Positions 1-64,000 of a stretch of DNA of 64,000 nucleotides are shown here, one piece after another. How positions within the stretch are numbered: position 1 is the stretch's first letter; every line of letters starts with the position of its first letter. Both the position numbers and the translations under genes were made by a program. This stretch comes from Candidatus Marinacidobacterium sp. (lineage in GTDB: Bacteria; Acidobacteriota; Vicinamibacteria; Marinacidobacterales; Marinacidobacteraceae), in NCBI GenBank assembly GCA_965243415.1, contig OZ251549.1, forward strand, positions 3,899,802-3,963,801, written 5' to 3'. The notes under the pieces were generated by a model. That model did not search any database. It was given only the letters and a program-made list of their open reading frames with translations, and was not told the DNA's origin.

Positions 1-88
1 CTGCGCGAGTTGAACCGAACGACCGCCCGAAAGACCCTCCCGACAGACCTCACGACCCACTGTCGACGACACCCCAAACCTTGACCTT

Positions 89-148
89 GCCCTCACTGCG
101 TCCCGCGCCCCTCTCGACCGGAGATCGGCGCCTTCCGGTGGTGAGGGC
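89..148 (+). promoter_or_regulatory. Nested inverted repeat in the hicA leader abutting the start codon (candidate operator or SD-sequestering stem-loop)
   Basis: GCCCTCAC (89-96) is the reverse complement of GTGAGGGC (141-148). An inner ACCGGA/TCCGGT pair lies between them. The hicA ATG is at 151. The same element recurs before the second hicA. Confidence 0.4.
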
Positions 149-150
149 CC

Positions 151-387
151 ATGCCGCCTAAGGCCGGAGAAGCCATCGAGATGGTGGAGTTCTACGGCTG
201 GAAGCGGCTGAAGAAGACCCGCGGCAGCCACCGCCAGTTCAAGCACGGCACGAAGAGAGGTAGAGTCTCGGTGCCGGGGCCCCTCCGCAGGGTGTTGAAG
301 TGGGGCACCTGGAAGAGCATCGTGCGCCAAGCCGACCTGCCGAGACGAATCCTCCGGGAGTATCCGACCTGGAAACGCTGGAGATGA
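151..387 (+). CDS. hicA: HicA-family mRNA interferase toxin (copy 1)
   Basis: 78 aa with a YcfA/HicA-like core (GWKRLKKTRGSHRQFKH..GRVSVPG). The stop overlaps the downstream hicB start as ATGA (384-387). Confidence 0.85.
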   Translation: MPPKAGEAIEMVEFYGWKRLKKTRGSHRQFKHGTKRGRVSVPGPLRRVLKWGTWKSIVRQADLPRRILREYPTWKRWR

Positions 388-1463
388 AGCGCGTCTATCC
401 GATCGTCGTGCAACGCGGCCGGACCCTGTACGGCGCGTACGCCCCGGAGGTGCCGGGCACCTTCGCCACGGAGCGGACGCTCCCGGAGGCCCGACGCCGG
501 GTGCGGACGACCATCGCCAGGCACCTCGGGCTGGTCGGTGAGATGGGAGATGAAATCCCGGAGCCGGACCCGAAGGTCGCCCGGGCACTCGCCCGCGCCA
601 CCGACCCCGGGAGCGGGCTCCCGGTGGATCCGGCCATCGAGATCGTCAGCGTCTCGGTCGGGCCGGAAGACGCTCCGCCGGAGGCGCCGCCCGAGCCGGA
701 CCCGGCGCTGCCGGAAGCCGGTCGCAGGCGCCCGTGGAACGAGACCTTCGTCGCCGTGATCGCCGGGACTCCGGGAGACTATGGCGGCGAGGCGTTCGAC
801 CTGCCGGGCTGCGTCAGCGTCGGCGACACCATGGAGGAGATGCGGCGGAACCTGGCCGAGGCCATCTCGCTCCAGGTCCAGGGCATGGTGGACGACGGGC
901 ACCCCCTGCCCGAATGCCGCCTCACCCCCGAAGAGGCGCTGCGGCGGTTCCACGAAGATCCCGACAACGATCCGGCGAATCCCGAGAATGCCGCGGTCGC
1001 GGAACGCGTCACCGTGGAAGTGCGGCCGCCTCGCCCGCAGGCGCAGGTGCTGAACGCCATCTGGAAACAGGCATACGAGGCCGAGGGAACCTTCGAGAAG
1101 GACTGTTTCCTCCCGGCGCCGGTGGCTCCCGGAGAGTCCTGGAACGGGGCCTACGCGGCGGAGATCTTCCAGGTGGACGGGATCTGGCACGGACTGATCC
1201 CGGACCTGGCCCGGTGTCACGAAATCGGACGCACTCGCGAGGAACTGCGACGCAGCCTGCAGACCGCCATCGCCGACCGCCTGCTCGAGGAGGTCGCCTC
1301 CACCGGCGCCATTCCGCTTCCGCGTCGAACCGCGGAAACGGCCAGGGCGCGCCACAATCTCCGTTGGGCCGGCGAAGGGGAGGACGAATTCCCGAACCCG
1401 GACGTCACCTTCGAGATGATCCCGGTGGAGATCGTCGCGCCGGCCGTCGCCTGCGCAAGTTGA
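384..1463 (+). CDS. hicB: HicB-like antitoxin with three tandem HicB_N (UPF0150-type) domains (copy 1)
   Basis: In-frame ATG at 384 within track ORF 300..1463. Three internally repeated segments fit the HicB N-domain pattern: YPIVVQRGRTLYGAYAPEVPGTFATERTLPEARRRV; FVAVIAGTPGDYGGEAFDLPGCVSVGDTMEEMRRNLAEAI; YAAEIFQVDGIWHGLIPDLARCHEIGRTREELRRSL. I see no RHH or HTH tail. Confidence 0.8.
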   Translation: MKRVYPIVVQRGRTLYGAYAPEVPGTFATERTLPEARRRVRTTIARHLGLVGEMGDEIPEPDPKVARALARATDPGSGLPVDPAIEIVSVSVGPEDAPPEAPPEPDPALPEAGRRRPWNETFVAVIAGTPGDYGGEAFDLPGCVSVGDTMEEMRRNLAEAISLQVQGMVDDGHPLPECRLTPEEALRRFHEDPDNDPANPENAAVAERVTVEVRPPRPQAQVLNAIWKQAYEAEGTFEKDCFLPAPVAPGESWNGAYAAEIFQVDGIWHGLIPDLARCHEIGRTREELRRSLQTAIADRLLEEVASTGAIPLPRRTAETARARHNLRWAGEGEDEFPNPDVTFEMIPVEIVAPAVACAS

Positions 1464-1528
1464 GCCGAAAGACCTTCCCGACAGACCTCACGACCAACTG
1501 TCGACGACACACCCAGAACCTTGACCTT

Positions 1529-1588
1529 GCCCTCACTGCGCCCCGCGCCCTTCTCGACCGGAGATCGGCGCCTTCCGGTGGTGAGGGC
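1529..1588 (+). promoter_or_regulatory. Second copy of the hicA-leader inverted repeat
   Basis: GCCCTCAC (1529-1536) pairs with GTGAGGGC (1581-1588), immediately before the hicA ATG at 1591. Conserved with the element at 89-148. Confidence 0.4.
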
Positions 1589-1590
1589 CC

Positions 1591-1821
1591 ATGCCGCCTG
1601 AAGTCTGGCTCGCCATCAAGATCGTGAAGCGCGTCGGATGGAAACACGAGGAGACCACGGGCAGCCATCGACAGTTCGAGCACGACGACAGACCCGGCAA
1701 GGTTACGATTGCCGGTCGTCGCGGCGCGACCATGAAGATCGAGGCTTGGAAAAGTGTCGTGGCGCAGGCCGGTCTCCCGAAATGGATCATCCGCAACTAC
1801 CATCTCTGGAAGCGTCTGTGA
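1591..1821 (+). CDS. hicA: HicA-family toxin (copy 2)
   Basis: 76 aa, GWKHEETTGSHRQFEH..GKVTIAG. The stop TGA (1819-1821) overlaps the hicB ATG at 1821. Confidence 0.85.
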   Translation: MPPEVWLAIKIVKRVGWKHEETTGSHRQFEHDDRPGKVTIAGRRGATMKIEAWKSVVAQAGLPKWIIRNYHLWKRL

Positions 1822-2900
1822 TGAAACGCGCCTACCCGGTCGTGGTCGAACGCGGCCCGACGCTGTACGGCGCGTACGCCACGGAGGTCCCCGGTACCTT
1901 CGTGGTGGCGCGAACGCTCCCGGAGGCGGGGCGCCGGGTGCGGGCGGTCATCGCCCGGCGCCTGCGGTTGGTCGGCGAGATGGGGGATGAGATCCCGGCG
2001 CCGGACCCGAAGGTCGCCCGTGCGCTCGCCCGCGTCACCGACCCCGGGAGCGGGCTCCCGGTGGATCCGGCGTTCCAGATCGTCACCGTCGAAGTCGGGC
2101 CCGAGGACGCTCCTCCGGAGGCGCCGCCCGAGCCGGACCCGGCGCTGCCGGAAGCCGGCCGTTCCAAACCGTGGAACGAGACCTTCGTGGCCGTCCTCGG
2201 GAAGACTCCCCAAAACTACTGCGGCGAAGTCCCCGACCTGCCGGTCTGCCTCAGCGTCGGCGACACCATGGAGGAGTTGCGGCGAAACATGGCCGAAGCG
2301 ATGTCGATGCATGTCCAGAGCATGGTGGACGACGGGGATCCCCTGCCCGAACGCCTCCTCACGCCCGAAGAGGCGCTGCGGCGTTACTACGACGATCCCG
2401 ACACCGATCCCACGAATCCCGAGGACGCCGCGGTCGCGGAGAGAATCACCGTGGAGATCCGGCCACCGCGTCCGCAGGCGCGCGTGCTGAAGGCCGTCCG
2501 GCGGCAGGCGCGCCGGAACGAAAAGAAGTTCGAGAAGGACTGCGCGGCGCGGACTGCGGTCGGTCCCGGGGAATCGTGGAGTGGCGCCTATGCCGCGGAG
2601 ATCTTCCAGGTGGACGGGATCTGGCACGGCCTGATCCCGGACTTGGCCAAGTGTCTCGAAATCGGGCGGACGCGCCGGGAACTCCGGCGCAGACTGCAGG
2701 CCGCCATCGCCGACCGCCTGCTCGAGGAAGTAGCCTCCGCCGGCGCCGTTCCGCTTCCGCGCCGCACCGCGCACACGGCCGCCGCCCGCCATAATCTCGA
2801 CGCGGCCGGTGAAGGCGAGGACGAATTCCCCGACCCGGACTTCACCTTCGAAATGATCCCGGTGGAGATCGTCGCCCCCGCCGTCGCCTGCGCGAGTTGA
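1821..2900 (+). CDS. hicB: Triple-domain HicB-like antitoxin (copy 2)
   Basis: ATG at 1821 is in frame with track ORF 1638..2900. The protein is colinear and highly similar to copy 1 (MKRAYPVVVERGPTLYGAYATEVPGTF...). Confidence 0.8.
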   Translation: MKRAYPVVVERGPTLYGAYATEVPGTFVVARTLPEAGRRVRAVIARRLRLVGEMGDEIPAPDPKVARALARVTDPGSGLPVDPAFQIVTVEVGPEDAPPEAPPEPDPALPEAGRSKPWNETFVAVLGKTPQNYCGEVPDLPVCLSVGDTMEELRRNMAEAMSMHVQSMVDDGDPLPERLLTPEEALRRYYDDPDTDPTNPEDAAVAERITVEIRPPRPQARVLKAVRRQARRNEKKFEKDCAARTAVGPGESWSGAYAAEIFQVDGIWHGLIPDLAKCLEIGRTRRELRRRLQAAIADRLLEEVASAGAVPLPRRTAHTAAARHNLDAAGEGEDEFPDPDFTFEMIPVEIVAPAVACAS

Positions 2901-4048
2901 ACCGAACCATGACCGAACCGGAAGCAGAACCGACCCGAACCGATCCCCCAACCGAGTCGGCCGGCGCGGAATCGGAGCGGCAGGTCTTCGCCTTCGTGGT
3001 GGAAGAGGGGCCGAACGGCTTCGGGGCGTACGCGCCGGACCACCCGGCCTCCTTCGCCACCGGGAGCACCTTCGAGGAGGCGGTCCGCGCCTCGCGGGAT
3101 TCCCTGGCGACCCAACTGCGACTGCTCCACGGGATGGGCGACTACCTCCCGCACGCGGAACCGGAGACCGGGGGGCGTATGGAGCGCGCCGGCCGCACCG
3201 CCGAGGGCGAGGTCACCGACCCGGACCTCCGGATCGTCCTCCGGGAAGTCGGCCCCGAAGACGCGCCGCCGGACGCGCCCTCGCCGCCGCCCGTCGAAGG
3301 ACCGGCGCCGCCGCCGCGTCGGGAGAGTTTCCAGGCAGTCTTCGCCCAAGAGTCCGGTTACTACCTGGGCTACATCCCCGACCTGCCCGGCGGCATGGCC
3401 ATCTCCGACACCCTGGACGAGGCGCGCGAAGACCTGCTGCTCGGCACCACCGAGGGCCTGCAGAGCAAGGTGGACCTGGGCGAGACGATCCCCGAGAAAC
3501 GCCGGACCACGGAGGAGGCGATCACGCACCACTACGGACTCCGGCCGGAGAAGCCCCCTTCGCCCGGGGAATACGCCCCGAGGATCGAGACGGTGACCAT
3601 CGCTCTCAAGCCGCCCCGGGCGGCCGCCCGGATGCTGAAGCAGATGGAAGACGACGCCCTCGAACTCCGGGAGCGGTTCGAGGAAGGCCGCTGCCGCCGC
3701 CGGCCGCTGAAGCCCGGCGCTTCCTGGACCGGCCGTTACGCCGCGGTCTTCGAGCCCGGCGTCTTCTGTCCCACGGCCTATATCCCGGACCTCCCCGCCT
3801 GCTGTGTCGAGGGCGAGAACCGCGCCGAGGTACGGAAGAACCTCCACCGCGCCTTGACCGTCCACCTCTATCGCGCCCTCTCCGACAAGGGGACCTTCCC
3901 CCTGCCCCGCCGCAACCGCGCCCAGGCCCGGGCCCACAAACTGCGGAAGACCGTCGAATACGGCTTCGACCCCGAAGACGACCAGGGCGCCCACGAGACC
4001 GCGATGATCTCCGTCACCCTCCGCGCCCCCCACCCGGACTCCCGGTGA
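2897..4048 (+). CDS. Divergent triple-domain HicB-like protein without a cognate hicA; translationally coupled to hsdS
   Basis: Three HicB_N-like segments: FAFVVEEGPNGFGAYAPDHPASFATGSTFEEA; FQAVFAQESGYYLGYIPDLPGGMAISDTLDEA; YAAVFEPGVFCPTAYIPDLPACCVEGENRAEV. The start may instead be ATG 2909. The stop overlaps the hsdS GTG as GTGA (4045-4048). Confidence 0.7.
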   Translation: MNRTMTEPEAEPTRTDPPTESAGAESERQVFAFVVEEGPNGFGAYAPDHPASFATGSTFEEAVRASRDSLATQLRLLHGMGDYLPHAEPETGGRMERAGRTAEGEVTDPDLRIVLREVGPEDAPPDAPSPPPVEGPAPPPRRESFQAVFAQESGYYLGYIPDLPGGMAISDTLDEAREDLLLGTTEGLQSKVDLGETIPEKRRTTEEAITHHYGLRPEKPPSPGEYAPRIETVTIALKPPRAAARMLKQMEDDALELRERFEEGRCRRRPLKPGASWTGRYAAVFEPGVFCPTAYIPDLPACCVEGENRAEVRKNLHRALTVHLYRALSDKGTFPLPRRNRAQARAHKLRKTVEYGFDPEDDQGAHETAMISVTLRAPHPDSR

Positions 4049-5262
4049 CGCCGCCAGCATCGCGCTCGCTCCCCGAGGGCTGGGCCGTCGTGCCTCTTCG
4101 GAGGATCGCCTTCATCGGTGCAGGCGACCCCGCCCCACAGGACCCTGCCGACTTCGAGAACGGATGCCATCCGTTCGTCCGCACTGCCGATGTCGGCCGG
4201 GTCAAACGCTCCGGGGCCTTCCGCGGAACACGAGATCGCCTCACCGACGACGCTGTCCGCGAGCGACGACTCCGCTGCTGGCCGGCCGGGACGATTTTGG
4301 TCCCGAAGAGCGGCGCATCCACTGCTCTCAACAACCGCGTCCGCCTCGCTGAGCCCGCGTATGTCTCCTCCCATCTCGCTACAGTTCGCGCCCGCCCCGG
4401 AATCCATGAGGCATTTCTCTATCACGCACTCTGCCGTCTCGACGCGAATATGCTGATCGGTAACGCCGGATATCCATCTCTCAGCCTCGCCGAGTTGGGC
4501 TCCGCCCCCGTCCCGCTGCCGCCCCTGCGTGACCAAGAATCCATCTCGTCCGTGCTGCAGTCCGTCGATCACACTACCTTCCACACCGACGCCGTCACAC
4601 GAGCTACAGCTGCCCTTCGCCGCGCCCTGTCGCATCGTGTCCTGCACACCGGGCCAATCTACCGCCCGTCATCTCAGTCGGTGCCCGGAGTCTCCGAACG
4701 CCGCTCTCCCTCGATTGCCTCCACGCTCACCGTCGCCGACGCGCTCCGCCCGTTCCGTTTCAACCGCCGACAACAGGTCCCAAAACGGGCATATCGACCG
4801 AGTGGCACGTGGCCAGTCTACGACCAGAGTCCCAACGTCCCTGCTGCCTTCACCGATGATCCTCACCATGTCCTCCATTCTCGTGAGCCCGTCATTATTT
4901 TCGGCGACCACACAAAGACCTTCAAGTACGTCACCGCGCCGTTTGCTCTCGGAGCCGAAGGAACCAAGCCCTTTCTCGTAAGTCCTGATCTCGACCCGCG
5001 TTACGTCTTCCATGCCCTATTGAGCGTTCGAATTCCGGGAAGCGGCTACAATCGCTACTGGTCATCCCTGGCACGCCAGACACTCCACATTCCATCCCCA
5101 TCCAAGCAACGAGTCATCGCCGATTTCTTCGACTCGGTGGCTGACGCCGTCGAATCGGCAGAGTTCGCCGCGACTGCATCCGATTGTCTCTACAACTCGC
5201 TGCTCAACAGTACGACGCACGGACTGCAGCCAAAAGCCGGGCCCCACCCCGTGGAGTACTGA
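4045..5262 (+). CDS. hsdS: Type I restriction-modification specificity subunit HsdS
   Basis: 405 aa with a two-TRD layout and typical motifs: LPEGWAVVPLRRIA near the N-terminus and a central conserved PLPPLRDQESISSVL. GC is visibly lower than in the neighbours. Confidence 0.85.
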   Translation: MTPPASRSLPEGWAVVPLRRIAFIGAGDPAPQDPADFENGCHPFVRTADVGRVKRSGAFRGTRDRLTDDAVRERRLRCWPAGTILVPKSGASTALNNRVRLAEPAYVSSHLATVRARPGIHEAFLYHALCRLDANMLIGNAGYPSLSLAELGSAPVPLPPLRDQESISSVLQSVDHTTFHTDAVTRATAALRRALSHRVLHTGPIYRPSSQSVPGVSERRSPSIASTLTVADALRPFRFNRRQQVPKRAYRPSGTWPVYDQSPNVPAAFTDDPHHVLHSREPVIIFGDHTKTFKYVTAPFALGAEGTKPFLVSPDLDPRYVFHALLSVRIPGSGYNRYWSSLARQTLHIPSPSKQRVIADFFDSVADAVESAEFAATASDCLYNSLLNSTTHGLQPKAGPHPVEY

Positions 5263-5266
5263 ACAG

Positions 5267-6205
5267 ATGGCTCCGCTGACACACTTCATGAAGATGTACC
5301 GCACAGCGCACTCCGCAATGCTCGCGGCCATCGAGATCTACAACAAGCCAGTCGTTGAGCATCGCGAACAGACATTCTCCATTCTGTTCGTCAACGCATG
5401 GGAGATATTCTTCAAGGCAAGAATCGTCCAGCAGAACGGTAACGACCTGCGATCCATCTATGTCCGTGACAAGGATGGTATCCGCTTTCGCAGAAATCGA
5501 CTGACAGGGGACATTCTCACCATCGACCTCAGCGTTGCGATGGAGCGATCGGTAGCGCCACATGCCGTACAGGCCAACGTCCGAGGTATGACTGGTATAC
5601 GGAATGCTGCTATACACATGGGCACCCTCGCACCAAGTATAAGGACACGGATTCTCCAATTTGGCACGGCCGGCGTTCAATCCTTCGCACGACTGTGCGG
5701 CCGGTGGTTCGGTCAAAGCATGCATGCTCCGTATCTTCTGCCGCTCGGATTTGTGGGGTCAGCGGAGTTGGCTGTCGCGGCCGTCGGCGGAAAACAGAGA
5801 GATTTGCTTCGTTTTCTGGAAGGACTGTGCGATAGTGTCGGCGATGACTGCGACGGGTTCCGGGTATCCATAGCGACTCCTGTCCTCTTGAACCCAAAAA
5901 ACAGTGGCGGTGCGACGATTGGAGTAACCAATGACCCTACTGCGCCGACACTGCGGATGGAGGAAAATGATCTTCTCGATCGTTATTCGTCGACATATGG
6001 GGAGATGGTGGCAGTGTGTAAACGCAGATACTCCGACTTCAAGTGCAACAAGGCCTTCTATGCGATCAAGGCCAGATTCGACAAGGATCCAACGTGCTGC
6101 CTCGAGCGAAAGTTGGACCCGAAACGCGAGAGGGGGATCCTCAAGAGGTTCTACAACGTCGATGCTGTCTTCATCTACTTGGACAAGGCGTACACCGCTT
6201 CGTGA
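5267..6205 (+). CDS. DUF3644-like protein (accessory gene commonly embedded in type I R-M loci)
   Basis: The N-terminal pattern AMLAAIEIYNKP..HREQTFSILFVNAWEIFFKA matches my recollection of DUF3644. It sits between hsdS and hsdR, and its stop overlaps the hsdR GTG (GTGA, 6202-6205). Confidence 0.6.
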   Translation: MAPLTHFMKMYRTAHSAMLAAIEIYNKPVVEHREQTFSILFVNAWEIFFKARIVQQNGNDLRSIYVRDKDGIRFRRNRLTGDILTIDLSVAMERSVAPHAVQANVRGMTGIRNAAIHMGTLAPSIRTRILQFGTAGVQSFARLCGRWFGQSMHAPYLLPLGFVGSAELAVAAVGGKQRDLLRFLEGLCDSVGDDCDGFRVSIATPVLLNPKNSGGATIGVTNDPTAPTLRMEENDLLDRYSSTYGEMVAVCKRRYSDFKCNKAFYAIKARFDKDPTCCLERKLDPKRERGILKRFYNVDAVFIYLDKAYTAS

Positions 6206-9200
6206 CGTCCGTGGAAGCAGCCTACGCGGAGTGCCCAGCGCGGGCTCTCTTGGAGAGTCTCGGCTGGTTGTACCGACCGGGCCTCGGGGATGCGCGGAAT
6301 CGAGACGGCGCGAGGGACTCGCTGCTCGTTGATCGGCTGCGGGAGGCTCTGCTGCGGCTCAACGAGTGGATGACAGAGCACGAGGCCGAGCGGGTTATCT
6401 CGCGGCTGCGGCGCTCGGAGGGGGTCGGGGTCGTGGAGAACCGGCGGGTGCATGAGTGGTTGATCTACGGGATGCCGTTCGACACCGGCGGGGGGAGCGG
6501 GCCCCGAACCCGGAGCGTGCAGTTCTTCGACTTCGAGAACCCCGAGGGCGGGCGGAACGAGTTCGTCGTCACCACCCAGTTCCCGGTTCGCGGCGGTCGG
6601 GACCGGATCATCGCCGACCTGGTGCTGTTCGTGAACGGGATCCCGCTCGTCGTGATGGAAGCGAAATCCCCGACCGTCGGGTCGGGTTGGAAGACCGAGG
6701 CGGTGGACCAACTGCGCCGCTACCAGGGACTCGGGCCGCAGTACCGCGACCGGGGCGCGCCGGACCTCTTCCGCACCAACCTGCTCACCGTCGCCCACTG
6801 CGGCGCGAGGGCGGCGTACGGCGCGGTCGGGGCCGGGGAGGACGCCTACGCCGAGTGGAAGTCGGTCGAACCGCTCACCGACGACGAGGTGCGGGAACGG
6901 TACGGGGTCGAGCCGACCGGGCAGGCCCAACTCATCGTCGGCCTGCTCCACCCCGCCATGGTGCTCGAAGTGCTGCGGGACTTCGTGCTCTACGAACCGC
7001 AGAAAGGCCGGCTGGTCAAGAAACTGCCCCGCTACCAGCAGTACCGGGCGGTGCGGAAGGCCCTCGCGCGAATCCGCTCCGGGGGCCGGCCGGAACAGCG
7101 GGGCGGCGTGATCTGGCATACCCAGGGGTCGGGCAAGTCGCTGACCGCCTTCTGGCTGGCGACGAAACTGCGGCGCGACCCGGCCTTCGGGAACGCCACC
7201 ATCCTGGTCGTCACCGACCGGCGGCAACTGAACCGCCAGATCCGCGACACCTTCGACCGCTGCGGGTTCCCGGCCCCGGAGATGGCCGAGAGCGGCAAAC
7301 ACCTGGCCCGCCTGCTGACGAGCGGCCGCGGGCGCACGGTGATGACCACCATTCAGAAGTTCGACGACGCGGTGCCCGAAGAGGAACGGGCCACCGCCAC
7401 GCTCGATCCCTCCGACGAGGTCGTCGTCATGGTGGACGAGGCGCACCGGACGCAGTACGGGACGCTGGGCGCGATCCTCTCGCAGGCCCTGCCCCGCGCC
7501 GCGCTCATCGGGTTCACCGGTACGCCGATAGACAAAGGGTTCCGGCGCAGCACGATGAAGCGATTCGGTTCGCTCATCGATCGCTACACCATCGAACAGG
7601 CGGTGGAGGACGGCGCCACCGTCGAGATCCGCTACGAAGCGCGGCTGCCGGACCTCGCGGTCGAGGGCCCCCGGACGCTCGACCAGATCTTCGACGCCAT
7701 GTTCGGCAAGGAATCGGAGGAGGTGCAGGAGCAGGCCCGCCGGCGCTACGCGAACAAGGAGACCGTCGCCGAAGCCGACCGACGGATCCAGACGATCGCG
7801 CTCGACATCGCGGAACACTTCAAGACCCGGATCCGCCCCAACGGCTTCAAGGCGCAGGTGGTTGCGCCCGGACGCCGCGCCGCGCTCCGCTATTCGGGGT
7901 ACCTGAACGATTTCGGGATCCCGGCGTACCCGATCATCACCGTGGAACGGGGCGACGGGCCGGAGTTCGACGCCGCCCGTGAAGTGGACGAGGAGCAGAC
8001 CATCGGCGCGTTCAAAGACCCCGAAGGCGAACCGGAGATCCTGGTCGTCGTGGACCGGCTGCTCACCGGTTTCGACGCGCCGGTGGAGCAGGTGCTCTAT
8101 CTCGACCATGTCCTCCGGGACCACAACCTGCTCCAGGCCATCGCCCGGGTGAACCGCCGATTCCGCCATCTCCGGGACGGCGTTTGGACCGAGAAGACCT
8201 ACGGCCTAGTGGTGGACTACTGCGGGGTATCGGGAAACCTGGAGCAGGCGCTCTCCTCGTTCGCCTCGTCCGAGGTGAAGGGCGCGATGCTCGAAACCGA
8301 AGCGGATCCGGCCACGGTCATCGAGGCGGCCGCCGTCCGCGCCGAATCGCATTTCAAGGGACGCGACCCGGGGGATCCCGCCGACGCGGCGCTGGTGTTC
8401 GTCGGCGACGGAGACGACTACGAAGGGAGCCGTTTCCGGGAGGACGCCTTCGAGCGGTTCGAAGCGGACTACCGGGCCTTCGCGCGCCTCATGGACCGTT
8501 TCCTTCCCGATCCACGCGCCCTGCGTTACGCGGACCGGCTGGCGCGGCTCAAGGGGATCCGGGCGTTCGTCCGCGCCCAGTACCTGCGCCGGGACGATGC
8601 GGTGGACTGGGCCGACCTCGGCGCCAAGGTGCGGCGGTTGATAGACGGCCGCATCTCCGCCGAAGTGCGGGAGTTGATGGCGCCGGTCTCCATCCTCGCC
8701 GGGGACTTCGAGGAGCGGATCGCCGCCCTGCCCCACGACGAAGCGCGGGCGTCGGTCATGGAACACGCGATCCGGGCGGAGATCCGCGAACGCCTGCGGG
8801 AGAACCGCGCCTACTACGAGAAGTTGTCCGAGAAACTGGCGCGCATCATCCGGGAACTGCGCGAGCAGGTGATCGAAGCCGCGGAGGCGGTGCGGCGGCT
8901 GCGCGAACTGCGCGCCGAGATGCGGGGGGAGGCCGACAGCGCCCGGGCGCGGGGGCTCTCGCCGCTCGCGTTCTCCATCTTCCGGTTGTTGGAACAGCAG
9001 CCGCCGGCGGCGGAACCGGCGGGGGCGGTCGGCGAGATCGCGGAGGAGGCGAATCCCGACGCGGACGCCGTTCGCTCGCGCGCCGCCGGGAAGATCGCGG
9101 AAGTCGTCGGGAAGTACCGGAAGTTCGTGGACTGGGAGGCGAACGAGGAGGTGCGGCGGCGGATGCGGCGGGAGATCAAGCGGCAACTGCGCGAGGACGG

Positions 9201-9273
9201 CTACGCGGAGATGCATCTCACCCGGCTGGCGGTCCAGGTGGTCGAGATCGCGCGGCGGCAGCCGGACGAGTGA
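6202..9273 (+). CDS. hsdR: Type I restriction enzyme R subunit HsdR (SF2 helicase-nuclease)
   Basis: In-frame GTG at 6202 within track ORF 6043..9273. Motifs present: HTQGSGKS, VVTDRRQL, DEAH box MVDEAHRTQYG, GFTGTPI and a QAIARVNR-type motif VI. Confidence 0.95.
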   Translation: MTSVEAAYAECPARALLESLGWLYRPGLGDARNRDGARDSLLVDRLREALLRLNEWMTEHEAERVISRLRRSEGVGVVENRRVHEWLIYGMPFDTGGGSGPRTRSVQFFDFENPEGGRNEFVVTTQFPVRGGRDRIIADLVLFVNGIPLVVMEAKSPTVGSGWKTEAVDQLRRYQGLGPQYRDRGAPDLFRTNLLTVAHCGARAAYGAVGAGEDAYAEWKSVEPLTDDEVRERYGVEPTGQAQLIVGLLHPAMVLEVLRDFVLYEPQKGRLVKKLPRYQQYRAVRKALARIRSGGRPEQRGGVIWHTQGSGKSLTAFWLATKLRRDPAFGNATILVVTDRRQLNRQIRDTFDRCGFPAPEMAESGKHLARLLTSGRGRTVMTTIQKFDDAVPEEERATATLDPSDEVVVMVDEAHRTQYGTLGAILSQALPRAALIGFTGTPIDKGFRRSTMKRFGSLIDRYTIEQAVEDGATVEIRYEARLPDLAVEGPRTLDQIFDAMFGKESEEVQEQARRRYANKETVAEADRRIQTIALDIAEHFKTRIRPNGFKAQVVAPGRRAALRYSGYLNDFGIPAYPIITVERGDGPEFDAAREVDEEQTIGAFKDPEGEPEILVVVDRLLTGFDAPVEQVLYLDHVLRDHNLLQAIARVNRRFRHLRDGVWTEKTYGLVVDYCGVSGNLEQALSSFASSEVKGAMLETEADPATVIEAAAVRAESHFKGRDPGDPADAALVFVGDGDDYEGSRFREDAFERFEADYRAFARLMDRFLPDPRALRYADRLARLKGIRAFVRAQYLRRDDAVDWADLGAKVRRLIDGRISAEVRELMAPVSILAGDFEERIAALPHDEARASVMEHAIRAEIRERLRENRAYYEKLSEKLARIIRELREQVIEAAEAVRRLRELRAEMRGEADSARARGLSPLAFSIFRLLEQQPPAAEPAGAVGEIAEEANPDADAVRSRAAGKIAEVVGKYRKFVDWEANEEVRRRMRREIKRQLREDGYAEMHLTRLAVQVVEIARRQPDE

Positions 9274-9292
9274 GGCGGACGGGTGCGGCGCC

Positions 9293-10090
9293 GTGACTCC
9301 GGGGGAAGCGGCCGTGGCGGAGTTCGGGGAAGTCCGGTTCGGGGAGACCGCGATCCGGTTCGAGGTGCGCCGCAGCGCCCGGCGGCGGAAGACGGTGCGG
9401 ATCCGCGTCGAGGAGGGGCGGGTGCTGGCCGCGGCGCCGGAGGCGATGGCGACGGAAGAGATCGGGGCGATCGTGCGGCGGCGCGCCGGCTGGATCCGGC
9501 GGCGGCTGGCGGCGCCCGGACCGGAGGCGGAACCGGCGCCGAAGCGGTTCGTGAGCGGGGAGACGCTGCCCTATCTGGGACGGAGCGTGCGGCTGGTGGT
9601 GGAGCGCGGCGGGGCGGACGCGCCGGCGGTGCGGTTCGACCACTGGCGGCTGCGGGTGGCCGTGTCCGACGGTGATGGCGTGGGCGACGGCGGCGGTGGC
9701 GTCGTCGGGGACGCGGGCGGGGAGCGGCGCGAGCGGGTGCGGCGGGCGGTGCTCGACTGGTTCCGGGGGCGCGCCGCCGACCGGGCCCGGGCGAGCGTGG
9801 CGCGCTGGCTGCCGCGGTTCGGCCGGGCGGAGGCGCCGGAGGTCCTGATCCGTGACCAGCGGAAGAGATGGGGGAGTTGCGCGCCGGACGGAGCGCTGCG
9901 GTTCAACTGGCGGGTGGTGATGCTGCCGCCGCGCCTGCTGGACTATGTGGTGGCCCACGAGATCGCGCACTTGGCCGTGCCGAACCACTCCCCGGCGTTC
10001 TGGTCGCACCTGGCGTCGGCGATGCCGGACTGGCGCGAACGGCGGGCGCGGCTGCGGGAGGCGGGCGCGACCCTGCCGTCGCTGTCGTAG
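9293..10090 (+). CDS. YgjP-like zinc metallohydrolase (DUF45 / M48 superfamily), frequent type I R-M companion
   Basis: 265 aa with WGSC...LRFNWR and an HExxH motif (VVAHEIAHLAVPNHSPAFW). It lies directly downstream of hsdR. Confidence 0.85.
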   Translation: MTPGEAAVAEFGEVRFGETAIRFEVRRSARRRKTVRIRVEEGRVLAAAPEAMATEEIGAIVRRRAGWIRRRLAAPGPEAEPAPKRFVSGETLPYLGRSVRLVVERGGADAPAVRFDHWRLRVAVSDGDGVGDGGGGVVGDAGGERRERVRRAVLDWFRGRAADRARASVARWLPRFGRAEAPEVLIRDQRKRWGSCAPDGALRFNWRVVMLPPRLLDYVVAHEIAHLAVPNHSPAFWSHLASAMPDWRERRARLREAGATLPSLS

Positions 10091-10110
10091 CGGAGCGGGG
10101 CGGCGGAACG

Positions 10111-10228
10111 GGTTCGCTCCGTATCGGGTCGATCCGTATCGGCTCGATCCGCGTCGGCTCGATCCCTATCGGGTTCGATCCACATCGGGTCGATCCGCAT
10201 CGGGTCGATCCACATCGGCTCGGTCCGC
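10111..10228. repeat. Eight tandem ~15 bp units (consensus GGSTCGATCCNNATC)
   Basis: Read directly: ggttcgctccgtatc / gggtcgatccgtatc / ggctcgatccgcgtc / ggctcgatccctatc / gggttcgatccacatc / gggtcgatccgcatc / gggtcgatccacatc / ggctcggtccgcc. It shares the TCGATCC core with the following satellite. Confidence 0.9.
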
Positions 10229-10254
10229 CAACGGGTCCACCACCGATGTGCGCA

Positions 10255-11393
10255 GGGTGGTCGATCCGCCGAAGGGTGGTCGATCCGACACAGGGTGGTC
10301 GATCCGCCGAAGGGTGGTCGATCCGCCGAAGGGTGGTCGATCCAGCCCAGGGTGGTCGATCCGTCGGAGGGTGGCCGATCCGCCAGAGGGTGGTCGATCC
10401 GACACAGGGTGGTCGATCCGACACAGGGTGGTCGATCCGACACAGGGTGGTCGATCCGCCGAAGGGTGGTCGATCCGTCGGAGGGTGGCCGATCCGCCGA
10501 AGGGTGGTCGATCCGACACAGGGTGGTCGATCCGACACAGGGTGGTCGATCCGCCGAAGAGTGGTCGATCCGACACAGGGTGGTCGATCCGCCGGAGGGT
10601 GGTCAATACGCCGTAGGGTGGTCGATCCGGCGCAGGGTGGTCGATCCGTCGTAGCGTGGTCGATCCGCCACAGGGTGGTCGATCCGCCGAAGGGTGGTCG
10701 ATCCGCCGGAGGGTGGTCGATCCGCCGCAGGGTGGTCGATCCGCCGCAGGGTGGTCGATCCGCCGGAGGGTGGTCGATCCGCCGCAGGGTGGTCGATCCG
10801 TCGTAGGGTGGTCGATCCGGCGCAGGGTGGTCGATCCAGCCCGGGGTGGTCGATCGGTCGGGGGGTGGTCGATCCGCCACAGGGTGGTCGATCCGCCGAA
10901 GGGTGGTCGATCCGCCACAGGGTGGTCGATCTGCCACAGGGGTCGATCCGCCGGAGGGTGGTCGATCCGCCGCAGGGTGGTCGATCCGTCGGAGGGTGGT
11001 CGATCCGCCGCAGGGTGGTCGATCCGACACAGGGTGGTCGATCCGCCAGAGGGTGGTCAATACCGCCGGAGGGTGGTCAATACGCCGGAGGGTGGTCAAT
11101 ACCGCCGGAGGGTGGTCAATACACCGGAAGGTGGTCAATACGCCGGAGGGTGGTCAATACGCCGTAGGGTGGTCAATACGCCGTAGGGTGGTCGATCCGG
11201 CGCAGGGTGGTCAATCCGCCAGGGTGGTCGATCCGCCGCAGGGTGGTCGATCCGCCGCAGGGTGGTCGATCCGCCGCAGGGTGGTCGATCCGCCGTAGGG
11301 TGGTCGATCCGCCGAAGGGTGGTCGATCCGCCGGACGATGGTCGATCCAACCGGAAGGTGGTCGATCCGCTGAGAGTGGTCGATCCGCCGACA
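10255..11393. repeat. Satellite of about 60 tandem 19 bp units: 13 nt constant core GGTGGTCGATCCG plus 6 variable nt
   Basis: Units such as gggtggtcgatccgccgaa, gggtggtcgatccgacaca and gggtggccgatccgccaga repeat head to tail. A variant block gggtggtcaatacgccgga clusters at about 11050-11180. A 19 bp period is not a multiple of 3, and most units are stop-free in all six frames. This explains the many overlapping track ORFs here. Confidence 0.95.
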
Positions 11394-12016
11394 GCGAAGG
11401 TCGGGGGGCGTTCGAGGGGAGACCCGCGGCGCGGCTCCTTCCGGTCGGGCGGCCGGGGCGACGCCGCGGCCGGGCGGCCGGCCGGAGGCGCGGCGGGCGG
11501 CCGGACGCTCCCGGGCGCGGCTTCGGCGCTGTCGAACGAGGCGGGGCGCGCCGCCGGGGGAGCCGACGCGCGGACGGCGCGAGGGTCGGAAAATCCATGA
11601 CAGGTTTTGTCCGGTGCGCCGCTTACGGTTCTCGCCATGAACCTCCGAGCCCGCCTCCCCGGCGATCCGGCGACCGACGCCGGGAGCGCCCCCCGGCGCT
11701 TTCCGCCCGTGGGGGCTCTCGTCGGCGAGCGTTCCCTCACCGGGTCCCCGGTCTGGCGCCGGGGGGCGGTGGAGCGGGTGCGCGCCTGTCGCCGGCTGGC
11801 GCTGGACTGCGCGGCCGCCCGTCGGAGCGACCGTCCGCCGGGAGACCGACCCGACGGGAGCGCCGCGCCGGAGTACCGCGGCGGGAGCGCCCGAACTTCG
11901 GGAGAAGGATCGAAACCCGAGGGGCCGCACGACCCCGAATCACACGACCCCGAATCGCACGACCCCGAATCGCACGACACCGAACGGATCACGACGGACG
12001 GAGAGGAAGACGACAG

Positions 12017-13399
12017 ATGAACCGAAGAATCCCCGCACCCCGAACGGGCGCGGGCGGGTCGACGAACCGCGCCACGATCCCCGCCGCCATCCTTCTGGTA
12101 GCAACGATGGCGCTGGCCGGGTGCAGCCCGGACGGCCCCTCCGCGCCCACCGCTCCGGCGACCGACCGCCCGGCGGCCGGACCCGCCGCGCCGACGCCGC
12201 CGACAGCCGGGACCGACGCAGGAAGCGGATCGTTCTCCTGGAGCATCGAGATGCATCGGGGCGGCTCGACCTTCGCGTGGGCGGTGAAGGACCGGACGGT
12301 CGCCGCCGGGGAGACCGGCGCGCACGCGCTGCCCCGGGGCTTCTGGCACGGCGAGTTGCAGCAGCCGGTGGTCCATGTCCGGGCGGGCTACGAAGACGCC
12401 GCCGGCGCGGTGTCCCTGTCCGTCGCCTCCCGCACCGCGCCGCCCTACCGGCCGCACGATTCCCGCTTCGGCGACTCCTTCGGGGGCGGCGAGGCGTATG
12501 TGTATGTCGGCGGTTACGGCGACCTGACCCTGGAAGCGCGGCACCTCCCCTCCGGCGCCGCTTCCCGGTTCCGCCTCGAGATCGGCGAGCTCCGCGACAA
12601 CGCCCCCGACCTGGAAACGATCTGGTTCGCCAGGGAACACGCCCGGCCCGTCATCCCCGCGGTCGGTCGGCTCCCGGCGACCTGCGACCCGGCGCTCCGG
12701 GCGAGCGCGGTCCGCTTCACCGAAGGGGTCTGGGAGGACTGGAGACTGCCGATCCCGGTGGACCTGGTGGACAACTTCCCGACCGTCCGGGAACCGTGGA
12801 TCTGGACGAACGGCGAACCCACCGGTTACCTGGAAGCGTTCGATTTCTCCGTGATGCAGGAACAGATCGAGGCCTACGCCGAACAGATCGAGCAGAACCT
12901 CGGCTTCCCGATCATCGAGTTCGGGCGCGTGATCTCCGCGGACACGCTGGAGCGCGAAGGCGGGGCGAATCGCCCGCGGCGGACCGAGCGGCTCCATGTC
13001 GGCTACCGCGTCGGCGACTGTTCCCTCGCCGCCGCCGCCTGTGCGCACCTCGAGTCCGGTTTCGCCTCCTGGTGGGTGCGCGCTTCCGCCGGCGACTCCG
13101 GGGAAGCGGTCGGGATGGCGCACGAGATCGAACACCTGCTCGGCTTCAAACACGAGTACAGCGAGTTCGACGCAACCTCGCGGAACCCGGACGGCGTGGC
13201 GATGGACCAACCGGAATACCGCAACTTCCTCCCCGGCCAGCGGTACTGGACGGGGAACCACAGATGGCAGTGCGGCCGGACCGGGCCGAACACCGTCTCC
13301 TCGACGGACTCCTGCTACAAGGAATGGGACGACTCCCGATACACCGCCTCCGCCACCCTGGCGAACCTCTACTGCATCTTCGAGACCCAGCGGCGCTGA
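12017..13399 (+). CDS. Lipoprotein with metzincin-type zinc-protease motif
   Basis: In-frame ATG at 12017 preceded by ggagaggaag. Signal peptide plus lipobox LLVATMALAGCS. HExxHxxGxxH motif (AHEIEHLLGFKH). The upstream part of track ORF 11207..13399 lies in repeat DNA and is rejected. Confidence 0.75.
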   Translation: MNRRIPAPRTGAGGSTNRATIPAAILLVATMALAGCSPDGPSAPTAPATDRPAAGPAAPTPPTAGTDAGSGSFSWSIEMHRGGSTFAWAVKDRTVAAGETGAHALPRGFWHGELQQPVVHVRAGYEDAAGAVSLSVASRTAPPYRPHDSRFGDSFGGGEAYVYVGGYGDLTLEARHLPSGAASRFRLEIGELRDNAPDLETIWFAREHARPVIPAVGRLPATCDPALRASAVRFTEGVWEDWRLPIPVDLVDNFPTVREPWIWTNGEPTGYLEAFDFSVMQEQIEAYAEQIEQNLGFPIIEFGRVISADTLEREGGANRPRRTERLHVGYRVGDCSLAAAACAHLESGFASWWVRASAGDSGEAVGMAHEIEHLLGFKHEYSEFDATSRNPDGVAMDQPEYRNFLPGQRYWTGNHRWQCGRTGPNTVSSTDSCYKEWDDSRYTASATLANLYCIFETQRR

Positions 13400-13506
13400 C
13401 GCCCCGGTTCCACGCCCGATCTCGCAAACCGACGGCGCCCGAGCCATCGCCTCCGACCGGAATCCTCCGCCCCGCCGCCCCCACCCCGAACACCCACCGA
13501 GAATCC

Positions 13507-14613
13507 ATGCCACAACCCATGCTGAAACCCTTCCCCGCTCCGACCCTCCCTTCCTCCATCGTCGTCGTCCTCGGGGCACTGGCGCTCGCGGCCTGCGCCG
13601 GGACTTCGCGGCCGACGCGACACCTGTCCCCGGAGGATCAGGCCCGCGTCGCCCGGGAGACCGCTCTCCAGGCAGAGATGGCGCTCACCACGATGATGGA
13701 GAACGACGACCGCCTCTCACGGGTGGCGCTGCCGATCCAGCAGGCGGCGGTCCCGCTCTGCCCTCCGGCGCGGCTCGGGACGCGCTACGGATACCGCGTG
13801 GCGGTGCTCGAGAGTTTTCCGGAGGAGTTCCGCGACGCCGCCTCGCGCCTCCGCGGGATGGATCATCGGGTCTCGCTGCTCTCGGTGACTTCGGGATCAC
13901 CGATGGCGCTCGCCGGTTTCCGGGCCGGCGACCGGGTGCGGGGCGTCAACGGCTCCCCCGTCCGTCCGGGAAAGGCCGGACTGTCGGACTTGGACAAGAG
14001 ACTCCGGGACGGCGCCTCGAACTCTTTCCGGGTCGCGCGCGGCTTCGATGAGTCGGAAGAGTCGCCGGAGGAACACTCGGCGGAGGTCACCGGGGTGTCG
14101 GTCTGCGGCGAGGCGCCGGTCGTGCTCGACGGCGACTCCACCACGAACGCCTTCACCGACGGCGAGAACATCTACCTGACCCAGGGAATGATGGGTTTCG
14201 TGGAGTCGGACGACGAACTGGCGATGGTCGTCGCCCACGAACTGGGCCACATCGTCGGCGGCCATGTGCAGAAGAAGAAGATGAATGCGTTCTGGGGCGC
14301 CCTCGGCGGCGCGCTGCTCGACGGCCTCGCCGCCCGATACGGCGGAGTGGACACCCGCGGGGCCTACTCGGAGGCGCTGGCGGTGGCCGCCTCCCGGAAG
14401 TACAGCCAGGACTTCGAGAACGAAGCGGACGCCCTCGGCGCCGAGATCCTGGCGGCGGCGGGCATCGACTTCTTCGACGCGATCGACTTCTGGCGGCGCA
14501 TCTCCATGGAGTCCCCGGGCGGAGTCGCCGCCTCGCACAACGCCTCGCATCCGTCGTCCCCGGAGCGATTCATCCGCCTCACCGACCTCCATGCCGAGTT
14601 CTTCCCCCGATGA
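13507..14613 (+). CDS. M48-family (HtpX/BepA-like) metallopeptidase lipoprotein with PDZ-like insert
   Basis: In-frame ATG at 13507. Signal/lipobox LGALALAACAG. PDZ-like LLSVTSGSPMALAGFRAGDRVRGVNGSPV. HExxH motif (VVAHELGHIVGGH) with a downstream ENEAD glutamate region. Confidence 0.85.
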   Translation: MPQPMLKPFPAPTLPSSIVVVLGALALAACAGTSRPTRHLSPEDQARVARETALQAEMALTTMMENDDRLSRVALPIQQAAVPLCPPARLGTRYGYRVAVLESFPEEFRDAASRLRGMDHRVSLLSVTSGSPMALAGFRAGDRVRGVNGSPVRPGKAGLSDLDKRLRDGASNSFRVARGFDESEESPEEHSAEVTGVSVCGEAPVVLDGDSTTNAFTDGENIYLTQGMMGFVESDDELAMVVAHELGHIVGGHVQKKKMNAFWGALGGALLDGLAARYGGVDTRGAYSEALAVAASRKYSQDFENEADALGAEILAAAGIDFFDAIDFWRRISMESPGGVAASHNASHPSSPERFIRLTDLHAEFFPR

Positions 14614-14710
14614 CCGCGGGACGCGGCGCCTTCGCGCGAGCCGAATCGTCGAATTCCTCTGCGGCTCCACCCCCGACCCCGGCGCGATGCCCCGCGAACG
14701 GTGACGACTG

Positions 14711-14887
14711 ATGGGCTGTCTGGCGTGGCTCCTGGGAAACATCCTCGGACTCGCCGCGGCCTGGCGCGTGGCTTCCTGGATCATGCCGAACGAGTGGTGG
14801 TTCCTCGTCGCCTTCCCCGTCTATGCGGTCGGTTACTTCGTGCCGTTCTACCTGTTCGCGTGGCTGTACCCCGACTTCGAAGTGTGA
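14711..14887 (+). CDS. Small hydrophobic (2-TM) protein, 58 aa
   Basis: My own translation: MGCLAWLLGNILGLAAAWRVASWIMPNEWWFLVAFPVYAVGYFVPFYLFAWLYPDFEV. GC-rich third positions are consistent with coding. It is below the size cut-off of the track. Confidence 0.4.
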   Translation: MGCLAWLLGNILGLAAAWRVASWIMPNEWWFLVAFPVYAVGYFVPFYLFAWLYPDFEV

Positions 14888-15013
14888 ACGCTGAAGACCG
14901 CCCCGATCGATCGGGGCGATGGCGCCGGGCGTCGCGGTCCGCCGGCGCCGAAGTCCGGAAGCGCACCCGCCCGCCCGGGGTTCGGGAGCGAGGTCGCCCG
15001 GCCGCGGCGCGGG

Positions 15014-16531
15014 TCAGAGGCCGAGGTCGCGGAGGATGCCGGGGTTGTCGCGCCAGCCGGAGCGCACCTTGACCTGCAGGCCGAGGAACACGCGGCGGCC
15101 CAGGCGGGATTCGATGGCCGCGCGCGCTTCCGACCCGACCCGTTTCAGCATCCCGCCGCCGCGGCCGATGACGATGCCGCGCTGGGAGTCGCGGTCCACC
15201 AGCACCGAGGCCCGGATGCGCACCAGGCCGCGCTTCGGGGCCGAGTCGTCGTACTCCTCGATCCGCACCGCGGCGGCGTGGGGCACTTCCTGGCGGAGGT
15301 GGGTCAGCATCCGTTCCCGCACTTCCTCGGCGGCGAAGAAGGCCTCGGGGAGGTCGGTGATCCGGTCGGCTTCGTAGAGCGGCGGGCCGAAGGGCAGCCT
15401 CGCCGCGACCACGGCGAGCAGGGACCGGTCGGGCCGCGCCTCCCCCCGCCCGGCCCGATGCCCCTGCGGCGAATCCACATTCGCGCCGGTGCGGGCGGAG
15501 AAGACGACGACCTCGGTGTCCGGGACCTCCGTGTCCGGCACTACGGCGTCGGGGATGGCAGCGCCGCCCGCCTCCTCTCCCGCCAGCTCGGCCGAACGCC
15601 CGCCGCGCCCGGCGAAGGCCTCCCGGAACCGCGCCGTCAGCCGGGCCACCTGCGACCGGGAGGCGGCGTCGCTCTTGTTGATCCCGATCACCCGCGGCCC
15701 CCGGAACCGGCGAAGGCGCCGGACCAGACCGTCGAGGTCGGTCTCGCTCCCGGGCCGCACCCCGTCCACCACCGCCAGCGCGAGGTCGGCGCCGCCCAGA
15801 CTCTCGGCGACGCTCCGCATCATCGCCTTCCCCAGCCCGTGCCGGGGCCGGTGGATCCCCGGCGTGTCCAGCAGGATGCATTCGAGACCCCGCCGCCGGG
15901 CGATCCCCAGGATCCGGCGCCGGGTGGTCTGCGGCTTGGGACTGACGATCGCCAGCGACTCCCCCACCAGCCGGTTCAGCAGCGTGGACTTCCCCGCGCC
16001 GGGCAGCCCCACGATCGCCACGAACCCCGCCCGATGCGCCGCCGCGCCGCTCCCGACCGCACCTTCCCCGGCGCACCCGGCCCCGCCTCCCTCGTCCTGA
16101 CGCCCGCCGCCGGCGATTTCTCCGTCGGCGCCCTGGCGGTCCCCACCCTCGCCGCCCCCGCCCCCGCCGGCCGTCTCCTCCGCCGCGCCTGCTCCCCGAC
16201 CCGCTCCGCCATCCCCTTCCCCGATCGCGCCGGCGGCCGCGCCCCGACGCGCCGACCCCGTCCGGGGCGATCCGGCGCCGGCCCCCGGGCCCGGTCCGCC
16301 ATCCGGGCGCGTCCCGCCCGAAGCGGGATCCCCGGGCTCCGCCCCCGCGCCCGTCCCCTCCCCCCGGTCGCCGGCCGCCGCCGCGGCCCGCCCGCCCTCC
16401 GCCCGGCGCCCGCGGTCCGCGCTCCGGCAGTCCGCGCCCTCCCCGCCGCCGCGCCCGCCGGCCGTCCCTTCCCCGGCGCCCGCTCCCCGCTCCGTTCCGC
16501 CGGCTCCGCCCACGACCTCCCCGGCATCCAC
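15014..16531 (-). CDS. era: GTPase Era (start uncertain; long low-complexity N-terminal region)
   Basis: G1 motif IVGLPGAGKSTLLN, DTPG, NKSD, and a KH-domain C-terminus (VDRDSQRGIVIGRGGGMLKRVG). There is no ATG/GTG/TTG in frame between the G1 motif (~16020) and GTG 16513/16531, which implies a ~165 aa Gly/Ala/Glu/Arg-rich extension or a non-canonical start. Confidence 0.85.
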   Translation of the reverse strand: MDAGEVVGGAGGTERGAGAGEGTAGGRGGGEGADCRSADRGRRAEGGRAAAAAGDRGEGTGAGAEPGDPASGGTRPDGGPGPGAGAGSPRTGSARRGAAAGAIGEGDGGAGRGAGAAEETAGGGGGGEGGDRQGADGEIAGGGRQDEGGGAGCAGEGAVGSGAAAHRAGFVAIVGLPGAGKSTLLNRLVGESLAIVSPKPQTTRRRILGIARRRGLECILLDTPGIHRPRHGLGKAMMRSVAESLGGADLALAVVDGVRPGSETDLDGLVRRLRRFRGPRVIGINKSDAASRSQVARLTARFREAFAGRGGRSAELAGEEAGGAAIPDAVVPDTEVPDTEVVVFSARTGANVDSPQGHRAGRGEARPDRSLLAVVAARLPFGPPLYEADRITDLPEAFFAAEEVRERMLTHLRQEVPHAAAVRIEEYDDSAPKRGLVRIRASVLVDRDSQRGIVIGRGGGMLKRVGSEARAAIESRLGRRVFLGLQVKVRSGWRDNPGILRDLGL

Positions 16532-16581
16532 CCCCCGGCGCGCCGATCCCGTCCCGGAGGGGTCGGCGCCGTCCGTCCCGG

Positions 16582-17841
16582 TCAGTCCGCGGCTCCCGCC
16601 CCGGCGGCGTCGGCGGGATCTACCCGGCGCAGCCGCAGCCGATGCACCCGCCGCCCGTCGGCCTCCAGCACCTCGATCCGCACCCCCTCGCTCTCCAGCG
16701 ACTCCCCCGGTTCCGGGATCCGACCCAGCGCCGCCAGCACGAAGCCCGAGACGGTATCGATCGCCGCCCCGTGGAGCGCCTCCGGCAACCGGACCCCGGT
16801 GCGCCGCGACACCTCGTCCAGTTCGGCGGCGCCGCGCACCAGGAAGACCCCCTCCGACTCCTCCTCGACTTCGGCCCCGCCGCCGTCGCCGTCCTCGCGC
16901 ACCTCGCCCACGATCTCCTCGGAGATGTCGCGCAGGGTCACGATCCCGGAGACGCTGCCGCGCTCGTCCACGACCACCGCGAAGGTCTGCTGGTCGCGTT
17001 TGAACTCCTTGAGCAACTCGTCCACGCGCTTGGTCTCCGGCACCACCGGCGCCTCCCGGACGAGCGCCGCCAGGTCGCCGCCGTTCCGCCGCGCCGCGAT
17101 CAGGTCCACCGCGTCCACCAGGCCGAGCACGCCGCCTTCCCCCCGCTCGCCGAAGACCGGCAGCCGGTGGTGGCGGCTCTCGGCCACCCGTTGCTCCACT
17201 TCCTCGACGCTGGCGCCGCTCTCGACGGAGACCACCGCCGTCCGGGGCGTCATCACCTCCCGCACCAGCATCTCGTCCAGTTCCAGCACTCCCCGCACCA
17301 TCGCGGCCTCCTCTTCTTCCAGGATGCCTTCCTCCTCGCCGGTCTCCAGGAAGGCTTCCACCTCTTCCCCGGTCGCTTCCTCCCCGGCCTCTTCGGAGAT
17401 CGGGAAGGAGCGGCGCAGCGCCCGCCGCAGCGGCTCCGCCAGCGGCCGCAGCAACCGCTCCCAGCGGCGGAACAGCGGGAGCAGTCGGCGCAGCACCGAC
17501 TCCGGGTCGCGCAGCAGCACCGCCGCCGGAACGACCTCCCGCAGGAGCAGGTAGCCCGGCGCCGCCACCAGCAGCACCCAGGCGGCGGGTTCCGGCCCCG
17601 CCCCCGCCTCCCGCGCCGCCAGTCCGGCGAACCCGGCGGACAGCAGCAGCCCGAAGCGCGTCGGGATGAGCACCGCCAGCGGGTCCGCCAGCCGCTCCCG
17701 GAGAGCCCGGGTCTCCTCCGGTTCCCCGGCGAGCGCGCGCACCGCGATCTCGCTCGACGAGAAGAAGGCGATCTCGAACAGGGCGAGCAGCACCACCGCG
17801 GCCCCGAACAGGACGATCAGCCCCACCCACAGCACCGTCAC
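16582..17841 (-). CDS. DUF21-CBS-CorC_HlyC family membrane protein (CorC/TlyC-like)
   Basis: GTG at 17841 overlaps the upstream stop (GTGA). N-terminal TM region (VLWVGLIVLFGAAVVLLALFEIAFFSSSEIA), a CBS pair (VREVMTPRTAVVSV..., TFAVVVDERGSVSGIVTLRDI), and a C-terminal CorC_HlyC-like domain. Confidence 0.9.
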   Translation of the reverse strand: MTVLWVGLIVLFGAAVVLLALFEIAFFSSSEIAVRALAGEPEETRALRERLADPLAVLIPTRFGLLLSAGFAGLAAREAGAGPEPAAWVLLVAAPGYLLLREVVPAAVLLRDPESVLRRLLPLFRRWERLLRPLAEPLRRALRRSFPISEEAGEEATGEEVEAFLETGEEEGILEEEEAAMVRGVLELDEMLVREVMTPRTAVVSVESGASVEEVEQRVAESRHHRLPVFGERGEGGVLGLVDAVDLIAARRNGGDLAALVREAPVVPETKRVDELLKEFKRDQQTFAVVVDERGSVSGIVTLRDISEEIVGEVREDGDGGGAEVEEESEGVFLVRGAAELDEVSRRTGVRLPEALHGAAIDTVSGFVLAALGRIPEPGESLESEGVRIEVLEADGRRVHRLRLRRVDPADAAGAGAAD

Positions 17842-18086
17842 GACGCCCCCGCCTCCCGCGCCGCCAGTTCGTCGAACCCCGCCGACAGGAACGGCCCGAA
17901 TCGAGTGGAAGGCGGCATCGCCGGCGGGTCCGCCAGCCGCTTCCGCAACACCCGGGGCCCCCCCGTCCGCCCGGCCAGCGCCTGCGCCGCGATCCCGCTC
18001 GAAGCGGAGGACGCGACCTCGAACAGCGCCGACAGCGCCGCCGCCGCCCGGAACCGGTCGATCCGCGCCACCCGGAGCACGATCAC
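17838..18086 (-). pseudogene. Diverged duplicate of the 5' (first TM hairpin) module of the DUF21 gene, still an intact 82-codon ORF
   Basis: About 245 bp, homologous to 17593-17841. Translation: VIVLRVARIDRFRAAAALSALFEVASSASSGIAAQALAG...FLSAGFDELAAREAGAS. GTGA overlaps at both ends (18083-18086 and 17838-17841). Confidence 0.45.
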
Positions 18087-18337
18087 GACGCCCCCGCCTC
18101 CCGCGCCGAGAGTTCGGCGAGCCCCGCCGACAGCAGCAGCCCGAGCCCGTGGGAATCCGCCTCGCCGGCACGCCCGCCGCCCGCTCCCCGCAGCGTCCGG
18201 GTCTCCCCCGCCCGCCCGGCCAGCGCCTGAGCCACGATCCCGCTCGAAGCGGACAACGCGACCTCCACCAACGCCGGCAGCGCCGGCAGCGCCACCGCCC
18301 CGAACGGAGCGATCCGCAGGGCCCGAAGCCCCGTCAC
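18083..18337 (-). pseudogene. Second diverged duplicate of the DUF21 5' module (84-codon ORF)
   Basis: Track ORF 18083..18337 (..ALPALVEVALSASSGIVAQALAG...LLLSAGLAELSAREAGAS). Its GTG overlaps the ybeY stop (GTGA at 18334-18337). Confidence 0.45.
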
Positions 18338-19146
18338 GGCGCGCCCGCCGCCCGGTTCCGCCCGGACCCGGCCCTGGCCCCGGCCCCGGCGGCAGCGGCC
18401 CCGTCCCCGGGAGCGAGCCCGTGCCGGCGGCGGAGCAGGCGCTCCAGCCGGGCCATCTCGCCCCGGTCGGTCTCGTGGTCGTAACCCAACAGATGCAGGT
18501 AGCCGTGGAGAGCCAACACCCGCAGTTCCCGGTCGAGCGTCTGCCCCCGCGCCGCCGCCTGCCGCCGGGCGGTCTCCGCCGATACGGCGAGGTCCCCGAG
18601 ATAGGGCTCTTCCCCGAACCCGGCCGCGCCCGCCGCGGCGCCGACCCCCACCCCTGCGGGCGCCTCCCCGCCGCCCGCACCGTCCGGACTGCCCGGATCA
18701 CCCAGATCGCCCGGATCGTCCCCGGGCTCCGCCGGGAAGGCCAGCACATCGGTCGCCGCGTCCATCCCCCGGAAGCGCCGGTTCAACTCGCGGATCCGCC
18801 GGTCGGAGAGGAGCCGCAGCGTGGCCCCGCGCCGGTCGCCGGGAGCGGCGTCGGCGGCCACCCGCGAAAGGAACGCCGCCAGACCGGCGGAGTCCACCGG
18901 AACCGACCGCTGCCGGTTCTGCACCGAGAACCGCGCGGCAACCGAACCCGACCTGACCGAACCCGACGAACCCGACCCGGCCGAACCCGACCCCGCGCTC
19001 TCGCCCCGCCCCCGCGGAGGCTCCTCCCCGCCGGCCGGCGAGATTCCCGGGGACGCTCCGGCAGAGGCCTCCGGGCCTCCCCCGGCGACCGCTCCCGCCG
19101 ACCCCCCGCCGTTCCCGGTCCCGGCCCGGACCCGCGCCCCGCTCAC
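18334..19146 (-). CDS. ybeY: Endoribonuclease YbeY (rRNA maturation factor); N-terminus uncertain
   Basis: Zinc motif HGYLHLLGYDHE and DVLAFP. GTG 19146 overlaps the upstream stop as GTGA. The first ~60 aa and an internal insert are Gly/Ala/Ser low complexity. An alternative start lies near VAARFSVQNRQ. Confidence 0.85.
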   Translation of the reverse strand: MSGARVRAGTGNGGGSAGAVAGGGPEASAGASPGISPAGGEEPPRGRGESAGSGSAGSGSSGSVRSGSVAARFSVQNRQRSVPVDSAGLAAFLSRVAADAAPGDRRGATLRLLSDRRIRELNRRFRGMDAATDVLAFPAEPGDDPGDLGDPGSPDGAGGGEAPAGVGVGAAAGAAGFGEEPYLGDLAVSAETARRQAAARGQTLDRELRVLALHGYLHLLGYDHETDRGEMARLERLLRRRHGLAPGDGAAAAGAGARAGSGRNRAAGAP

Positions 19147-21500
19147 CCGCCGGCCGCCGCCCCGGCGCCCGCGCCCACCGGCGAGGCCTCCGCTTCCCCG
19201 CCCTCCGCCCGCGCCGCGCCCCGCCGGTCGAAGTCGAACCCCGGATACGACACCCGCCCGTGGTGGATCCCCTGCAGCGTCGACAGGAAACTCGCCCGCA
19301 CCCGGCTCATGTCGCCGAGCGTCAGGTCGCACTCGGTGAGTTGATGGTCCTCCACCAGCGACTCCATGATCCGGTCGATGACCCGCTCCAGTTCCTCGCG
19401 CCCGGGCACCCGGACGCTCCGCGCCGCCGCCTCCACCCCGTCGGCCATCATGATGATCGCCGCCTCCCGGGTCTGCGGTTTGGGCCCGGCGTAGCGGAAG
19501 GCCGCTTCGTCCACCGGCGCCGGCCGCCCTTCCTCCTCCGCCCGCTTCTTCGCCTTCTCGTAGAAGAAGCGGATGAGCCGGGTGCCGTGGTGCTGGGGGA
19601 TCACATCCACGATGTCCTGCGGGAGTTTCATCCGCCGGGCGTACTCGATCCCCTCGGTCACATGGCGGCGGATGATGTCGGCGCTCTCCTCCGGGGTGAG
19701 CGCCTCGTGCGGGGATTCGCCCCGGATGTTCTCGACGAAGTACCCGGCGCGCCGCAGTTTCCCGATGTCGTGGTAGAGCGCGGCGGTGGAACAGAGCGCC
19801 GGATTCGCGCCCACCGCGGCGGCGGCCGACTCGGCCAGAAGACCCACCAGGACGCTGTGCTGGTAGGTCGCCGGAGCCGAGAGCGCCAGGTCCCGCAGCA
19901 GCGGACTGTCCCGGCGGGAGAGTTCCATGAGCCGGTTCTCGCTGGTCCGCTCGAAGACCGCCTCGAACACCGGCAGCGCCAACTGGGTGAGCGCCGCCGA
20001 GAACAGCCCGCCCAGGAACGCCGAAGCCGCTTCCAGGGCCAGCCGGGGGAGTCCCCCGTAACCGCCGCGCAGCAGTTCCATCGCCACCACCAGCGCCATG
20101 CCGACGAGCCCCACCAGCGCCCCCACCCGCAGCGCCCGCACCGGCCGCTCCGAGCGGCGATGGATGAAGACCGCGGCGAAGCCGGTCAGCAGGGCGAAGA
20201 GCCCCACCGTCAGGCTGCCGGTCATGATCGCGACCGAAGCGGCGAAGAGCGCCCCGGTCAGCAGCGCCGAGGAGGTGTTCTCCAGGAGGAGCGTCAGCAG
20301 CGCCGCCGCGGCGAAGGGCGCCGCCCAGACCAGCGCGGTGGGGTCCGAGAACGGCTCCTGCGCCAGTTGCGCCGCCAGCGCGGTCCCGAAGAAGCCCAGC
20401 ACCCGGGCCAGCCCCAGGTGGGTCACGATGATGGCCCCGGCGAAAGCGAAGGCGGAGGCGGCCCAGCGGTCGCCCCGGCGCGCCGGCTGCAGCAGCATCC
20501 GCAGCAGACCGACGAGCACCCCGGCGAAGAGCAGCGCTCCCAGCCCGGCCCAGCCGGAGGCGGTCGGCGAAGAGGCCCGCATCTCCAGCAGTTGCCGGTG
20601 CGCCCGCGGGGTCACTTCGTCGCCGGCGCGGATGAGCGTCCGGCCCCGGAGCACCTGCAGCACCACCGTCTCCACCGACTGGCTGGCCTCGCTGCGGAGC
20701 CGGGTGGTCTCCACTTCGTTCCGCTCCAGGGTCGGGCGGACCAGGGTGGCGGAGAAGCCGGCCAGCGCCCGGCGCCGGTCGGGGGTCAGGTCGGAGAGCG
20801 CCAGCACCTGCAGGTTCGCCGCCTCCCGCGCCTCGCCGACGGAGAGGATGTTCGAGAAGTCGGTGACCACGAAGGTGGTGTCGGCGGCCGGGTCGCGGCG
20901 CTGGACCGGGCGGCCGAGCGCGGCGATCGCCCCCTTCTCGGCCAGGATGTCCCGGGCCAGCACGCTGGCCACCGCGTCGGCGAGGCTCTGCTCCACCTCC
21001 GGCGCGAAGGCCAGCCCCATCAGCAGCGCCAGGCCCTCGGGGTCGGCCTCGGCGTCGAGCAGCCGGAAGAAGGTGTCCGCGAAGGCCGGCTCGGCGGCGG
21101 TCTCGGAGCGCACCGCCTCCCGCCCGAAGGAGAAGGCGGCGGCCAGCCGGGTGCGCACCCCTTCCCCGGCCTGCGGGTCGAAGTCATAGACATCGGGCAC
21201 CATTTCGATGGCTTCGCGGCGGCGCTCCTCGGTGGCGGCGGCGTCCTCGTAGGTGAACCCGCTGGCGGCGCGCACGGTGCGGGGCGCGATCTCCCCCACT
21301 TCGTACACCGGGCTGCGGAGGCCCAGGCCGGGCCAGATGAGCAGGCCCAGGGCGACCGCCAGCAGCGAACCGACGAGCGCGGTGCGGGAGAACAGGTCGT
21401 CCCGCCAGTGCCGCAACTGCTCGCGGATCCGGAGGGAGAACGACCGCCGGGGCGCGGCCTCCCCCCCGGAGCGCCCGCCGGCGAGGTCTTCCCCGACCAC
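19143..21500 (-). CDS. 7TM receptor with intracellular HD/HDIG hydrolase domain (PgpH-like)
   Basis: GTG at 21500 with GGAGG 6-10 nt upstream. Multi-TM central region. HD domain: YQHSVLVG...LYHDIGKL...IPQHHGTRLIRFFYEKAK. It sits between phoH and ybeY, as in the conserved operon. Confidence 0.85.
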   Translation of the reverse strand: MVGEDLAGGRSGGEAAPRRSFSLRIREQLRHWRDDLFSRTALVGSLLAVALGLLIWPGLGLRSPVYEVGEIAPRTVRAASGFTYEDAAATEERRREAIEMVPDVYDFDPQAGEGVRTRLAAAFSFGREAVRSETAAEPAFADTFFRLLDAEADPEGLALLMGLAFAPEVEQSLADAVASVLARDILAEKGAIAALGRPVQRRDPAADTTFVVTDFSNILSVGEAREAANLQVLALSDLTPDRRRALAGFSATLVRPTLERNEVETTRLRSEASQSVETVVLQVLRGRTLIRAGDEVTPRAHRQLLEMRASSPTASGWAGLGALLFAGVLVGLLRMLLQPARRGDRWAASAFAFAGAIIVTHLGLARVLGFFGTALAAQLAQEPFSDPTALVWAAPFAAAALLTLLLENTSSALLTGALFAASVAIMTGSLTVGLFALLTGFAAVFIHRRSERPVRALRVGALVGLVGMALVVAMELLRGGYGGLPRLALEAASAFLGGLFSAALTQLALPVFEAVFERTSENRLMELSRRDSPLLRDLALSAPATYQHSVLVGLLAESAAAAVGANPALCSTAALYHDIGKLRRAGYFVENIRGESPHEALTPEESADIIRRHVTEGIEYARRMKLPQDIVDVIPQHHGTRLIRFFYEKAKKRAEEEGRPAPVDEAAFRYAGPKPQTREAAIIMMADGVEAAARSVRVPGREELERVIDRIMESLVEDHQLTECDLTLGDMSRVRASFLSTLQGIHHGRVSYPGFDFDRRGAARAEGGEAEASPVGAGAGAAAGG

Positions 21501-21522
21501 GGTTCCCGATCCTCCCCGCCGC

Positions 21523-22653
21523 TCAGCCGACTTCGGCGACCGCCGCCGGCCGGCGTTCTTCCAGCGGTTCGTCCGGAGGTTCCCCGGGAAGCGCCCGCTC
21601 CCCGCGGCGCGGTTCGGGCTCGCCGGCGGGCGCGATTCCGGCGGGGACGCCCGTCTCCCCGGACACTTCCCCGCGCCGGCGTTCCTGGCGCCGCCGCCGG
21701 GAGACCTGGTTCGTGGCGTAGGCGCGGACGATGGCCTGCACCAGCCGGTGGCGCACCACATCGCTCTCCTCGAACCGCACCACCCCGACCCCGTCGAGGT
21801 CGCCGATGACCCCCAGGCTCTCGGTGAGCCCGCTGACCCGCCCCGGCGGCAGGTCGTTCTGGGTGAGATCGCCGGTGACCACCGCCCGGGTGCCGTTCCC
21901 CATGCGGGTCAGGAACATCTTCATCTGCTCGGAAGTGGTGTTCTGCGCCTCGTCGAGGATGATGAAGGAGTCGTTCAGCGTCCGCCCGCGCATGAACGCC
22001 AGCGGGGCGATCTCGATGACCCCGCGTTCCCGGAGGCGCTGCGCCTTCTCGGCGTCCATCAGGTCGTGGAGCGCGTCGTAGAGCGGGCGCAGGTAGGGGT
22101 CCACCTTGTCGATCAGGTCGCCGGGCAGGAAGCCCAGTTTCTCCCCGGCCTCGACCGCCGGGCGGGTGAGGACGATCCGCCGCACCTGCCGACTGCCGAG
22201 CGCCTCGACCGCCACCGCCATGGCCAGCCAGGTCTTCCCGGTCCCGGCCGGGCCGACGCCGAGCACCAGGTCCTTGGCCTTCAGCGCCCGCAGGTATTCC
22301 AGTTGCCGGAGGCTGCGGGCGCGCACCGCCTTCCCGGTGGCCGGGGTGATGACGGTGTCCACGAAGTACTCGCGGAGCGAGGCGCCGGGGTCCTGTTCGA
22401 GGATACGGAGGGCGGCGCGCACATCGGCCATCCGGTATCTCTGGCCGGATTCGCGGAACTCCCGGTCGAGCGAGGCGAGGCCTTCGAGCGCGGCGGCGAG
22501 CAGGGCGCAGCGGTCCGGGGGGCCTTCGGCGAGGAGGACCTCGCCGCGGCTGGCGAGGGTGAGGCCGAGCGCTTCCTCCAGCGAGCGCAGGTTCCGGTCG
22601 CGGATCCCGAAGAAGGCCAGGCCCCCCTCGCCGGGGATCGGGATCCGGGTCAT
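21523..22653 (-). CDS. phoH: PhoH-like ATPase (YbeZ)
   Basis: Walker A GPAGTGKTWLAMA, IILDEAQN, and strong PhoH colinearity. ATG 22653 is preferred over GTG 22668. Confidence 0.93.
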   Translation of the reverse strand: MTRIPIPGEGGLAFFGIRDRNLRSLEEALGLTLASRGEVLLAEGPPDRCALLAAALEGLASLDREFRESGQRYRMADVRAALRILEQDPGASLREYFVDTVITPATGKAVRARSLRQLEYLRALKAKDLVLGVGPAGTGKTWLAMAVAVEALGSRQVRRIVLTRPAVEAGEKLGFLPGDLIDKVDPYLRPLYDALHDLMDAEKAQRLRERGVIEIAPLAFMRGRTLNDSFIILDEAQNTTSEQMKMFLTRMGNGTRAVVTGDLTQNDLPPGRVSGLTESLGVIGDLDGVGVVRFEESDVVRHRLVQAIVRAYATNQVSRRRRQERRRGEVSGETGVPAGIAPAGEPEPRRGERALPGEPPDEPLEERRPAAVAEVG

Positions 22654-22825
22654 GGCGGCGGGGCTCACGGGCGGGGCCGGGTCGGCGCAGCGGGGCTCAG
22701 CGGCGCCACCGGGGCGGGGCGTCGGCGGACGCGAACGCCGGGGGAGGCGCCGGCCCGACCGCGCGGCGCGCCGCCTTCGGAGCGGGGCGCGGTCAGCACC
22801 GGGGAGCGGGAATCACGGGAAGCGG

Positions 22826-24037
22826 TCAGAGCAGGCGGAACTCCACCTCGATCTCCGCCAGCACATCCACCGGTTCGCCGCGGAACCGCCCGGGGAGGAA
22901 GGTCCACTGCCGCACCGCGGCGATCGCCTTGTCGTCCAGCCCCCGGTCGAGGCTGCGCAGCACCCGCGCCGGGCCGATCCGCCCGTTCTTGAGGATGACC
23001 ACTTCGAGGATCACCTTGCCCTCGATCTTCCGCGCCAGCGCGTCGTCGGTGTACTCCGGGGTCACCCGCCGGCGCAACTGCGGCGGCTCCACCCCGCTGC
23101 CGATCCGGTAGGCGCCGCCCCCGAAGCCGCCCCCGGTCCCCTCGCCGATCCCGTCGCCGTCCCCTTCGCCGATCCCGCCGCCGGCGCCGTTTCCGCCCCC
23201 GCCGCCGATCCCGCTCCCGGCCCGCCCGTCCCGAAGCGCTTCGGAGGCGTCCCGGATCAGCCCGGCCAGCATCTCCGGGTCGGGGGCGGTGGTGTCGAAG
23301 GGCGCGTTCAGGGCGTCCTCCGGCGGCGGCTCGACTTCCACATCCTCGATCTCGGGGTCGTCGTACACCAGTTCCTCGGGATCCGGCGCGGTTTCGACGG
23401 CCACGAGCGCAGCGTCCTCCCCTTCCAACTGCAGCGGCGCCGGCGGCTCCTCCGACTCGTCCCCGCCGCCGCCGCCCCCGCCCCCGGGCCCGGCCTCGAC
23501 CACGAACACCAGCCCGGGGAGGTCGAACCCGTCGTCCTCGACGATCTCCTCGGCGGCGAACCAGCCGAAGAGGACCACGGACAGGATCGCCCCGTGGAGG
23601 ACGATGGCGGAAGCGAACCCCCGCCGCCCGCTGGTAAGCCCGCCGTCGAGATGCACCAGCGGCTTCCCGGTGATCGCGCTGACCTCCGCTTCCCCGGAGC
23701 CGCGAAAGTGGGCCCGAACCGCCTCCGGGAGCGCTCGAATGGTCGCCGGGAGCGCCCGAACCGCCCCCGGGACGGCCCGAACCGCCGCCGAAACCCGGCC
23801 GAAGGCGGACTCCGCCGGCGGGGAATCCGGGGTCGTTCGGGAGGGTTCGTCGGTCAAGAGGCCGGGCCGGCGCCGGGACGCCGGCCCGTTCTCGCATTGT
23901 AACGATGGATCCGGCGTTCCCCGGACGCCGGACGGGGCCGCTCCCGGCAGCGCGATCGGCGGGATCGTTCGGCCCCGATCGATCCCCCGGGGCGACCCCC
24001 GGCAGCGTGTTAGCCTCCCCGATGGCGCACGTGACAC
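22826..24037 (-). CDS. TonB-family energy transducer (start uncertain)
   Basis: C-terminal TonB domain (PEYTDDALARKIEGKVILEVVILKNGRIGPARVLRSLDRGLDDKAIAAVRQWTFLPG), a single TM helix (FASAIVLHGAILSVVLFGWF) and a Gly/Pro/Glu-rich linker. There is no internal ATG, so the true start may lie downstream of 24037 (for example TTG 23857). Confidence 0.75.
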   Translation of the reverse strand: MSRAPSGRLTRCRGSPRGIDRGRTIPPIALPGAAPSGVRGTPDPSLQCENGPASRRRPGLLTDEPSRTTPDSPPAESAFGRVSAAVRAVPGAVRALPATIRALPEAVRAHFRGSGEAEVSAITGKPLVHLDGGLTSGRRGFASAIVLHGAILSVVLFGWFAAEEIVEDDGFDLPGLVFVVEAGPGGGGGGGGDESEEPPAPLQLEGEDAALVAVETAPDPEELVYDDPEIEDVEVEPPPEDALNAPFDTTAPDPEMLAGLIRDASEALRDGRAGSGIGGGGGNGAGGGIGEGDGDGIGEGTGGGFGGGAYRIGSGVEPPQLRRRVTPEYTDDALARKIEGKVILEVVILKNGRIGPARVLRSLDRGLDDKAIAAVRQWTFLPGRFRGEPVDVLAEIEVEFRLL

Positions 24038-24394
24038 GGTGCGATTCCGGAAGCCGTAGCACGTTTCTTCGGAAACGGAGCGCTATGTGGGGTTGCCGGC
24101 TGCGGCCGGACTCTGGGCCCCACCGTGCGCCGCCGGGGGGACGGGAATCGCCGGAAGGCCCGCCGTATCTCCCCGCTGACCGCGGTCCCGGCGAACCGCA
24201 CCGGCCGACCTCTCCCGCCCACCGGTAGCCGGATCGGGACGCCCCGCGCCCCGGTATCCGAACGCCGCACCGCAGGGGGGTCGTCGCGTTCCGCCGCCAC
24301 GCCGGCTCCCACCCCCGCCGGGGTTCCGCGTCGTCCGACCGAACCCCGTCCGCCCCCCGGCGCCTCCGCGCCGCCCCTTCTCCCTCCCCAACCG

Positions 24395-24937
24395 TTGCTC
24401 CTCCCGTTCGGCTCCCGCACCCCGCTCGTCCCGGCCTCGGCGTTCGTCGCCCCCGGCGCCGCGCTCATCGGCGACGCCGCCCTCGGGGAAGACGCCTCGA
24501 TCTGGTTCGGGGCGGTCCTCCGCGCCGACCTGAACTCGATCCGCGTCGGGCGCCGGTCGAACCTGCAGGACGGCGTCGTCGTCCATGTGAACGCCGGCGA
24601 CGACTCCACCACCGTCGCCGACGAGGTCACCGTCGGCCACCGGGCGGTGCTCCACGGCTGCCGCCTGGAGACCCGCTGCCTGGTCGGAATGGGCTCGGTG
24701 GTGCTCGACGGCGCGGTGGTCGGCGCGGAAGCGATGGTCGCCGCCGGGGCGCTCGTCCCGCCGGGCCTCGAGATCCCGCCCCGGACACTGGCCCGCGGCG
24801 TCCCGGCGCGGGTCGCCCGCCCGCTCACCGACGCCGAGATCGCCCACCTGGAATGGTCCGCGGCCCACTATGTCGCGTTGAAAGACCGCTACCTGGCCGC
24901 CGAGCGGTCGAACCCGGCCCCGGGGAGCCCCGCATGA
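24395..24937 (+). CDS. Gamma-carbonic-anhydrase-like / hexapeptide-repeat (LbH) protein
   Basis: AFVAPGAALIGDAALGEDASIWFGAVLRADLNSIRVGRRSNLQDGVVVH...GHRAVLHGC. The TTG 24395 start is inferred from the typical family length (~180 aa). The stop overlaps the aspS ATG (ATGA, 24934-24937). Confidence 0.8.
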   Translation: MLLPFGSRTPLVPASAFVAPGAALIGDAALGEDASIWFGAVLRADLNSIRVGRRSNLQDGVVVHVNAGDDSTTVADEVTVGHRAVLHGCRLETRCLVGMGSVVLDGAVVGAEAMVAAGALVPPGLEIPPRTLARGVPARVARPLTDAEIAHLEWSAAHYVALKDRYLAAERSNPAPGSPA

Positions 24938-26739
24938 GCCGGATCCCGCCACCCGAAGCCCGCCCCCCGACCCGCCGCACCCACACCTGCGGCGACCTCC
25001 GCCGCGCCGACGCCGGGGAACGGGTGGTGCTCATGGGCTGGGTGGAGCGCGTCCGCGACCTGGGCGGACTCCTCTTCCTCGACCTCCGCGACTACCGGGG
25101 CGCCACCCAGATCGTCGTCCGCCCCGACTCCCCGGCGATGGCCGCCGCCGGGAAGGCCGGCCCCTGGTGGGTGCTCGCCGTGGAGGGCCCGGTCCTGGAA
25201 CGGACCCCGGAGACCGTGAACCCCAAGTTGGCCACCGGCGAGATCGAAGTGGAAGCGGAAGCGATCCACCTGCTGAGCGAGGCCCGCACCCCGCCGTTCT
25301 CCCCGACCGAGTCCGGCACCGTCGCCGAAGACCTGCGCCTCCGCTACCGCTATCTCGACCTCCGCCACCCGACGCGCCAGCGCAACCTCCGCCTCCGCGC
25401 CCGCCTCGCCAGGGAAGTCCGCGCCCACCTCGACGAATGCGGCTTCGTCGAGATCGAGACCCCGTTCCTCACCCGCTCCACCCCGGAGGGCGCCCGCGAC
25501 TACCTGGTCCCCTCCCGCGTCCACCGGGGCCGTTTCTACGCCCTGCCCCAGTCGCCGCAACTCTTCAAGCAACTCCTGATGATCGGCGGCGCCGACCGCT
25601 ACTACCAGATCGTCCGCTGCTTCCGCGACGAGGACCTCCGCGCCGACCGCCAGCCGGAGTTCACCCAGGTGGATTTCGAGATGTCCTTCGCCGACCCGGC
25701 CCAGGTCATCGAGGTCACCGAGGGCCTCTTCGAGCGGGCGCTCGGCGCGGTCGGAATCCCGGTTTCGCCCCCGTTCCCCCGGTTCTCGTACGAGGAGGCG
25801 ATGGACCGCTTCGGCGTGGACCGCCCCGACCTGCGCTACGGCGCCGAGATCCGGGACCTGACCGGGGAAGCCGCCGGCTCCGGCCACCCGCTGCTCGACC
25901 GGGTGCTCCGGGAAGGCGGCACCGTGCGCGGACTGGCCGCGGCCGGCTGCGGCGGGTATTCCCGGAAGATGCTGGACGCCCTGACCGAAGTCGCCCGCGC
26001 CGCCGGCGCCGGGGGTCTGCTGTGGGCGGCATTCCCGGAGGGCGGCGTCCGCTCGCCGCTGCTGAAGACCGTCGGCGAGTCCCGGTTGCGTTCGTGGCTC
26101 GAATCCGCCGGCGGCGGCCCCGGCGACCTGCTCCTGCTGGCGGCGGGCCCGAAGGACCCGGTCCGCCCGGCCCTCGGCGCGGTGCGGCGGGAAGTGGCCC
26201 GACGGGAACGGTGGGACACCGGCAACGAGTTCCGCCTGGCCTGGGTCACCGACTTCCCCCTGTTCGGCTACTCGGAACAGGAAGGCCGCCTGACCTCCGT
26301 CCACCACCCGTTCACCAGCCCCCACCCGGACGACCTGGAGCGGCTTACGAGCGACCCGGCGTCGGTGCGTTCCCTCGCCTACGACATCGTGGCGAACGGC
26401 CACGAACTCGGCGGCGGCAGCATCCGCATCCACGACCGGGCGATGCAGCAGCGCATCTTCGAGGTCCTGGAGATCCCCGCCGACGAGGCCGCGGAGAGAT
26501 TCGGCTTCTTCCTGGAAGCGCTCACCTACGGAACCCCGCCCCACGGCGGCATCGCCCTGGGTTTCGACCGCATCGCCATGCTCGCCGCCGGCGCCACCAG
26601 CCTCCGCGAAGTCATCGCCTTCCCGAAAACGACTTCCGCCGCCGACCTCATGACCGGCTCTCCGGCCGGCGTGGCGACCGAGCAGTTGACCGAAGTCGGC
26701 GTGTCCCTCCGCGCGGAGAAACCGACGCCCGCGGACTGA
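24934..26739 (+). CDS. aspS: Aspartate--tRNA ligase
   Basis: 601 aa. OB-fold N-terminus, class II motifs (FRDEDLRADRQPEFTQVD; GGGSIRIHD; GIALGFDR). Confidence 0.97.
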   Translation: MSRIPPPEARPPTRRTHTCGDLRRADAGERVVLMGWVERVRDLGGLLFLDLRDYRGATQIVVRPDSPAMAAAGKAGPWWVLAVEGPVLERTPETVNPKLATGEIEVEAEAIHLLSEARTPPFSPTESGTVAEDLRLRYRYLDLRHPTRQRNLRLRARLAREVRAHLDECGFVEIETPFLTRSTPEGARDYLVPSRVHRGRFYALPQSPQLFKQLLMIGGADRYYQIVRCFRDEDLRADRQPEFTQVDFEMSFADPAQVIEVTEGLFERALGAVGIPVSPPFPRFSYEEAMDRFGVDRPDLRYGAEIRDLTGEAAGSGHPLLDRVLREGGTVRGLAAAGCGGYSRKMLDALTEVARAAGAGGLLWAAFPEGGVRSPLLKTVGESRLRSWLESAGGGPGDLLLLAAGPKDPVRPALGAVRREVARRERWDTGNEFRLAWVTDFPLFGYSEQEGRLTSVHHPFTSPHPDDLERLTSDPASVRSLAYDIVANGHELGGGSIRIHDRAMQQRIFEVLEIPADEAAERFGFFLEALTYGTPPHGGIALGFDRIAMLAAGATSLREVIAFPKTTSAADLMTGSPAGVATEQLTEVGVSLRAEKPTPAD

Positions 26740-26775
26740 TCGGAGGCGATCCCCTCGACTGTCGAGCAAGCCGAT

Positions 26776-26796
26776 CCGTCCCCCCGGGAGGGACGG
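26776..26796 (+). terminator. Possible GC-rich hairpin after aspS
   Basis: CCGTCCC (26776-26782) pairs with GGGACGG (26790-26796) around a 7 nt loop. No U-tract. Confidence 0.25.
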
Positions 26797-26805
26797 ACCG
26801 GAGCG

Positions 26806-28977
26806 GTGCGACGCCGCGTCGGTTCCAAACCCGTCGTACCGGACCCGAAGTACGCCGCCGGCGACGCGTACTTCGGCGCCAGCAGACAACTGGCGGCGGC
26901 GATGGACGAGCGCGACCTGGAGAGGGCCGCGAAACTGGTGCACCGATGCCTGGAGTTGCTCCCGCCTTGGCTCCACTCGGTACGGAGGGACCCTCGCCAG
27001 TTCTCTTCGCGGTGGTTCCCGATTCGGGCGCTCGAACACGGCGGCAGCCTTCTGGCCCTCGTCGGAGACGACGAGGGTCTCGCTCGAATGCGGCGCTTGG
27101 TCCTCTCCGAGCCGGCGCTCCGGCCGTGGACCGGGCGCGTGGAGCAACACCATCTCGCCCGACGCCTCTTGCCCAGGATCGAGAACCTGATCCGCACGCA
27201 ACCGACTTGCCTCCAAAGTGACCTGAAGCGCCTGCTCGATACTCCGGACGGCCGACCGGTCGCTTCCATGGTTTCGTTCCTCGAAACGATGGGACGACTG
27301 GTTCGGGTTCGTTCCGGCCGCACCTGGCGCCTGCTTCCTCCGGATTCGCCCGAGATTCCGCCCGCAGACCTGCAGCCGGAGGGACCGCCGAAGCCGAACC
27401 CGAAACCACGACCACGGGTCCCCTCGCACCGTACCGACCGGACTGCGCCCCTGCGTCCGGTCGATCTTTCCTCCTTTCCGCGCATCGCTCTCCCCCAGGC
27501 TCTCGCGAAGTGGGAACTCGTCGACAAAGACCGACTGCCGGAGGTCGGCGACGCTCCGCTGACCGCGTTCGAAGTCCGGGATGCGGATTGGCGCTCTCCC
27601 TCGGTGGAACGCCTACCGCCCGCGCTCCGCCCCGACCCCGCTATCCGTCGCTTCTTCCCTTCGAACTCCGGTGTCCTGATGACGACGGAGAAGCGGCGCT
27701 GGACCGACTTCGGCGACGACGAGGCAAGGGCGCTCCACTACGACCACGACGGCCGGACCACCGCACGGAGGACCCTGCCGCACGGCATATTTCGCGCCTA
27801 CTGTCCTCCGTTCGGATCGGCCGTGATCGGGATCTCCCAGGATGGGGTCCTCCACGCTCTGGACGAAGACCTGCGAACGATTCTCGAAACACCGATCCCA
27901 CAGGCGCCGGAAGTCACGGTCTGGAAGAAGACCTTGCCCGAAGAGATGCGGGGCGCTACGGGCTTCACTGACAGGATCGCAATCTCCGCAGACGCGGGCC
28001 GATATCTCTTCGCCATGAACGATCGGGTTCATTGTGTGGGCCGAAGCGGCTCTGCACTCTGGAGTCGCCGGTTTCCCGATGCTCGTTGGTTCCCCGCGGC
28101 AGACTACTACGGTGCCGGCCGACATCAACCGGATCTGGGGCCGCCGCCGCGCGCCCCATCCCGGCCTCCAGGCGCGAGCCAGAGGATTTCGTCGAGCGAG
28201 GACAGACGGAGGATCTGCGCTTGGCATCCGCCGGACGATTGGTCCGCCGACAGGAACCTGGCTGAACTCGAAATGCAGAGGGCGCGGTGGTTGCTGACCG
28301 AGGAATTCCGCATGCCGCAGTCCCTCGCAGATGATTACGTGCGCGCCACTCGTTCCACCTCGGAAAATCTCGCCGGTGACGAATCCGGTACTCCGCCGCC
28401 GTCCGAAGACACTTGGCGGCCTCGTTTCATACGAGAACTCTCTCGCCGACAGGAAGCATCGCCTTATGGGATCTGCGAGATACGCGAGGTCGAGGCGACG
28501 GACTCCCCCCCGATAACCTTTGTCCACGAGGTCGCGTTTTCGTCGAGTGGCGGAACCGCATTCGTCGCGACCTCGGAAGGCGCGGTCTGGGCGCTGGACG
28601 AGGCAGGAAACGCAGTGCGTGCGTACGTCGGGATCGGCGGCCCGCTCGGCCCACCCTGCGTCACGGGCCAGCGGACACGCAGGATCGTCCACCACGGCGA
28701 CTACCTCTACCTGATGACGGAAGCCCAACTGTTCGTGTTGGCCCGCGATGAACTCCAGGTCGTCCTCGATGTGCTGCCTCGGGAAGAGATGTACCACACG
28801 CCGAACGGTTTCGGCCTCCTGAGCGAACGGCGCATCCGCTGGTACGGCCGCGAAGGGACCTACCTCGGAACGATCCTGGCGAAGCATCCGATCCGCCGTC
28901 TCTACCGAGCAGGCACGGACACCGTGATCGAAACCCGAACCGAACGCGCGGTCTTTTCCGATATCCCCGTCTGGTAG
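26806..28977 (+). CDS. Unknown 723 aa protein: N-terminal ~190 aa module ending in a winged-helix-like segment, plus a C-terminal region with beta-propeller-like repeats
   Basis: Long ORF with coding-like composition. The N-terminal module is paralogous to ORF 29108..29710. Repeated strand-like motifs occur (GVLHALDEDL, VHCVGRSGSALWSRRF, GAVWALDEAGNAVRAY). I recognise no family. Confidence 0.7.
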   Translation: MRRRVGSKPVVPDPKYAAGDAYFGASRQLAAAMDERDLERAAKLVHRCLELLPPWLHSVRRDPRQFSSRWFPIRALEHGGSLLALVGDDEGLARMRRLVLSEPALRPWTGRVEQHHLARRLLPRIENLIRTQPTCLQSDLKRLLDTPDGRPVASMVSFLETMGRLVRVRSGRTWRLLPPDSPEIPPADLQPEGPPKPNPKPRPRVPSHRTDRTAPLRPVDLSSFPRIALPQALAKWELVDKDRLPEVGDAPLTAFEVRDADWRSPSVERLPPALRPDPAIRRFFPSNSGVLMTTEKRRWTDFGDDEARALHYDHDGRTTARRTLPHGIFRAYCPPFGSAVIGISQDGVLHALDEDLRTILETPIPQAPEVTVWKKTLPEEMRGATGFTDRIAISADAGRYLFAMNDRVHCVGRSGSALWSRRFPDARWFPAADYYGAGRHQPDLGPPPRAPSRPPGASQRISSSEDRRRICAWHPPDDWSADRNLAELEMQRARWLLTEEFRMPQSLADDYVRATRSTSENLAGDESGTPPPSEDTWRPRFIRELSRRQEASPYGICEIREVEATDSPPITFVHEVAFSSSGGTAFVATSEGAVWALDEAGNAVRAYVGIGGPLGPPCVTGQRTRRIVHHGDYLYLMTEAQLFVLARDELQVVLDVLPREEMYHTPNGFGLLSERRIRWYGREGTYLGTILAKHPIRRLYRAGTDTVIETRTERAVFSDIPVW

Positions 28978-29107
28978 AGTGTCCGGCAGACGATCTGGAG
29001 TCCCCAGGCCTTCGGGGCGGCTCGTCAGCGCGTGATTTCCGCCGCCGTCCCGGATCGGGAGGCGGGCGCCTTCAGCGCGATTTTCAAGACCGGACTAGGA
29101 GAAGACG

Positions 29108-29710
29108 ATGGCCCAAGACTCCGACGGTTCGAACCGGCCCGATGGCGGTTCGGCCTCCGCTCACCCGGAGTTGTCCGATCTCTACCGGAAACCCGGCCCG
29201 GCGGAGATCGCCTACCACCGGGGCACGGAGCTGCTGGGGCAGGCCCTCCGGGAGCGCGACTACCAAAAGGCCGCCCGCCAGGTGCGGAAGAACCTGACCC
29301 TCATTCGGCGGTGGCTGCGCGAAGACCGGCAGGACTTGCGATACATCACCGTCATCTATTCCGTCCCCGAACTCGAACGCGGCGGCATCGCCCTCGCCAT
29401 CGTCGGTGACGCCGACGGAATCGCCCGGCTGCGCCGCCTGGTCGCCTCCGAGCCGGAACTCGCCGCGTGGCAGGAACAGGTCGAGACCCACGCTCTTTCC
29501 TACCGCCTCGTTCCCGAGATCGAAAACCTGATCCGCGAACACCCCGGCGTCCTCCAGCGGGAGATGAAACGCCGCCTCGGGGCCGAAGACGGCCGCCTGG
29601 TGGTCCGGCTCATCGAATACCTGGAACGCGCCGGCCGGATCACCCGCGTCCGCGCGCACCGCACCTGGCGCCTCTTCCCGCCGGATTCCCCGCCACTCGA
29701 GGAGCCCTGA
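29108..29710 (+). CDS. Unknown 200 aa protein, stand-alone paralogue of the N-terminal module of the 723 aa protein
   Basis: Alignable by eye: IENLIREHPGVLQREMKRRLGAEDGRLVVRLIEYLERAGRITRVRAHRTWRLFPPDSP against IENLIRTQPTCLQSDLKRLLDTPDGRPVASMVSFLETMGRLVRVRSGRTWRLLPPDSP. Also ALAIVGDADGIARLRRLVASEP against LLALVGDDEGLARMRRLVLSEP. Confidence 0.7.
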   Translation: MAQDSDGSNRPDGGSASAHPELSDLYRKPGPAEIAYHRGTELLGQALRERDYQKAARQVRKNLTLIRRWLREDRQDLRYITVIYSVPELERGGIALAIVGDADGIARLRRLVASEPELAAWQEQVETHALSYRLVPEIENLIREHPGVLQREMKRRLGAEDGRLVVRLIEYLERAGRITRVRAHRTWRLFPPDSPPLEEP

Positions 29711-29799
29711 CACTCCGTCCGCCCCCTCCCTCGCGACGCGACGACCGCGATTCGAGGGCCATCGGCGAGAGTGAACGCCGAAGGAGGACGCAATGGCCC

Positions 29800-30141
29800 T
29801 TGGTAGTCCGGGGGCTCTCTCCGGCGATCGTCCAATGGCTGCGAGCCCGCGCGTGGCACGAGGCAGTGTCCCCGGAGGAGATCGCGCGGCGGGTGCTGGC
29901 GGCGGCCTACGTCAACGAGAAAGGGCTGGGTACGGCCATCCGCGAGGCCGTCGGCCCGAAGGGCCTGGTTCTGGAGATCCCGCCGCGCTCGGAGGCAGGA
30001 GGAAGGGAGCCGATCGACTTCTCCGGCCCGGAGTACGGCGTTTACGACGAGGATCCCCCCGGCCCCGGCGAGACGCCCGGACCGGCCGAGTCCCGAGCGC
30101 CGACGACGCCCGCCGCGAAGACGGACACCCCGCCCCGCTGA
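29800..30141 (+). CDS. Orphan FitA/VapB-like (RHH) antitoxin homologue with Pro-rich tail, no adjacent PIN toxin
   Basis: TTG 29800, with aaggagga at 29781-29788. VVRGLSPAIVQWLRARAWHEAVSPEEIARRVL...GLGTAIREAVGPKGLVLEIPPRSE..REPIDFSGPEYG is clearly homologous to the vapB product at 30840. The nearby ATG 29793 is in the wrong frame. Confidence 0.6.
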   Translation: MVVRGLSPAIVQWLRARAWHEAVSPEEIARRVLAAAYVNEKGLGTAIREAVGPKGLVLEIPPRSEAGGREPIDFSGPEYGVYDEDPPGPGETPGPAESRAPTTPAAKTDTPPR

Positions 30142-30165
30142 GCGCCGGCGCCGGGAGCCGCCGGG

Positions 30166-30765
30166 CTATTCGTTCTGGTAGGCGCCGGCGTAGGTCCGTT
30201 CCGCCGGTTCCGCCAGTCGGAAGAACACCAACTGGACGATCCGGGCGCCCTCGGTCAGTTCGATCCCGTCCGGGTGGCTGACGACGAGGAGCGACCCGCT
30301 GCGCCCCGAGTAGCCGGAATCCCACAGCGCCGTCCCGATATGGGCGCCGCAGCGCAGCAGCGACGAGCGCGTCCGCCCCAGCGCGAACACCTCCGCCGGA
30401 ATGTTCACCGTCTCGTGGTAGCGGACCCAGTAACTCCCGGCCGCCAGCCGCCAGACCCCGTCGGCGTCCGGGGGGATCGGCGCCGCCGCCGGGATCCGCC
30501 GCGTCCGGTTGTCGAAGTCCACCCGCCCCGGCCCCGACCCGAGCTTGCTCACCTCGGCCAGCGTCAGGTCCACCCCGTTCATCTGGATCTGCATTTCCGG
30601 ATCCCGCAGCCCTTCCAGCAACGGCGGATCGTCGGCCAGCCGCCGCCGCAGCGCCGCCCCGGCGATCAGTTCCATCGGCACTCCCGCCCGCAGCCGCCCG
30701 TCATCGGTGCGGCGATGGTACGCGAGCCACGCGGCGATGGCCCGCGCCCCCGACGGCGCCGCCAT
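30166..30765 (-). CDS. dCTP deaminase / dUTPase-family (DCD-DUT fold) protein, second family member in the window
   Basis: GVDLTLAEV...GRTRSSLLRCGAHIGTALWDSGYSGRSGSLLVV...GARIVQLVFF. The real start is probably ATG 30675 (MELIAG...). Confidence 0.75.
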   Translation of the reverse strand: MAAPSGARAIAAWLAYHRRTDDGRLRAGVPMELIAGAALRRRLADDPPLLEGLRDPEMQIQMNGVDLTLAEVSKLGSGPGRVDFDNRTRRIPAAAPIPPDADGVWRLAAGSYWVRYHETVNIPAEVFALGRTRSSLLRCGAHIGTALWDSGYSGRSGSLLVVSHPDGIELTEGARIVQLVFFRLAEPAERTYAGAYQNE

Positions 30766-30839
30766 CCACCGGCAATGCGAGTGCTGGCACCTATTGCGAT
30801 GGTGCTAGCATCCCACCGAGAACGCCGGGAGGAGAACCG

Positions 30840-31100
30840 ATGGCCAACCTGAGCATCCGACGACTCGACGACGATGTCTATCGGCGGCTGAAGGTCCGGG
30901 CGCGGGTCGAATCCGCCTCGATGGAAGAAGTGGCGCGTCGCATCCTGCGGGAGGCCCTCACCTCGAAGAAGCCGCTCGGCACCGCCATCCAGGAAGCCGT
31001 CGGTCCGAAGGGCCTGGTCGTCGAGATCCCGTCCCGCAAGGCGCTCAGACCGCGCGAACCGATCGATTTCTCGGCCCCGGAGTACGGGCCGGACGAATGA
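30840..31100 (+). CDS. vapB: FitA/VapB-type antitoxin (RHH)
   Basis: MANLSIRRLDDDVYRRLKVRARVESASMEEVARRILREAL. Its stop overlaps the vapC ATG (ATGA, 31097-31100). Confidence 0.8.
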   Translation: MANLSIRRLDDDVYRRLKVRARVESASMEEVARRILREALTSKKPLGTAIQEAVGPKGLVVEIPSRKALRPREPIDFSAPEYGPDE

Positions 31101-31507
31101 TCCTGCTCGACACCGATGTCCTGTCCGCCATGATGCGGCCGGATCCCGATCCCGGGGTCCGCGCCTGGTTCAATCGCCAGCCGGAGGAGGGAGTGTTCCT
31201 GTCCTCCATCACCATCGAGGAGATCCTCTTCGGTATCCGACTGGTGCCCGCCGGCAGGAAGCGGAGAGACCTGGAGCAGTCCTACTCCAACATGCACAAG
31301 ATCTTTTCCGGGCGCATCCTGCCGTTCGACGAGACGGCAGCCGGCGAGACCGCGACGCTCCGGGCTCACCGCCGCGCGATCGGCCGGCCCATGGAGGTCC
31401 CCGACGCCCAGATCGCCGGCATCGCCAAGAGCCACGCGCTCTCGCTGGCGACCTTCAACACCAAGGACTTCCTGCACCTCGACCTGCATCTTCTGAAGCC
31501 GCGCTGA
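31097..31507 (+). CDS. vapC: PIN-domain toxin VapC/FitB
   Basis: MILLDTDVLSA..., with conserved acidic residues (D5, E42 region, D/Q near DAQIAGIA, TFNTKDF). Confidence 0.9.
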   Translation: MILLDTDVLSAMMRPDPDPGVRAWFNRQPEEGVFLSSITIEEILFGIRLVPAGRKRRDLEQSYSNMHKIFSGRILPFDETAAGETATLRAHRRAIGRPMEVPDAQIAGIAKSHALSLATFNTKDFLHLDLHLLKPR

Positions 31508-31615
31508 ACCGCAGGGCAACGGTGGACACGGGCCGTCCGCCCGGTACCGAACTGACCGAATTACCGTAGATTCGGACATCACACTGACGAATTCTATGGT
31601 AAAACGGTCAGCACG

Positions 31616-32767
31616 GTGACCGATTCTCATGTTCCGCGGGCGCTCCTCGACCGCCTGACCCGGGCGGTGGCCCCCGGCAAGGTCGTCATTCTGTACGGCG
31701 CCAGGCAGGTCGGCAAGACCACCCTGCTCCGCCGTTATGTGCGGGAACACGCCCCCGAAGCGCTCTTCGTCTCCGGCGAGGACCCCCCGGTCCGGGAGCA
31801 GTTGGAGGGCCAGTCCGTCGCCCGGCTCGCCGCCTTCGTCGGCGGGCGCCGCACCCTGATCGTGGACGAGGCGCAGCACCTCCGGGAAGTCGGGTCGATC
31901 CTGAAACTCCTCGTCGACCACCTCGAAGGCCTCCGGGTCATCGCCGCCGGCTCCTCTTCGTTCGACCTCGCCGCCGCCACCGGCGAACCGCTCACCGGCC
32001 GGAAGAAGACCCTGCTCCTGCTCCCCCTCGCCCAACTCGAACTCGGCGCACTCGAAGGGCCCCACGAAACGAGCGCCCGTCTGCCGACCCGGTTGGTGTA
32101 CGGCTCCTACCCGGAAGTCGCGCTCCTGGATTCCGACGAGGAGCGCGCTCTCCACCTGCGCGAACTCGTGTCCTCCTACCTGTTCCGGGAGGTCCTGCAG
32201 GTCGAGGGCGTCCGCCATTCCAGCCGCCTCCTGCGACTCGTCCAACTCGTCGCCCACCAGATCGGCGCCGAGGTCTCCCTGAACGAACTCGGAACCCAAC
32301 TGGGCCTGAGCAAGAACACCGTCGACCGTTACCTCGACCTGCTCGAGAAGTGCTTCGTCCTCTACAGCCGTGGCGGCTTCAGCCGGAACCGTCGCAAGGA
32401 GATCAGCAGTCGCCGCCGCTACTACTTCCATGACAACGGCATCCGGAACGCGGTGATCGCCAACTTCAACCCCGTCTCCCTCCGCGACGACCTCGGCGCT
32501 CTCTGGGAGAACTACATCCTCACCGAGCGGATGAAGCGCAACCTCTACACCGGCCATCTCGCAGACAGTTACTTCTGGCGCACCTACGACCGCCAGGAAG
32601 TGGACCTCATCGAAGAATGGAACGGCGCCCTCCACGCCACCGAGATCGAGTGGTCCCCCCGCCGCGTCAAGGCCCCCGCCGGCTTCCGCCGCGCCTACCC
32701 CGACGCCACCTTCCGCGTCGTCCACCGGAACGACTACCTGGACTTCATCACTCCCCGGTCCTCGTGA
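31616..32767 (+). CDS. AAA+ ATPase with C-terminal DUF4143 domain
   Basis: Walker A GARQVGKTTLL, Walker B LIVDEAQ, and the later typical YFHDNGIRNA and EVDLI motifs of the AAA_14/DUF4143 family. Confidence 0.9.
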   Translation: MTDSHVPRALLDRLTRAVAPGKVVILYGARQVGKTTLLRRYVREHAPEALFVSGEDPPVREQLEGQSVARLAAFVGGRRTLIVDEAQHLREVGSILKLLVDHLEGLRVIAAGSSSFDLAAATGEPLTGRKKTLLLLPLAQLELGALEGPHETSARLPTRLVYGSYPEVALLDSDEERALHLRELVSSYLFREVLQVEGVRHSSRLLRLVQLVAHQIGAEVSLNELGTQLGLSKNTVDRYLDLLEKCFVLYSRGGFSRNRRKEISSRRRYYFHDNGIRNAVIANFNPVSLRDDLGALWENYILTERMKRNLYTGHLADSYFWRTYDRQEVDLIEEWNGALHATEIEWSPRRVKAPAGFRRAYPDATFRVVHRNDYLDFITPRSS

Positions 32768-32825
32768 CCGGCAGCGCGTACCGGGCCGCCCCACTCGTCG
32801 TTCTCGGTAGCCGATACCTCCGTTC

Positions 32826-32857
32826 GGCGCCGGATCCCTCCGGGACTCCCCGGCGCC
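32826..32857. terminator. Hairpin between convergent genes (possible bidirectional terminator)
   Basis: GGCGCCGG (32826-32833) pairs with CCGGCGCC (32850-32857). Located between the stop at 32767 (+) and the stop at 32863 (-). Confidence 0.3.
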
Positions 32858-32862
32858 GGAGA

Positions 32863-33318
32863 CTACCGCCCGCAGCCGCGGCCCACTCGGCCGATCGCCG
32901 TGGCGGAGCCGTCGAGCGGGAAGGTGTAGGTCATCGTGCTCTCCATGCCGAGGATCGTCTCCTCAACTTCCACTCGGAGTTGTGTCCCGTTGATCGCCTG
33001 GAGGATCGGCGCGGCGCCGGCGAAGTACAGCATCCCGTAATCCGAGACGCGGAGCGGCATGGCCGTCGTCCGTCGTCCATTGACAACTGCCGTCGTGCTC
33101 TCGAAGTTGGCCGCGTACGACACCAGCGCGAGGAGGTCCCCGTCCGGGTTCAGTCGGCCGCCGCCTCCGGGTTCACACATGTATAGGAGGAAAGTCCGGT
33201 CGTTCTCGGCGGCCTTCGGACTCTCGGCGTCGCCGTCGTCGTTGACGAACCAACGCGTCTGGGCGCTCCCGGCGTGGGTGCCGGCCAAGAACAGACCCGC
33301 CAGCAGGATTCGGTTCAT
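32863..33318 (-). CDS. Secreted hypothetical protein (151 aa)
   Basis: In-frame ATG 33318. Signal peptide MNRILLAGLFLAGTHAGSAQT. No family recognised. Confidence 0.6.
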   Translation of the reverse strand: MNRILLAGLFLAGTHAGSAQTRWFVNDDGDAESPKAAENDRTFLLYMCEPGGGGRLNPDGDLLALVSYAANFESTTAVVNGRRTTAMPLRVSDYGMLYFAGAAPILQAINGTQLRVEVEETILGMESTMTYTFPLDGSATAIGRVGRGCGR

Positions 33319-33341
33319 GGCGGTACTGTGTCGTCTCCCGG

Positions 33342-34169
33342 CTAAGCCGGAGTCGCGGCGCCAGCATAGCACTCCCGCAGCCGATTCAACGAATCGAGAA
33401 GTTCCGGCGGCCCGAACCCCCGCTTCGCCCGGTTGTACCGGGACGGATGCCGTTTCAGAAGGAACAGCACCCGCTTGCCCTCCACCGACCCGGTGCACAA
33501 CTCCGGGTGTTGGCCACCCCAGGCGTGGATGGTCTCGAGAGCGAAGAGCCTTCGGAGCCCCTCACGCTGGAACCCGTCTCCCTGCGAGATCACGATGTCC
33601 GGCGTCAGCGTCTGGATGACTCGCCCCGCGTTCTTCATGCAGTTTCTCTTCATCGTCAGTGTCGATTTCGTAGCCATGCTGTGCTTGCCCGACTTCGAGT
33701 CCGTACCGACGGGACCGCACAGGACAGCGTTCACCAGAGCGAACTGGTGGGCGAGAGCCTCATCGGTGACTCCCTCGTCCAGCAGGTGCTTCAGTTCGAA
33801 GTACACGCCGCTCATGTGGGGGTTCCCGTCAGGATTCGCATTTCCCCGGAAATCCTCCTTACTCTGGCTCAGTTGGAACGGCCGGAAGAAGTCGCGCCCC
33901 TCATGGTGTGGCCGGTCCTTGGATACGAAGAGCACCCGCGCCCTCTGTCCGCCCACGATCGCCTCGCCGTAGTGGGCGCCGACGTACGCCCAGTCGCCTC
34001 TCCTGCCCACCCCCGGCGACAGGCCACCCCTCTTGCTCCGATTGCAGAACTCGTGGTCGCAGCAGGCGAACCCGGTCGTCGGGGCGACCTTCAACTGAAC
34101 CTCCATCAGGGCCTTGATCGCCCGCCGGTCAGGGGTCATCAGCCTGTCGATGGCTTCGATTCCCGCCAT
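33342..34169 (-). CDS. Uracil-DNA-glycosylase-superfamily-like protein (unknown subfamily)
   Basis: In-frame ATG 34169. The pattern resembles UDG-fold motifs: VLFVSKDRPHHEGRDFFRPF (motif-A position), FALVNAVLCGP, PDIVISQGD, VLFLLKRHPS (motif-B HPS). An alternative TTG start at 34301 would place the poly-G tract inside the ORF. Confidence 0.5.
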   Translation of the reverse strand: MAGIEAIDRLMTPDRRAIKALMEVQLKVAPTTGFACCDHEFCNRSKRGGLSPGVGRRGDWAYVGAHYGEAIVGGQRARVLFVSKDRPHHEGRDFFRPFQLSQSKEDFRGNANPDGNPHMSGVYFELKHLLDEGVTDEALAHQFALVNAVLCGPVGTDSKSGKHSMATKSTLTMKRNCMKNAGRVIQTLTPDIVISQGDGFQREGLRRLFALETIHAWGGQHPELCTGSVEGKRVLFLLKRHPSRYNRAKRGFGPPELLDSLNRLRECYAGAATPA

Positions 34170-34271
34170 GTCGTGTCCTCCCGCCCGTTCGGGCCGAACG
34201 GCGTTCGAGTCGGCGATCTCCGACCCGGAACGCAGCATCCGGCGGCCTTCGCCGCCGGCTCCGCCCTTATA

Positions 34272-34292
34272 CCCCCCCCCCCCCCCCCCCCC
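34272..34292. repeat. Homopolymer C21 (G21 on the gene strand)
   Basis: Counted directly from 'a' followed by 9+10+2 c. It lies between the herA stop (34450) and the UDG-like start (34169). Confidence 0.95.
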
Positions 34293-34449
34293 GCATGTCA
34301 AGTGCCAAATTCGGACGGGTCCGCCCCCCGTGCCGACCCGTTCCCCACTCCACCCTCGAGTCAGCCTCGCCCAGTCGGCCCCGGGCCCAGCCCTCGCCTT
34401 ACCAGCCGTAGCAGCCCGGCCCGCGCTCTCCCATCGTCCGTCTCCCCGT

Positions 34450-36243
34450 CTACTCGTCCCCCGGGGAGTCCTGCCTCCGCCCCTCCCCCTCGTTGAGACC
34501 GTTCTCGCGCAGGAAGTCGTCCACGCTGTTGAAGGCGTTGAAGAACAACGGGCTGCCCGCCGACGACAGCGGGCTCACCGGCCCCGTCGTCATGAACGAG
34601 TACTGCCGATGTTCCGTATCGAACGACGAATGCGGATCCCGGAAGGACTGGTACAGATCCAGAGCCGTCCCCTTCGACCCCACGAGTCGGCGCAGCGCGT
34701 CGTACTCGTACCCAAGCCCCAGGCCGAACCCGACGAACAGAATCCGCAGTTGCTGCACGATCTCGGAATCCAAACTGGCCAGTGTTTGACTGATGAACAT
34801 CCAACCGAGCCCGTACTTTCGCGTCGTCCGCGCAGCGTCCTTCAGGACCGCCTTGACGCTGCGGCCTGCCTCACCGCCGGCGGACGTCTCGCGCGGCGCC
34901 AACCGGTGAGCCTCATCAATGACCACAAGCGCGTTGAGGCTCTTCCCTTCCTGATAGCTGCGTTCCGCAGCCTCGTTCAGCCCGTCCAGTAGCCTCTTGA
35001 TCACGAGCGACTGGATCTGATCGTTCCACGACATCCCGCCAGCCTGCCTCTTGGACAAATCCACGACGACGACCGGCCGCTTTCGCCCGTCCACGGCCAA
35101 GAGACCACGGAGAACCGATCCGATCTGTTGGGCCCCGCTCCTGTCTTCCCGAAACAAGTTCCCGACGGATTTCCAGATCCGATAGAGTTGATCCGTGTCC
35201 GCTTCCTCTACTGCCGCGTTGAACCGGGCTCTCGGCCCCGGAGAACGATAGAACTTGCTCTGAAACCGATCTTCCCCCAAGAGTTGCCAGGCGGTGTCGA
35301 ACGCCTTCCGAGAGTACAGATCGCGGAGCTTGACCTTCTTCCTCAGGCCCTCCACCAAGACACTGCACGCCGTGACAAGATTTTCACCGGGAGGAATGGT
35401 CAACTCTCGAAAGAACACGGACTCGGCGAGAATCTTCTCGAACAACTCCCACCGATCGAGTACGAGTTGCTGAACGCCGATCACTTGGACTTTCCTACCC
35501 AGTCGGCCAAGCACATCACCGACCGGGATTCGGAACCCATCGTCCTCGCCCGCTTCCCTCCTCATATCCTGCGCGAACTCGCCCTGCGGGTCGAGGACCA
35601 GAAGCGCCATCTCCGGATGCCGTGCGTACGCCAACAACATCATCTTCGCCAGGACGGACTTGCCGGCCCCCGTCTTCCCGAACAGGCCGAGATGGTACGC
35701 CTCTCCCGCGCCGTTCACGCCACGATCGAAGTGCTTGAACCAGAGCGGCATCTTGGGTTCCGACCCATACACCTGCCCCAGATAGAACAACTGCGGCCGG
35801 TGTCGAGCCAAGATCCCTTCCAGCACTTCGTCGTTCACGATGTAGACCGATGTCCCGGTGGACGGAACCGTCCCCAGAATGCTCGGCTCGTAACCGCCAC
35901 CCGCGCCCTCCGCGAACACGGCGCTGATCCCCATCCGACCCAGGTGGGTGTCCTGTCGCGCGCTGACCGCGTCCACCCGTCCGTGACGCCGGACGAGGCT
36001 CCGCATCGTCGGGTCCTCGTGCCAGATGTTGCGGAGTTGGATCTCGGTTATCTGGCCGAGGGCGTAGTGTTCCCGGCCGTCCTGCGGGTAGTGGAAGAGC
36101 GCGAGTTCTCCGACCAGTTTGCGCGACGCCGCAGTCCCGAGGACATCGATGACGATCTCGGTCGTGCTGGAGGGGGAGCCGATCACTCCGAGGCGCTCCA
36201 TCTCCTCGACGATCTTGCTCAGCGGCTTCTCTCGGTCAGCCAT
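34450..36243 (-). CDS. herA: HerA-like hexameric ATPase/translocase (DUF87 family)
   Basis: 597 aa. HAS-barrel-like N-terminus (GVIGSPSSTTEIVIDVLG...), Walker A GLFGKTGAGKS, Walker B ALVVIDEAHRL, C-terminal FISQ. GGGAGA SD upstream. Confidence 0.88.
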   Translation of the reverse strand: MADREKPLSKIVEEMERLGVIGSPSSTTEIVIDVLGTAASRKLVGELALFHYPQDGREHYALGQITEIQLRNIWHEDPTMRSLVRRHGRVDAVSARQDTHLGRMGISAVFAEGAGGGYEPSILGTVPSTGTSVYIVNDEVLEGILARHRPQLFYLGQVYGSEPKMPLWFKHFDRGVNGAGEAYHLGLFGKTGAGKSVLAKMMLLAYARHPEMALLVLDPQGEFAQDMRREAGEDDGFRIPVGDVLGRLGRKVQVIGVQQLVLDRWELFEKILAESVFFRELTIPPGENLVTACSVLVEGLRKKVKLRDLYSRKAFDTAWQLLGEDRFQSKFYRSPGPRARFNAAVEEADTDQLYRIWKSVGNLFREDRSGAQQIGSVLRGLLAVDGRKRPVVVVDLSKRQAGGMSWNDQIQSLVIKRLLDGLNEAAERSYQEGKSLNALVVIDEAHRLAPRETSAGGEAGRSVKAVLKDAARTTRKYGLGWMFISQTLASLDSEIVQQLRILFVGFGLGLGYEYDALRRLVGSKGTALDLYQSFRDPHSSFDTEHRQYSFMTTGPVSPLSSAGSPLFFNAFNSVDDFLRENGLNEGEGRRQDSPGDE

Positions 36244-36246
36244 CGT

Positions 36247-37419
36247 CTATCTCCCGGATTCGCTCCGATAGCCGTGCATCGCGAAGAAGACCTCGCCGAT
36301 GTCTCCGGCATAGTTCTCGGAGATCTGCTCTGTGGTTACCTGACGGAACGACGGAAGCGCGCGGGCTAGGGCCTTCACCGTTCGGTCCGCCAGGTAGATC
36401 GGGTACGGCTCCATCATCGACGGCGTCGCGGTCTGGTGCCTGATCCCTTGAACCACCGTAGCCAGCCGGTGGGGATTCGAGGCGATGCTGGCCGGCACTT
36501 CGATCCGCAGCGCCGGCAGCCAACTCTGCGGCTTGTAGTAGAGAACTCGAACACGATCGAGAGCCGCGGTGACTGCGGCGGTGAGCCCCGCCGCACGCTC
36601 CTGCAGAGAAGCCGGCAGCGTGTTCGTATTCAGGTGCCAGCCACCCGACGCTTCCCCGTCCGTGTCGAGCGGCAGCGGGCTCGTCAGTTCTCCCGGCTCC
36701 AGCAACATGGTCAGGAGGCCGCGGTCGTCATAGGGGTTCGACAAATTCAACTCTTTACATACTTCACGGCGTGTCGAGTACTTCGGGAGCGCCGCGAACT
36801 GCCGGTCGGTCCGCTCCGACTTCAGGATGAGCAGGTAGGCGTCGAGGTAGTCGAGACAATTCGACTCGAACTCCGTCGCGCACTTGAGGGTTCGGGAGCC
36901 GTCGATCTTGTTGAGGGCCTGGTTGAAGTAGATGATGGGCAGGGCCAGCGTTCCGTCCATCATCACCAGATCGTGAGGCGCCCCGGTGATCAACTGGAGC
37001 TCCGCGCCCAGCATCACCGCGCGCAGGACCGTGGCGGTGTCCGGGTCGTGGACTTCCGCCTTGATGAAGGTCCGATGACGCGGATGTTCCCAGTGCCTCT
37101 TCTCCGAAGGAGGCGTCAGCCCTTCCACCGCGACGGCGGCAGCGGCGGCGAGATCGGTCGTCAGCAGGCGTTCGATGCCGTAGGAACCGTCCGCGCCGCA
37201 GGTGGTGGGCACCGGCGCCTGCGCCATCGCCGCCTCGGTCTCCAGGAGGCCGGAACCCGCCAGAGCGCGCCGATGCGCGTCCCGTTCGGCCCGGACTTCC
37301 TCGAAAGCGGCCAGCAGTTCCCGGGAGACCTCGGTCGTCTGCTCCAGGACCTCTTCCACGAGGGCGGCCGGCAGGTCCGCGAACGGTGCTGCGGCCGAGG
37401 CCGCCGGGGCTCCGTTCAT
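36247..37419 (-). CDS. nurA: NurA-domain nuclease
   Basis: In-frame ATG 37419 (GGGAGG upstream). CGADGSYGIERL and VMMDGTLALPI match the NurA catalytic Asp motifs. Only 3 nt separate its stop from the herA ATG. Confidence 0.78.
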   Translation of the reverse strand: MNGAPAASAAAPFADLPAALVEEVLEQTTEVSRELLAAFEEVRAERDAHRRALAGSGLLETEAAMAQAPVPTTCGADGSYGIERLLTTDLAAAAAVAVEGLTPPSEKRHWEHPRHRTFIKAEVHDPDTATVLRAVMLGAELQLITGAPHDLVMMDGTLALPIIYFNQALNKIDGSRTLKCATEFESNCLDYLDAYLLILKSERTDRQFAALPKYSTRREVCKELNLSNPYDDRGLLTMLLEPGELTSPLPLDTDGEASGGWHLNTNTLPASLQERAAGLTAAVTAALDRVRVLYYKPQSWLPALRIEVPASIASNPHRLATVVQGIRHQTATPSMMEPYPIYLADRTVKALARALPSFRQVTTEQISENYAGDIGEVFFAMHGYRSESGR

Positions 37420-38672
37420 GCGGCCTCCCAGAGGCGGTAGTCGTCCCGGCGGAAGTGCAGGAAGCGCCGGTCCCGGGCGGCGCGGGGAAGCAGCCACCGC
37501 TCCCGGAACCACTCGAAGACCCGGTCCGGACTCCGCCGCTCGGGTCGCAACTCGGCGTCCTCTCCCCGCAGAAACGCCTGCGTGTTCCCGGCGAGCGGCG
37601 CGACGAAGATCTCCCTCCCGACCCCGTGCCGGGCCAGGCCGCGGGACAGCCCCAGCAGGGGCAGGGTCTTCCGTACCAACTCGCGCCGGTTCCGGAAGCC
37701 GCTCCCCCAGAGGTCGTGCTTGGCCGTGGCGTCGCAGTACTTGCCGGCGAAGGCCCGCAATTCGGCATAGACGCCGTTGGTGAACTGGAACTCTCCCGTG
37801 CCGCAGGTGAACCCCACGCTCCGGAACGCTCGATCCCCGCCGTACCGGAGCCGGTTGTAGAGCGAGGAACGCCCGAGCGCCGAAGTCGTGGTCAGCAGCG
37901 CCAGCCGCCCGTCGAGCGGTCTCGGGCTGATGGTCGCCTGGCGTCCCCCGTACTTCGCGGCGAACCGCTCGATGACCGGTTGGCTCGTGGCCAGGAGGGC
38001 GACCAACTTTCCGCAGAGCAGGTACGAATACGGCGGGATCGCTCCCAGGGCGAACAGGTCCATCACGCACTGGAGGCGCTGCCGGCGGGCCTCGTAGTCC
38101 CAGCCGATCCATCGGTCGCGCGGCTTCAACCCGAAGATCGGGTCGCCGAGCCCGAAGATCCCGATCAACTTCCCGTTCGAGTCGTCGTAGATGACGAAGC
38201 GCAGTCGCCGCCCGTACCCGGCGGAGACCGGGATGCTCCAATGGAGTCTCGCATACCGGAAGAGGAGTTCCTCTTCGGAACCGGCCTCGACCTCCACGAG
38301 GCGGGGCCGGATGCGCTCGGGAACGACTTCCTCCCCGTTCGCCACGAAGGACAGCAACCGGCGCTCGTGCCGTTCAAGCCCCGCGCGGCTCCGCGTCCGA
38401 TTGTGGTCCACCGCCACCTGGTGCAGGGCCCGGAGACCCTCCTTGTTCCGTGGGTCCGGGGGAACGAGCGCGCCGTCCCGGATCGTGAAACCCTGGGCCG
38501 CGAGCGAGACGAGGAGACGGTTGCCGAGAGTCTCGGCCTCCATCTGGCTCGGCGCCTCCGGCAACTCTGGAAGCCCGCCGACGAACGGCCCCGCGGAGTG
38601 TCCGCCGGACGCCGGCGCAACGCCGAGCGCCCCACGGGCCTCTACGGCGGCGTCCATCGGACCGGCGGTCAT
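37416..38672 (-). CDS. DUF4338-like (Druantia DruA-like) protein
   Basis: 418 aa. Core RLRFVIYDDSNGKLIGIFGLGDPIFGLKPRDRWIGWDYEARRQRLQCVMDLFALGAIPPYSYLLCGKLVALL fits the DUF4338 pattern as I recall it. Its stop overlaps the nurA ATG (ATGA, 37416-37419). Confidence 0.65.
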   Translation of the reverse strand: MTAGPMDAAVEARGALGVAPASGGHSAGPFVGGLPELPEAPSQMEAETLGNRLLVSLAAQGFTIRDGALVPPDPRNKEGLRALHQVAVDHNRTRSRAGLERHERRLLSFVANGEEVVPERIRPRLVEVEAGSEEELLFRYARLHWSIPVSAGYGRRLRFVIYDDSNGKLIGIFGLGDPIFGLKPRDRWIGWDYEARRQRLQCVMDLFALGAIPPYSYLLCGKLVALLATSQPVIERFAAKYGGRQATISPRPLDGRLALLTTTSALGRSSLYNRLRYGGDRAFRSVGFTCGTGEFQFTNGVYAELRAFAGKYCDATAKHDLWGSGFRNRRELVRKTLPLLGLSRGLARHGVGREIFVAPLAGNTQAFLRGEDAELRPERRSPDRVFEWFRERWLLPRAARDRRFLHFRRDDYRLWEAA

Positions 38673-38762
38673 GGCGTCAGGGCGGAGCGTCCGGAGATCG
38701 GAGCGCGGCCAGCCACGAAATCGAGGCCTGACCGGCCACGGAAGGGTAGAGCATCCTTCTGG

Positions 38763-39341
38763 TCACTCCCCGGGGTCGGGCTTCAGGATGGTGGGGAGGG
38801 TGATGCGTTCCTGGCCCTGGTACTTGCCGTGTTTGTCGCGGTAACTGGTTTCGCACTCTTCGTCGCTCTCGAAGAAGAGGACCTGGGCGATGCCCTCGCC
38901 GGCGTAGATGCGGCACGGCAACGGCGTCGTGTTCGAGATCTCCAGCGTGGCGTTCCCCTCCCACTCGGCGTCGAAGCCGGTCACATTGATGATGATGCCG
39001 CATCTGGCGTAGGTGGACTTGCCGATGCAGATGCCGTACACATTCCTCGGCATCCGGAAGTTCTCGATGGTGTTCGAGAGGGCGAAGGAGTTCGGCGGGA
39101 TCACGCAGACCTCGCCGCTGAAGTCCACGAAACTCTGCGGGTCGAAGTTCTTCGGGTCCACGATCGCCGCATTGACATTCGTGAAGATCTTGAAGTCGTT
39201 CGAGACCCGGATGTCGTAGCCGTAGGCGGAGAGGCCGTAGGAGATGACGCCCTCGCCGACCTGGTGGTCCACGAAGGGATGGATCAGCCGGTGCTCCTTC
39301 GCCATCCGGCGGATCCAGCGGTCCGACTTGATGCTCGCCAT
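38763..39341 (-). CDS. dcd: dCTP deaminase
   Basis: [14 protein letters not shown]...[13 protein letters not shown]...[29 protein letters not shown]. Canonical Dcd. Confidence 0.95.
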
Positions 39342-39429
39342 GTCGTCGCCTTCCTCCGGTGCGGCTCTGCGCTCCCGTGTCCCCCGTATCGCCTGTGCGG
39401 CTCTTCGACGGAGAGGCCCGGCCCCCGCC

Positions 39430-39855
39430 TCAGGCCCCGTCGGCCCCGGCCAACTCGACGCCGGGGAAGAAGTAGGCGATCTCGACAGCGGCGTTCTCCG
39501 GGGAGTCCGAGCCGTGGATGGCGTTCCGCTCGATGGACGACGCGAACCGCGCGCGGATCGTGCCCTCCGCCGCTTCCGCCGGGTTCGTCGCGCCCATCAG
39601 CGCGCGCAACGACGAAACCGCGTCCTCGCGCTCCAGCACCGCCGCCACCGCCGGCCCCGAGGACATGAACTCGCAGAGGCTACCGAAGAACGGGCGCTCC
39701 CGGTGGACCGCGTAGAAACCCTCCGCCTCCCGCCGGTCCAGGCGCACCAGGCGCATCGCCACCAGGCGGAATCCGGCCTCCTCGACCGCGGACAGGATGG
39801 CGCCGGTGTTCCCGGCGGCCACCGCGTCCGGTTTGACGATGGTCAGCGTGCGCAT
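39430..39855 (-). CDS. ndk: Nucleoside diphosphate kinase
   Basis: [10 protein letters not shown]...NAIHGSDS active-site His motif. Confidence 0.97.
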
Positions 39856-39948
39856 TCCGGTTTCCTTCTCCCCGGCCCGGTCCCGGACCCGACTCGATTC
39901 CCGTCCGCGCTTCGGTCTCGAAGCGGCGGTTCGACAACGCCCGCCCCC

Positions 39949-40824
39949 TCAGCGGGAGGCGAGCACCGACTCCATGGCCGCGCCGAGGTCGGCGGGGCTC
40001 TCGACGACCTCCGCCCCGGCGGAGCGGAGCGCGTCCATCTTGGCGGCGGCGGTTCCCTGCCCGCCCATGACGATGGCCCCGGCGTGCCCCATCCGCCGGC
40101 CCGGCGGCGCGGTCTGCCCGGCGATGAACGACACCACCGGCTTCCGGAACTCGCGCCGAATGAACTCGGCCGCTTCTTCCTCCGCGCCGCCACCGATCTC
40201 GCCGATCAGCACCACCGCTTCGGTCCCCTCGTCCCCGGCGAACGCCTCGAGCACTTCGAGGAAAGTCGTCCCGATGACCGGGTCGCCGCCGATTCCCACG
40301 CAGGTGCTCTGGCCGATCCCGCGTTCGCTCAGTTGGTGCACCGCTTCGTAGGTCAGCGTGCCGCTGCGCGAAACCACCCCGACCGCGCCTTCCCGGTGGA
40401 TCGGCCCGGGCATGATCCCGACCTTGGCGCGTCCCGGCGAGATGACCCCGGGGCAGTTGGGACCGACCAGCCGCGTGGAACCGCCGGCGAGCAGCCGCGC
40501 CACCCGCACCATGTCCCGCGCCGGGATGCCTTCGGTGATGGCGACCACCAGTTCCAGGCCGCTGTCCGCGGACTCGGCGATGGCGTCCGCGGCGAAGGCC
40601 GGCGGCACCAGCACCATCGAGGTATTCGCCCCGGTCTTCTCCGCCGCTTCCGCGACCGAATCGAACACCGGCACGCCTTCCACTTCGGTGCCGCCCTTCC
40701 CCGGCGTGACGCCGGCGACCAGACGGGTGCCGTAGTCCCGGCAGGCGAGCGCGTGGAACCGGCCTTCGCCGCCGGTGATTCCCTGGACCAGCAGCCGGGT
40801 CTCCCGGCCGACGAAGACGCTCAC
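39949..40824 (-). CDS. sucD: Succinyl-CoA synthetase alpha subunit
   Basis: GTG 40824 overlaps the sucC stop (GTGA). [10 protein letters not shown]..., [15 protein letters not shown] phosphohistidine loop. Confidence 0.97.
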
Positions 40825-41987
40825 GCCGCGGTCTCCAACTTCGCCACCACCGCGTCGGCGGCCTCGCGCATCCCGTCGGCAGTGGTGAAATCCAGGCCCG
40901 ACTCGTCGAGCATCTTCCGGGCGATCTCCACATTCGTGCCCTTCATGCGGATCACGATGGGCAGGCGCGAATCCAGTTTCCGCACCGCGGCGATCAACCC
41001 TTCCGCGAGCCGGTCGCATCTCAGGATGCCGCCGAAGATGTTGATGAGCACCGCCCGCACCTCGTCGTCCCGGGTGAGGATGCGGAAGGCGTTCTCGATC
41101 TGTTCGGCGTTCGCGCCCCCGCCCACATCGAGGAAGTTCGCCGGCGCCGCTCCGGCCAGTTTCACGATGTCCATGGTCGCCATGGCGAGCCCGGCGCCGT
41201 TCACCATGCACCCCACCGCGCCGTCCAACTTGATGTAGTTCAGGTCGTACTTCCCGGCTTCCACTTCGAGCGGCGATTCCTCGTGGAGGTCCCGGAGCGC
41301 CGCCGCTTTCGGCTGGCGGAAGAGGGCGCTGTCGTCCACGGAGACCTTGGCGTCGAGCGCGATCACTTCCCCGCCGCCGGTCACCAGCATCGGGTTGATC
41401 TCCACCTGACTCGCATCGAGCCCGTCGAAGGCCCGGTAGAGCCCGAGCAGGAACGAAACCCCCCGGCGGAAGACAGCGCCGCCGAGTCCCAGTCCCAGCG
41501 CCAGCCGCCGCGCCTGGAACGGCTGCAGCCCCATCGCCGGGTCCACGGTCTCGGTGAGGATCTTCTCCGGAGTGGTGGCCGCCACTTCCTCGATGTCCAT
41601 CCCGCCGGCGGCGCTGGCGATCAGGATCGGCCGGCCGCTCGACCGGTCCACCACCAGACTGGCGTACAACTCGCGCGCGATCTCGACGCCTTCCTCGACG
41701 AGCAGGGTCCGCACCAGGCGGCCGTCGGGCCCGGTCTGTTTGGTGACCAGGACCGAACCGAGGAGCGCCCCGGCGGCTTCCCGCACCTCGGATTCGGCGC
41801 GGCAGAGGCGGACGCCGCCGGCCTTGCCCCGGCCGCCGGCGTGGATCTGCGCCTTGACCACCACCGGCGAACCCAACTCGGCCGCCGCGGCGACCGCTTC
41901 CTCCACGCTCGCCGCGGTGCGCCCCTTCGGGGAACGGACGCCGAAGTCGGCGAGGAGGGCTTTCGCCTGGTATTCGTGGAGATTCAC
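40821..41987 (-). CDS. sucC: Succinyl-CoA synthetase beta subunit
   Basis: [12 protein letters not shown]... ATP-grasp, full-length colinearity. Confidence 0.97.
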
Positions 41988-42057
41988 TGGGGGAGATTCA
42001 CCGGGGGAGTTTCACCGAAGCCGATTCCGGGACGAGCGTCAGGAAAGGCGCGCGCTC

Positions 42058-42984
42058 TCAGACGCCGATCACCGAGACCAGTTCCTGCACCGAAGCCGCC
42101 GACCGGTCGAGCGCCTCCTGCTCGTCCGCGGTGAGCCGGATCTGGATCACTTCCTCGATCCCGGCGCGACCCAATTTCGCCGGCACGCCCAGGTAGAGCC
42201 CTTCCACCCCGTACTCGCCTTCGAGATAGGCGGCGCAGGGAAGGATCTTCTTCTTGTCCTTCAGGATGGCGTCCACCATCTGCACCACCGCCGCCGAAGG
42301 CGCGTAGTAGGCGGACCCGGTCTTGAGATGCGCCACGATCTCGCCCCCGCCCTTCCGCGTCCGCTCCACGATGCGCTCGATCGCTTCGGCGGAGAGGATG
42401 TCCGGCAGCGGAATGCCGGCGACCGTCGAGTACCGCGGCAACGGCACCATGTCGTCCCCGTGTCCGCCGAGCACGAACGCATGGACATTCTCCACCGAGA
42501 CCTCGATCTCGGCGGCGATGAAGGAACGCATCCGGGCCGAATCGAGCACGCCGGCCATCCCCACCACCCGCTCCTTCGGGAACCCGCTGGCGCGGAGCGC
42601 CGCCTGCGCCATGGCGTCGAGCGGATTCGAGACCACCACCAGGATGGCCTCCGGCGAAACCGCGACCGCTTCCTTCGTCACCGCGGTCACGATCTCGTGG
42701 TTCTTCCGCAGCAGGTCGTCCCGGCTCATCCCCGCCTTCCGCGGCAGCCCGGCGGTGATGACCACGACTTCCGAACCGGCGGTTTCGGCATACCCGTTCG
42801 TTCCCACGACCCGCACATCGCTGCCGCTCACCGGGCAGGCCTCGAGCATGTCGAGCCCCTTTCCCTGCGGGATCCCCTCGACGATGTCGGTGAGGACCAC
42901 ATCGGCCAGTTCGGCGTCCGCGATCCGCTGGGCGGTGGTGGCGCCGACATTCCCGGCGCCGATGACGGTGACTTTGGGCCGCAT
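42058..42984 (-). CDS. mdh: Malate dehydrogenase (LDH-like family)
   Basis: [13 protein letters not shown]...[17 protein letters not shown]...GGHGD. Confidence 0.97.
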
Positions 42985-43017
42985 GACGGTGCTCCCGAAC
43001 CCGACTCGCAGCGGCGG

Positions 43018-44418
<1,401 letters not shown>

Positions 44419-44953
44419 GTATGGCTGTTCGGGACTCCTGCTTCGGCTGGCCGCCGGCGCGGCGGCAGCGTTTCGGGGTAGGGGTTTCGGGGTAAGGGTT
44501 TCGGGGCGGGGTGTCGGGAGGGACCGGAGGATCGCGGGGGCCCGATGGCGGCGAACAGCGCCCGGCCGACGGCGAACGCCGCCACCGGGGCGGGGGACGG
44601 GTTCGCGGCCCGTCCGGCCACCGAGTCGGCCCGTCGCGAACGCCGCCGCCGACCCGCGGTCCGGCGGGCGAGCCGGAAAGCCCGGAACGCGATTCCGGAG
44701 TCCGGGCCGTCCCCGCCCCGGCCTCGACGATCTCCGGGAGGATGTCCGGGACGCTCCCCGGAACGACCGGAATTCTACGCGGCCCCCCGAACCGGAGCAA
44801 GACCCCGGAGGCCGGGGGGCGACCGACCCGCCCCACCCCGCCGGCGACCCGCAGCCCTGCGGCCCCCGTCGCCGATCCCCGCGGAGCCGTGGCGGGCCGC
44901 TCCCGGCCGGCCGACGCCGATCGGCAGCCGTGGCCGCGCCGCGCCGGATTCCC

Positions 44954-45610
44954 GCCTCCCCGAACGGTGAGCGCCCCGTCGCTCGCACGGGCGACGAGTC
45001 CATCGCTCCAGGCGTCCCGGACGGTCCCCGGAGCACCATGCCGCTGCTGTCGCCTGGCCGAGCGGGAAAACGGCAGGGCGATGCCGACCGGCGGTCGCCG
45101 TCCCCCGCGCCGGCTCCTCCGCCTCCCCGAACGGCGAGCGCCCCCGCACCTCCATCGCTGCCCCGGCGCAAGGGCGGCCAGCCCCTCACCCCGGACCCCG
45201 GGCGGCTCCCGGATCTCCGGGAAAACTCCCGTCGCCCGTCGCGACGGAAGACCGCGAAGCGACCCCGCCGCGTCGTCGCCGTCGCCCCGCGTCGCGCCGG
45301 CTCCTCCGCCTCCCCGAACGGCGAGCGCCCCCGCACCTCCATCGCTGCCCCGGCGCAAGGGCGGCCAGCCCCTCACCCCGGACCCCGGGCGGCTCCCGGA
45401 TCTCCGGGAAAACTCCCGTCGCCCGTCGCGACGGAAGACCGCGAAGCGACCCCGCCGCGTCGTCGCCGTCGCCCCGCGTCGCGCCGGCTCCTCCGCCTCC
45501 CCGAACGGCGAGCGCCCCCGCACTTCCATCGCTCCCCCGGCGTGAGGGCGGTCCGCTCCCGGCCCCGGATCGGGCGGCTCCCGGACCGCCGGGAGACTGT
45601 CGATCGGCAA
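44954..45610. repeat. Tandem ~187 bp repeat, about 3.5 copies (anchor gcctccccgaacgg at 44954, 45121, 45308, 45495)
   Basis: The two central copies (45121-45307 and 45308-45494) are near-identical by direct reading. The outer copies are diverged or truncated. The period is not a multiple of 3. Confidence 0.9.
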
Positions 45611-46337
45611 CGAAGAGGTCCCGCCTTCGAGCAACCGAAAATGTTCCGCTCCGGCGCGGGGCGGGCCGGGGGGAGGGAGGGAGAGGGGGAGGATCGGGGG
45701 GAGTTCTCGCGTGCGGTCGGGTGGCGCGAAAGGTGCTGCGGGCGGCGCTCCCGCGACGAGTCGAGAGTCCCGGTGGCGGGCCTCCGGAGGTGGCTGGGTC
45801 GATTGCCCGCAGACAGTCCACCCCCGCGACGAGTCGAGAGTCCCGGTGGCGGGTCTCCGGGGCGGGCCCGGGCGGGCGGGCGCTCGACCCCGCCGCCGCC
45901 CGGATCCCCGTCTCCCCGGGCGATCCCGCCGCGAATTCCCCGCCCCGGCGCCGAGCCGCCTTCCTGGCCCCGGGAGCCGATCCCCCCGCCCGACCCTCCG
46001 CTCGGCGCCCCCGGACGGCTCGGCGCCCCCGGACAGCTCGGCGCCCCCGGGGACGGCTCGGCGCCCCCGGACGGCCCGAAGCCCCGCAGCCGCCCGGCCC
46101 CGGATTCCCCGCCTCCGGGGGAGCCGCGCCCGGCGAGTTCGAGCGCCGCCGGCCTTGCCAACCGGTCGCCGGGGCCGGTATCGTTCCAATCATGAAACGG
46201 GATTTCAGTTTCGATAAAGGCGGGATCGCGAGCCGCGCCGGGAGCCGGACCGCCGCCCGAGCCGGGTACCGCGCCGCGCGCCCGCCCACCACCCCGCCCG
46301 CCATCCCGCCTCCCGCCCCCGCCGGGCCGTCCGCGCC

Positions 46338-47513
46338 ATGACCTTCCGCCGCGTCCTCTTCTGGACCCACCTGGTCGTCGGCGCCCTCGCCGGCCTGGTC
46401 GTCCTGCTGATGTCGGTGACCGGGGTGATCCTCGCCTTCGAGGTCCAACTGAACGACTGGGCGCGCCGGGACTACCGCGCCGCCACCGCCCCCACCGCCC
46501 CGCTCACCGCCGACCGCCTCCTCGAGATCGCCGCCGCCGAAGCCCCGGAAGGCGCCGCCCCCAGCAGCCTCCTGCTCTCCGCCGACCCCCTCGACCCGGC
46601 CGTCGTCGGCCTCGGCCGCGGCCGCAGCCTCTACCTCGCCCGGGCCTCCGGCGAGGTCCTCGGCGACGGCAACGGCCGGATGCGCCGCTTCCTCCGCAGC
46701 GTCATGTACTGGCACCGCTGGCTCGCCCTGGAAAACGAGAGCCGCGCCGCGGGCCGGGCGGTGACCGGGGCCGCCAACCTGCTCTTCCTGTTCCTCATCC
46801 TCAGCGGCATCTACCTCTGGTGGCCCCGGAACCTCACCCCCCGGGCGCTCCGGCACGCGCTCTGGTTCCGCCGCGGCCTGCGCGGCCGGGCGCGCGACTT
46901 CAACTGGCACAACGTGGCCGGGTTCTGGCTGGCCCTCCCGCTGGCGGTCGTGGTGGTGAGCGGCGCGATGATCTCCTACCGCTGGGTCGGCCGTTTCATC
47001 GAGTTCGCCGTGGGCGGGCCCCCGACCGCCTCCGCGCAGGAGTCCCTCGGCGACGACGACTCCGGCGACGACTCCGGCGACCCGCTCCCGCCGCCGGCGA
47101 CCACCCCGCCGGCCCTGCCGACCATGCAGTCCCTGGTCGACCGCGCGGCCGCCGGGACGCCGGGCTGGCGGCGGCTCACCCTGCGCCTCCCCGGGGACGA
47201 GACCGCCCCCTGGACCGTCCGGACGGACACCGGCGCCGGCCGCCAGCCCTCCCACTGGCGGAACCACCGCTTCGACCGCGCCACCGGCGCCCTGCTCGAG
47301 GTCGGCCCGGTCGCCGAGACCCGCGCCGGGGCCGTCCGGTACTGGCTGCGCTTCGCCCACACCGGCGAGGTGTACGGCCTCCCCGGCCAGACGGTGGCGG
47401 CCGTCGCCTCCGCGGCCGGGGCGCTGCTGGTCTGGACCGGCTTCGCCATGGCCTGGCGCCGGTTCTTCCCGAAGAAGAAACGATTCGGCCCCGGCGACGC
47501 CTTCGAGGTGTAA
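46338..47513 (+). CDS. PepSY-associated TM helix protein (PiuB-like)
   Basis: FWTHLVVGALAGLVVLLMSVTG, MYWHRWL, FNWHNVAGFW and a C-terminal HTGEVYGLPGQ. Topology is typical of the PepSY_TM family. Confidence 0.85.
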   Translation: MTFRRVLFWTHLVVGALAGLVVLLMSVTGVILAFEVQLNDWARRDYRAATAPTAPLTADRLLEIAAAEAPEGAAPSSLLLSADPLDPAVVGLGRGRSLYLARASGEVLGDGNGRMRRFLRSVMYWHRWLALENESRAAGRAVTGAANLLFLFLILSGIYLWWPRNLTPRALRHALWFRRGLRGRARDFNWHNVAGFWLALPLAVVVVSGAMISYRWVGRFIEFAVGGPPTASAQESLGDDDSGDDSGDPLPPPATTPPALPTMQSLVDRAAAGTPGWRRLTLRLPGDETAPWTVRTDTGAGRQPSHWRNHRFDRATGALLEVGPVAETRAGAVRYWLRFAHTGEVYGLPGQTVAAVASAAGALLVWTGFAMAWRRFFPKKKRFGPGDAFEV

Positions 47514-47729
47514 CCGGGTCCGGCCCCCCCGCCGCGGCGTCCTCCGGCGCCCGTCTCCGGCAGCCGCACCCGCCCCGGGCAACGCGGCGCCCGGGAAACG
47601 GAACGCCATCGGTTAAGATTCAGGGTTCCTTTCACGGAGCGGGCCCCGCTCCGATCCCCCGGGGGCGCCCCGGCGGTTCCTCCGCCCGAGACCCGCCGCC
47701 CCCGCAACGGCCCGACGAGGAGGTCGCTC

Positions 47730-50300
47730 TTGCCTACCCCCACCGGAGATCGCCGCCGCCACGCGGTCTCGGTCTTCCTCCCCCCGATCCTCGGCCTGAT
47801 TCTCGGCGCCGGCCTCGCGCTCACCGGTTGCGGCGAGGACTCCGCCACCACTCCGGCCCCGGCTCCCGCGCCGGCCCCCAGTCCCCCGCCGGCGCCGGAC
47901 CCGGTCGGGGTTCCGGGCGGGCTGACCGCCACTGCCGGCCTGGACTTCCTCGAGTTCCGCTGGGAAGCGGTCGAAGGCGCCACCGGCTACGAAATCCAGA
48001 TGAGCATGAAGGAGGGGGACTTCAGCGAGGTCGTCACCGCGATGGTCACGGAGACGATGCACCGGTTCACGGTGGCCCCGGAGACCGCCGGCTACGCGCG
48101 GGTCCGGGCCCACGAGGGCGACCGCCAGGGCGACTGGAGCGAGGCGGCGATGGGGATGAGCCTCGCCGCTCCGCTCATGCTGGGCACGCCGATGCCGATG
48201 GTCTCCGACACCGGCCCGGACTACATCGAGTGGAGTTGGGCCCCGGTGGCCGACGCCGCCGGCTACCTGGTGAATGTGGCCGCGACCATGGAGGGTCTGG
48301 ACACCGCCCGCATCCAGTTCGCCCCGCAGCCGATGCACCGGGAAGAAGGCGTGGAAGCGGAGACGGAGATGGTTATCCGGGTGCGGGCCACCGGCGGCGA
48401 GCGGGAGGATCCGGTGGTGGGCGCCTGGAGCGAGGCGGTTTCGGGGATGAGTGACGCGGCGCCGATGCCGTTCATGGTGAGCATGCGGCCGCCGGAGGCC
48501 GGGGCGGACAACGCCTGCAGCGGGCAGGCGTTCTGTCCGGACGACGGGACCGATCCCAAGACGGCGCTCGCCTCCGCGAACCCGGCGCTGCTGGTGTCGG
48601 CCTCCCATCCGGCGCGGATCTCGCCGATGTTCGTGGACGGACCCCCGCCGGTCACCATCGGCGCCGGGGAGAGCGCGACCCCCTTCCGCCGGGTCTCCGG
48701 CTGGAACGCCCTGCAGAGCGCCGTGGTGGGCGAGGGCGCCGTCTTCCGGTTCGAGCGGATCACCCTCGGCGCCGGGCAGGAGGCCGCCCCGACCGGCGAC
48801 ACGATGTACATCACCTGCGGGCCCTTCGCCTGTTCCGAAGCCGCCGCCGAAGCCCCCGAGGCGCCGGAGATCACCGCCGACGCGGTCTGCGAGGAGTTCG
48901 AGGCGGACTTCCGACTGGTGAAGGGAATCGCCCTGAACCGCTCCGCCACGGACAAGTACAACGGCGTGGATGTCGGCTGGCTCTACACCATCAGCCACCC
49001 GGCCGAGGTGACCCACGAATTCACGACCATCCCGACTCATACCGGCTCCCTGGAGGTTCCCGGGGGAACCGTGAAGGCGACCCGGACGGAGACCCCGCTG
49101 GTCATGAAGGCCGGTTCGGGGACGAGCAAGGTGAACAAGTTCGGTGGCCCCGACAACCGCGACGGAGATCAGACCACCGCCGACGACCCGGGCCCGATCC
49201 GGAACGGGTTCGACGCCAACGGGATGTCGCAGGACTGCGCGCCGCTGACCGGACTCGGCAACTACGAGACCTCGTACGAACGGATGGCCCTGAGCCTCTC
49301 CAAGAGCCGCGGCGAAGCGGAGAGGTTGGAGCGACCGCCGAATTGCTTCCGGCTCATGACCGACGCCGTCTATGTGACCATCGCGGCGGTCACGGAGGCG
49401 GAGGTTTCCTGGTTCGACTATGTGCCCGGGTATCAACTGCATATCGACCCGCAGTCGGTGGTTTCCTGGACCGGCAGCCGCGTGGCCTGGGGCGACGATG
49501 ATCCGTTCGAGGACCTGGAGTGCGAGCGCGTCACCTTCGAGGCGGAGGACCAGTTGGATGTCTGCGGCGAATTCCAGGAGGAAGCGGAAGCGTTCTGGGG
49601 CAAGGGCTTGGACGGTGGCCAGTTCCGACCGGAATACAACTGGGGCGCGACTGACGAGTCGGATCCATCCACTTACCAACTGTTCGATATCTCGATCCGC
49701 AACAAGGCGCCCGTCCCGGCCTCGCAGGCCTCGGGGGGGGAGTATCGACCGGCCGGGAGTCGCCACGCCCATATGTACTTGGTCAACAAGGAGAAAGGCA
49801 CCTACGGCAGCGGCGGCAACGGGGGGATCGACGGAACGGTTCGCGACTCTGATCTCTACCGGGTCGCCGGGACCCAGGGCGCCCGGAGCAGCAATACGCA
49901 GTGGCGGGCGATCGTCACCGTGAGCAACTTCGACGACGACAGCGATCCGAGGTTCGGCGACTTGGGGAAGATCGACCTAGGAACGCTTAGAGGCAGTAGA
50001 CTCAGCGGCTCCTGGCTTTGGGGGCTTCCCGATGGGATCCCTGACAACTACGACTCCGTTCAAGACCCGGACCTCGCCTGCACGGACGACGATGGCGGGG
50101 AAGGCTGCGACGCGGTGGTGGAGATACCGTTCAGCGCGACCTTGACCCGAATCGCGGACACCGACACCTGCACCTACACCATCGAGGCTTCCATGACCTG
50201 CACCTGGGACGCCGACGGCGACGAGCGCCGCGGCGGCAACAGGAACGTCGACACCACGCTCACCAACGACAACCGCTTCATCACCTGCCTGCCGAACTGA
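47730..50300 (+). CDS. Large lipoprotein with N-terminal FN3-like domains (856 aa)
   Basis: Lipobox LALTGCG, a Pro/Ala linker, and repeated modules (LEFRWEAVEGATGYEIQ; YIEWSWAPVADAAGYLV). The remainder is unknown. Confidence 0.75.
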   Translation: MPTPTGDRRRHAVSVFLPPILGLILGAGLALTGCGEDSATTPAPAPAPAPSPPPAPDPVGVPGGLTATAGLDFLEFRWEAVEGATGYEIQMSMKEGDFSEVVTAMVTETMHRFTVAPETAGYARVRAHEGDRQGDWSEAAMGMSLAAPLMLGTPMPMVSDTGPDYIEWSWAPVADAAGYLVNVAATMEGLDTARIQFAPQPMHREEGVEAETEMVIRVRATGGEREDPVVGAWSEAVSGMSDAAPMPFMVSMRPPEAGADNACSGQAFCPDDGTDPKTALASANPALLVSASHPARISPMFVDGPPPVTIGAGESATPFRRVSGWNALQSAVVGEGAVFRFERITLGAGQEAAPTGDTMYITCGPFACSEAAAEAPEAPEITADAVCEEFEADFRLVKGIALNRSATDKYNGVDVGWLYTISHPAEVTHEFTTIPTHTGSLEVPGGTVKATRTETPLVMKAGSGTSKVNKFGGPDNRDGDQTTADDPGPIRNGFDANGMSQDCAPLTGLGNYETSYERMALSLSKSRGEAERLERPPNCFRLMTDAVYVTIAAVTEAEVSWFDYVPGYQLHIDPQSVVSWTGSRVAWGDDDPFEDLECERVTFEAEDQLDVCGEFQEEAEAFWGKGLDGGQFRPEYNWGATDESDPSTYQLFDISIRNKAPVPASQASGGEYRPAGSRHAHMYLVNKEKGTYGSGGNGGIDGTVRDSDLYRVAGTQGARSSNTQWRAIVTVSNFDDDSDPRFGDLGKIDLGTLRGSRLSGSWLWGLPDGIPDNYDSVQDPDLACTDDDGGEGCDAVVEIPFSATLTRIADTDTCTYTIEASMTCTWDADGDERRGGNRNVDTTLTNDNRFITCLPN

Positions 50301-50879
50301 GCCCGGCCGGCGGCTGACCTCCGGGGCCGAGAGCATCCCCGCTCCCGGCCCCGGCCGTTCCCGACCCGGCGCCGGCGCGACCCGCCGGCGACTCCCGGCC
50401 GGGCCACTGTCGCCGGCGCCCTCGTCCCCCGGCGCCCCCGTCCCCCGCCGGAGAACCGAACCGGGAGACCGCACCGGCCCGCTGATCGGCTGATCGCGAG
50501 CCGCCGGACGGACGAAGACCGCGGACGGCCGGACACCCGGACCGGCGCCCGCTGACCGGAGTCGGCGACCCCGCGTCCCGACCGGAAGCGCCGCCATCGC
50601 CGGAACCCGACCCCGGCCCTGCCGCGGCGACCCTGCCGCGGCAGAAAGCGGGACCGGGGGGAGCGGGACCCGGGCCGGGCGCGACCCGCCCCGGGACGGT
50701 CCGCCCCCGCGATTCGGAGGGACGATCCCCCCTGACCGGGAGGCGGCCCGCCAGACCGCCGCCGCCAACATCGCTGCCGCCATCGCCGCCGCCGTCGCCG
50801 CCGCCGGGACGAGCCCCGGAAGGGCGGGGGGCCCGACGGACCGTCGCCGCCGCCACCATCGCCGCCGCAGCGACGACCC

Positions 50880-51500
50880 CCCGGGAGCGCGGCCCGCCCC
50901 CGGGGCGCAGACCGCCGGGACGCCGAGCGCCGCGCGGATGCCGCCGGGAGGATCCCCCGGAGCGCGGCCCGCCCCGGGGCGCAGACCGCCGGGACGCCGA
51001 GCGCCGCGCGGACGCCGCCGGGACGATCCCCCGGGAGCGCCGCCCGCCCCGGGGCGCAGACCGCCGGGACGCCGAGCGCCGCGCGGGCGCCGCCGGGACG
51101 ATCCCCGGGAGTACGGCCCGCCCCGGAACGCAGGCCGCCGGGACGCCGAGCGCCGCGCGGACACCGCCGGGCCGAACCTCCGGGAGCGCCGCCCGCCCCG
51201 GGGCGCAGACCGCCGGGACGCCGAGCGCCGCGCGGACGCCGCCGGGACGATCCCCGGGAGCGCGGCCCGCCCCGGGGCGCAGACCGCCGGGACGCAGACC
51301 GCCGGGACGCCGAGCGCCGCCGGGACGAACCCCGGGAGCGCGGCCCGCCCCGGGGCGCAGACCGCCGGGACGCCGAGCGCCGCGCGGGCGCCGCCGGGCC
51401 GATCCCCGGGAGCGCGGCCCGCCCCGGGGCGCAGACCGCCGGGACGCCGAGCGCCGTGCGGGCGCCGCCGGGACGATCCCCCGGAGCGCGGCCCGCCCCG
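50880..51500. repeat. Tandem 74-75 bp repeat, about 8 copies
   Basis: The anchor gcgcagaccgccgggacgccgagcgccgcgcgg recurs at 50905, 50979, 51054 and onward. The period alternates between 74 and 75, so the reading frame is not preserved between units. Confidence 0.9.
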
Positions 51501-51879
51501 GAAGGGCCGCGCGCCGAGGCCCGGACGCCGGGCCCGCGACCGGTTCCCCCCGAAGCGCAACGGAGCGCCCCGCCCGTCCCCCCCGCCGGTCCTCCCGGAG
51601 GCGGCCCCCGGCCCTCCCCTCCCCAGTGTCGTCCTTCGGCCGGGGACGGCGCGTGACGGGGACGCCGGACGACGACGGGAGACCCCGGTCCGGCCCTCCC
51701 GGAGTCGTCCCTCCCGACCGAGCCCCGCCCGCCGTCCCGCTCCGCGTTCCGGGCCGGAGTTCCGCCGCTGTCGCCGGGCCCCCGCCCGGATTCCCGGCCC
51801 CGGAAGCCCCCCGCCCGCCGACCCGACCCCGACGAACTCCCGACGAACTCCCGACGAGCCCCGAACCCGACCCCCGCGC

Positions 51880-52580
51880 CGCCCAAGTCGCCACTCCCGG
51901 CGATCGGCTCGAACGGAGCAGCCCTCCCCCGCGCCGCCGGCCATCGCTCGAACGAAGCGGCCCTTCCCCGCGCCCCGGAGTCGTCGCCGGTGGCTGCCCG
52001 GAGTCGCCGGAGGGGATCTCGCCCCCCGCGGCAGGAGTCCTCGCCGGAAGCTGTCGAGCCGACGGAGCCGGTCCGAGCCGATGGAGGCGATTTCGCCCCG
52101 GCGCCCGGACTCGTCACCGGAGGCGAATCGCACGCCGAGGAAGCAGACTTCGCCCGAGGGGCCGGAGTCGTCACCGCCGGCCCCCGAGCGGAAGCCGGCC
52201 TCCCCTGCGCCGCCCAAGTCGCCGCCGCCGGCCACCGCTCGAACGAAGCGGCCCTCCCCCGTACCGCCGGAGTCGCCACCGGAGGCTGCCCGGAGTCGCC
52301 GGAAGGGATCTCGCCCCCGCGGCAGGAGTCCTCGCCGGAAGCCGTCGAGCCGACGGAGCCGGTCCGAGCCGATGGAGGCGATTTCGCCCCGGCGCCCGGA
52401 CTCGTCACCGGAGGCGAATCGCACGCCGAGGAAGCAGACTTCGCCCGAGGGACCGGAGTCGTCACCGCCGGCCCCCGAGCGGAAGCCGGCCTCCCCTGCG
52501 CCGCCCAAGTCGCCGCCGCCGGCCACCGCTCGAACGGAGCGGCCCTCCCCGACACCTCCGGAGTCCCCGCCACCGGCGGC
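51880..52580. repeat. Tandem ~292 bp repeat, about 2.4 copies
   Basis: The anchor ggctgcccggagtcgccgga occurs at 51992 and 52284, with long near-identical stretches after each. The period is not a multiple of 3. Confidence 0.85.
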
Positions 52581-52708
52581 GGGAGTCCTCGGTGCCGCCT
52601 CCATCCGGTCGTCGCAAAGGCCCCGGCGCCGACCTCGGCCCGCGCCGGGGCGCCCCGCCCTTCGCTCCGTACCGCCGACCCCCGGCTACGGGAAGGAAAG
52701 CGGGTCTC

Positions 52709-53150
52709 CTACGGCTCCACCCCGAAGGCCCGGCAGATCGCGTCCAGTTTCTCGACGACTTCCGGGTGGATCTCCGTCGGCTCCATGAGCGCGGCGATCT
52801 CGTGGTACCGGGTGTACGAGAGATCGGGCAGCCCGGCAGCAGTCAGCAGCGGCGGCAGCAACCGGGTTCGGGCCTTCACATCGCTCAACCACGGGTGGTC
52901 GCCAAGAGGATCCTCCGCAATGGCCAGCGGGTAGTCGCGCTTCCATGAGTCCCGCAACCTGGCGACCGCGGCCGCATCGCCGCCGGTCTCCCGCTCCACG
53001 AAGCGCGCCAGCGCCTCCGGGTGGAGCAGGTAACTCTCGATCTCGTACCGCCGCCAGCGCAGCCGCTGCAGCCCGGCACCGGTGATCTCCGTCTCCAGAA
53101 CCGCCGCCCGGGCGTCCCCGTCGCGCAGTTCCAGCCCGACGAAATGCCCC
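52709..53150 (-). pseudogene. Tandem duplicate of the 3' ~440 bp (C-terminal ~147 codons) of the downstream ATPase-TOPRIM gene
   Basis: Colinear with 53180-53621 (471 bp offset). It translates in frame to GHFVGLELRDGDARAAV..RRYEIESYLLHPEALARFVERETGGDAAAV...EVVEKLDAICRAFGVEP. It lacks the ATPase part and an obvious start for the full fragment. Confidence 0.8.
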
Positions 53151-53179
53151 CCCGGCGGCGAGGCTGGGGGGAGTGTGGC

Positions 53180-54826
53180 CTACGGCTCCACCCCGAAGGC
53201 CCGGCAGATCGCGTCCAGTTTCTCGACGACTTCCGGGTGGATCTCCGCGGGCTCCATGAGCGCGGCGATCTCGTGATACCGGGTGTACGAGAGGTCGGGC
53301 AACCCGGCGGCGGCCAGCAGCGGCGGCAGCAGTTCCGTGCGCGCCTTGGTATTCCTCAGGAAAGGGTGGTCCTCGAAAGGGTTCGCCGCCACCGCCGGCG
53401 GGTAGTCGTTCCGCCACGAGTCCCGCAACCCGGCGACCGCGGCCGCATCGCCGCCGGTCTCCCGTTCCACGAAGCGCGCCAGCGCCTCCGGGTGGAGCAG
53501 GTAACTCTCGATCTCGTACCGCCGCCAACGCAGCCGCTGCAGCCCGGCACCGGTGATCTCCGTCTCCGGAACCGCCGCCCGGGCGTCCCCGTCGCGCAGT
53601 TCCAGCCCGACGAAATGCCCTCCCGCGAGTCGCAGCGCTTCGAAGTGGTCCCGCGAACGAACCCCCGGCGTACCGCTCTCGGTCTCGAAGACCGCCGGCT
53701 TCCACATGAGTTCGGTGGCCAGCAGCCGTTCGGCGCGATGCTCCAGCCGCCGGGCCCAGGCGCCCAGGATCTCCCAGTCGGTGTAGTCCTCCACATAGAG
53801 GATTCCGCGGGCGCCGGCCATCTGCACGACCTCCGAGTTGGAAAGGACGCGCAGCGAGGTGAGCAGCCGACTCTTCTCCACATCGTCCGCCGCCATGCGC
53901 GGCCGGTCCAGCAGGATGCAGAGGTCGCGCGGCTCGACGGCATCCACGACCGCCTCCGAGTGCGTCGCGCAGATGAGTTGGCAGCGCTGCCGGGCCGCCA
54001 CCCGGCGCAACTCCCGCCAGATCGAGTTCTGCAGGATCAGGTGCAGATGCGCATCCGGTTCGTCCAGCAGCAGCACTGCCCCGGGCCGCACCTGCAGCAC
54101 CGCCAACAACATCAGGACCTGGTGGAACCCGCTTCCGGCACTGGCGACATCGAGCGGCGGCGCCGTCTCCGACTCCCGGTACTCCGCGACCACATGCGCC
54201 CCGCCGGCGAACGGTTCCAGCAGCCGGTAACCGAACAGGCGGTCCACGGATTCCACCAGCGCCTCCCAGGCCGGGGGGTTCCCGTGCGCTTCCACCAGCA
54301 GGTTGCGCAGGGTGTCCCCCGCCCGCCCGACATGGAGCAGTTGTTCGACCTTCGGCCAGTGGTACAGCGGCTCGTCTATGACCACCCCGTCCATCGGCGG
54401 AGCGAAGACCACCGGGAAATCCATCCGCTCCAGGACCTCGGGTTCCGCATCGGCGGCCGGCCGGATATACATCTGTTCGACGGTGTCCGCCCGGAACTCC
54501 ATCTTCACCGACCCGGCGTCATGGCGGACGCCGATTTCGAGGATGTCCCGATAGACGCGGTCCTTCCAGAGGTGGTCGAACGCCCGGAGCGGCACCACCG
54601 AGAACGATTGGCGGGAGATCGGGACATGGTCGTAGCCGTGCTTGCCGCGCTCCCGCGCCCCGACTTGGGCTCTCCAGTGCCGGAGAGCGAAGGCCCAAGC
54701 GGCGATGCCCTGCAGCACCGTGGTCTTGCCGGTGTTGTTGGGGCCGGCGACGACCAGGTGGCCCGGCAGCCGGAAGTCGAAGTCCCCGAACCGCTTGAAC
54801 TTCCGGACGGAGACTTCCCGGATCAT
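53180..54826 (-). CDS. ABC-type (AAA_15/21-like) ATPase fused to a TOPRIM/DUF4435-like domain (OLD-family or fused PARIS AriA-AriB-like)
   Basis: In-frame ATG 54826 (GGAGGG upstream). Walker A GPNNTGKTT, signature-like SAGSGFHQ, Walker B LLLDEPDAHLH, H-loop CATHS. C-terminal ILYVEDYTDWEIL, LELRDGD and RRYEIESYLL resemble TOPRIM/DUF4435 acidic motifs. Confidence 0.7.
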   Translation of the reverse strand: MIREVSVRKFKRFGDFDFRLPGHLVVAGPNNTGKTTVLQGIAAWAFALRHWRAQVGARERGKHGYDHVPISRQSFSVVPLRAFDHLWKDRVYRDILEIGVRHDAGSVKMEFRADTVEQMYIRPAADAEPEVLERMDFPVVFAPPMDGVVIDEPLYHWPKVEQLLHVGRAGDTLRNLLVEAHGNPPAWEALVESVDRLFGYRLLEPFAGGAHVVAEYRESETAPPLDVASAGSGFHQVLMLLAVLQVRPGAVLLLDEPDAHLHLILQNSIWRELRRVAARQRCQLICATHSEAVVDAVEPRDLCILLDRPRMAADDVEKSRLLTSLRVLSNSEVVQMAGARGILYVEDYTDWEILGAWARRLEHRAERLLATELMWKPAVFETESGTPGVRSRDHFEALRLAGGHFVGLELRDGDARAAVPETEITGAGLQRLRWRRYEIESYLLHPEALARFVERETGGDAAAVAGLRDSWRNDYPPAVAANPFEDHPFLRNTKARTELLPPLLAAAGLPDLSYTRYHEIAALMEPAEIHPEVVEKLDAICRAFGVEP

Positions 54827-55326
54827 TCTTCGCCCTCCGGGGCGTTCCGGCGATTCGTCATCGGGCGCACGCCGGGGGGAGCGTACCCGAACGGCCCGGC
54901 AGAGGCGGTTCCGGCCACGGCCCGTGGGGATCCGTCGAAGATGGCGTCGCCGGCAGGCCAACCGGGCCACTCGGCGCCTGCGACCGGTCCGGGTCCCGGA
55001 CGGCCGGGAACCCCCCGACAGCCTCCGGCGCCCTTGCCGGCGAGGTCGGGGGACACCGAAGACCTGGACGACCCGTGGCTCCATCCACCGCTCGCAGGGC
55101 ATTGCCGCGGACTCCGGCCGGAGCAGGGAAAGGCGGTCGTGCGTCCATCCGGCCCCAGCCTCCGGCCTCCGAGGACCCGAAGCACTGCTCTCGCCGCCCA
55201 GGCGCCGCGGCGGCCAAGGTCGCCGCCGCGCGTGTCGCCCGGCGCCCCTCTCGACCACGATGCTCCGGTTAGGATGCAGGGCGGCGGATCGAACACTCCC
55301 CCCGGCCACTCCTCGGGCCATCCACC

Positions 55327-56892
55327 ATGTCATCGCCCCTCCCGGACATAGATTTCAACCGGATCGTCTCCCGCGGCGGCAGCCAGCGCGCAGCGTTCGA
55401 GGAACTCTCCTGTCACCTCGCCCGGGCCGACCATCCCGGCAACGGCGGATACCGCCGCCTGCAAGGCGCGGGCGGCGACGGAGGCGTGGAGTGTCTCCTC
55501 ACCCTGCCGGACGAACGCGTCCTCGGCGTCCAGGCGAAATTCGTGAGCGATGTCCCGCGGGCTCTCACGCAGGCCGAAAAGTCGTTTCGCACTGCCCTGC
55601 AGCAGCATCCCGACCTGACGGACTACATCGTATGCCTCCCGATCGATCCGACGGGGAGGACCGCTCGCAGGGGTCGCAGCGGCCAGGAAAAGATCGCCGA
55701 CTGGATCGAGAAACGAAAGGCCGACGCCGACCGACAGGGGCGCAGGATCCAGATCGAATTCTGGACCGAATCCGATCTGAGGGAACGCCTGCTCCGACCG
55801 CCTCGATCCGACGCCGCGATCCGTTACTACTTCGACCGGACACTGCTTTCCGAGGATTGGTGGGTCAACCATTGCAAACAGGCCCTCGACCTCGCCCGTC
55901 CCCGCTACACGCCCGAGCATTCGGTGGAGACGACGCCCACCGGCTGGTTCCACGCCTTCGGCCGAACCGCCGCCTGGAAGACGGAACTGCGGGAGCGTCT
56001 CACGACCTGGTCGGAAGCGACCCGCGATGACCTGAAGGATCTGCGCGAGGCTGCATCACGGCAACCTCGATCCTCCGATACGGAAGCGGACGGCTGGTCT
56101 CCGGCCTGGCCGAAAGAAGCCCTTGCGACCTTGAGCGCCGCAGTCGCCCAAGCCGACGGCTTCCGCTCCGGTTGCGACGCCCTCTCCACGGCCCTCGACG
56201 AGACCGAAAGGAAAACCTACGACCGTTGCGTAGAGCGCGGTTCGAGACTTCTCGACGACCTCCGTGCCCTCGCCGACATCCTCTCGACCGACCTGGACCG
56301 GCGGCATTTCCCCGGCGCCTCGACATCCCCCCGATTCCGCCAACATCATGCGGAATGGGCCGGCTCCCTCCCGGCAGACAATCTCGACCGCGTGCGGAGA
56401 GTTCTGGGGAACACGGAGACTCTTCATAACCGGCTGCGTTCCTCCGAATGCTCCCTCGCCTTCGAGTCGATCCTCTTCCTGACCGGCCCGGCGGGGGCCG
56501 GCAAGACGCACACTCTGTGCGACACCCTGACGAGCCGCGCCTCGGCCGATCTACGGACGGTGATGCTGTTCGGACACCAGTTCGACCCGGCCCGCAGTCT
56601 CGACGCGCAACTTGCCGCGAACCTCGCGCTTCCCCACGATCTGACGACCCCCACCCTCCTCGATCTCCTCGAGTCAGAGGGACGGACGCGTTCGGCGGCC
56701 GTTCTCCTGTGCCTCGATGCCGTGGACGAAGCGCAACACCGCGACCGGTGGCCCGATGAGATCCGCCGACTCGTCAGTCTCCTCGATGACCGTCCCCAAG
56801 TGCGTCTCTGTGTCGCCTGCCGGACCGCCTTCGCCAAGACCTGCCTTCCGCGCGGCTACGAGGAGCAGACCGTCGTGCACCCCGGTTTCTGA
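55327..56892 (+). CDS. Mrr-like PD-(D/E)xK nuclease domain plus P-loop STAND/NACHT-like NTPase (N-terminal part of an Avs-like protein)
   Basis: GDGGVEC...GVQAKF (Mrr-type D..QxK). Walker A LTGPAGAGKTH, Walker B VLLCLDAVDEA, sensor-like RLCVACR. It ends at TGA 56890-56892 inside the NTPase module. Confidence 0.7.
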   Translation: MSSPLPDIDFNRIVSRGGSQRAAFEELSCHLARADHPGNGGYRRLQGAGGDGGVECLLTLPDERVLGVQAKFVSDVPRALTQAEKSFRTALQQHPDLTDYIVCLPIDPTGRTARRGRSGQEKIADWIEKRKADADRQGRRIQIEFWTESDLRERLLRPPRSDAAIRYYFDRTLLSEDWWVNHCKQALDLARPRYTPEHSVETTPTGWFHAFGRTAAWKTELRERLTTWSEATRDDLKDLREAASRQPRSSDTEADGWSPAWPKEALATLSAAVAQADGFRSGCDALSTALDETERKTYDRCVERGSRLLDDLRALADILSTDLDRRHFPGASTSPRFRQHHAEWAGSLPADNLDRVRRVLGNTETLHNRLRSSECSLAFESILFLTGPAGAGKTHTLCDTLTSRASADLRTVMLFGHQFDPARSLDAQLAANLALPHDLTTPTLLDLLESEGRTRSAAVLLCLDAVDEAQHRDRWPDEIRRLVSLLDDRPQVRLCVACRTAFAKTCLPRGYEEQTVVHPGF

Positions 56893-56896
56893 GCTC

Positions 56897-59602
56897 ATGG
56901 ACCCTGCCACGGTGCGCAAGTTCTTGGTGCGCCACAACCTTCGACCACCGACGACGCCCCTCCTTCCCCCGGAGTTCTCCAACCCCCTCTACCTCCGCCT
57001 GGTCTGTGAGGCAGCACACGCCCAGAGGCTCGATTCCATCCCGGACGGCTGGGCCGGTATCCGAACGGGCATCGCCGAGTGGCTGGAGCACAGGGAGCAG
57101 GAATTCGCGCATTTCTTCAAAACTAAAAGAAAAGCAGCGGCCCTGAGGCGCTGTCTCCGTGCTCTCGCCGAAGAAGAAAACGCGGTTCGGGCAGGCATCC
57201 CGCGTACGCAAGCCGTTGACGCGGTAGCGGGAACCCTCGACGCACTGGGATACGGCGAACCTGGCCGAGTCGTCGACTGGCTGGTCGACACGGACATTCT
57301 GATCGAGGAACGCGATCCGTCATCCGATCCGCTCTCTCCGACCACCCGCCTTCGATTCGGGTTCGCCCGAGTCGGCGACTTCCTGAGGGCCCACCGCCTC
57401 CTCGATGCCGTTTCCGAGTCGCTGCCGGCCGCTGCCGCCCCGGGAGGCCGGCTCCACGACATCTGGCGTACCGACGACGAAGCCGGCCGCAACCGCAATT
57501 TGATCGGGGCACTGTCCGTGATCCTTCCCGAGACACATCGCGGCATCGAAGTCCCCGACCTCGTCTCCGATCCGGCGGCCCGCCGCACCGTCCTCGGCTC
57601 CTGGTGCGACAGCCTGTCATTGCGGGACCCGACTTTCTACACCGAAACCACGGCCCGGCTGGCGCGCGAGGCGCTGGGGATCGAAGAGTACGCCTACCGA
57701 ACGATGGATGCACTGCTGGCCAACTGCTGGCGTTGCTCGTGCCTGGACATCCGCCGAATCTCCCGCCTTCTTCGCAGTCTGCCACTGGCTAAACGCGACG
57801 CGCTCTGGTGCGTCCACCTCCACGAATCCTACGAGCTACACGGTTCCGCCCGCCGCCTCATCGAGGCAGTCTTGGGCACCCCACTTCCGCATCTGAAACC
57901 GGAGGAAACCGAGCGATGGACGGAGGCGCTCCTCTGGTTCACGGCGGCGGCAGACGGGCGCGTCCGCGACCATGCCACCCGAGCGGCGATCCTCCTGCTC
58001 CGTGCCCATCCGGCCTGTTGCGAGCCGGTGCTGGATCGTTTCCTCGACTGCGATGACGACATCGTTCGGGAGCGGACACTGCTGAGCATCTACGGCGCAC
58101 TGCTCGCCCTCAGAGATCCGGCAACGACTGCCTCCGTCGCGTCCACCCTGCGAGAGCGATTCATCGCCGATCCGACCGCCTTCGACAACGCCGCGATTCG
58201 GGATTTGCTTCGGTGCCTGATCGACTTGGCGAATCACCTTCAGAAGGACGGCCGCGCCATCCCTACGGACGGTCTAGACCGAAAGTGCAGCGAGAGTTGG
58301 AACCCCGACATCCCCACGGACGACGAGTGCAAACAGTATCGGATCTGCGACTTCTTTCAGCCGGTGGAGTACCTGAGCGACTTCGTCAGGTACACGCTTC
58401 TCTGCCTGAGCCGATGGGAGAAGCACCTGCTCCGACGGGAGATGGGACGGTGGATGATCCGCTACATCTCGGAGACCCTGGGCTACGAGGACTCGGACTG
58501 CTACCGCTACGACGCCCACATGGCAAAAGAGTACGGACCGGGGCGGAGCAAGCCGGTGTGGGCGGAACGGATCGGCAAGAAATACCAATGGATCGCCCTG
58601 CAGCGACTGGCGTCGCGCCTCCATGACCATGTCGCGCCGGAGAAACCGTGGTGGCGTTCCTCATCTCCGTCATCCCCGCTCATCCTTCCAACCCGGCGGC
58701 TCTTCGATCCGACGATTCGGACCGTGGAACCCCTGCCGGACGGTGATTCCGGATCGAGGATCGCGGCGCCCCGCATCGAAGCCGCCTCGGAAGACAACGA
58801 CTTTGCTTGGCTCAACCGCAGGAACGACCTGCCGGAGGCGCAGGCACTGATCGCCGTGACCGATGCGTCGGGCGCTGACTGGTGGCCCCTGCTCGTCTAC
58901 TGGGAAGGCGAGAAGGCGAATACCGGCAGCCGGCAGAGTTGGATCCATGTCTTTGCCTACATCGTCGAAACCGATGACTTCGGGATGGCTCTTCGGTTTC
59001 TGAACGGGCGAAACTTCTACGGGAAGTGGATGCCGGAGGGACGCGATCTCACCGGATTCGTGGGCGAGTATCCGTGGGGATCCGTGTTCGCCGACGCTCG
59101 GGGAAATCGGAGTCGATACGCCGAGCAAGAGGGACCTGGATGGGACACCGAGAGGAGCCCAGTACCGTTCGAGCCCGCCTGGAATCGGGTCTTCCCCGAC
59201 CACGGGTACGACGCAACGACCTCGGAATCGTCGTCGGTAACCGTCCCGTCTCCGACCCTGTTCGAGGGCGGCGACCTTTCCTGGGATTTCCGCGGCGGTT
59301 ACGCGGGCGCGGACGGCCGGACGGTTTTTCGGGAACCCGCCGGAGCGGATGGCGGCGCCATGCGGTTGGTGGCGGAGCGGACGGATTTCCGGCGCCGTCT
59401 GGCCGAATCCGGCAAGCGGCTGATGTGGACGCTTCTCGGCGAGAAGTTGATCGCCAACCCTCTGCCCCAGGCATGGCGGACTTTCAGTCAAGTGGCGTAC
59501 CTCGACGAAGACGGCGCGCTGCGAGTCGGGGAGCGACTGTTTCTCGACAACGAAAGCGCCACGGCGGCGCCCGGCTTCCGCAATCGCTTCGTCAAAGTGT
59601 AG
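56897..59602 (+). CDS. C-terminal continuation of the STAND protein (helical/HEAT-like region plus unknown C-terminal domain), in a different frame
   Basis: The frame is open from 56717 and the first ATG is at 56897, 5 nt after the upstream stop. It starts with the post-NTPase pattern FSNPLYLRLVCEA typical of NACHT/STAND arms. HEAT-like segment VRDHATRAAILLLRAHP...DDDIVRERTLLSIYGAL. Confidence 0.65.
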   Translation: MDPATVRKFLVRHNLRPPTTPLLPPEFSNPLYLRLVCEAAHAQRLDSIPDGWAGIRTGIAEWLEHREQEFAHFFKTKRKAAALRRCLRALAEEENAVRAGIPRTQAVDAVAGTLDALGYGEPGRVVDWLVDTDILIEERDPSSDPLSPTTRLRFGFARVGDFLRAHRLLDAVSESLPAAAAPGGRLHDIWRTDDEAGRNRNLIGALSVILPETHRGIEVPDLVSDPAARRTVLGSWCDSLSLRDPTFYTETTARLAREALGIEEYAYRTMDALLANCWRCSCLDIRRISRLLRSLPLAKRDALWCVHLHESYELHGSARRLIEAVLGTPLPHLKPEETERWTEALLWFTAAADGRVRDHATRAAILLLRAHPACCEPVLDRFLDCDDDIVRERTLLSIYGALLALRDPATTASVASTLRERFIADPTAFDNAAIRDLLRCLIDLANHLQKDGRAIPTDGLDRKCSESWNPDIPTDDECKQYRICDFFQPVEYLSDFVRYTLLCLSRWEKHLLRREMGRWMIRYISETLGYEDSDCYRYDAHMAKEYGPGRSKPVWAERIGKKYQWIALQRLASRLHDHVAPEKPWWRSSSPSSPLILPTRRLFDPTIRTVEPLPDGDSGSRIAAPRIEAASEDNDFAWLNRRNDLPEAQALIAVTDASGADWWPLLVYWEGEKANTGSRQSWIHVFAYIVETDDFGMALRFLNGRNFYGKWMPEGRDLTGFVGEYPWGSVFADARGNRSRYAEQEGPGWDTERSPVPFEPAWNRVFPDHGYDATTSESSSVTVPSPTLFEGGDLSWDFRGGYAGADGRTVFREPAGADGGAMRLVAERTDFRRRLAESGKRLMWTLLGEKLIANPLPQAWRTFSQVAYLDEDGALRVGERLFLDNESATAAPGFRNRFVKV

Positions 59603-59737
59603 GCCGGAGGCGAAGCGAACGGTCGAGGCGCCCGGACAGGCCGTTCCGAACGAAAGCGGGATCGCTACACTGACTCGCCGCGCCCGAACGGCAGGGGAAT
59701 CGGGCGCCCGCACCCACCGACGAGGAGGGAATAGAAC

Positions 59738-60304
59738 ATGACGAAGACCCGTAACCACCGAGTCCCCGGCGCCCGCGCCGTCCTCGCCTTCGCCCTTCCG
59801 GCGCTGGCGGCGGCCCTCGCCTGCTCGGCTCCACCGGCGGAGACGCCGCCGCCGGAAGAAACCGCGATGCCGGGGCCGGAGGATCGGAACCGTGAAGTCG
59901 TGCTCCGGTACTTCGAAGAAGTCATCAACGGTCGGAACCTCGACCTCCTGGACGAGATCCTGGCCGCGGACTGGATCGCCCACAACCCCGGCGAGCCGAA
60001 CGGGCGGGAGGGCCTGAAGCAGTACTTCGCGGGGATGTTCGAGGCCTTTCCCGAGGTCCACGCCGATGTGAAGCGCGTCGTCGCGGAGGACGACCTGGTG
60101 GTGACGCACTCGCACTACACCGGCGCCGTCGCCGACCGGGGCGACGACTGGGCGCCCGGCTCCGGCGCGACGGTGGATATCTTCCGTCTGGAGGACGGCG
60201 TGATCGTGGAGCACTGGGATGTGAACCAGCGCCCGATCCCGGAGAGTTCGGTGAACGGCAACACCATGTTCGACGGCGGAGCGCTCTACCGCCACCGCGA
60301 ATGA
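59738..60304 (+). CDS. SnoaL-like (NTF2 superfamily, ester-cyclase-like) lipoprotein
   Basis: Lipobox AAALACS. NREVVLRYFEEVINGRNLDLLDEILAADWIAHNP...DIFRLEDGVIVEHWDV. Confidence 0.8.
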   Translation: MTKTRNHRVPGARAVLAFALPALAAALACSAPPAETPPPEETAMPGPEDRNREVVLRYFEEVINGRNLDLLDEILAADWIAHNPGEPNGREGLKQYFAGMFEAFPEVHADVKRVVAEDDLVVTHSHYTGAVADRGDDWAPGSGATVDIFRLEDGVIVEHWDVNQRPIPESSVNGNTMFDGGALYRHRE

Positions 60305-61548
60305 GCGGCCGCCCGGGGCGCCTCCCGGTCGTCGTACGCCGGCGTCGGCCGGGGAGCGCGGCGGTCGGACGCCCGTTCGCCGGACGCCGGCGCCGACCGG
60401 GGGGCGCGGCAGGGAAGCGCCCGGTCGGGGTCGCGGTCTCGATCCGCGCGCAGCCGTCCCGGGAGCCGACCCCGGCCCCGTTCCTCGGCGTCGCCCTCCC
60501 CGTCGCCATCACCATCGCCCTCATCGGCTGCGGCGGAGCGGGCGCCCTGCCGCCGCAACCGTCGGGGCCGGTTCCGCATCCCGCCGAGTGCGACCGGGCG
60601 GCGGGCGACCCGGAGGACGCGGCGCGCGCCTTCCTCGATCTCCTGGCCCCGGCCTCGCGCGCGGCGGCCGGGCTGCCCTTCGGGGAGCCGACCCGCTCCC
60701 GCTGGTCGAACCTGCCGGTCGGGATCCTGGACTACACGCCGAACGGCGCGCGGCTCGGGGATTTGGACGCGGCGCAACGGGAGGCGCTCTACGGCGTCCT
60801 GGCGGCGGCGCTCAGCCGCACCGGCTGCGAAACGGTGCTCGGGGTGGTCGCCGCCGAGGGCGCGCTCTCCGAATCTCCCCGCGCCGCCCGGCTGGGGTGG
60901 AGCGCCGACAACTACTGGCTGGCCTTCTTCGGCGAACCCTCGGACGAGACGCCCTGGGGTCTGCAGTTCGCCGGGCATCACCTGGCGCTGAACCTGAGCC
61001 GCGTCGCCGGGGAGACCTTCCTCTCGCCCACCTTCGTCGGCGTGGAACCGGCAGAACACCGGCGCGGCGGCGCGACCATCGCCCCGCTCCGGGCGCACGC
61101 ACGGGCGGGCCTCACCCTGCTCGGCGCGCTCGACGACGCGGCGCGGGTCGCCGCCCGCCTGCCGGAGCGCCCGCGGGACGCCGTGGCCGGGCCGGGTCGG
61201 GACGGGGTGGTCCCGCCGTTCGCCGGCGCCCCGGTCGCCGGGTGGAGCGACGGGCCGCGCCGGCGGCTGCTGGACACGGTGCACCTCTGGGTCGGCCTGC
61301 TGCCGGAGCAGGATGCCGGGGCGCGGATGGCGGAAGTGCAGGCCGACCTGGACGAGACCTGGTTCGCCTGGCAGGGCGACCCGGCGGGCGAGGAGCCCAT
61401 CTACTACCGGATCCAGGGGCCGCGCCTGCTCGTGGAGTTCTCGACCCAGGGCGACCTCGGCTCCGAACGGGGGCACTTCCACACGATGTACCGCGACCCC
61501 ACGAACGAGTACGGCGCCGCCGCGGTGGCCACCGGGGACGGTCGATGA
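60301..61548 (+). CDS. DUF3500-family protein (start uncertain)
   Basis: WGLQFAGHHLALN, IYYRIQGPRLLVEFSTQ, GHFHTMYRDPTNEYG. ATGA overlap with the upstream gene. An internal lipobox-like TIALIGCGG at about codon 70 suggests a later start or an Arg-rich leader. Confidence 0.8.
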   Translation: MSGRPGRLPVVVRRRRPGSAAVGRPFAGRRRRPGGAAGKRPVGVAVSIRAQPSREPTPAPFLGVALPVAITIALIGCGGAGALPPQPSGPVPHPAECDRAAGDPEDAARAFLDLLAPASRAAAGLPFGEPTRSRWSNLPVGILDYTPNGARLGDLDAAQREALYGVLAAALSRTGCETVLGVVAAEGALSESPRAARLGWSADNYWLAFFGEPSDETPWGLQFAGHHLALNLSRVAGETFLSPTFVGVEPAEHRRGGATIAPLRAHARAGLTLLGALDDAARVAARLPERPRDAVAGPGRDGVVPPFAGAPVAGWSDGPRRRLLDTVHLWVGLLPEQDAGARMAEVQADLDETWFAWQGDPAGEEPIYYRIQGPRLLVEFSTQGDLGSERGHFHTMYRDPTNEYGAAAVATGDGR

Positions 61549-61641
61549 AGCCCGGCCCGGCCCCGGCGACCGGATGGCCGGTGCCGGACGCGCCCGGCCC
61601 TTCGGATCGCCTCCCACTGTGATGGAATTCGGGCCGCTGCC

Positions 61642-61776
61642 ATGACCGAACCGCCCCGCCACCTCTACCAGGGCTGCGCCATGCAGGCCGCCGACAGCGT
61701 CGTCGGCTGCTTCGGCACCATCGTCTGCGTCATCTTCGCCGTCATCGCCTTCCAGTTCTGCTTCCCCAGTTGCTGA
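61642..61776 (+). CDS. Possible 44 aa Cys-rich hydrophobic peptide
   Basis: My translation: MTEPPRHLYQGCAMQAADSVVGCFGTIVCVIFAVIAFQFCFPSC. Below the track cut-off, no homology support. Confidence 0.25.
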   Translation: MTEPPRHLYQGCAMQAADSVVGCFGTIVCVIFAVIAFQFCFPSC

Positions 61777-62127
61777 CCGGGCTCCGTTCCTCACCACAAC
61801 CGGGCCATCCGCCGACCGACGGTATCGCCCGGCCCCGGAACGACTGACCGGTCGCTGTCGGGGCGCGGCGCTCCCGGCGGCGGCCGTCCCCGCCGGCGTC
61901 GTCGCCACGGGCTCCCGGCTCCGCCCCGCCGGCCGGTCCCTTCCCGGCGCGCTATGGTTCCGGGTTCAGGAACGGGGATCGACGAGAACGGAGCAGGCGG
62001 GGAACCGGGCCGGTGAGTCGGCCTTTCCTGCTCCGCGATCCCTGCTCGGCCTGCTCGCCGAGGCCGTCGCCGGCCCTCACCGGCGGCGGCCCGAACCGGG
62101 CGGCATCGCCGCCGCCCCCGGAGGCCC

Positions 62128-62496
62128 TTGGTGAACCGCCTCTCCCTCCCCCTGTCGATCGTCGGCGCCCTCAGCGGCCTCGGCGCGCTGCTCCTCTACC
62201 TCCACGCGATCCCGGGCCGGAGCCGTCTCGGTGGCCCGGAAGTCTCGCGTCTCTACGACCACCTCTCCCTGCACCTCTGGTTCCTGGAGATGATCCTGGT
62301 CATCGCGGCCCTCGTCCTCGCCATCCTCGGCCTGGTCGGCTACCAGGAGATGAAGAACCTCGCCCGCCAGGCCGCGGTCCAGACAGCGAAGGACGAGATC
62401 CGGAACCACCCGCAGACCACGCCACCGGCGTCGAGGGAAGCCGTCACCGGCAATCCCGTGGGCGCCCCGAGCGACGAAAGGAATGTCCCCTCATGA
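62128..62496 (+). CDS. Small 2-TM membrane protein preceding the M78 array
   Basis: LSIVGALSGLGALLLYL and LEMILVIAALVLAILGLVGY. GGAGG lies 6 nt before GTG 62131. The stop overlaps the next ATG (ATGA, 62493-62496). Confidence 0.6.
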   Translation: MVNRLSLPLSIVGALSGLGALLLYLHAIPGRSRLGGPEVSRLYDHLSLHLWFLEMILVIAALVLAILGLVGYQEMKNLARQAAVQTAKDEIRNHPQTTPPASREAVTGNPVGAPSDERNVPS

Positions 62497-63020
62497 CCAT
62501 GACCATCACCGAGTATGTCGGTATCGCCCGGTACCGGCAGTCGGCGCCCGTGAATGTCGTCCGGCTCGCGTACGAGATCGGACTGGCGGTCTATGTCACC
62601 GGCGACTGGCCGGAGACGGTTTCCGGCATGATCCGCAAGGATCGGAAGAAAGGCGGGAAGAGCGGCTACGCCGTCACCGTCAACGACAAACACTGCGAGG
62701 CGCGCCGACGCTTCACCATCGCCCACGAGATCGGTCACTTCGTGCTGCACCCCGATCTCATCGGGGACAGTATCGGCGACGACGGGCTCTATCGCAGCCA
62801 CCTCCCCAACATCCGGGAGGTGGAAGCGAATCGCTTCGCCGCGAACCTCCTGATGCCGACCGAGTTGATCGAGAAGGCCGAAGTCGCCGGCGTGGACACG
62901 ATCCCCGACCTCGCCCGCATCTTCGAGGTGTCCCGCAGCACCATGTCCGCCCGCCTCGGCGTGCCGTTCGAGATCCGGGAGCCGGACGAACCGGCGGACA
63001 GCGCTTCGGAAGCTGCTTAG
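62493..63020 (+). CDS. ImmA/IrrE-family (M78, DUF955) metallopeptidase, copy 1
   Basis: In-frame ATG 62493. HEIGHFVLH zinc motif plus EANRFAANLLMP. Confidence 0.85.
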   Translation: MTMTITEYVGIARYRQSAPVNVVRLAYEIGLAVYVTGDWPETVSGMIRKDRKKGGKSGYAVTVNDKHCEARRRFTIAHEIGHFVLHPDLIGDSIGDDGLYRSHLPNIREVEANRFAANLLMPTELIEKAEVAGVDTIPDLARIFEVSRSTMSARLGVPFEIREPDEPADSASEAA

Positions 63021-63068
63021 CGCCGGCCGCGAAGCACGTAGGATCTGGCGAGGAAGGATGGTCCCGTC

Positions 63069-63617
63069 ATGATGTCCATCACCGAGTATGTCGGTATCGC
63101 CCGGAAGTACCTGCAGTCGGCGCCGGTGAATGTCGTTCGGCTCGCGCACGAGATCGGACTGGCGGTCTATCTGACCGGCGACTGGCCGGAGACGGCGTCC
63201 GGCATGATCCGCAAGAATCGGAAGAAAGGCGGGAAGAGCGGCTACGCCGTCACGGTCAACGACAAACACTGCAAGGCGCGGCAACGCGTCACCATCGCGC
63301 ACGAAATCGGCCACTTCGTGCTGCACCCGGATCTCATCGGGGACCGTATCGGGGACGATTGGCTCTACCGCAGCCACCTCCCCAACATCCGGGAGGTGGA
63401 AGCGAATCGCTTCGCCGCGAACCTCCTGATGCCGACCGAGTTGATCGAGAAGGCCGAAGTCGCCGGCGTGGACACGATCCCCGACCTCGCCCGCATCTTC
63501 GAGGTGTCCCGCAGCACCATGTCCGCGCGCCTCGGCATACCGTTCGAGATCCGGGAGCCGGACGCACCGGCGGACCACTCCCCGGAAGCGGTTCACCGCC
63601 GACCGCGAAGCACGTAG
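63069..63617 (+). CDS. ImmA/IrrE-family metallopeptidase, copy 2
   Basis: Highly similar to copy 1 (same HEIGHFVLH and EANRFAANLLMP). The conserved spacer gcgaagcacgtaggatctggcgagga precedes copies 2 and 3. Confidence 0.85.
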   Translation: MMSITEYVGIARKYLQSAPVNVVRLAHEIGLAVYLTGDWPETASGMIRKNRKKGGKSGYAVTVNDKHCKARQRVTIAHEIGHFVLHPDLIGDRIGDDWLYRSHLPNIREVEANRFAANLLMPTELIEKAEVAGVDTIPDLARIFEVSRSTMSARLGIPFEIREPDAPADHSPEAVHRRPRST

Positions 63618-63644
63618 GATCTGGCGAGGAAAGATAGTCCCGTC

Positions 63645-64000
63645 ATGATGTCCATCACCGAGTATGTCGGCATCGCCCGGAAGCACCTGCAGTCGGCGCC
63701 GGTGAATGTCGTTCGCCTCACGTATGACCTCGGGATGGTCCTCTACGAGACCGGTGACTGGCCCGAGACGGCGTCCGGCATGATCCAGAAGGATCGGAAG
63801 GGAGGAGGGAAGAGCGGCTATGCCATCATCGTCAACGACAAACACTGCGAGGCGCGACGACGCTTCACCATCGCCCACGAAATCGGCCACTTCGTGCTGC
63901 ACCCTGATCTCATCGGGGACAGCATCGGTGATGACTGGCTCTACCGCAGCCGCCTCCCCAGCATCCGGGAAGCGGAAGCGAATCGTTTCGCCGTGAACCT
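63645..64000 (+). CDS. ImmA/IrrE-family metallopeptidase, copy 3 (partial, runs off the window)
   Basis: ATG 63645. MMSITEYVGIARKHLQSAPVNVVRL...HEIGHFVLHPDLIGDSIGDDW...EANRFAVN. No stop before the window end. Confidence 0.8.
   Translation, partial: MMSITEYVGIARKHLQSAPVNVVRLTYDLGMVLYETGDWPETASGMIQKDRKGGGKSGYAIIVNDKHCEARRRFTIAHEIGHFVLHPDLIGDSIGDDWLYRSRLPSIREAEANRFAVN

Follow-up and report, generated by a model that had tools for sequence, protein, structure and literature searches.

A tandem array of hicA genes and triple-domain hicB-like genes in an acidobacterial type I restriction-modification locus

HicAB is among the most widespread toxin-antitoxin families. In the canonical modules of E. 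coli K-12, B. pseudomallei and Y. pestis (HicA3B3; Gerdes classes 3 and 4), the toxin gene comes first and overlaps the antitoxin gene. HicA carries a G-S-H motif and HicB a HicA-binding domain with a partial RNase H fold, whose helix alpha1 packs against the sheet of HicA without involvement of the DNA-binding domain (PMC10865869). The P2 transcript of E. coli yields HicB and not HicA (PMC10865869), and HicB homologues can cross-neutralise HicA (PMC13385816). The locus described here has the gene order, the overlaps, the motif and the binding domain in common with these modules. It differs in the large partner protein of hicA, which we call HicB3x: it has three N-domains where canonical HicB has one (beta-beta-beta-alpha-beta), and it lacks the HTH or RHH domain of canonical HicB, and hence operator binding or conditional co-operativity. 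Moreover, its units are repeated 3-6 times in an array in which many copies are toxin-less.

None of the 14 published HicAB classes combines a toxin with an antitoxin of three HicB domains without a DNA-binding domain (PMC10865869). Gerdes class 1 hicAB has the same gene order as the array and likewise no DNA-binding domain, but its HicB is of 67-97 aa (PMC10865869), whereas HicB3x has 359-383 aa and three domains. Class 7 hicBA, in the opposite gene order, provides a precedent for domain duplication in the HicB clan, with a HicB of 216-233 aa carrying two DUF1902 domains (PMC10865869). The nearest architectural relatives of HicB3x are tandem two-domain HicB_N proteins in public protein collections (147-237 aa), with two PF15919 stretches and no DNA-binding domain. 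This two-domain form is widespread, whereas 1.84 billion representative proteins contain only three clusters, at 50% identity, of full-length relatives of HicB3x.

Two further systems resemble the locus in their setting. PrrC is an RNase that resides in a type I restriction-modification (R-M) system and is under its control (PMC3506569); its gene lies latent inside the hsd operon of EcoprrI, as hicA does here, and the logic that may be shared is a back-up that stops translation once restriction fails (PMC3506569). PrrC, however, is made of an ABC-ATPase and a HEPN domain and is silenced by the Hsd complex itself, whereas the array has HicA and a dedicated protein antitoxin. Homology to PrrC could be ruled out, only HicA and HicB domains being found, and the likeness is one of position and proposed logic. 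In ANME-1 archaea, hicAB hot spots occur near hsdM (PMC13385816). These loci are likewise multi-copy, rich in hicB relative to hicA, quickly rearranged and collinear with hsdM (PMC13385816); however, they belong to a different domain of life, their HicB is not described as triple-domain and their copies do not form one array within a single hsd operon.

We analysed a window of 64,000 nucleotides, in which all features given below lie on the + strand. The reading that we favour, and regard as reasonably likely together with the mechanism and back-up defence role proposed below, is that its first 4048 nucleotides are the distal part of a hypervariable HicA/HicB toxin-antitoxin array, located between hsdM and hsdS/hsdR of a chromosomal type I R-M operon in an acidobacterium of the class Vicinamibacteria.

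Positions 1-4048 hold two hicA-hicB units with a period of 1437 nt and a third hicB-like gene with no hicA attached, confirming the arrangement given in a preliminary description of this DNA. The units are 79-85% identical in nucleotide sequence and their leaders 85-94%. The first is composed of leader hairpin 1 (89-148, from folding and conservation), hicA1 (151-387, 78 aa) and hicB3x-1 (384-1463, 359 aa), and the second of leader hairpin 2 (1529-1588, from leader alignment and conservation), hicA2 (1591-1821, 76 aa) and hicB3x-2 (1821-2900, 359 aa, 78% identical to copy 1). The two genes of a unit overlap by 1-4 nt, through ATGA between hicA1 and hicB3x-1 and TGATG between hicA2 and hicB3x-2. 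The adjacency to and overlap with hicA that typify canonical HicB are thus seen for copies 1 and 2, and not for copy 3. The latter, hicB3x-3 (2909-4048), is of a type that we call gamma and encodes 379 aa when read from the ATG at 2909, or 383 aa when read from a TTG at 2897. Also as first described, the window opens on the last 13 nt of an earlier copy: positions 1-20 repeat 2888-2907, where a hicB3x gene ends, with 100% identity. Positions 1-13, carrying the ACAS codons and a stop, are therefore the 3' end of a further hicB3x copy upstream of the window (P0010, C-terminus ...APAVACAS).

Both small proteins pass the HicA profile PF07927 (42.1 bits for HicA1 and 43.4 for HicA2, gathering cut-off 27), and HicA matches the solved HicA chains 6g26_E and 4c26_A (E 3e-6). 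Among 12 HicA proteins of the arrays, G25, H27 and H32 never vary and S26 is present in 11; H27 aligns with the His-to-Ala position in the 6g26 chain. Profile, structural matches and G-S-H motif bear out the prediction of HicA toxins: each hicA encodes a small HicA whose catalytic motif is intact. HicA1 and HicA2 are only 46% identical, against 79-85% for the flanking nucleotides, and HicA1 ends in a basic/aromatic tail of 14 aa.

HicB3x is composed of three homologous domains of the HicB N-type (partial RNase H fold), D1, D2 and D3, in one chain without a DNA-binding domain, as judged by Pfam, hhalign, AlphaFold models and the HicB structures that are its top PDB matches. All three large proteins pass PF15919, each in two or three separate stretches. 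When the thirds were searched singly, each matched PF15919 or PF21748, with scores above the cut-off only for D2 of copies 1 and 2, borderline for D1 and weak for D3. The thirds recognise one another in hhalign with probabilities of 98.8% (D1-D2), 96.6% (D1-D3) and 99.4% (D2-D3). AlphaFold models copy 1 as three beta-beta-beta-alpha-alpha-beta units (pLDDT 89.4, pTM 0.80) and gives the same triple fold for copy 3 (pLDDT 88.1, pTM 0.81); the PDB entries closest in fold are HicB N-domains throughout (4p78_A, 6g26 and 6g1c, TMt 0.67-0.80). Thus, the three repeated HicB_N-type segments reported initially are well founded. So is the reported lack of an RHH or HTH tail: no such domain is present in the models of copies 1 and 3, Pfam detects nothing beyond the HicB-type domains, and after the last strand of D3 only an 8-aa tail follows. 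In copy 1, D1 occupies aa 1-96, D2 aa 116-214 and D3 aa 244-351, followed by the conserved C-terminal tail VAPAVACAS. The Pro/Glu-rich linkers of the preliminary description hold for the disordered D1-D2 linker (aa 93-115) and not for the D2-D3 junction, which is built from a long helix (aa 218-240) together with the conserved segment RPPRPQA.

A stem-loop over the Shine-Dalgarno (SD) sequence had also been noticed, with a suggested role in autoregulation. The element is real. In hairpin 1 (MFE -40.2 kcal/mol, z = -3.8), the outer stem GCCCUCACUGC pairs with the SD region GGUGGUGAGGGC, whose end lies 2 nt short of the hicA1 AUG. The 60-nt hairpin stands before every intact hicA and before intact hicA only. 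It is conserved ahead of 13 aligned hicA genes, where 90% of the alignment cells are paired versus about 46% in slid controls. One stem pair varies as UA/CG/UG, while overall covariation is weak and no better than in shuffles. As to the regulatory role, the leader hairpin appears to throttle toxin translation in place of a DNA-binding antitoxin, although the conserved leader sequence may act at the protein or DNA level.

We compared the window with about 10 distinct related arrays (15 loci, here numbered with the prefix L, some duplicate or partial), all of them orthologous, at one chromosomal site of one acidobacterial lineage. Arrays vary in copy number and alleles among otherwise near-identical genomes: between L009 and L011 the flanks are 97-98% identical and the array interior cannot be aligned. 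Part of this variation concerns single domains. In three paralogue pairs, the identities of D1, D2 and D3 were 99/97/50, 57/57/97 and 55/55/95, a pattern in which D3 moves between paralogues as a cassette. HicA identity tracks D1-D2 and not D3, though this linkage may be mere adjacency. Hypervariability, D3 swapping, the decay of HicA into remnants and the very restricted taxonomic distribution are all additions to the preliminary description.

We propose the following mechanism. HicA would be an mRNA-cleaving toxin, and its cognate HicB3x would keep it inactive by binding it directly through one HicB domain. The binding site most likely lies in D1-D2, the half that stays linked to hicA, and a swappable D3 would give each copy a different partner or trigger. 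Since HicB3x cannot bind an operator, toxin dosage would be set after transcription: the hairpin would limit hicA translation, and that of hicB3x would follow by translational coupling or re-initiation. Toxin-less copies would supply excess or cross-reactive antitoxin. The array is probably a back-up layer, of the abortive-infection type, of the R-M defence locus, from which HicA would be freed when a phage disturbs operon expression or antitoxin stability. A more elaborate version, which we offer tentatively and consider rather unlikely, is a polymorphic guard module integrated with the type I R-M system, in which D1-D2 holds HicA and the swapping D3 senses phage proteins, such as anti-restriction factors, or the state of Hsd, so that an attack on restriction frees HicA; hairpin and ACAS tail would govern how much toxin is made and how fast the antitoxin turns over. 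If true, this would be a PrrC-like logic built from a toxin-antitoxin module, and a new way to diversify trigger specificity by recombination of antitoxin domains within an array.

The operon around the array bears on a different assignment, namely that HicB3x is mainly an accessory of the type I R-M system (in assembly, restriction control or as guard or sensor), with HicA an occasional passenger and the antitoxin role secondary or lost. Downstream of the array, the window holds, contiguous and on the same strand, hsdS (4045-5262; specificity subunit of 405 aa with two target-recognition domains; PF01420, PADLOC Specificity_I E 6e-29), a DUF3644 gene (5267-6205; PF12358 E 4e-29), hsdR (restriction subunit, 6202-9273; HSDR_N, SWI2_SNF2 and T1RH-like_C, PADLOC REase_I E 2e-129) and a gene for a YgjP-like metallopeptidase (9293-10090; PF01863 E 1e-52). 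In the relatives the order is half-hsdS, hsdM, array, hsdS or defence cassette, hsdR and ygjP. The hsdM gene lies directly 5' of the array in L002 and most other relatives and is not on L001; that of the window's own operon would lie upstream of base 1. In the relatives, and probably in the window too, the whole array sits between hsdM and hsdS/hsdR, contrary to the suggestion that the third copy alone had been recruited to the R-M operon. Overlaps of 4 nt chain genes of the locus, as for the hicB3x-3 stop and hsdS start (GTGA at 4045-4048). In the window, L009, L011 and L013, the final hicB3x shares 4 nt with hsdS, and in L014 it shares 4 nt with an unannotated 455-aa ORF. Such overlaps favour an accessory role, and so do the finding of the triple-HicB family at this site only, its restriction to three clusters, the variation of D3 between conserved anchors, much like that of an HsdS target-recognition domain, the excess of hicB3x over hicA in every array and the intact state of toxin-less copies, with dN/dS below 1. 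However, no array seen lacks an intact hicA that has the conserved leader and a start/stop overlap with hicB3x, the domains are all of HicB type with HicB antitoxins as top structural matches, and the association amounts to one orthologous locus in one lineage. We therefore consider an accessory role unlikely. Since all loci are orthologous and occupy the same site in one lineage, the association with R-M may also be a single historical insertion instead of a functional coupling. Also against the favoured reading, neither HicA nor HicB3x matched a PADLOC or NCBIfam model.

Gene dosage speaks to the model advanced in the preliminary description, in which one HicB3x would bind up to three HicA molecules as a sponge or scaffold, all domains being equivalent sites. 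Each domain is indeed a homologue of the domain by which HicB binds HicA, and keeps helix alpha1, and the pTM of 0.80 suggests a defined assembly. The dosage is nevertheless the opposite of that expected, with 3-6 hicB3x genes, or 9-18 HicB domains, for only 1-3 hicA per array. Furthermore, the domains are only 23-29% identical to one another and unequal in conservation and in closeness to canonical HicB, and D3 is exchanged independently of the linked hicA. Sequestration of several toxins by one antitoxin is accordingly not favoured, and we judge it quite unlikely. That HicB domains far exceed hicA genes also counts against a simple toxin-antitoxin module.

Returning to the array as a functional toxin-antitoxin locus, the state of its toxin-less copies is informative. 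No hicA, HicA remnant or leader was found upstream of hicB3x-3, which ends in APHPDSR instead of ACAS and shares 36-37% identity with copies 1 and 2 and 99% with the B5 copy of L002. It had been seen as a lone orphan; instead, it is a member of a distinct conserved paralogue type, gamma, whose orthologues in L001, L002 and L010 are intact ORFs, 55-99% identical to the window copy. Elsewhere, stretches of 16-40 aa left over from HicA are joined in frame to hicB3x and show repeated toxin loss, while the hicB3x genes remain intact. The frequency of remnants and toxin-less copies could suggest a decaying selfish toxin-antitoxin cluster, with toxin-less copies on their way to loss and variability as neutral recombination noise, and the dN/dS of 0.5-0.65 among gamma copies does indicate relaxed constraint. 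Yet all of the approximately 40 hicB3x ORFs examined are full length, the gamma ORF is kept in three other loci, AlphaFold confidence is equally high for the orphan and a paired copy, and dN/dS remains below 1, ranging roughly from 0.15 to 0.65 with orphans included (for pairs with enough substitutions; the value of 2.07 for the near-identical pair WB1 and L2B3 is meaningless, dS being 0.004). Decay is, in our judgement, improbable. An assembly artefact, by mis-joining or expansion of one hicAB unit, is extremely improbable even for a metagenome-assembled genome, where repeats are error-prone, as the units differ at 15-21% of nucleotides and the HicA proteins are 46% identical, the independent assembly L002 has the same order at 97.8% nucleotide identity, and comparable arrays occur on about 10 further contigs from different samples.

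The family, known here from its sequence and predicted structures, is confined to one uncultured acidobacterial lineage and adds a rare class to HicAB. The locus is a natural experiment on three questions: how toxin dosage is controlled in toxin-first modules whose antitoxin does not bind DNA, for which the SD-sequestering hairpin is a candidate; what purpose extra antitoxin domains and toxin-less antitoxins have; and how an R-M-embedded toxin-antitoxin system diversifies by exchange of one-domain cassettes and wholesale replacement of alleles.

Variation extends to the slot adjoining the array. There, hsdS and the DUF3644 gene form an exchangeable cassette, whose place is taken by a TIR gene in L002 and L010, and both alternatives correspond to PADLOC candidate defence genes (DUF3644 to PDC-S19, E 2e-70; TIR to PDC-S35). 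Window positions 4049-6305 have no nucleotide match in L002, and GC falls to 0.55 at the DUF3644 gene. The start of hsdR, just within this segment, is a GTG either at 6211 or at 6202, where it shares GTGA with the DUF3644 stop. Beyond hsdR, the YgjP-like gene is the conserved last gene of the locus, found directly 3' of hsdR in L001, L002, L003, L009, L011, L013, L014 and L016.

The window opens within an array of hicA genes and of hicB3x genes, the latter coding for antitoxin-like proteins with three HicB N-type domains (D1, D2 and D3). All genes of the array lie on the + strand. The 3′ end of an upstream hicB3x (coding for P0010) occupies positions 1–13, and positions 1–20 are 100% identical to 2888–2907, which comprise the 3′ terminus of a hicB-like gene and 7 nt beyond it. 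P0010 and the proteins of the window are both on record from a contig of 4,475,995 bp in length. There follow hicA1 (151–387, 78 aa), hicB3x-1 (384–1463, 359 aa, ATGA overlap with hicA1), a 127-nt spacer, hicA2 (1591–1821, 76 aa), hicB3x-2 (1821–2900, 359 aa, TGATG overlap with hicA2) and hicB3x-3 (2909–4048, 379 aa, or 383 aa from a TTG at 2897), which has no hicA. The stop of hicB3x-3 overlaps the GTG start of hsdS (GTGA at 4045–4048). Downstream, on the same strand, are hsdS (4045–5262), a DUF3644 gene (5267–6205; PADLOC PDC-S19, E 2e-70), hsdR (6202/6211–9273, two candidate starts) and a YgjP-like metallopeptidase gene (9293–10090; PF01863). The repeat unit has a period of 1437 nt; units are 79–85% and leaders 85–94% identical at the nucleotide level. 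GC is 0.67–0.73 throughout the array, and falls to 0.55 at hsdS and the DUF3644 gene. A scan of positions 1–4200 for E. coli-type signals returned no promoter and no + strand terminator. An inverted repeat, CGACAG-N13-CTGTCG, is present at 41–65 and 1479–1503 and is common to near-identical units only.

HicA1 and HicA2 both pass the HicA Pfam model (42–43 bits, cut-off 27), and the window HicA proteins match the solved B. pseudomallei HicA (6g26_E and 4c26_A, E 3e-6). The G-S-H motif is kept in both, its His being invariant in 12 HicA proteins of related arrays, and HicA of the alpha subtype (that of window copies 1 and 2) carries a conserved 14-aa C-terminal tail, LP(R/K)RIxREYxTWKxWR. The two toxins are only 46% identical; their antitoxins are 78% identical. 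The hicA bodies (204–309 vs 1644–1746) are far more diverged than the flanking leaders (85–94% nt) and antitoxin genes (78% aa), suggesting either that alleles were replaced or that the toxin is under diversifying selection. NCBIfam and PADLOC searches gave no model matching HicA or HicB3x.

All three large proteins satisfy the HicB_lk_antitox model, each in two to three separate stretches, and when thirds were searched singly, every third of all three copies matched PF15919 or PF21748. D2 exceeded the Pfam cut-off in copies 1 and 2 (39.7 and 41.9 bits), D1 was borderline (26.4 bits, copy 1) and D3 weak (E 0.003–0.07). Profile-profile comparisons, using domain profiles from 31 family members and spanning 87–99 columns at 23–29% identity, related D1 to D2 (98.8% probability, E 4e-17), D1 to D3 (96.6%, E 7e-10) and D2 to D3 (99.4%, E 1e-21). 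In AlphaFold models, copy 1 (pLDDT 89.4, pTM 0.80) and the toxin-less copy 3 (pLDDT 88.1, pTM 0.81) each comprise three beta-beta-beta-alpha-alpha-beta units. The top PDB fold matches were all HicB antitoxin N-domains covering about 90 query residues each: Y. pestis 4p78_A, B. pseudomallei 6g26 and 6g1c (TMt up to 0.80), S. pneumoniae 5yrz and E. coli 6hpb_B. Neither Pfam nor the models revealed an HTH, RHH or other DNA-binding element in HicB3x. The finding of the preliminary description, an array of hicA with triple-HicB proteins devoid of a DNA-binding domain, is thus real, being borne out by Pfam, profile-profile comparison, AlphaFold and PDB matches, and its reading was right in outline. 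The Pro/Glu-rich linkers that it placed between the domains hold for D1–D2, joined in the models by a disordered Pro/Glu linker, but not for D2–D3, which are connected by a conserved RPPRPQA segment and a long helix (aa 218–240). Matches in a viral structure library were all to single-domain HicB-like proteins, and there is therefore no evidence for a phage origin. The C-termini (window 1437–1463 and 2874–2900) read ...VAPA(V/I)ACAS-COOH, 93% conserved in alpha and found in the beta subtype too; the matching DNA is 100% identical between copies (1–20 and 2888–2907). This tail could be a degron or a recombination anchor.

A GTDB scan of 185,579 representative genomes yielded a single relative, a Candidatus Marinacidobacterium MAG (Acidobacteriota, class Vicinamibacteria), and none was found in a JGI metagenome scan. 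A word-seeded search of 5.8 billion proteins returned 46 relatives, all of 348–463 aa. When 1.84 billion representatives were searched exhaustively with the family profile (HMMER), only three clusters (50% identity) had a full-length match; the remaining matches were HicB proteins with one or two domains and no more than 258 aa, best matched to the middle domain. Two-domain HicB_N proteins do exist (147–237 aa), and the triple HicB is a rare extension of a known trend. A survey of HicA contexts distinguished 14 classes (PMC10865869). In Gerdes class 1, HicB is small and lacks a DNA-binding domain; class 7 has two DUF1902 domains with the gene order reversed, and class 8 three unrelated domains; hicA followed by a triple-HicB antitoxin appears in none of the 14 (PMC10865869). 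What is new here is a triple-domain HicAB variant without DNA-binding domain, in a hypervariable array within a type I R-M operon; this does not amount to a new category. The family is restricted to one uncultured acidobacterial lineage.

We compared 15 related loci (L001–L005, L009–L017), some of them duplicate or partial from different samples, which leaves about 10 distinct arrays. Wherever the contig reaches, the chromosomal site is the same, after FTCD, nrdR, a sigma factor and a LiaF-like gene. The operon runs half-size hsdS, hsdM, array, hsdS or a replacement cassette, hsdR, ygjP, with the exception of L001, where no hsdM is called upstream of the array. Arrays contain 3–6 hicB3x and 1–3 hicA. 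Locus L002 is 97.8% identical to window 1–4048; upstream of the window-equivalent genes, it has hsdM, a beta-type hicA-hicB3x pair and a toxin-less hicB3x of the P0010 type, and we infer the same upstream part for the window's array. Window 4049–6305 (hsdS and DUF3644) has no nucleotide match in L002, where a TIR gene replaces both; beyond it, hsdR is 92% identical again. Replacement cassettes code for a TIR protein (PADLOC PDC-S35), DUF3644 (PDC-S19) or DUF3800. The window, L009, L011, L013 and L014 show a 4-nt overlap between the last hicB3x and the gene after it; that gene is hsdS in all but L014, which has an unannotated 455-aa ORF there.

The slot between array and hsdR is a swappable cassette (window 4049–6305; L002 13850–15007; L010 14631–15821; L003 15530–15982), with flanks 92–98% identical and the cassette itself without match. 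It holds a CAP12/Pycsar-type TIR protein (PDC-S35) in L002 and L010, and a short hsdS with DUF3800 in L003 and L016. Directly upstream of hsdM lies an unannotated gene of 202–223 aa (L002 4801–5409, with equivalents in L003, L009, L010, L011 and L013–L016); its product is an HsdS of half size that has a single target-recognition domain (PADLOC Specificity_I, E 9e-9), and loci without downstream hsdS may therefore keep a specificity subunit from this gene. The YgjP-like gene (PF01863) follows hsdR in most related loci, and overlaps or abuts it in several.

Copy number and composition of the arrays vary among genomes. Of the three subtypes, beta is about 42–46% identical to alpha and has a HicA type of its own. 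The gamma subtype, that of copy 3 (375–383 aa), is never accompanied by hicA and has an APHPDSR-like C-terminus, in contrast to the conserved ...APA(V/I)ACAS of the other types. Between L009 and L011, both flanks are 97–98% identical, and the array interior is unalignable at the nucleotide level. In three paralogue pairs, the D1/D2/D3 identities are 99/97/50, 57/57/97 and 55/55/95%; by these values, D3 evidently moves as a cassette. Variation within alpha is focused on aa 231–340 (50–66% mean identity), flanked by two conserved anchors, RPPRPQA at 92% and the C-terminal tail at 93%, an arrangement reminiscent of HsdS with its variable target-recognition domains. In the informative recombinants, HicA identity evidently tracks D1–D2 and not D3: L001 and L010 share 95% in HicA, 90% in D1, 95% in D2 and 66% in D3, and the window HicA2 unit compared with L010 gives 51, 60, 55 and 86%, respectively. 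A Mantel-type test of HicA against each HicB3x domain was non-discriminating because all domains correlate with HicA identity; only the individual recombinant pairs are informative.

Family members of 423–463 aa carry the first 16–40 HicA residues fused in frame to an entire hicB3x; missing from them are the GSH core or the rest of the HicA fold, and also the leader. These genes are relics of lost toxins and show that toxin loss has recurred. A frameshift origin was ruled out: since the C-terminal half of HicA is absent from all other frames, the remnants are true truncations and not simple frameshifts. The fusion genes are located at L003 10001–11386, L016 10001–11320, L009 6313–7611 and L005 about 9620–11104, and their products start with AIELxEFYGW...

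An element of about 70 nt is conserved before 13 of 13 aligned hicA genes, alpha and beta, although the HicA proteins are only 34–73% identical to HicA1. An exact-pattern search found one leader before nearly every intact hicA of the loci (two in the window) and none elsewhere; the sole hicA without a hit, in L013, has a leader variant with 5 nt deleted and the stem retained. In its minimum-energy fold, the leader forms a hairpin (−40.2 kcal/mol, z = −3.8) with stem strands GCCCUCAC and GUGAGGGC; in the outer stem, GCCCUCACUGC pairs with GGUGGUGAGGGC, the purine-rich stretch immediately 5′ of the AUG. Of the cells in the alignment, 90% are paired, compared with about 46% with slid partners. 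UA/CG/UG alternation occurs at one pair only, and covariation did not exceed that of shuffles, the sequence being too conserved. No Rfam family matches the leader. These data show its conservation and its potential to sequester the SD, and make an RNA structure plausible; the mechanism itself is an inference.

In known systems, HicB is degraded by Lon. Helix alpha1 of its HicB domain packs against the sheet of HicA whether or not a DNA-binding domain is present, and the E. coli P2 transcript makes HicB and not HicA (PMC10865869). HicB homologues cross-neutralise, as shown in ANME-1 (PMC13385816). HicA would here be neutralised by direct binding to one domain of its cognate HicB3x, probably within the D1–D2 half. 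Since HicB3x cannot autoregulate transcription, the leader hairpin would be what keeps toxin dosage low. Extra HicB3x copies, and those without a toxin gene, would buffer or cross-neutralise HicA, and the swappable D3 would supply each copy with its own partner or trigger. Given its position within a defence locus, the array would most simply be a back-up abortive-infection layer; PrrC with EcoprrI provides such back-up logic within type I R-M (PMC3506569), and the array resembles it in logic with no homology to PrrC. The descriptive part of this scheme is nearly certain. Taken as a whole, from neutralisation and leader throttling to D3 triggers and abortive infection, we consider it reasonably probable, and judge the chances of a defence role as about even. 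That antitoxin-domain recombination diversifies the triggers of an R-M-coupled guard system seems rather unlikely.

A role of HicB3x mainly as an accessory or guard of the R-M system is an unlikely reading of the same operon. The three-to-one sponge of the preliminary description, where one HicB3x would hold up to three HicA, is quite improbable: the arrays provide 9–18 HicB domains per 1–3 toxin genes, and the domains are non-equivalent. A decaying selfish cluster is more doubtful still, as the hicB3x ORFs stay intact, the AlphaFold folds are confident and gamma orthologues are conserved. Toxin-less copies included, dN/dS is about 0.15–0.65 in comparisons with enough substitutions (Nei-Gojobori estimates, rough in a 70% GC genome); the value of 2.07 for window copy 1 and its near-identical L002 counterpart (WB1 vs L2B3, dS 0.004) is uninformative. 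An assembly artefact is excluded in practice, with units diverging by 15–21% and the gene order repeated in an independent assembly.

Adjoining ygjP on its downstream side, window 10251–11390 (also 10109–10237 and 11926–11984) is a tandem repeat in which a 19-nt unit, CGCAGGGTGGTCGATCCGC (87% match), recurs about 60 times, beside 15-nt repeats; comparable repeats occur at L002 19316–19416. The period is not a multiple of 3 and the repeat array is therefore non-coding; long ORFs listed across it are probably spurious. Further downstream, the − strand (19143–21761) codes for a 7TM receptor of 872 aa that has an HD hydrolase as its intracellular domain (7TMR-HDED, 7TM-7TMR_HD and HD) and is unrelated to the array.

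What the first reader, a model, noticed from the sequence alone, without database searches (positions are those of the whole stretch)
10111..11393. 1.3 kb satellite: about 60 head-to-tail 19 bp units with a 13 nt invariant core and a 6 nt hypervariable tail, directly after the R-M operon
Seen: 8 units of ~15 bp (GGSTCGATCCNNATC) are followed by ~60 units of 19 bp, each GGTGGTCGATCCG plus a variable hexamer (CCGAAG, ACACAG, CCGCAG, TCGGAG, CCAGAG, GCGCAG, TCGTAG and others). A sub-block of a variant core (GGTGGTCAATAC) lies near 11050-11180. Nearly every unit contains TCGA and GATC. Most units are stop-free in all six frames, which produces a dozen spurious ORFs. A 19 bp period rules out a simple in-frame protein repeat. 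It is not a CRISPR array, because the variable part is 6 nt rather than spacer-sized. Inference: the options are a dense array of binding sites for a sequence-specific protein (iteron or centromere-like, or a titration sink), a hotspot of about 50 GATC methylation sites, a slippage-prone contingency tract, or a selfish minisatellite. The constant-core plus variable-tail design is unusual for bacterial satellites.
Basis: seen in the sequence. Interest (0 to 1): 0.6.

Follow-up and report, generated by a model that had tools for sequence, protein, structure and literature searches.

The report
Multi-locus bacterial minisatellite with conserved core
The 1.3-kb repeat tract is real, non-coding satellite DNA: it is one of ten arrays of the same 19-21 bp unit in an uncultured sponge-associated bacterium, it is absent from the closest relative, and most copies sit next to an expanded family of stand-alone DNA methylase genes.

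Summary
Window 10109-10237 holds about 8 copies of a 15-bp unit, and 10251-11390 holds about 60 copies of a 19-bp unit.

The tract is not tied to the type I R-M operon. The same unit forms 10 arrays of 0.8-3 kb (about 860 units, about 17.7 kb) across this 4.48-Mb, 72% GC genome. It does not occur as scattered single copies.

It was not found in 100 relatives. The closed genome of the same genus is collinear at three array loci but has short, non-repetitive spacers there. It was also absent from the other public collections searched.

Short-read contigs from at least four sponge metagenome runs break at the array edges. Some of these strains differ by about 3% in the flanks. The arrays are therefore real and kept at their loci.

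- **Conservation pattern:** GGTGGTCGAT and A18 are almost invariant. Positions 14 and 17 are almost random. Core variants occur only as singletons.
- **Shared core:** the same GG(N)TCGATCC core also appears in repeats of period 15/16, about 30, 56 and 90 bp.
- **Gene linkage:** six arrays, plus an unexpanded 3-copy version with 30-bp spacing, lie upstream of orphan DUF1156 (HmaB / BREX-related) methylase paralogs.

Best reading: a lineage-specific minisatellite that grows by slippage or unequal exchange and spreads by segmental duplication. Its core is probably a recognised site. No function has been shown.

The parts
9293..10090 (+). ygjP-like metallopeptidase gene, last gene of the type I R-M cluster (context, not part of the satellite). 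Its last ~95 bp were copied together with the satellite to a second locus.
   Evidence: Pfam YgjP-like, E 1.3e-52. A 183-bp stretch spanning the ygjP 3' end and the adjacent leader (81% identity) lies upstream of the array at genome 1152.5-1155.5 kb. ygjP is single-copy by tblastn.
10109..10237 (+). Leader: about 8 copies of the 15/16-bp unit GGSTCGATCCNNATC, which shares the TCGATCC core with the 19-mers.
   Evidence: TRF period 15, 8.4 copies. The same leader type lies on the 5' side of six of the ten 19-mer arrays, on the same strand, and also forms arrays of its own.
10238..10250 (+). Leader-to-array junction. The full stretch is ...GGCTCGGTCCGCCAACGGGTCCACCACCGATGTGCGCAG, which runs on a few bases past 10250.
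   Evidence: Seen in the sequence. A related junction, GGCTCGGTCCGCCAGCGATGTG, follows the leader of the array at genome 4324 kb.
10251..11390 (+). Main array: about 60 units of 19 bp, GGTGGTCGATCCG + NCGNAG. The strand shown is G-rich (G 468, C 305). Units at the 3' edge are degenerate.
11052..11186 (+). Sub-block of 7 units with the variant core GGTGGTCAATAC (19 and 20 bp). One more copy lies at 10598.
   Evidence: The same variant occurs in the arrays at genome 1153-1155 kb, 2081 kb and 2521-2522 kb.
11391..12120 (+). Non-repetitive spacer up to the next ORF, the metalloprotease gene region. Part of it (about 11450-11690) has a 71%-identical copy downstream of the 1152-kb array.
4045..9273 (+). 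Type I R-M genes hsdS, a DUF3644 gene and hsdR (context only).
   Evidence: Pfam. An hsdM-like ORF lies outside the window at genome 3895102-3897228. That assignment rests on its motifs only, not on a Pfam scan.

Best explanation
The tract is one member of a lineage-specific, non-coding, multi-locus minisatellite family, that is, bacterial satellite DNA. All members are built around the conserved core GGTGGTCGAT(CC).

Shown here:
- Ten arrays carry about 860 units of 19-21 bp.
- The layout has a fixed polarity: 15/16-bp leader repeats, then the 19/21-bp array.
- Each array has its own dominant unit variants.
- Multi-unit blocks are duplicated inside arrays, and array edges are degenerate.
- The arrays are present at the same loci in diverged strains and absent from the collinear loci of the same-genus genome.
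- Flanking unique DNA has been copied along with arrays: the ygjP 3' end, and whole DUF1156 methylase gene modules.

Inferred: the 19-bp unit arose from a short set of core copies spaced about 30 bp apart, in the upstream region of an orphan DUF1156 (HmaB / BREX-related) methylase gene. It then expanded by slipped-strand mispairing or unequal sister exchange, and it was carried to new loci by segmental duplication or ectopic recombination anchored in the arrays.

Core variants exist only as singletons, spacer positions vary freely, and the same core is kept in repeats of several unrelated periods. The core is therefore most likely a recognised site. The recogniser could be a DNA-binding protein or enzyme, or the amplification process itself.

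The window copy probably has no dedicated role in the neighbouring type I R-M operon.
For: - **Multi-locus arrays:**
- **Non-coding:** ORFs over arrays have flat GC1/2/3 of about 0.69/0.65/0.72, against GC3 of 0.85-0.95 in real genes. Units of 17, 18, 20 and 21 bp break every frame. There is no significant Pfam hit and no Rfam hit.
- **Concerted evolution:** 107 of 152 unit types are private to one array. Bray-Curtis dissimilarity between arrays is 0.52-0.94. Adjacent units are identical 2-5 times more often than random pairs in 8 of the 10 arrays (1.1-1.3 times in the arrays at 512 and 4324 kb). Six-unit blocks are duplicated.
- **Core constraint:** among the 48 unit types seen at least twice, positions 2-7, 9 and 10 never vary, whereas 29 and 22 of them vary at positions 14 and 17.
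- **Same core at other periods:** 28-32-bp units lie at the 5' edge of the arrays at 209 and 2520 kb. A 3-copy version spaced 29-30 bp lies at genome 3749447-3749530 and has the same two junctions as the 2520-kb array. Repeats of period 15/16, 32, 56 and 90 bp also carry the core.
- **Linkage to DUF1156 genes:**. These copies are orphans, because DUF499 occurs at only three other loci.
- **Lineage-specific insertion:** the closed same-genus genome G001 has 0 matches. Its spacers at three collinear loci are about 800, 235 and 520 bp, against 2030, 2407 and 6071 bp here.
- **Real and conserved in strains:**
Against: - No direct evidence for slippage rates or for length polymorphism. Only short-read contigs were available and they cannot span the arrays.
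- Keeping 1-3 kb arrays at the same loci in strains about 3% apart, together with the strict conservation of the core, would also fit a selected cellular function.
- How arrays reached loci that have no methylase gene (this window, 209 kb, 4324 kb) is unknown.
- The direction of change between the 3-copy version and the 110-unit array (expansion or collapse) is inferred, not shown.
Confidence: 0.62

Rival explanations
1. The arrays are functional protein-binding platforms. A dedicated sequence-specific DNA-binding protein recognises GGTGGTCGAT. The arrays would then act as titration sinks, insulators or nucleoid-organising (iteron- or centromere-like) domains at ten chromosomal sites.
For: - Near-absolute conservation of a 10-bp core against free spacer positions.
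- The same core is kept in repeats with unrelated spacers and periods.
- Three diverged 30-bp units with intact cores lie in a divergent promoter region.
- Arrays are retained at their loci in strains about 3% apart.
Against: - No candidate binding-protein gene recurs next to the arrays except the methylase.
- The periods (15/16, 19, 21, about 30 bp) share no helical phase, which argues against a cooperative filament on one face of the helix.
- The core is at chance level outside the arrays, so there is no regulon.
- The arrays are absent from the congener, so no conserved cellular role is needed.
- No rep or par genes appeared among my ORF calls in the flanks, although most of those ORFs were not scanned against Pfam.
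Confidence: 0.2
2. The arrays are dense target arrays for adenine methylases. Either TCGA/GATC sites, or 6-mers with A at position 5 on either strand (ATCGAC and GACCAC in the core, NCGNAG in the spacer), are methylated by the adjoining BREX-like DUF1156 methylases. The arrays would then act as methylation sinks or epigenetic regulatory platforms upstream of those genes.
For: - Six arrays and the 3-copy version lie within 130-330 bp upstream of DUF1156 N6-adenine methylase paralogs.
- Both expansions are specific to this lineage.
- A18 is invariant, while positions 14 and 17 around it sample 13 of the 16 NCGNAG combinations.
- Published MmeI-family and BREX sites have this shape: ATCGAC, GACCAC, GCGGAG, CCYCAG (PMC2731913) and ACRCAG (PMC11317158).
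Against: - The resemblance to known sites is weak evidence. So many hexamers are known sites that GC-rich DNA will match some by chance.
- Four arrays, including this one, have no DUF1156 gene nearby.
- Three paralogs with the same 5' region have no adjacent array.
- 21-bp units lack GATC.
- No methylation data could be obtained.
Confidence: 0.1
3. The array is a contingency (phase-variation) tract. Changes in unit number would switch or tune expression of the downstream gene: the metalloprotease here, and methylase or Fic genes elsewhere.
For: - In 8-9 of 10 arrays the G-rich strand is co-oriented with the next downstream gene. These cases are not independent.
- Tandem arrays are intrinsically unstable.
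Against: - Known contingency repeats have units of 1-9 bp and lie inside a promoter spacer or an ORF.
- Here 0.8-3 kb arrays lie 75-730 bp from starts that are still preceded by their own conserved upstream regions.
- No promoter-like consensus was found in or next to the array.
Confidence: 0.04
4. The tract is coding (a 19-aa periodic protein read over three units), a structured or processed RNA array, or an assembly artefact.
For: - There are few stop codons in all six frames.
- The RNA fold z-score is about -3.
Against: - GC3 is flat, indel units shift the frame, and there are no family hits.
- No Rfam hit.
- The fold signal is explained by pairing between the partly palindromic GGTCGATC segments of different units.
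- Contigs from four or more independent runs end exactly at the array borders, and array words have 10-60 times the depth of the flanks.
Confidence: 0.03

Closest known systems
Bacterial VNTR / minisatellite families such as mycobacterial MIRU-VNTR loci
   Same: Non-coding head-to-tail repeats of tens of bp. One unit family is present at several intergenic loci, and it evolves by slippage or unequal exchange.
   Different: Here the unit is 19-21 bp, not 40-100 bp. Each array holds 25-150 copies (up to 3 kb) rather than a few. Repeat types are ordered in a composite (leader, then array), with an almost invariant core and near-random spacer positions. Most arrays are linked to one expanded gene family.
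Cyanobacterial STRR (short tandemly repeated repetitive) heptamer arrays (from my own knowledge, not tested here)
   Same: Lineage-specific short tandem arrays at many intergenic loci of one genome, with no known function.
   Different: STRR units are 7 bp and the arrays are short. They have no core-plus-variable-spacer design and no known link to methylase genes.
Human hypervariable minisatellite families that share a G-rich core (Jeffreys-type) (from my own knowledge)
   Same: Many loci share a short G-rich core inside units whose remainder varies. Arrays are locus-specific in unit composition, strand-asymmetric and recombinogenic.
   Different: Those are eukaryotic and meiotic. The similarity of the cores (GGAGGTGG... 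against GGAGGGTGG...) is only a resemblance. A Chi-like role was tested here and not supported, because unit sub-words are not over-represented outside the arrays.
Plasmid and phage iterons and parC-type centromeres (for example the 19-bp iterons of P1 and F) (from my own knowledge)
   Same: Direct repeats of 17-22 bp with a conserved recognition core, read by one protein.
   Different: Iterons and centromere repeats number about 3-12 and lie beside rep or par genes and an origin. Here there are 25-150 copies at ten chromosomal loci, and no rep or par gene or AT-rich region was seen.
CRISPR arrays
   Same: Regularly spaced identical cores separated by variable sequence.
   Different: The variable part is 4-6 nt drawn from a small shared repertoire, not unique spacers of 26-72 nt. 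No cas genes are adjacent, and the period is 19 bp.
REP / BIME dispersed elements
   Same: A species-specific intergenic repeat family, possibly recognised by a protein.
   Different: REPs are imperfect palindromes scattered singly or in small clusters, hundreds of times over. This unit is not palindromic and occurs almost only in long arrays.

Membership tests
CRISPR array | Repeats of 21-48 bp separated by unique spacers of similar or greater length | tested here: not met
   The period is 19 bp. The variable part is 4-6 nt and the same variants recur within and between arrays.
CRISPR array | cas genes or a leader nearby | tested here: not met
   The flanking genes are hsdR, ygjP and a metalloprotease. 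No cas-like ORFs were seen around the other arrays among the ORFs that were scanned.
REP/BIME-type dispersed element | Hundreds of single or small-cluster copies spread over intergenic regions | tested here: not met
   The 13-mer occurs 479 times. All but five copies lie in the ten arrays: two isolated copies, three core copies in the 3-copy version at 3749 kb (two of them exact 13-mers), and a 2-copy relic around one of the isolated copies. The 10-mer core occurs 15 times outside arrays against 7.5 expected.
REP/BIME-type dispersed element | Imperfect palindrome forming a hairpin | tested here: not met
   The unit contains only the short partial palindrome GGTCGATC. Folding gives pairing between units, not a hairpin per unit.
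Replicon iterons | A few (3-12) direct repeats of 17-22 bp next to a rep gene, DnaA boxes and an AT-rich region | tested here: not met
   The period fits, but there are 25-150 copies per array. The region is 68-72% GC with no AT-rich stretch. No rep gene was seen among the flanking ORFs.
Partition centromere (parC/parS arrays) | Adjacent parA/parB or parM/parR genes | tested here: inconclusive
   No such genes appeared among the flanking ORFs inspected, but not every flanking ORF was scanned against Pfam.
Bacterial minisatellite / VNTR family | Non-coding head-to-tail repeats with a unit of about 10-100 bp | tested here: met
Bacterial minisatellite / VNTR family | The same unit family at several loci | tested here: met
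   Ten arrays.
Bacterial minisatellite / VNTR family | Turnover by local duplication and deletion (slippage or unequal exchange) | tested here: met
   Block duplications. Adjacent units are identical 2-5 times more often than random pairs in 8 of the 10 arrays (1.1-1.3 times in the other two), and each array has its own variants.
Bacterial minisatellite / VNTR family | Copy-number polymorphism between strains | tested here: inconclusive
   Only short-read contigs were available, and they end at the array borders in every strain. In the strains about 3% apart, some bins of strain-specific units have zero depth, so unit content differs. Array length could not be read, and no long-read run was listed.
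Simple-sequence contingency locus | Unit of 1-9 bp inside a promoter spacer or a reading frame | tested here: not met
   The unit is 19-21 bp. The array lies between genes and 730 bp from the next ORF.
Chi- or uptake-sequence-like genomic signal | The word is over-represented genome-wide | tested here: not met
   All 7- and 8-mers of the unit have observed/expected ratios of 0.74-1.25 outside the arrays.

The most novel reading that the evidence does not exclude
The conserved core and the invariant adenine in the spacer are recognition sites of the expanded orphan BREX-related (DUF1156) methylases, or of their HTH-like domains. On this reading the arrays are self-amplifying platforms of methylase targets or binding sites. 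They would titrate or epigenetically regulate these enzymes, and they would serve as homology anchors that copy methylase modules around the chromosome. The hypervariable positions 14 and 17 would sample alternative target specificities.
Probability: 0.12. Interest if true: 0.85.

Novelty: new variant of a known kind. Interest (0 to 1): 0.55.

Why it matters
Long, multi-locus satellite arrays with a conserved core are rare in bacteria. Here they make up about 0.4-0.5% of a symbiont genome in which 3.2% of the DNA is tandemly repeated.

The family appeared after this species split from its closest sequenced relative. It is kept in diverged strains. It is physically tied to a 4-5-fold expansion of stand-alone BREX-related methylase genes.

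That makes it a natural system for asking three questions: how satellite DNA is born from a few spaced motif copies, whether arrays drive segmental duplication of defence-type genes, and whether a bacterial protein recognises such arrays.

There are practical consequences too. These arrays break short-read assemblies of this symbiont exactly at their borders, and they could serve as strain-typing (VNTR) markers in long-read metagenomes.

Tried and rejected
- **CRISPR, REP/BIME, iteron and contingency-locus membership:** see the membership table.
- **Coding:** flat GC3, frame-breaking units, and no significant Pfam hit. The only match was Extensin at 30 bits against a cut-off of 105.
- **Structured RNA:** no Rfam hit at E up to 1. 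The fold z-score of about -3 is explained by pairing between the partly palindromic GGTCGATC segments of different units.
- **Promoter or terminator consensus:** none in 9200-12400.
- **Chi- or uptake-like word:** no sub-word of the unit is over-represented outside the arrays.
- **Replichore bias:** array strands (7 on -, 3 on +) do not follow the weak GC-skew pattern.
- **Methylase module as a transposon with the core in terminal inverted repeats:** a leader-like GGCTCGATCCGCGCC does lie near the 3' end of several modules, but the end-to-end alignment is weak, with scores of 21-23.
- **Origin from a PIN/vapC gene:** the only match outside this species is a 19-bp tandem duplication inside a Nakamurella vapC 5' end. 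None of the 8 isolated core copies examined in this genome lies in a PIN-like frame.
- **Other collections:** no match in JGI metagenome contigs or IMG/VR.
- **RNA and long-read runs:** none usable were listed.
- **Taxon name:** a search with HsdR returned only a 55%-identical Dehalococcoidaceae MAG. The phylum given in earlier AI notes therefore remains unverified by me.
Full report
**1. The observation**

The sequence shows the tract as described. Tandem Repeats Finder gives 10109-10237 (period 15, 8.4 copies) and 10251-11390 (period 19, 60.1 copies, score 1528).

The 13-mer GGTGGTCGATCCG, with up to one mismatch, occurs 50 times. All copies are on the + strand inside the tract. Shuffles give 0.57.

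The array has 51 GATC sites, 49 TCGA sites, 2-4 stops per frame and a G-rich top strand. The variant core GGTGGTCAATAC occurs 8 times.

Upstream on the + strand lie hsdS, a DUF3644 gene, hsdR and ygjP. An hsdM-like ORF lies just outside the window, identified by its motifs only. The next ORF downstream carries PDZ and M48 peptidase domains.

**2. It is one of ten arrays**

The whole genome is a single 4.476-Mb contig at 72% GC. The window is 3899802-3963801.

The 13-mer occurs 479 times, in ten tandem arrays of 0.8-3.0 kb. They lie at about 209, 512, 869, 1152, 2080, 2520, 3499, 3910 (this one), 4194 and 4324 kb. Seven are on the - strand and three on the + strand. Together they hold about 860 units and about 17.7 kb.

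Outside the arrays the core is at chance level, 15 against 7.5 expected for the 10-mer. No sub-word of the unit is over-represented. So this is neither a locus-specific appendage of the R-M operon nor a dispersed REP-like element.

The genome as a whole is very rich in tandem repeats: 194 arrays with TRF score of at least 200, totalling 144 kb or 3.2%. This family, with its leader-type relatives, accounts for most of the short-period fraction.

**3. Anatomy of the unit**

Over 579 19-mers, GGTGGTCGAT, G13 and A18 are nearly invariant. Position 14 (1.90 bits) and position 17 (1.57 bits) are close to random. Positions 12, 15, 16 and 19 are intermediate.

The spacer reads NCGNAG, with 13 of the 16 combinations seen, or NNNGAA. 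167 units are 21-mers with GATATC in place of GATC. Units of 17, 18 and 20 bp also occur.

Mutations do hit the core, but they stay as singletons. Among the 48 unit types seen at least twice, positions 2-7, 9 and 10 never vary, while 29 and 22 types vary at positions 14 and 17.

The same GG(N)TCGATCC core is found in several other repeats:
- the 15/16-bp leader repeats;
- 28-32-bp units at the 5' edge of the arrays at 209 and 2520 kb;
- arrays of period 32, 56 and 90 bp.

Where present, the parts stand in a fixed order on one strand: an AGCATGTGTCA-type repeat of about 31 bp, then the leader, then the 19/21-mers.

**4. Dynamics**

Each array has its own dominant variants. 107 of 152 unit types are private to one array, and Bray-Curtis dissimilarity between arrays is 0.52-0.94. 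Thirty types are shared by three or more arrays. Adjacent units are identical 2-5 times more often than random pairs in 8 of the 10 arrays; in the arrays at 512 and 4324 kb the excess is only 1.1-1.3 times. Blocks of six units are duplicated. Edge units are degenerate.

This is the signature of concerted evolution by local duplication and deletion.

**5. Not coding, not a known RNA**

ORFs across the arrays have flat GC1/2/3 and no significant Pfam match. Indel units break every frame. Rfam gives nothing. The fold z-score of about -3 comes from pairing between the partly palindromic GGTCGATC segments of different units. No promoter-like or terminator-like consensus was found.

**6. The real neighbour: orphan DUF1156 methylase genes**

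Flank comparison shows that six arrays adjoin paralogs of a gene of about 1000 aa. Pfam identifies it as DUF1156 with a weak D12-class N6-adenine methylase match.

The literature describes DUF1156 proteins as HmaB, the methylase of the Hma / DUF499-centred BREX-related systems, with C-terminal HTH-like domains (PMC11232893; bioRxiv 10.1101/2025.10.09.681413).

This genome has 13-15 close paralogs, against 3 in the same-genus genome. DUF499 occurs at only three other loci, so the array-linked copies are stand-alone genes.

The arrays lie upstream of a conserved 5' region of about 250 bp. They occur in either orientation and with at least three different junctions.

One paralog, at genome 3746-3749 kb, carries an unexpanded version. 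Three cores are spaced 29-30 bp apart and their spacers have diverged. They lie between the methylase gene and a divergent Fic gene. Both junctions match those of the 110-unit array at 2520 kb, and that array still begins with three such 30-bp units.

Four arrays, including the window's, have no DUF1156 sequence nearby.

**7. Spread**

The array at 1152 kb is preceded by a 183-bp, 81%-identical copy spanning the 3' end of ygjP (a single-copy gene) and the adjacent leader. It is followed by a 71%-identical copy of part of the window's downstream spacer. A segment containing the window's array and both its flanks was therefore duplicated.

The methylase paralogs share homology from the array junction to about 100-170 bp past their stop codons.

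At 3499-3503 kb an IS256-family transposase gene lies between the leader repeats and the 19-mer array.

**8. Age and distribution**

None of 100 relatives has even the loose pattern of three TCGATCC cores spaced at the 19-bp period. Several of these relatives are single-contig genomes, including the only other species of the genus.

That genome is collinear at three array loci but has short, non-repetitive spacers:

| Locus | Spacer in G001 | Spacer here |
|---|---|---|
| ygjP to protease | about 800 bp | 2030 bp |
| asparaginase to DUF4097 gene | 235 bp | 2407 bp |
| S9 peptidase to small ORF | 520 bp | 6071 bp (methylase gene plus array) |

Its DUF1156 genes lack both the conserved 5' region and any repeats.

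Searches of 185,579 species genomes, JGI metagenome contigs and IMG/VR gave only one hit. It is a 19-bp tandem duplication inside a Nakamurella vapC gene, which I take to be a coincidence.

**9. Reality and strains**

Several public runs labelled as sponge metagenomes contain this organism. In runs with identical flanks (X1, X2), and in runs with about 1% (X10) and about 3% (X5, X7) divergence in the flanks, contigs stop at the array borders. This was tested at two loci. Array words have 10-60 times the depth of the flanks.

Some bins of array-specific units have zero depth in the 3% strains, so unit content differs between strains. Array length could not be compared, because no long-read or RNA runs were listed.

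**10. Interpretation**

*Shown:* this is a non-coding, lineage-specific, multi-locus minisatellite family. It has a conserved core, it evolves by local duplication, it is duplicated together with its flanks, and it is linked to orphan BREX-related methylase genes.

*Inferred:* it was born from spaced core copies in the upstream region of that gene family, and it spread by array-anchored segmental duplication. The core is a recognised site, either of a protein or of the amplification process itself. The different periods share no helical phase, which argues against a cooperative filament on one face of the helix and for recognition of each site on its own.

I give 0.62 to the minisatellite reading, 0.20 to a selected protein-binding array, 0.10 to a methylase-target platform and less than 0.1 to the rest.

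The methylase-target idea rests partly on the shape of the words in the unit. ATCGAC, GACCAC, GCGGAG, CCCCAG and ACRCAG are all published MmeI-family or BREX sites. That is a lead, not a test.

The phylum (Acidobacteriota, Vicinamibacteria-like) comes only from earlier AI notes. I did not verify it.

Noticed in passing
Genome C1: 4190968, 2522880, 2526104, 3746302, 508908, 1146595, 3496991 and split copies at 144495, 486654, 692522, 2077809, 3576499, 3861546: There are 13-15 close paralogs (58-92% aa identity) of a ~1000-aa DUF1156 (HmaB / BREX-related) methylase gene, against 3 in the same-genus genome. Most are stand-alone, since DUF499 occurs at only three loci. About nine share a conserved ~250-bp 5' region that contains a DnaA-box-like TTATCCAC.
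   Followed up: partly
Whole genome (C1): There are 194 tandem arrays with TRF score of at least 200, totalling 144 kb (3.2% of the genome). They include two coding arrays with a 342-bp period, 17.7 kb and 9.0 kb long.
   Followed up: partly
L001:403-434 (Nakamurella sp. MAG, JBPCPG010000272.1): This is the only match outside the species: a 19-bp tandem duplication identical to two satellite units. It lies inside the 5' end of a vapC-like gene (…ILVDTSVRIDHL…). The reverse complement of the core encodes (R/W)IDH. Probably a coincidence.
   Followed up: partly
Genome C1:3501458-3502720: An IS256 / Mutator-family transposase gene (Pfam E 8e-126) lies between the 15-bp leader repeats and the 19-mer array of the 3499-kb locus.
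   Followed up: partly
Genome C1:871150-871307, 1155732-1155816, 3503001-3503133, 3751693-3751952, 2274442-2274849, 4156154-4156910: A third repeat family (AGCATGTGTCA-type, about 31-bp period) lies next to leader repeats at four loci and stands alone at two.
   Followed up: no
window 12121-14613: This 830-aa ORF joins an N-terminal part and an M48-PDZ C-terminal part. Their best matches in the same-genus genome lie at two different loci: 586588-588003 (with two in-frame stops) and 3032228-3033352. It may be a fusion, or two genes merged by my ORF call.
   Followed up: no
Genome C1:3895102-3897228 (2.6-4.7 kb before the window start): An hsdM-like ORF, with HsdM N-terminal and FYTPR…GSGGML motifs, lies upstream of the HicAB rows. 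The methylase of the type I system is therefore outside the window. This was judged by motifs only, not by Pfam.
   Followed up: partly
window 11926-11984: An unrelated 15-bp tandem repeat (CGCACGACCCCGAAT, 3.9 copies) lies just upstream of the protease ORF.
   Followed up: no
Genome C1:3032960-3033030: A two-unit relic of the satellite (CGGATCGACCACCCTTCGG … CGGATCCACCACTTTCGG, about 32 bp apart) lies between a TonB-dependent-receptor-like gene and a hydrolase-like gene.
   Followed up: partly
3' ends of DUF1156 modules, e.g. genome C1:4190800-4190965 and 3496850-3496990: About 150 bp past the stop codon, several paralogs end with a single leader-like GGCTCGATCCGCGCC. A test for terminal inverted repeats gave only weak scores.
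   Followed up: partly
All ten arrays: In 8-9 of 10 arrays the G-rich strand is the sense strand of the next downstream gene. The cases are not independent, and two of the gene calls are uncertain.
   Followed up: partly

Follow-up and report, generated by a model that had tools for sequence, protein, structure and literature searches.

Why a gene of the DruA family (DUF4338) should be joined to genes for the nuclease NurA and the translocase HerA is the question raised by this bacterial locus. We know of no function assigned to DruA, although Druantia has been counted among the defence families since 2018. The role of HerA-NurA is disputed, and a structural and biochemical study from 2026 argues for a complex that shreds both strands of DNA, possibly as an antiviral (PMC12977600). 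The druA-nurA-herA triad described here joins both questions, that of DruA in Druantia and that of the purpose of HerA-NurA, in one compact cassette.

The operon and its products

The druA, nurA and herA reading frames of the window (the whole 64-kb stretch of DNA that was analysed) are intact and lie on the same strand (Table 1). The start codon of nurA overlaps the druA stop codon in an ATGA sequence (37416-37419), and the nurA stop codon (TAG, 36247-36249) is followed by the three nucleotides ACG and then by the herA start codon (ATG, 36241-36243), which is preceded by a Shine-Dalgarno sequence (GGGAGA) at 36250-36255. When the sequence was re-read, the gene coordinates, the overlap, the 3-nt gap, the Shine-Dalgarno sequence and all motif strings named for the three proteins in the first-pass annotation were recovered, and the triad proved to be a real, translationally coupled operon. 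The profile searches suggested there gave significant matches for DUF4338, NurA and HerA/DUF87, with the UDG-superfamily match of a fourth, trailing gene falling below threshold.

Table 1. Coordinates of the triad and of neighbouring features in the window
Feature	Position	Strand	Remarks
FitA/VapC toxin-antitoxin (TA) module	30840-31507		near the triad
UDG-superfamily-like gene, 275 aa	33342-34169	minus	lineage-specific; outside the triad
Promoter/leader of the UDG-like gene	34266-34308	minus	conserved in relatives; outside the triad
TATAAG	34266-34271	minus	part of promoter/leader
G21	34272-34292	minus	part of promoter/leader
16-mer TTGGCACTTGACATGC	34293-34308	minus	part of promoter/leader
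Inserted segment (triad and short flanks)	~34309-38762	minus	separates dcd from the promoter of the UDG-like gene
herA/FtsK-type translocase gene, 597 aa	34450-36243	minus	triad gene 3; profile match
nurA nuclease gene, 390 aa	36247-37419	minus	triad gene 2; profile and structure match
druA-family (DUF4338) gene, 418 aa	37416-38672	minus	triad gene 1; profile match

The DruA-like protein matches Pfam PF14236 (DUF4338; E=1.4e-102) and the PADLOC DruA model PDLC00002 (E=9e-107), and the sequence block first quoted for it corresponds to residues 156-225. It shares 38% identity over 83% of its length with DruA from the DruABCDE locus of the P. putida plasmid pKF715A (L093), our canonical Druantia locus for comparison. 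Its order of secondary-structure elements fits a GNAT protein, and the acetyl-CoA pyrophosphate motif (Q/R-x-x-G-x-G/A) is kept in part (PPYSYLLCGK, residues 213-222); the Pfam GNAT families gave zero matches to it even at E<=10. The putative GNAT assignment rests on the published placement of DUF4338 among the GNAT domains of defence proteins (PMC10853773) and on Foldseek matches to a model with a pLDDT of 68.7, nearly all of them GNAT/MYST acetyltransferases and each non-significant (E>0.1). Triad DruAs form a subfamily of their own, with median identities of 0.50-0.57 among themselves versus 0.37-0.38 to canonical DruA.

NurA scores 24.7 bits against Pfam PF09376, above the cut-off of 21, and all of its top seven Foldseek matches in the PDB are archaeal NurA proteins (best E=4e-3, probability 0.96); neither phmmer nor profile searches linked it to the solved NurA proteins, and no PADLOC v2 model matches it. 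The aspartates D77 (DGS) and D155 (DGT), contained in its motifs CGADGS (74-79) and MMDGTL (153-158), are invariant among 21 homologues, and the protein is predicted to be a nuclease of the NurA type in which the catalytic acidic residues are conserved. HerA scores 43.8 bits against Pfam DUF87 (cut-off 23.2; E=4e-11), reaches ~1e-13 with the PADLOC models HerA and mad8, and matches the NCBIfam HerA models weakly. Among solved chains, the nearest to it are HerA subunits of defence and repair complexes (E 1e-6 to 7e-4), the alignment being confined to the Walker B region. With K195 of Walker A (GLFGKTGAGKS, 186-196) and D443/E444 of Walker B (VVIDEAHRL, 440-448) intact, the gene adjoining nurA is predicted to encode a P-loop ATPase of the HerA/FtsK clade.

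Recurrence, spread and genomic setting

We surveyed the neighbourhoods of DruA in 80 species genomes and of NurA in 80 metagenome loci, counting in the latter the loci with room for the neighbour concerned. DruA is directly followed by NurA in 72 of the 80 genomes, with HerA coming next in 68 and the misses mostly at contig ends; in the metagenomes, DruA lies upstream of NurA in 64 of 65 loci and HerA downstream in 76 of 76. Since the same gene order, druA-nurA-herA, is found in ~140 independent loci, the arrangement is far from chance. The median intergenic gaps are -4 nt and +3 nt (97-99% of gaps within 30 nt), and the pairwise-identity matrices of the proteins correlate (NurA-HerA r=0.95, DruA-NurA r=0.75). 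The architecture of the triad is obligate and tightly coupled.

The triad is found in ~16 bacterial phyla, as named in the record titles, at 50-73% identity, and the median pairwise identity of its proteins across phyla is 0.52-0.64. Cultured carriers include Methylococcus capsulatus Texas, Tepidimonas alkaliphilus, a Limisphaera sp. and Thermoleophilum album. Between phyla, nucleotide homology ends at the edges of the triad; the flanking genes vary, and the conserved part consists of the three genes only. These comparisons indicate that the cassette has spread horizontally across phyla, and druA, nurA and herA constitute a self-contained, horizontally mobile three-gene operon.

The first-pass annotation had asked how often the triad recurs and whether it lies in defence islands, and its settings indeed often involve defence genes or mobile elements. 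Immediate neighbours include DNA methylases, type IIG and type III restriction-modification systems and integrases, along with HmaA/B/C, DrmA/D, BrxH, OLD, NsnB, HEC-03B and PDC-M55A. On two IMG/VR contigs, the triad comes after type III Mod and Res genes (L096) or is framed by a serine recombinase on one side and a helicase with a Prim-Pol gene on the other (L098). In this census, which has no genomic background control, the flanks are often of the restriction-modification, Hma, DISARM- or BREX-type helicase, OLD or integrase kind; some neighbours, such as ribonucleotide reductase and thioesterases, are plainly housekeeping.

Within the lineage of the window, probably Acidobacteriota, the triad occupies the dcd site in the window and in contigs L081-L085, and the UDG-like gene directly follows dcd, with the triad absent, in the more distant relatives L088/L089 and L091/L092. 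The UDG-like gene therefore predates the arrival of the triad, which is an insertion between dcd and this pre-existing gene; divergence of the intergenic DNA leaves its breakpoints approximate. The third-position GC content (GC3) of herA (0.80), nurA (0.82) and the UDG-like gene (0.83) is below that of dcd, ndk, sucCD and aspS (0.90-0.94), as had been noted for the whole block, but druA (0.89) does not share this A/T enrichment. Insertion polymorphism among close relatives and lower GC3 mark the triad as accessory rather than a feature of all relatives. The FitA/VapC module of the proposed island and a DUF4143 ATPase (PADLOC PDC-S01, E=1e-138) lie close by, the latter adding to the defence-type neighbours.

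Proposed defence function and its alternatives

Most likely, the triad is a defence system against phages or plasmids that has not been described before, and we lean, with moderate confidence, towards a new DNA-degrading defence module in which HerA-NurA is licensed by DruA. The mechanism that we infer is based on a 6:2 complex with end-dependent activity. If the complex works like the HerA-NurA complexes of known structure, double-stranded DNA would enter at a free end and be passed by the HerA hexamer to the NurA dimer, to be degraded there processively at the expense of ATP; circular host DNA would offer no entry point. DruA, whatever its role or catalytic activity, may serve as a licensing or specificity subunit that senses infection or foreign DNA, or acetylates a protein or nucleic-acid target, and thereby turns the motor-nuclease on or off.

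In Deinococcus and archaea, NurA-HerA is documented to act in repair. It is conceivable, though unlikely, that the triad is an accessory module for double-strand-break repair or recombination, in which HerA-NurA resects DNA ends under the regulation of a DruA-like GNAT protein and which spreads horizontally because it improves the survival of DNA damage. Apart from the identities of NurA and HerA, this reading draws on the conservation of the proteins across phyla, which is strong for defence genes and would also fit a repair or housekeeping function under strong purifying selection, and on the window's own sub-lineage, where the triad is stably syntenic beside TCA-cycle and nucleotide genes. 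A UvrD + PD-(D/E)XK helicase-nuclease accompanies the triad in ~10% of loci, ribonucleotide reductase occurs as a neighbour, and a UvrA paralogue is found at a locus with DruA only (L013). However, the DruA family is otherwise known only from defence loci (type I Druantia and the kinase-ORC/CDC6 + CARF6-type loci discussed below), the triad is patchy, with presence and absence among close relatives, and its flanks frequently carry the defence and integrase genes listed above. Moreover, the 25 families seen most often across 111 immediate neighbours include neither Mre11 nor Rad50/SbcCD, a count that is indicative only, and recent biochemistry has questioned the resection role of HerA-NurA even in archaea (PMC12977600).

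We regard it as improbable that the triad is a selfish module by which integrative elements achieve exclusion, addiction or DNA processing. HerA would then be a DNA pump of the FtsK/VirB4 kind and NurA a nuclease with an RNase-H fold, both working for element transfer or competition with other elements rather than host protection. The evident inter-phylum transfer, the weak matches of HerA to TraC/VirB4/TrwB ATPases and the tyrosine integrases beside the triad in several loci are in line with such a role, as are its presence on IMG/VR contigs and, in L098, its position next to a large serine recombinase and a Prim-Pol/DUF3987 gene. Yet homology stops at the coding sequences, with neither terminal repeats nor non-coding ends conserved around the triad, no recombinase is consistently linked to it, the window holds a single copy, and most loci are chromosomal with flanks other than mobile elements. 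Cultured phages gave no match to the triad, and the best NurA match in sequenced plasmids reaches 27.5% identity over 62% of the protein; this lack of close copies also counts against the defence reading.

The claim that the trailing UDG-like gene belongs to the system, its product reading or excising unusual bases for DruA-NurA-HerA, has a very small chance of being right and is effectively refuted by the comparative data: all four genes are adjacent and co-oriented in the window and L085, but the UDG-like gene lies outside the system because it is absent from all 160 loci with the triad or DruA surveyed in other lineages (0/80 genome, 0/80 metagenome), a search of 5.8 billion proteins found just 9 members of its family, all from the syntenic region of the lineage, L088 and L091 retain it without the triad, and it has its own conserved promoter/leader and Shine-Dalgarno site. 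Its product shows a weak UDG-superfamily signal, with 21.8 bits against Pfam PF03167 (cut-off 24.3), a precomputed PF03167 match in two homologues and four invariant cysteines (C36, C42, C151 and C177). Of the UDG-fold-like motifs first ascribed to it, motif B stands (HPS, 241-243, with H241 and P242 invariant), but the position of motif A, where a GxxPG/GQDPY-type sequence is expected, reads VSKDRP and is non-canonical; a PDB sequence search with the protein gave no match.

The G21 tract, the sole homopolymer of at least 10 nt in the window, had been described as a feature of the operon spacer; it belongs instead to the promoter/leader of the UDG-like gene, since relatives keep the 16-mer and a G-run upstream of this gene whether or not they carry the triad. 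The G-run measures 13 nt (L091 = L092), 15 nt (L085), 21 nt (window) or 27 nt (L090), and 19 or at least 15 nt where it reaches contig ends. The element can be parsed in two ways, either as a sigma-54 -24/-12 element or as a sigma-70 promoter whose -35 and -10 are separated by a 3+n spacer. Related contigs differ in G-run length at the same site, with two independent assemblies agreeing on 13, which makes the promoter a candidate for phase variation (a contingency locus), homopolymer lengths in assemblies being error-prone.

Comparison with known systems

Type I Druantia reportedly consists of DruABCDE (Doron et al. 2018). Like it, the triad has a full-length DruA homologue (E ~1e-66 to 1e-72) as the first gene of the operon, and the two kinds of DruA share the motifs WS[IV]PVS.G.GRRLR, GDP, IGW, PPY..LL.GK and TTS..GRSS.YNRL. 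In contrast, DruB, DruC, DruD and the ~1800-2000-aa YprA-like DUF1998 helicase DruE are missing, with NurA and HerA in their place: tblastn with DruB, DruC and DruD of pKF715A gave no match in the window or any fetched locus, and a DruE homologue is absent from the window and all triad loci and confined to L094 and L073, the latter a locus where DruA stands outside a triad. One triad protein (P0097) nevertheless bears the NCBI name 'Druantia anti-phage system protein DruA', although triad loci are not Druantia, so defence-system censuses may miscount orphan 'DruA' matches. The view that no named system matches this gene set is supported by the missing DruB-E, the lack of a PADLOC v2 model that matches this NurA and a literature search that found no paper coupling DruA with NurA-HerA.

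With the HerA-NurA systems of archaea and Deinococcus-Thermus (PDB 9x1m, 3tal; PMC12977600, PMC9960219), the triad shares the adjacent nurA-herA pair, the NurA fold, the DGS/DGT aspartates and intact HerA Walker motifs, and by analogy its HerA-NurA probably forms a hexamer-dimer motor-nuclease. HerA-NurA of T. kodakarensis degrades both strands from DNA ends, and an antiviral role has been proposed for it (PMC12977600). The triad differs in its very low sequence similarity, its obligate DruA, its patchy, horizontal spread and its defence-type flanks.

SIR2-HerA, DUF4297-HerA and systems with captured HerA/FtsK likewise couple, within defence islands, a HerA translocase to an effector such as a nuclease, and BRC systems provide a precedent for a GNAT-type partner of HerA/FtsK (PMC10853773, PMC12839542). 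In the triad, however, the effector is NurA and not SIR2, a DUF4297/Cap4-like protein, a restriction endonuclease or PglZ; Pfam and PADLOC searches of the genes adjacent to HerA found DruA and NurA only, with neither SIR2 nor DUF4297. Its HerA is also weak against the PADLOC HerA models (E ~1e-13 or worse), and the remaining BRC or Dnd components are missing.

Five loci (L034, L040, L045, L076 and L079) have DruAs that belong to the same subfamily as those of the triad and whose nearest neighbours are triad DruAs, at 0.54-0.65 identity. Instead of NurA and HerA, these loci encode an 830-900-aa protein with a kinase and an ORC/CDC6-like ATPase and a ~400-aa protein matching PADLOC CARF6, and at L073 a DruA of this subfamily is paired with DruE. 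This proximity suggests a shared DruA function that is plugged into different ATPase effectors. DruA thus appears to be a swappable defence module with HerA-NurA, kinase-ORC/CDC6 + CARF6-type proteins, DruE or DruBCDE as partners. There is about an even chance that DruA-NurA-HerA is a new, widespread bacterial immune system, which would provide the first bacterial genetic handle on the function of DruA and the purpose of HerA-NurA; in it, DruA would be a portable infection sensor or licensing enzyme serving DruBCDE, HerA-NurA and kinase-ORC/CDC6 alike, and HerA-NurA an antiviral shredder rather than a repair machine.

A conserved and translationally coupled gene unit

The first-pass annotation had described four co-oriented minus-strand ORFs, and its account of their architecture proved accurate: the stop codon of druA overlaps the start codon of nurA as ATGA, three nucleotides, ACG, separate the TAG of nurA from the herA ATG, with GGGAGA immediately 5', and every motif string that it had quoted was found where expected in the window proteins. 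Its family assignments for the first three products were borne out by profile searches, with PF14236, PF09376 and DUF87 all scoring above cut-off (see table). The weak matches of HerA include the PDB entry 'TdpA'; TdpAB is a defence pair composed of a HerA-like protein and a nuclease. Neither DruA nor NurA could be linked to a solved structure by sequence; for NurA this held for single-sequence and profile searches alike. Both structure models were of middling confidence. The seven best PDB matches of the NurA AlphaFold model (pLDDT 68) were all archaeal NurA proteins, with E=4e-3 at best. The matches of the DruA model (pLDDT 68.7) were almost all GNAT/MYST acetyltransferases, none of them significant, in agreement with a publication that classes DUF4338 as a GNAT domain (PMC10853773); at the sequence level, a Pfam search with the DruA core at E<=10 returned the DruA family alone and no GNAT family. 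The suggestion that the whole block has more A/T-rich third codon positions than its flanks holds for herA, nurA and the UDG-like gene (GC3 0.80-0.83, compared with 0.90-0.94 in dcd, ndk, sucCD and aspS) but not for druA, whose GC3 of 0.89 is not depressed.

The DruA-like protein and NurA each have thousands of homologues, the nearest of which are 60-73% identical and found in very different bacteria. In a DruA-centred survey of 80 loci, with one genome per species, NurA was located immediately 3' of DruA in 72 loci and HerA was present in 68, the misses of HerA falling mostly at contig ends and both genes being missing in eight loci. A reverse survey centred on NurA, covering 80 further loci from metagenome contigs, placed DruA immediately 5' of NurA in 64 of the 65 loci with room for it and HerA immediately 3' in 76 of 76. 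Across about 135 loci, the median gap was -4 nt between DruA and NurA, with the ATGA overlap as the commonest arrangement, and +3 nt between NurA and HerA. The pairwise-identity matrices of NurA and HerA were strongly correlated (r=0.95), with r=0.75 for DruA and NurA. The NurA-HerA pair falls into two divergence classes, with approximately 50-70% and 26-42% identity to the window proteins, and among 1.84 billion representatives about 500 clusters, at 50% identity, belong to the NurA subfamily. The triad of DruA-like protein, NurA and HerA is a conserved, obligate unit.

Some loci show additional features. In L003, about 1.8 kb of inserted DNA breaks herA, and protein P0284 is an apparent NurA C-terminus joined to a HerA N-terminus, which may be a genuine fusion or may stem from a frameshift or an assembly error. 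In two Planctomycetota loci (L052, L060), a protein of about 350 aa with a hydrophobic C-terminus and zero Pfam or PADLOC matches is encoded between druA and nurA; such a protein is also listed for L076, L017 and L105 and adjoins a kinase-ORC type of DruA system as well.

Coordinates of features in the window and in compared loci
Feature	Sequence	Position	Strand	Remarks
DruA-like ORF	window	37416-38672	-	418 aa; PF14236 E=1.4e-102; PADLOC DruA E=9e-107
NurA ORF	window	36247-37419	-	390 aa; PF09376 24.7 bits (cut-off 21)
HerA ORF	window	34450-36243	-	597 aa; DUF87 43.8 bits (cut-off 23.2); weak PADLOC and NCBIfam HerA matches
UDG-like ORF	window	33342-34169	-	275 aa; PF03167 21.8 bits (cut-off 24.3)
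G21 run	window	34272-34292		about 155 nt 3' of herA stop
16-mer, poly-G and hexamer	window	34266-34308	-	TTGGCACTTGACATGC, variable poly-G, TATAAG-like hexamer
Same element	L085	9866-9902
Same element	L091	7126-7160
Same element	L090	1-43
Leader hairpin	window	34239-34258	-	CCGGCGGC-GAAG-GCCGCCGG
DCD-family gene	window	38763-39341	-
Second DCD-family gene	window	30166-30765	-
DUF4143/AAA_14 ATPase	window	31616-32767	+	PADLOC candidate PDC-S01 E=1e-138
FitA-like/PIN (VapC) pair	window	30840-31100, 31097-31507	+	toxin-antitoxin pair
Tandem arrays	window	10251-11390, 17599-18285, 45106-45594, 50863-51501, 51932-52565, 52708-53625
Paralogous ORFs	window	63069-63617, 63645-64001	+	adjacent
Broken herA	L003	about 12300-14140
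Inserted protein, about 350 aa	L052	11116-12153
Inserted protein, about 350 aa	L060	10713-11765
UvrD-nuclease gene	L001	7224-9977		also L017, L019, L023, L024, L100, L105, L117, L134, L142, L148, L151, L152
UvrD-nuclease short remnants	L002, L003, L005, L014, L026
Kinase-ORC DruA module	L034	6369-10098		also L040, L079
Kinase-ORC DruA module	L045	11040-14868
Kinase-ORC DruA module	L076	8276-11945

Distribution, neighbourhood and proposed mechanism

According to the record titles of the surveyed loci, the triad is carried in about 16 phyla, with carriers in the Pseudomonadota, Binatia, Latescibacterota, Acidobacteriota, Gemmatimonadota, Rhodothermales, Actinomycetota, Chloroflexota, Verrucomicrobiota, Desulfobacterota, Nitrospirota, Nitrospinota, Bacillota, Planctomycetota, Armatimonadota and Acetothermia-type bacteria. 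When flanking ORFs from all loci, called heuristically as the longest non-overlapping ORFs passing a GC3 filter, were clustered, nothing was common except the three triad genes. Nucleotide homology between phyla stops at the limits of the triad coding span, so that the unit is without conserved ends. The families most often matched in a census of 111 immediate-neighbour proteins, compiled without a genomic background control, are those of restriction-modification (DNA methylases, type III Res, type IIG and type II restriction enzymes), HmaA/B/C, DrmA/DrmD, BrxH, OLD-type ATPases, NsnB, HEC-03B, PDC-M55A, phage-type integrases and Schlafen/AlbA_2 proteins; housekeeping genes occur as well. Among the IMG/VR contigs, L096 carries the triad 3' of a type III Mod-Res pair, and in L098 a large serine recombinase lies on one side of it and a helicase plus Prim-Pol/DUF3987 gene on the other. 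No copy of the triad was found in cultured phages, and sequenced plasmids yielded just two NurA matches, both distant and partial (about 25-27% identity). The triad moves horizontally into variable, often defence-type contexts.

A helicase-nuclease of about 917 aa, combining UvrD with a PD-(D/E)XK/Cas4-like domain, adjoins the triad in about 12 loci (approximately 10%), usually directly 5' of druA. Its copies are 52-77% identical to each other, about five further loci contain short remnants, and it is possible that this protein represents an optional fourth component of the triad.

Beyond the identities of the genes and their domains, we infer the mechanism throughout. In solved HerA-NurA complexes, which have the composition HerA6-NurA2, the ring threads double-stranded DNA into the nuclease and both strands are degraded from an end (PMC12977600). 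By analogy, the motor-nuclease of the triad would destroy DNA with free ends, such as phage genomes upon injection or replication, linear plasmids or transfer intermediates, and the circular chromosome would escape degradation. Translational coupling could lead to the production of DruA in fixed proportion, and DruA, with its GNAT-like core and invariant basic and aromatic motifs, may license or restrain the motor-nuclease, acting either as an infection sensor or through acetyl transfer. We lean towards this defence reading, in which a DNA-degrading motor-nuclease would be licensed or restrained by DruA. That the triad instead serves as an accessory repair module appears unlikely. A function centred on mobile elements is less likely still; a transposon or IS-like nature of the triad itself was rejected on the grounds that it shows no conserved ends, occurs as a single copy in the window and has no consistently linked recombinase.

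The dcd locus and the UDG-like gene

In close relatives (NurA 84-97% identical), the genes follow the order icd-mdh-sucC-sucD-ndk-dcd-DruA-NurA-HerA, and in one of them, L085, the region beyond HerA continues as UDG-like - DUF4143 - FitA - DCD2 ... aspS, an order identical to that in the window. In L088/L089 and L091/L092, from more distant members of the lineage (UDG-like proteins 65% and 45% identical), the synteny is kept, with dcd followed directly by the UDG-like gene and no triad. The conserved synteny indicates that the triad is an insertion in this lineage. Relatives keep the DUF4143/AAA_14 ATPase and the adjoining FitA-like gene with or without the triad; the PIN gene is found in some relatives only. 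The two DCD-family (dCTP deaminase) genes lie 8 kb apart, and their interpretation as a target-site duplication around the island was discarded because BLASTP detected no mutual similarity.

The UDG-like protein scores under the cut-off for its Pfam family, and its profile detected no relative among solved structures. Its HPS motif and four cysteines are all invariant and its motif-A position reads VSKDRP; it looks like a divergent UDG-superfamily protein, whose cysteines are reminiscent of Fe-S family-4 UDGs. The family has nine members among 5.8 billion proteins, and all seven with an examined contig fall in the syntenic region of this lineage. In other lineages, the gene was found beside the triad in 0/80 loci of the genome survey and 0/80 loci of the metagenome survey. 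Since triad-less relatives keep it and it is missing beside the triad elsewhere, the UDG-like gene is older than the arrival of the triad and does not belong to it. Its role as a fourth component, as envisaged in the first-pass annotation, is rejected on this comparison, and a four-gene version of the system is highly improbable. The place of the gene after dcd and ndk and near a second DCD-like gene suggests a link to dUTP/uracil handling. The latter gene, DCD2, belongs to the conserved block of the lineage, as do ndk, dcd and the UDG-like gene, and together they may form a lineage-specific dUTP/uracil-handling cluster.

The G21 run had been regarded as a feature of the triad operon; however, the same element also precedes the UDG-like gene where the triad is absent (L091, L092). 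At these sites, the conserved 16-mer TTGGCACTTGACATGC is followed by a G-run and then by TATAAG, TAATGT or TAAAAT. The lengths of the run, which are subject to homopolymer assembly error, are 21 in the window and 15 in L085, both with the triad, 13 in L091 and L092, without it, and 27 in L090, whose contig starts just 10 nt before the tract, leaving the 16-mer out of view. The short-read contigs of several relatives end exactly at the tract. A Shine-Dalgarno sequence, GGGAGGA, precedes the UDG-like ATG at 34169, and the leader contains a conserved hairpin, which together show that the tract is non-coding; it is part of the promoter or leader of the UDG-like gene. L085, L086, L087 and L090 all retain the hairpin, and L091 has a similar, shorter GC hairpin; between the hairpin and the Shine-Dalgarno sequence the leader is conserved as well. 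If read as a sigma-70 promoter, the element would have a spacer (3+n nt) of 16 nt in L091, 18 nt in L085 and 24 nt in the window; the former two would lie within the functional range and the window's promoter would probably be OFF, a layout that resembles a classic phase-variable promoter. Alternatively, TTGGCACTTGACATGC may be a sigma-54 promoter, with the G-tract then at the predicted transcription start: it fits the -24/-12 consensus with one mismatch and is the sole match in the window, with about two expected by chance. A sigma-70 consensus scan of 33200-38900 found no promoter, and an Rfam search over 33000-39000, including the UDG-like leader, found no RNA element at E<=1.

Elsewhere, the window contains many tandem arrays, several with 74-471-bp periods in very GC-rich DNA (up to 84% GC near 51-52 kb). 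A 19-bp unit, CGCAGGGTGGTCGATCCGC, is repeated about 60 times and overlaps ORFs for repetitive peptides. The two adjacent paralogous ORFs have near-identical starts (MMSITEYVGIARK.LQSAPVNVVRL...), and the second exits the window end.

Comparison with known systems

Type I Druantia, as encoded on Pseudomonas putida pKF715A, comprises DruA (409 aa), DruB, DruC, DruD and DruE (1841 aa). DruA alone is common to this system and the triad, with 38% identity and the same core motifs, whereas neither the window nor any triad locus contains a homologue of DruB-E. The PADLOC system 'Druantia type IV' was dismissed as a match, because it consists of DruE, DruF and DruL and is unrelated. P0097, the product of the first gene of a triad, is named 'Druantia anti-phage system protein DruA' by NCBI even though triad loci are without DruB-E, so that censuses of defence systems may be counting the triad among their orphan 'DruA' calls; P0097 is listed together with P0206 (contig of 24069 bp).

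In five loci without NurA-HerA, the same DruA subfamily is combined with a protein-kinase/ORC-CDC6-like ATPase of 830-900 aa and a PADLOC CARF6-matching protein of about 400 aa, a module that is apparently a further DruA-based system, likewise uncharacterised. Of other loci without NurA-HerA, L073 contains a DruE homologue, and in L013 DruA is located beside a DUF6339 and C5-methylase cluster. The DruAs of non-NurA-HerA loci fall within the diversity of the triad DruAs, with 0.49-0.67 identity to their nearest neighbours, whereas canonical DruA is an outgroup (about 0.37 identity). DruA thus behaves as a portable module on different ATPase or nuclease effectors.

As initially supposed, no named system fits the triad: PADLOC v2 has no model matching its NurA, DruB-E are missing, and full-text literature searches found no paper coupling DUF4338/DruA with NurA or HerA. 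The triad is of interest because a single small, testable cassette bears both on what DruA does and on what HerA-NurA is for. The nearest published ideas are 'HerA/FtsK capture' systems and BRC, a system with HerA and a GNAT. The triad is apparently an undescribed gene set assembled from known kinds of parts.
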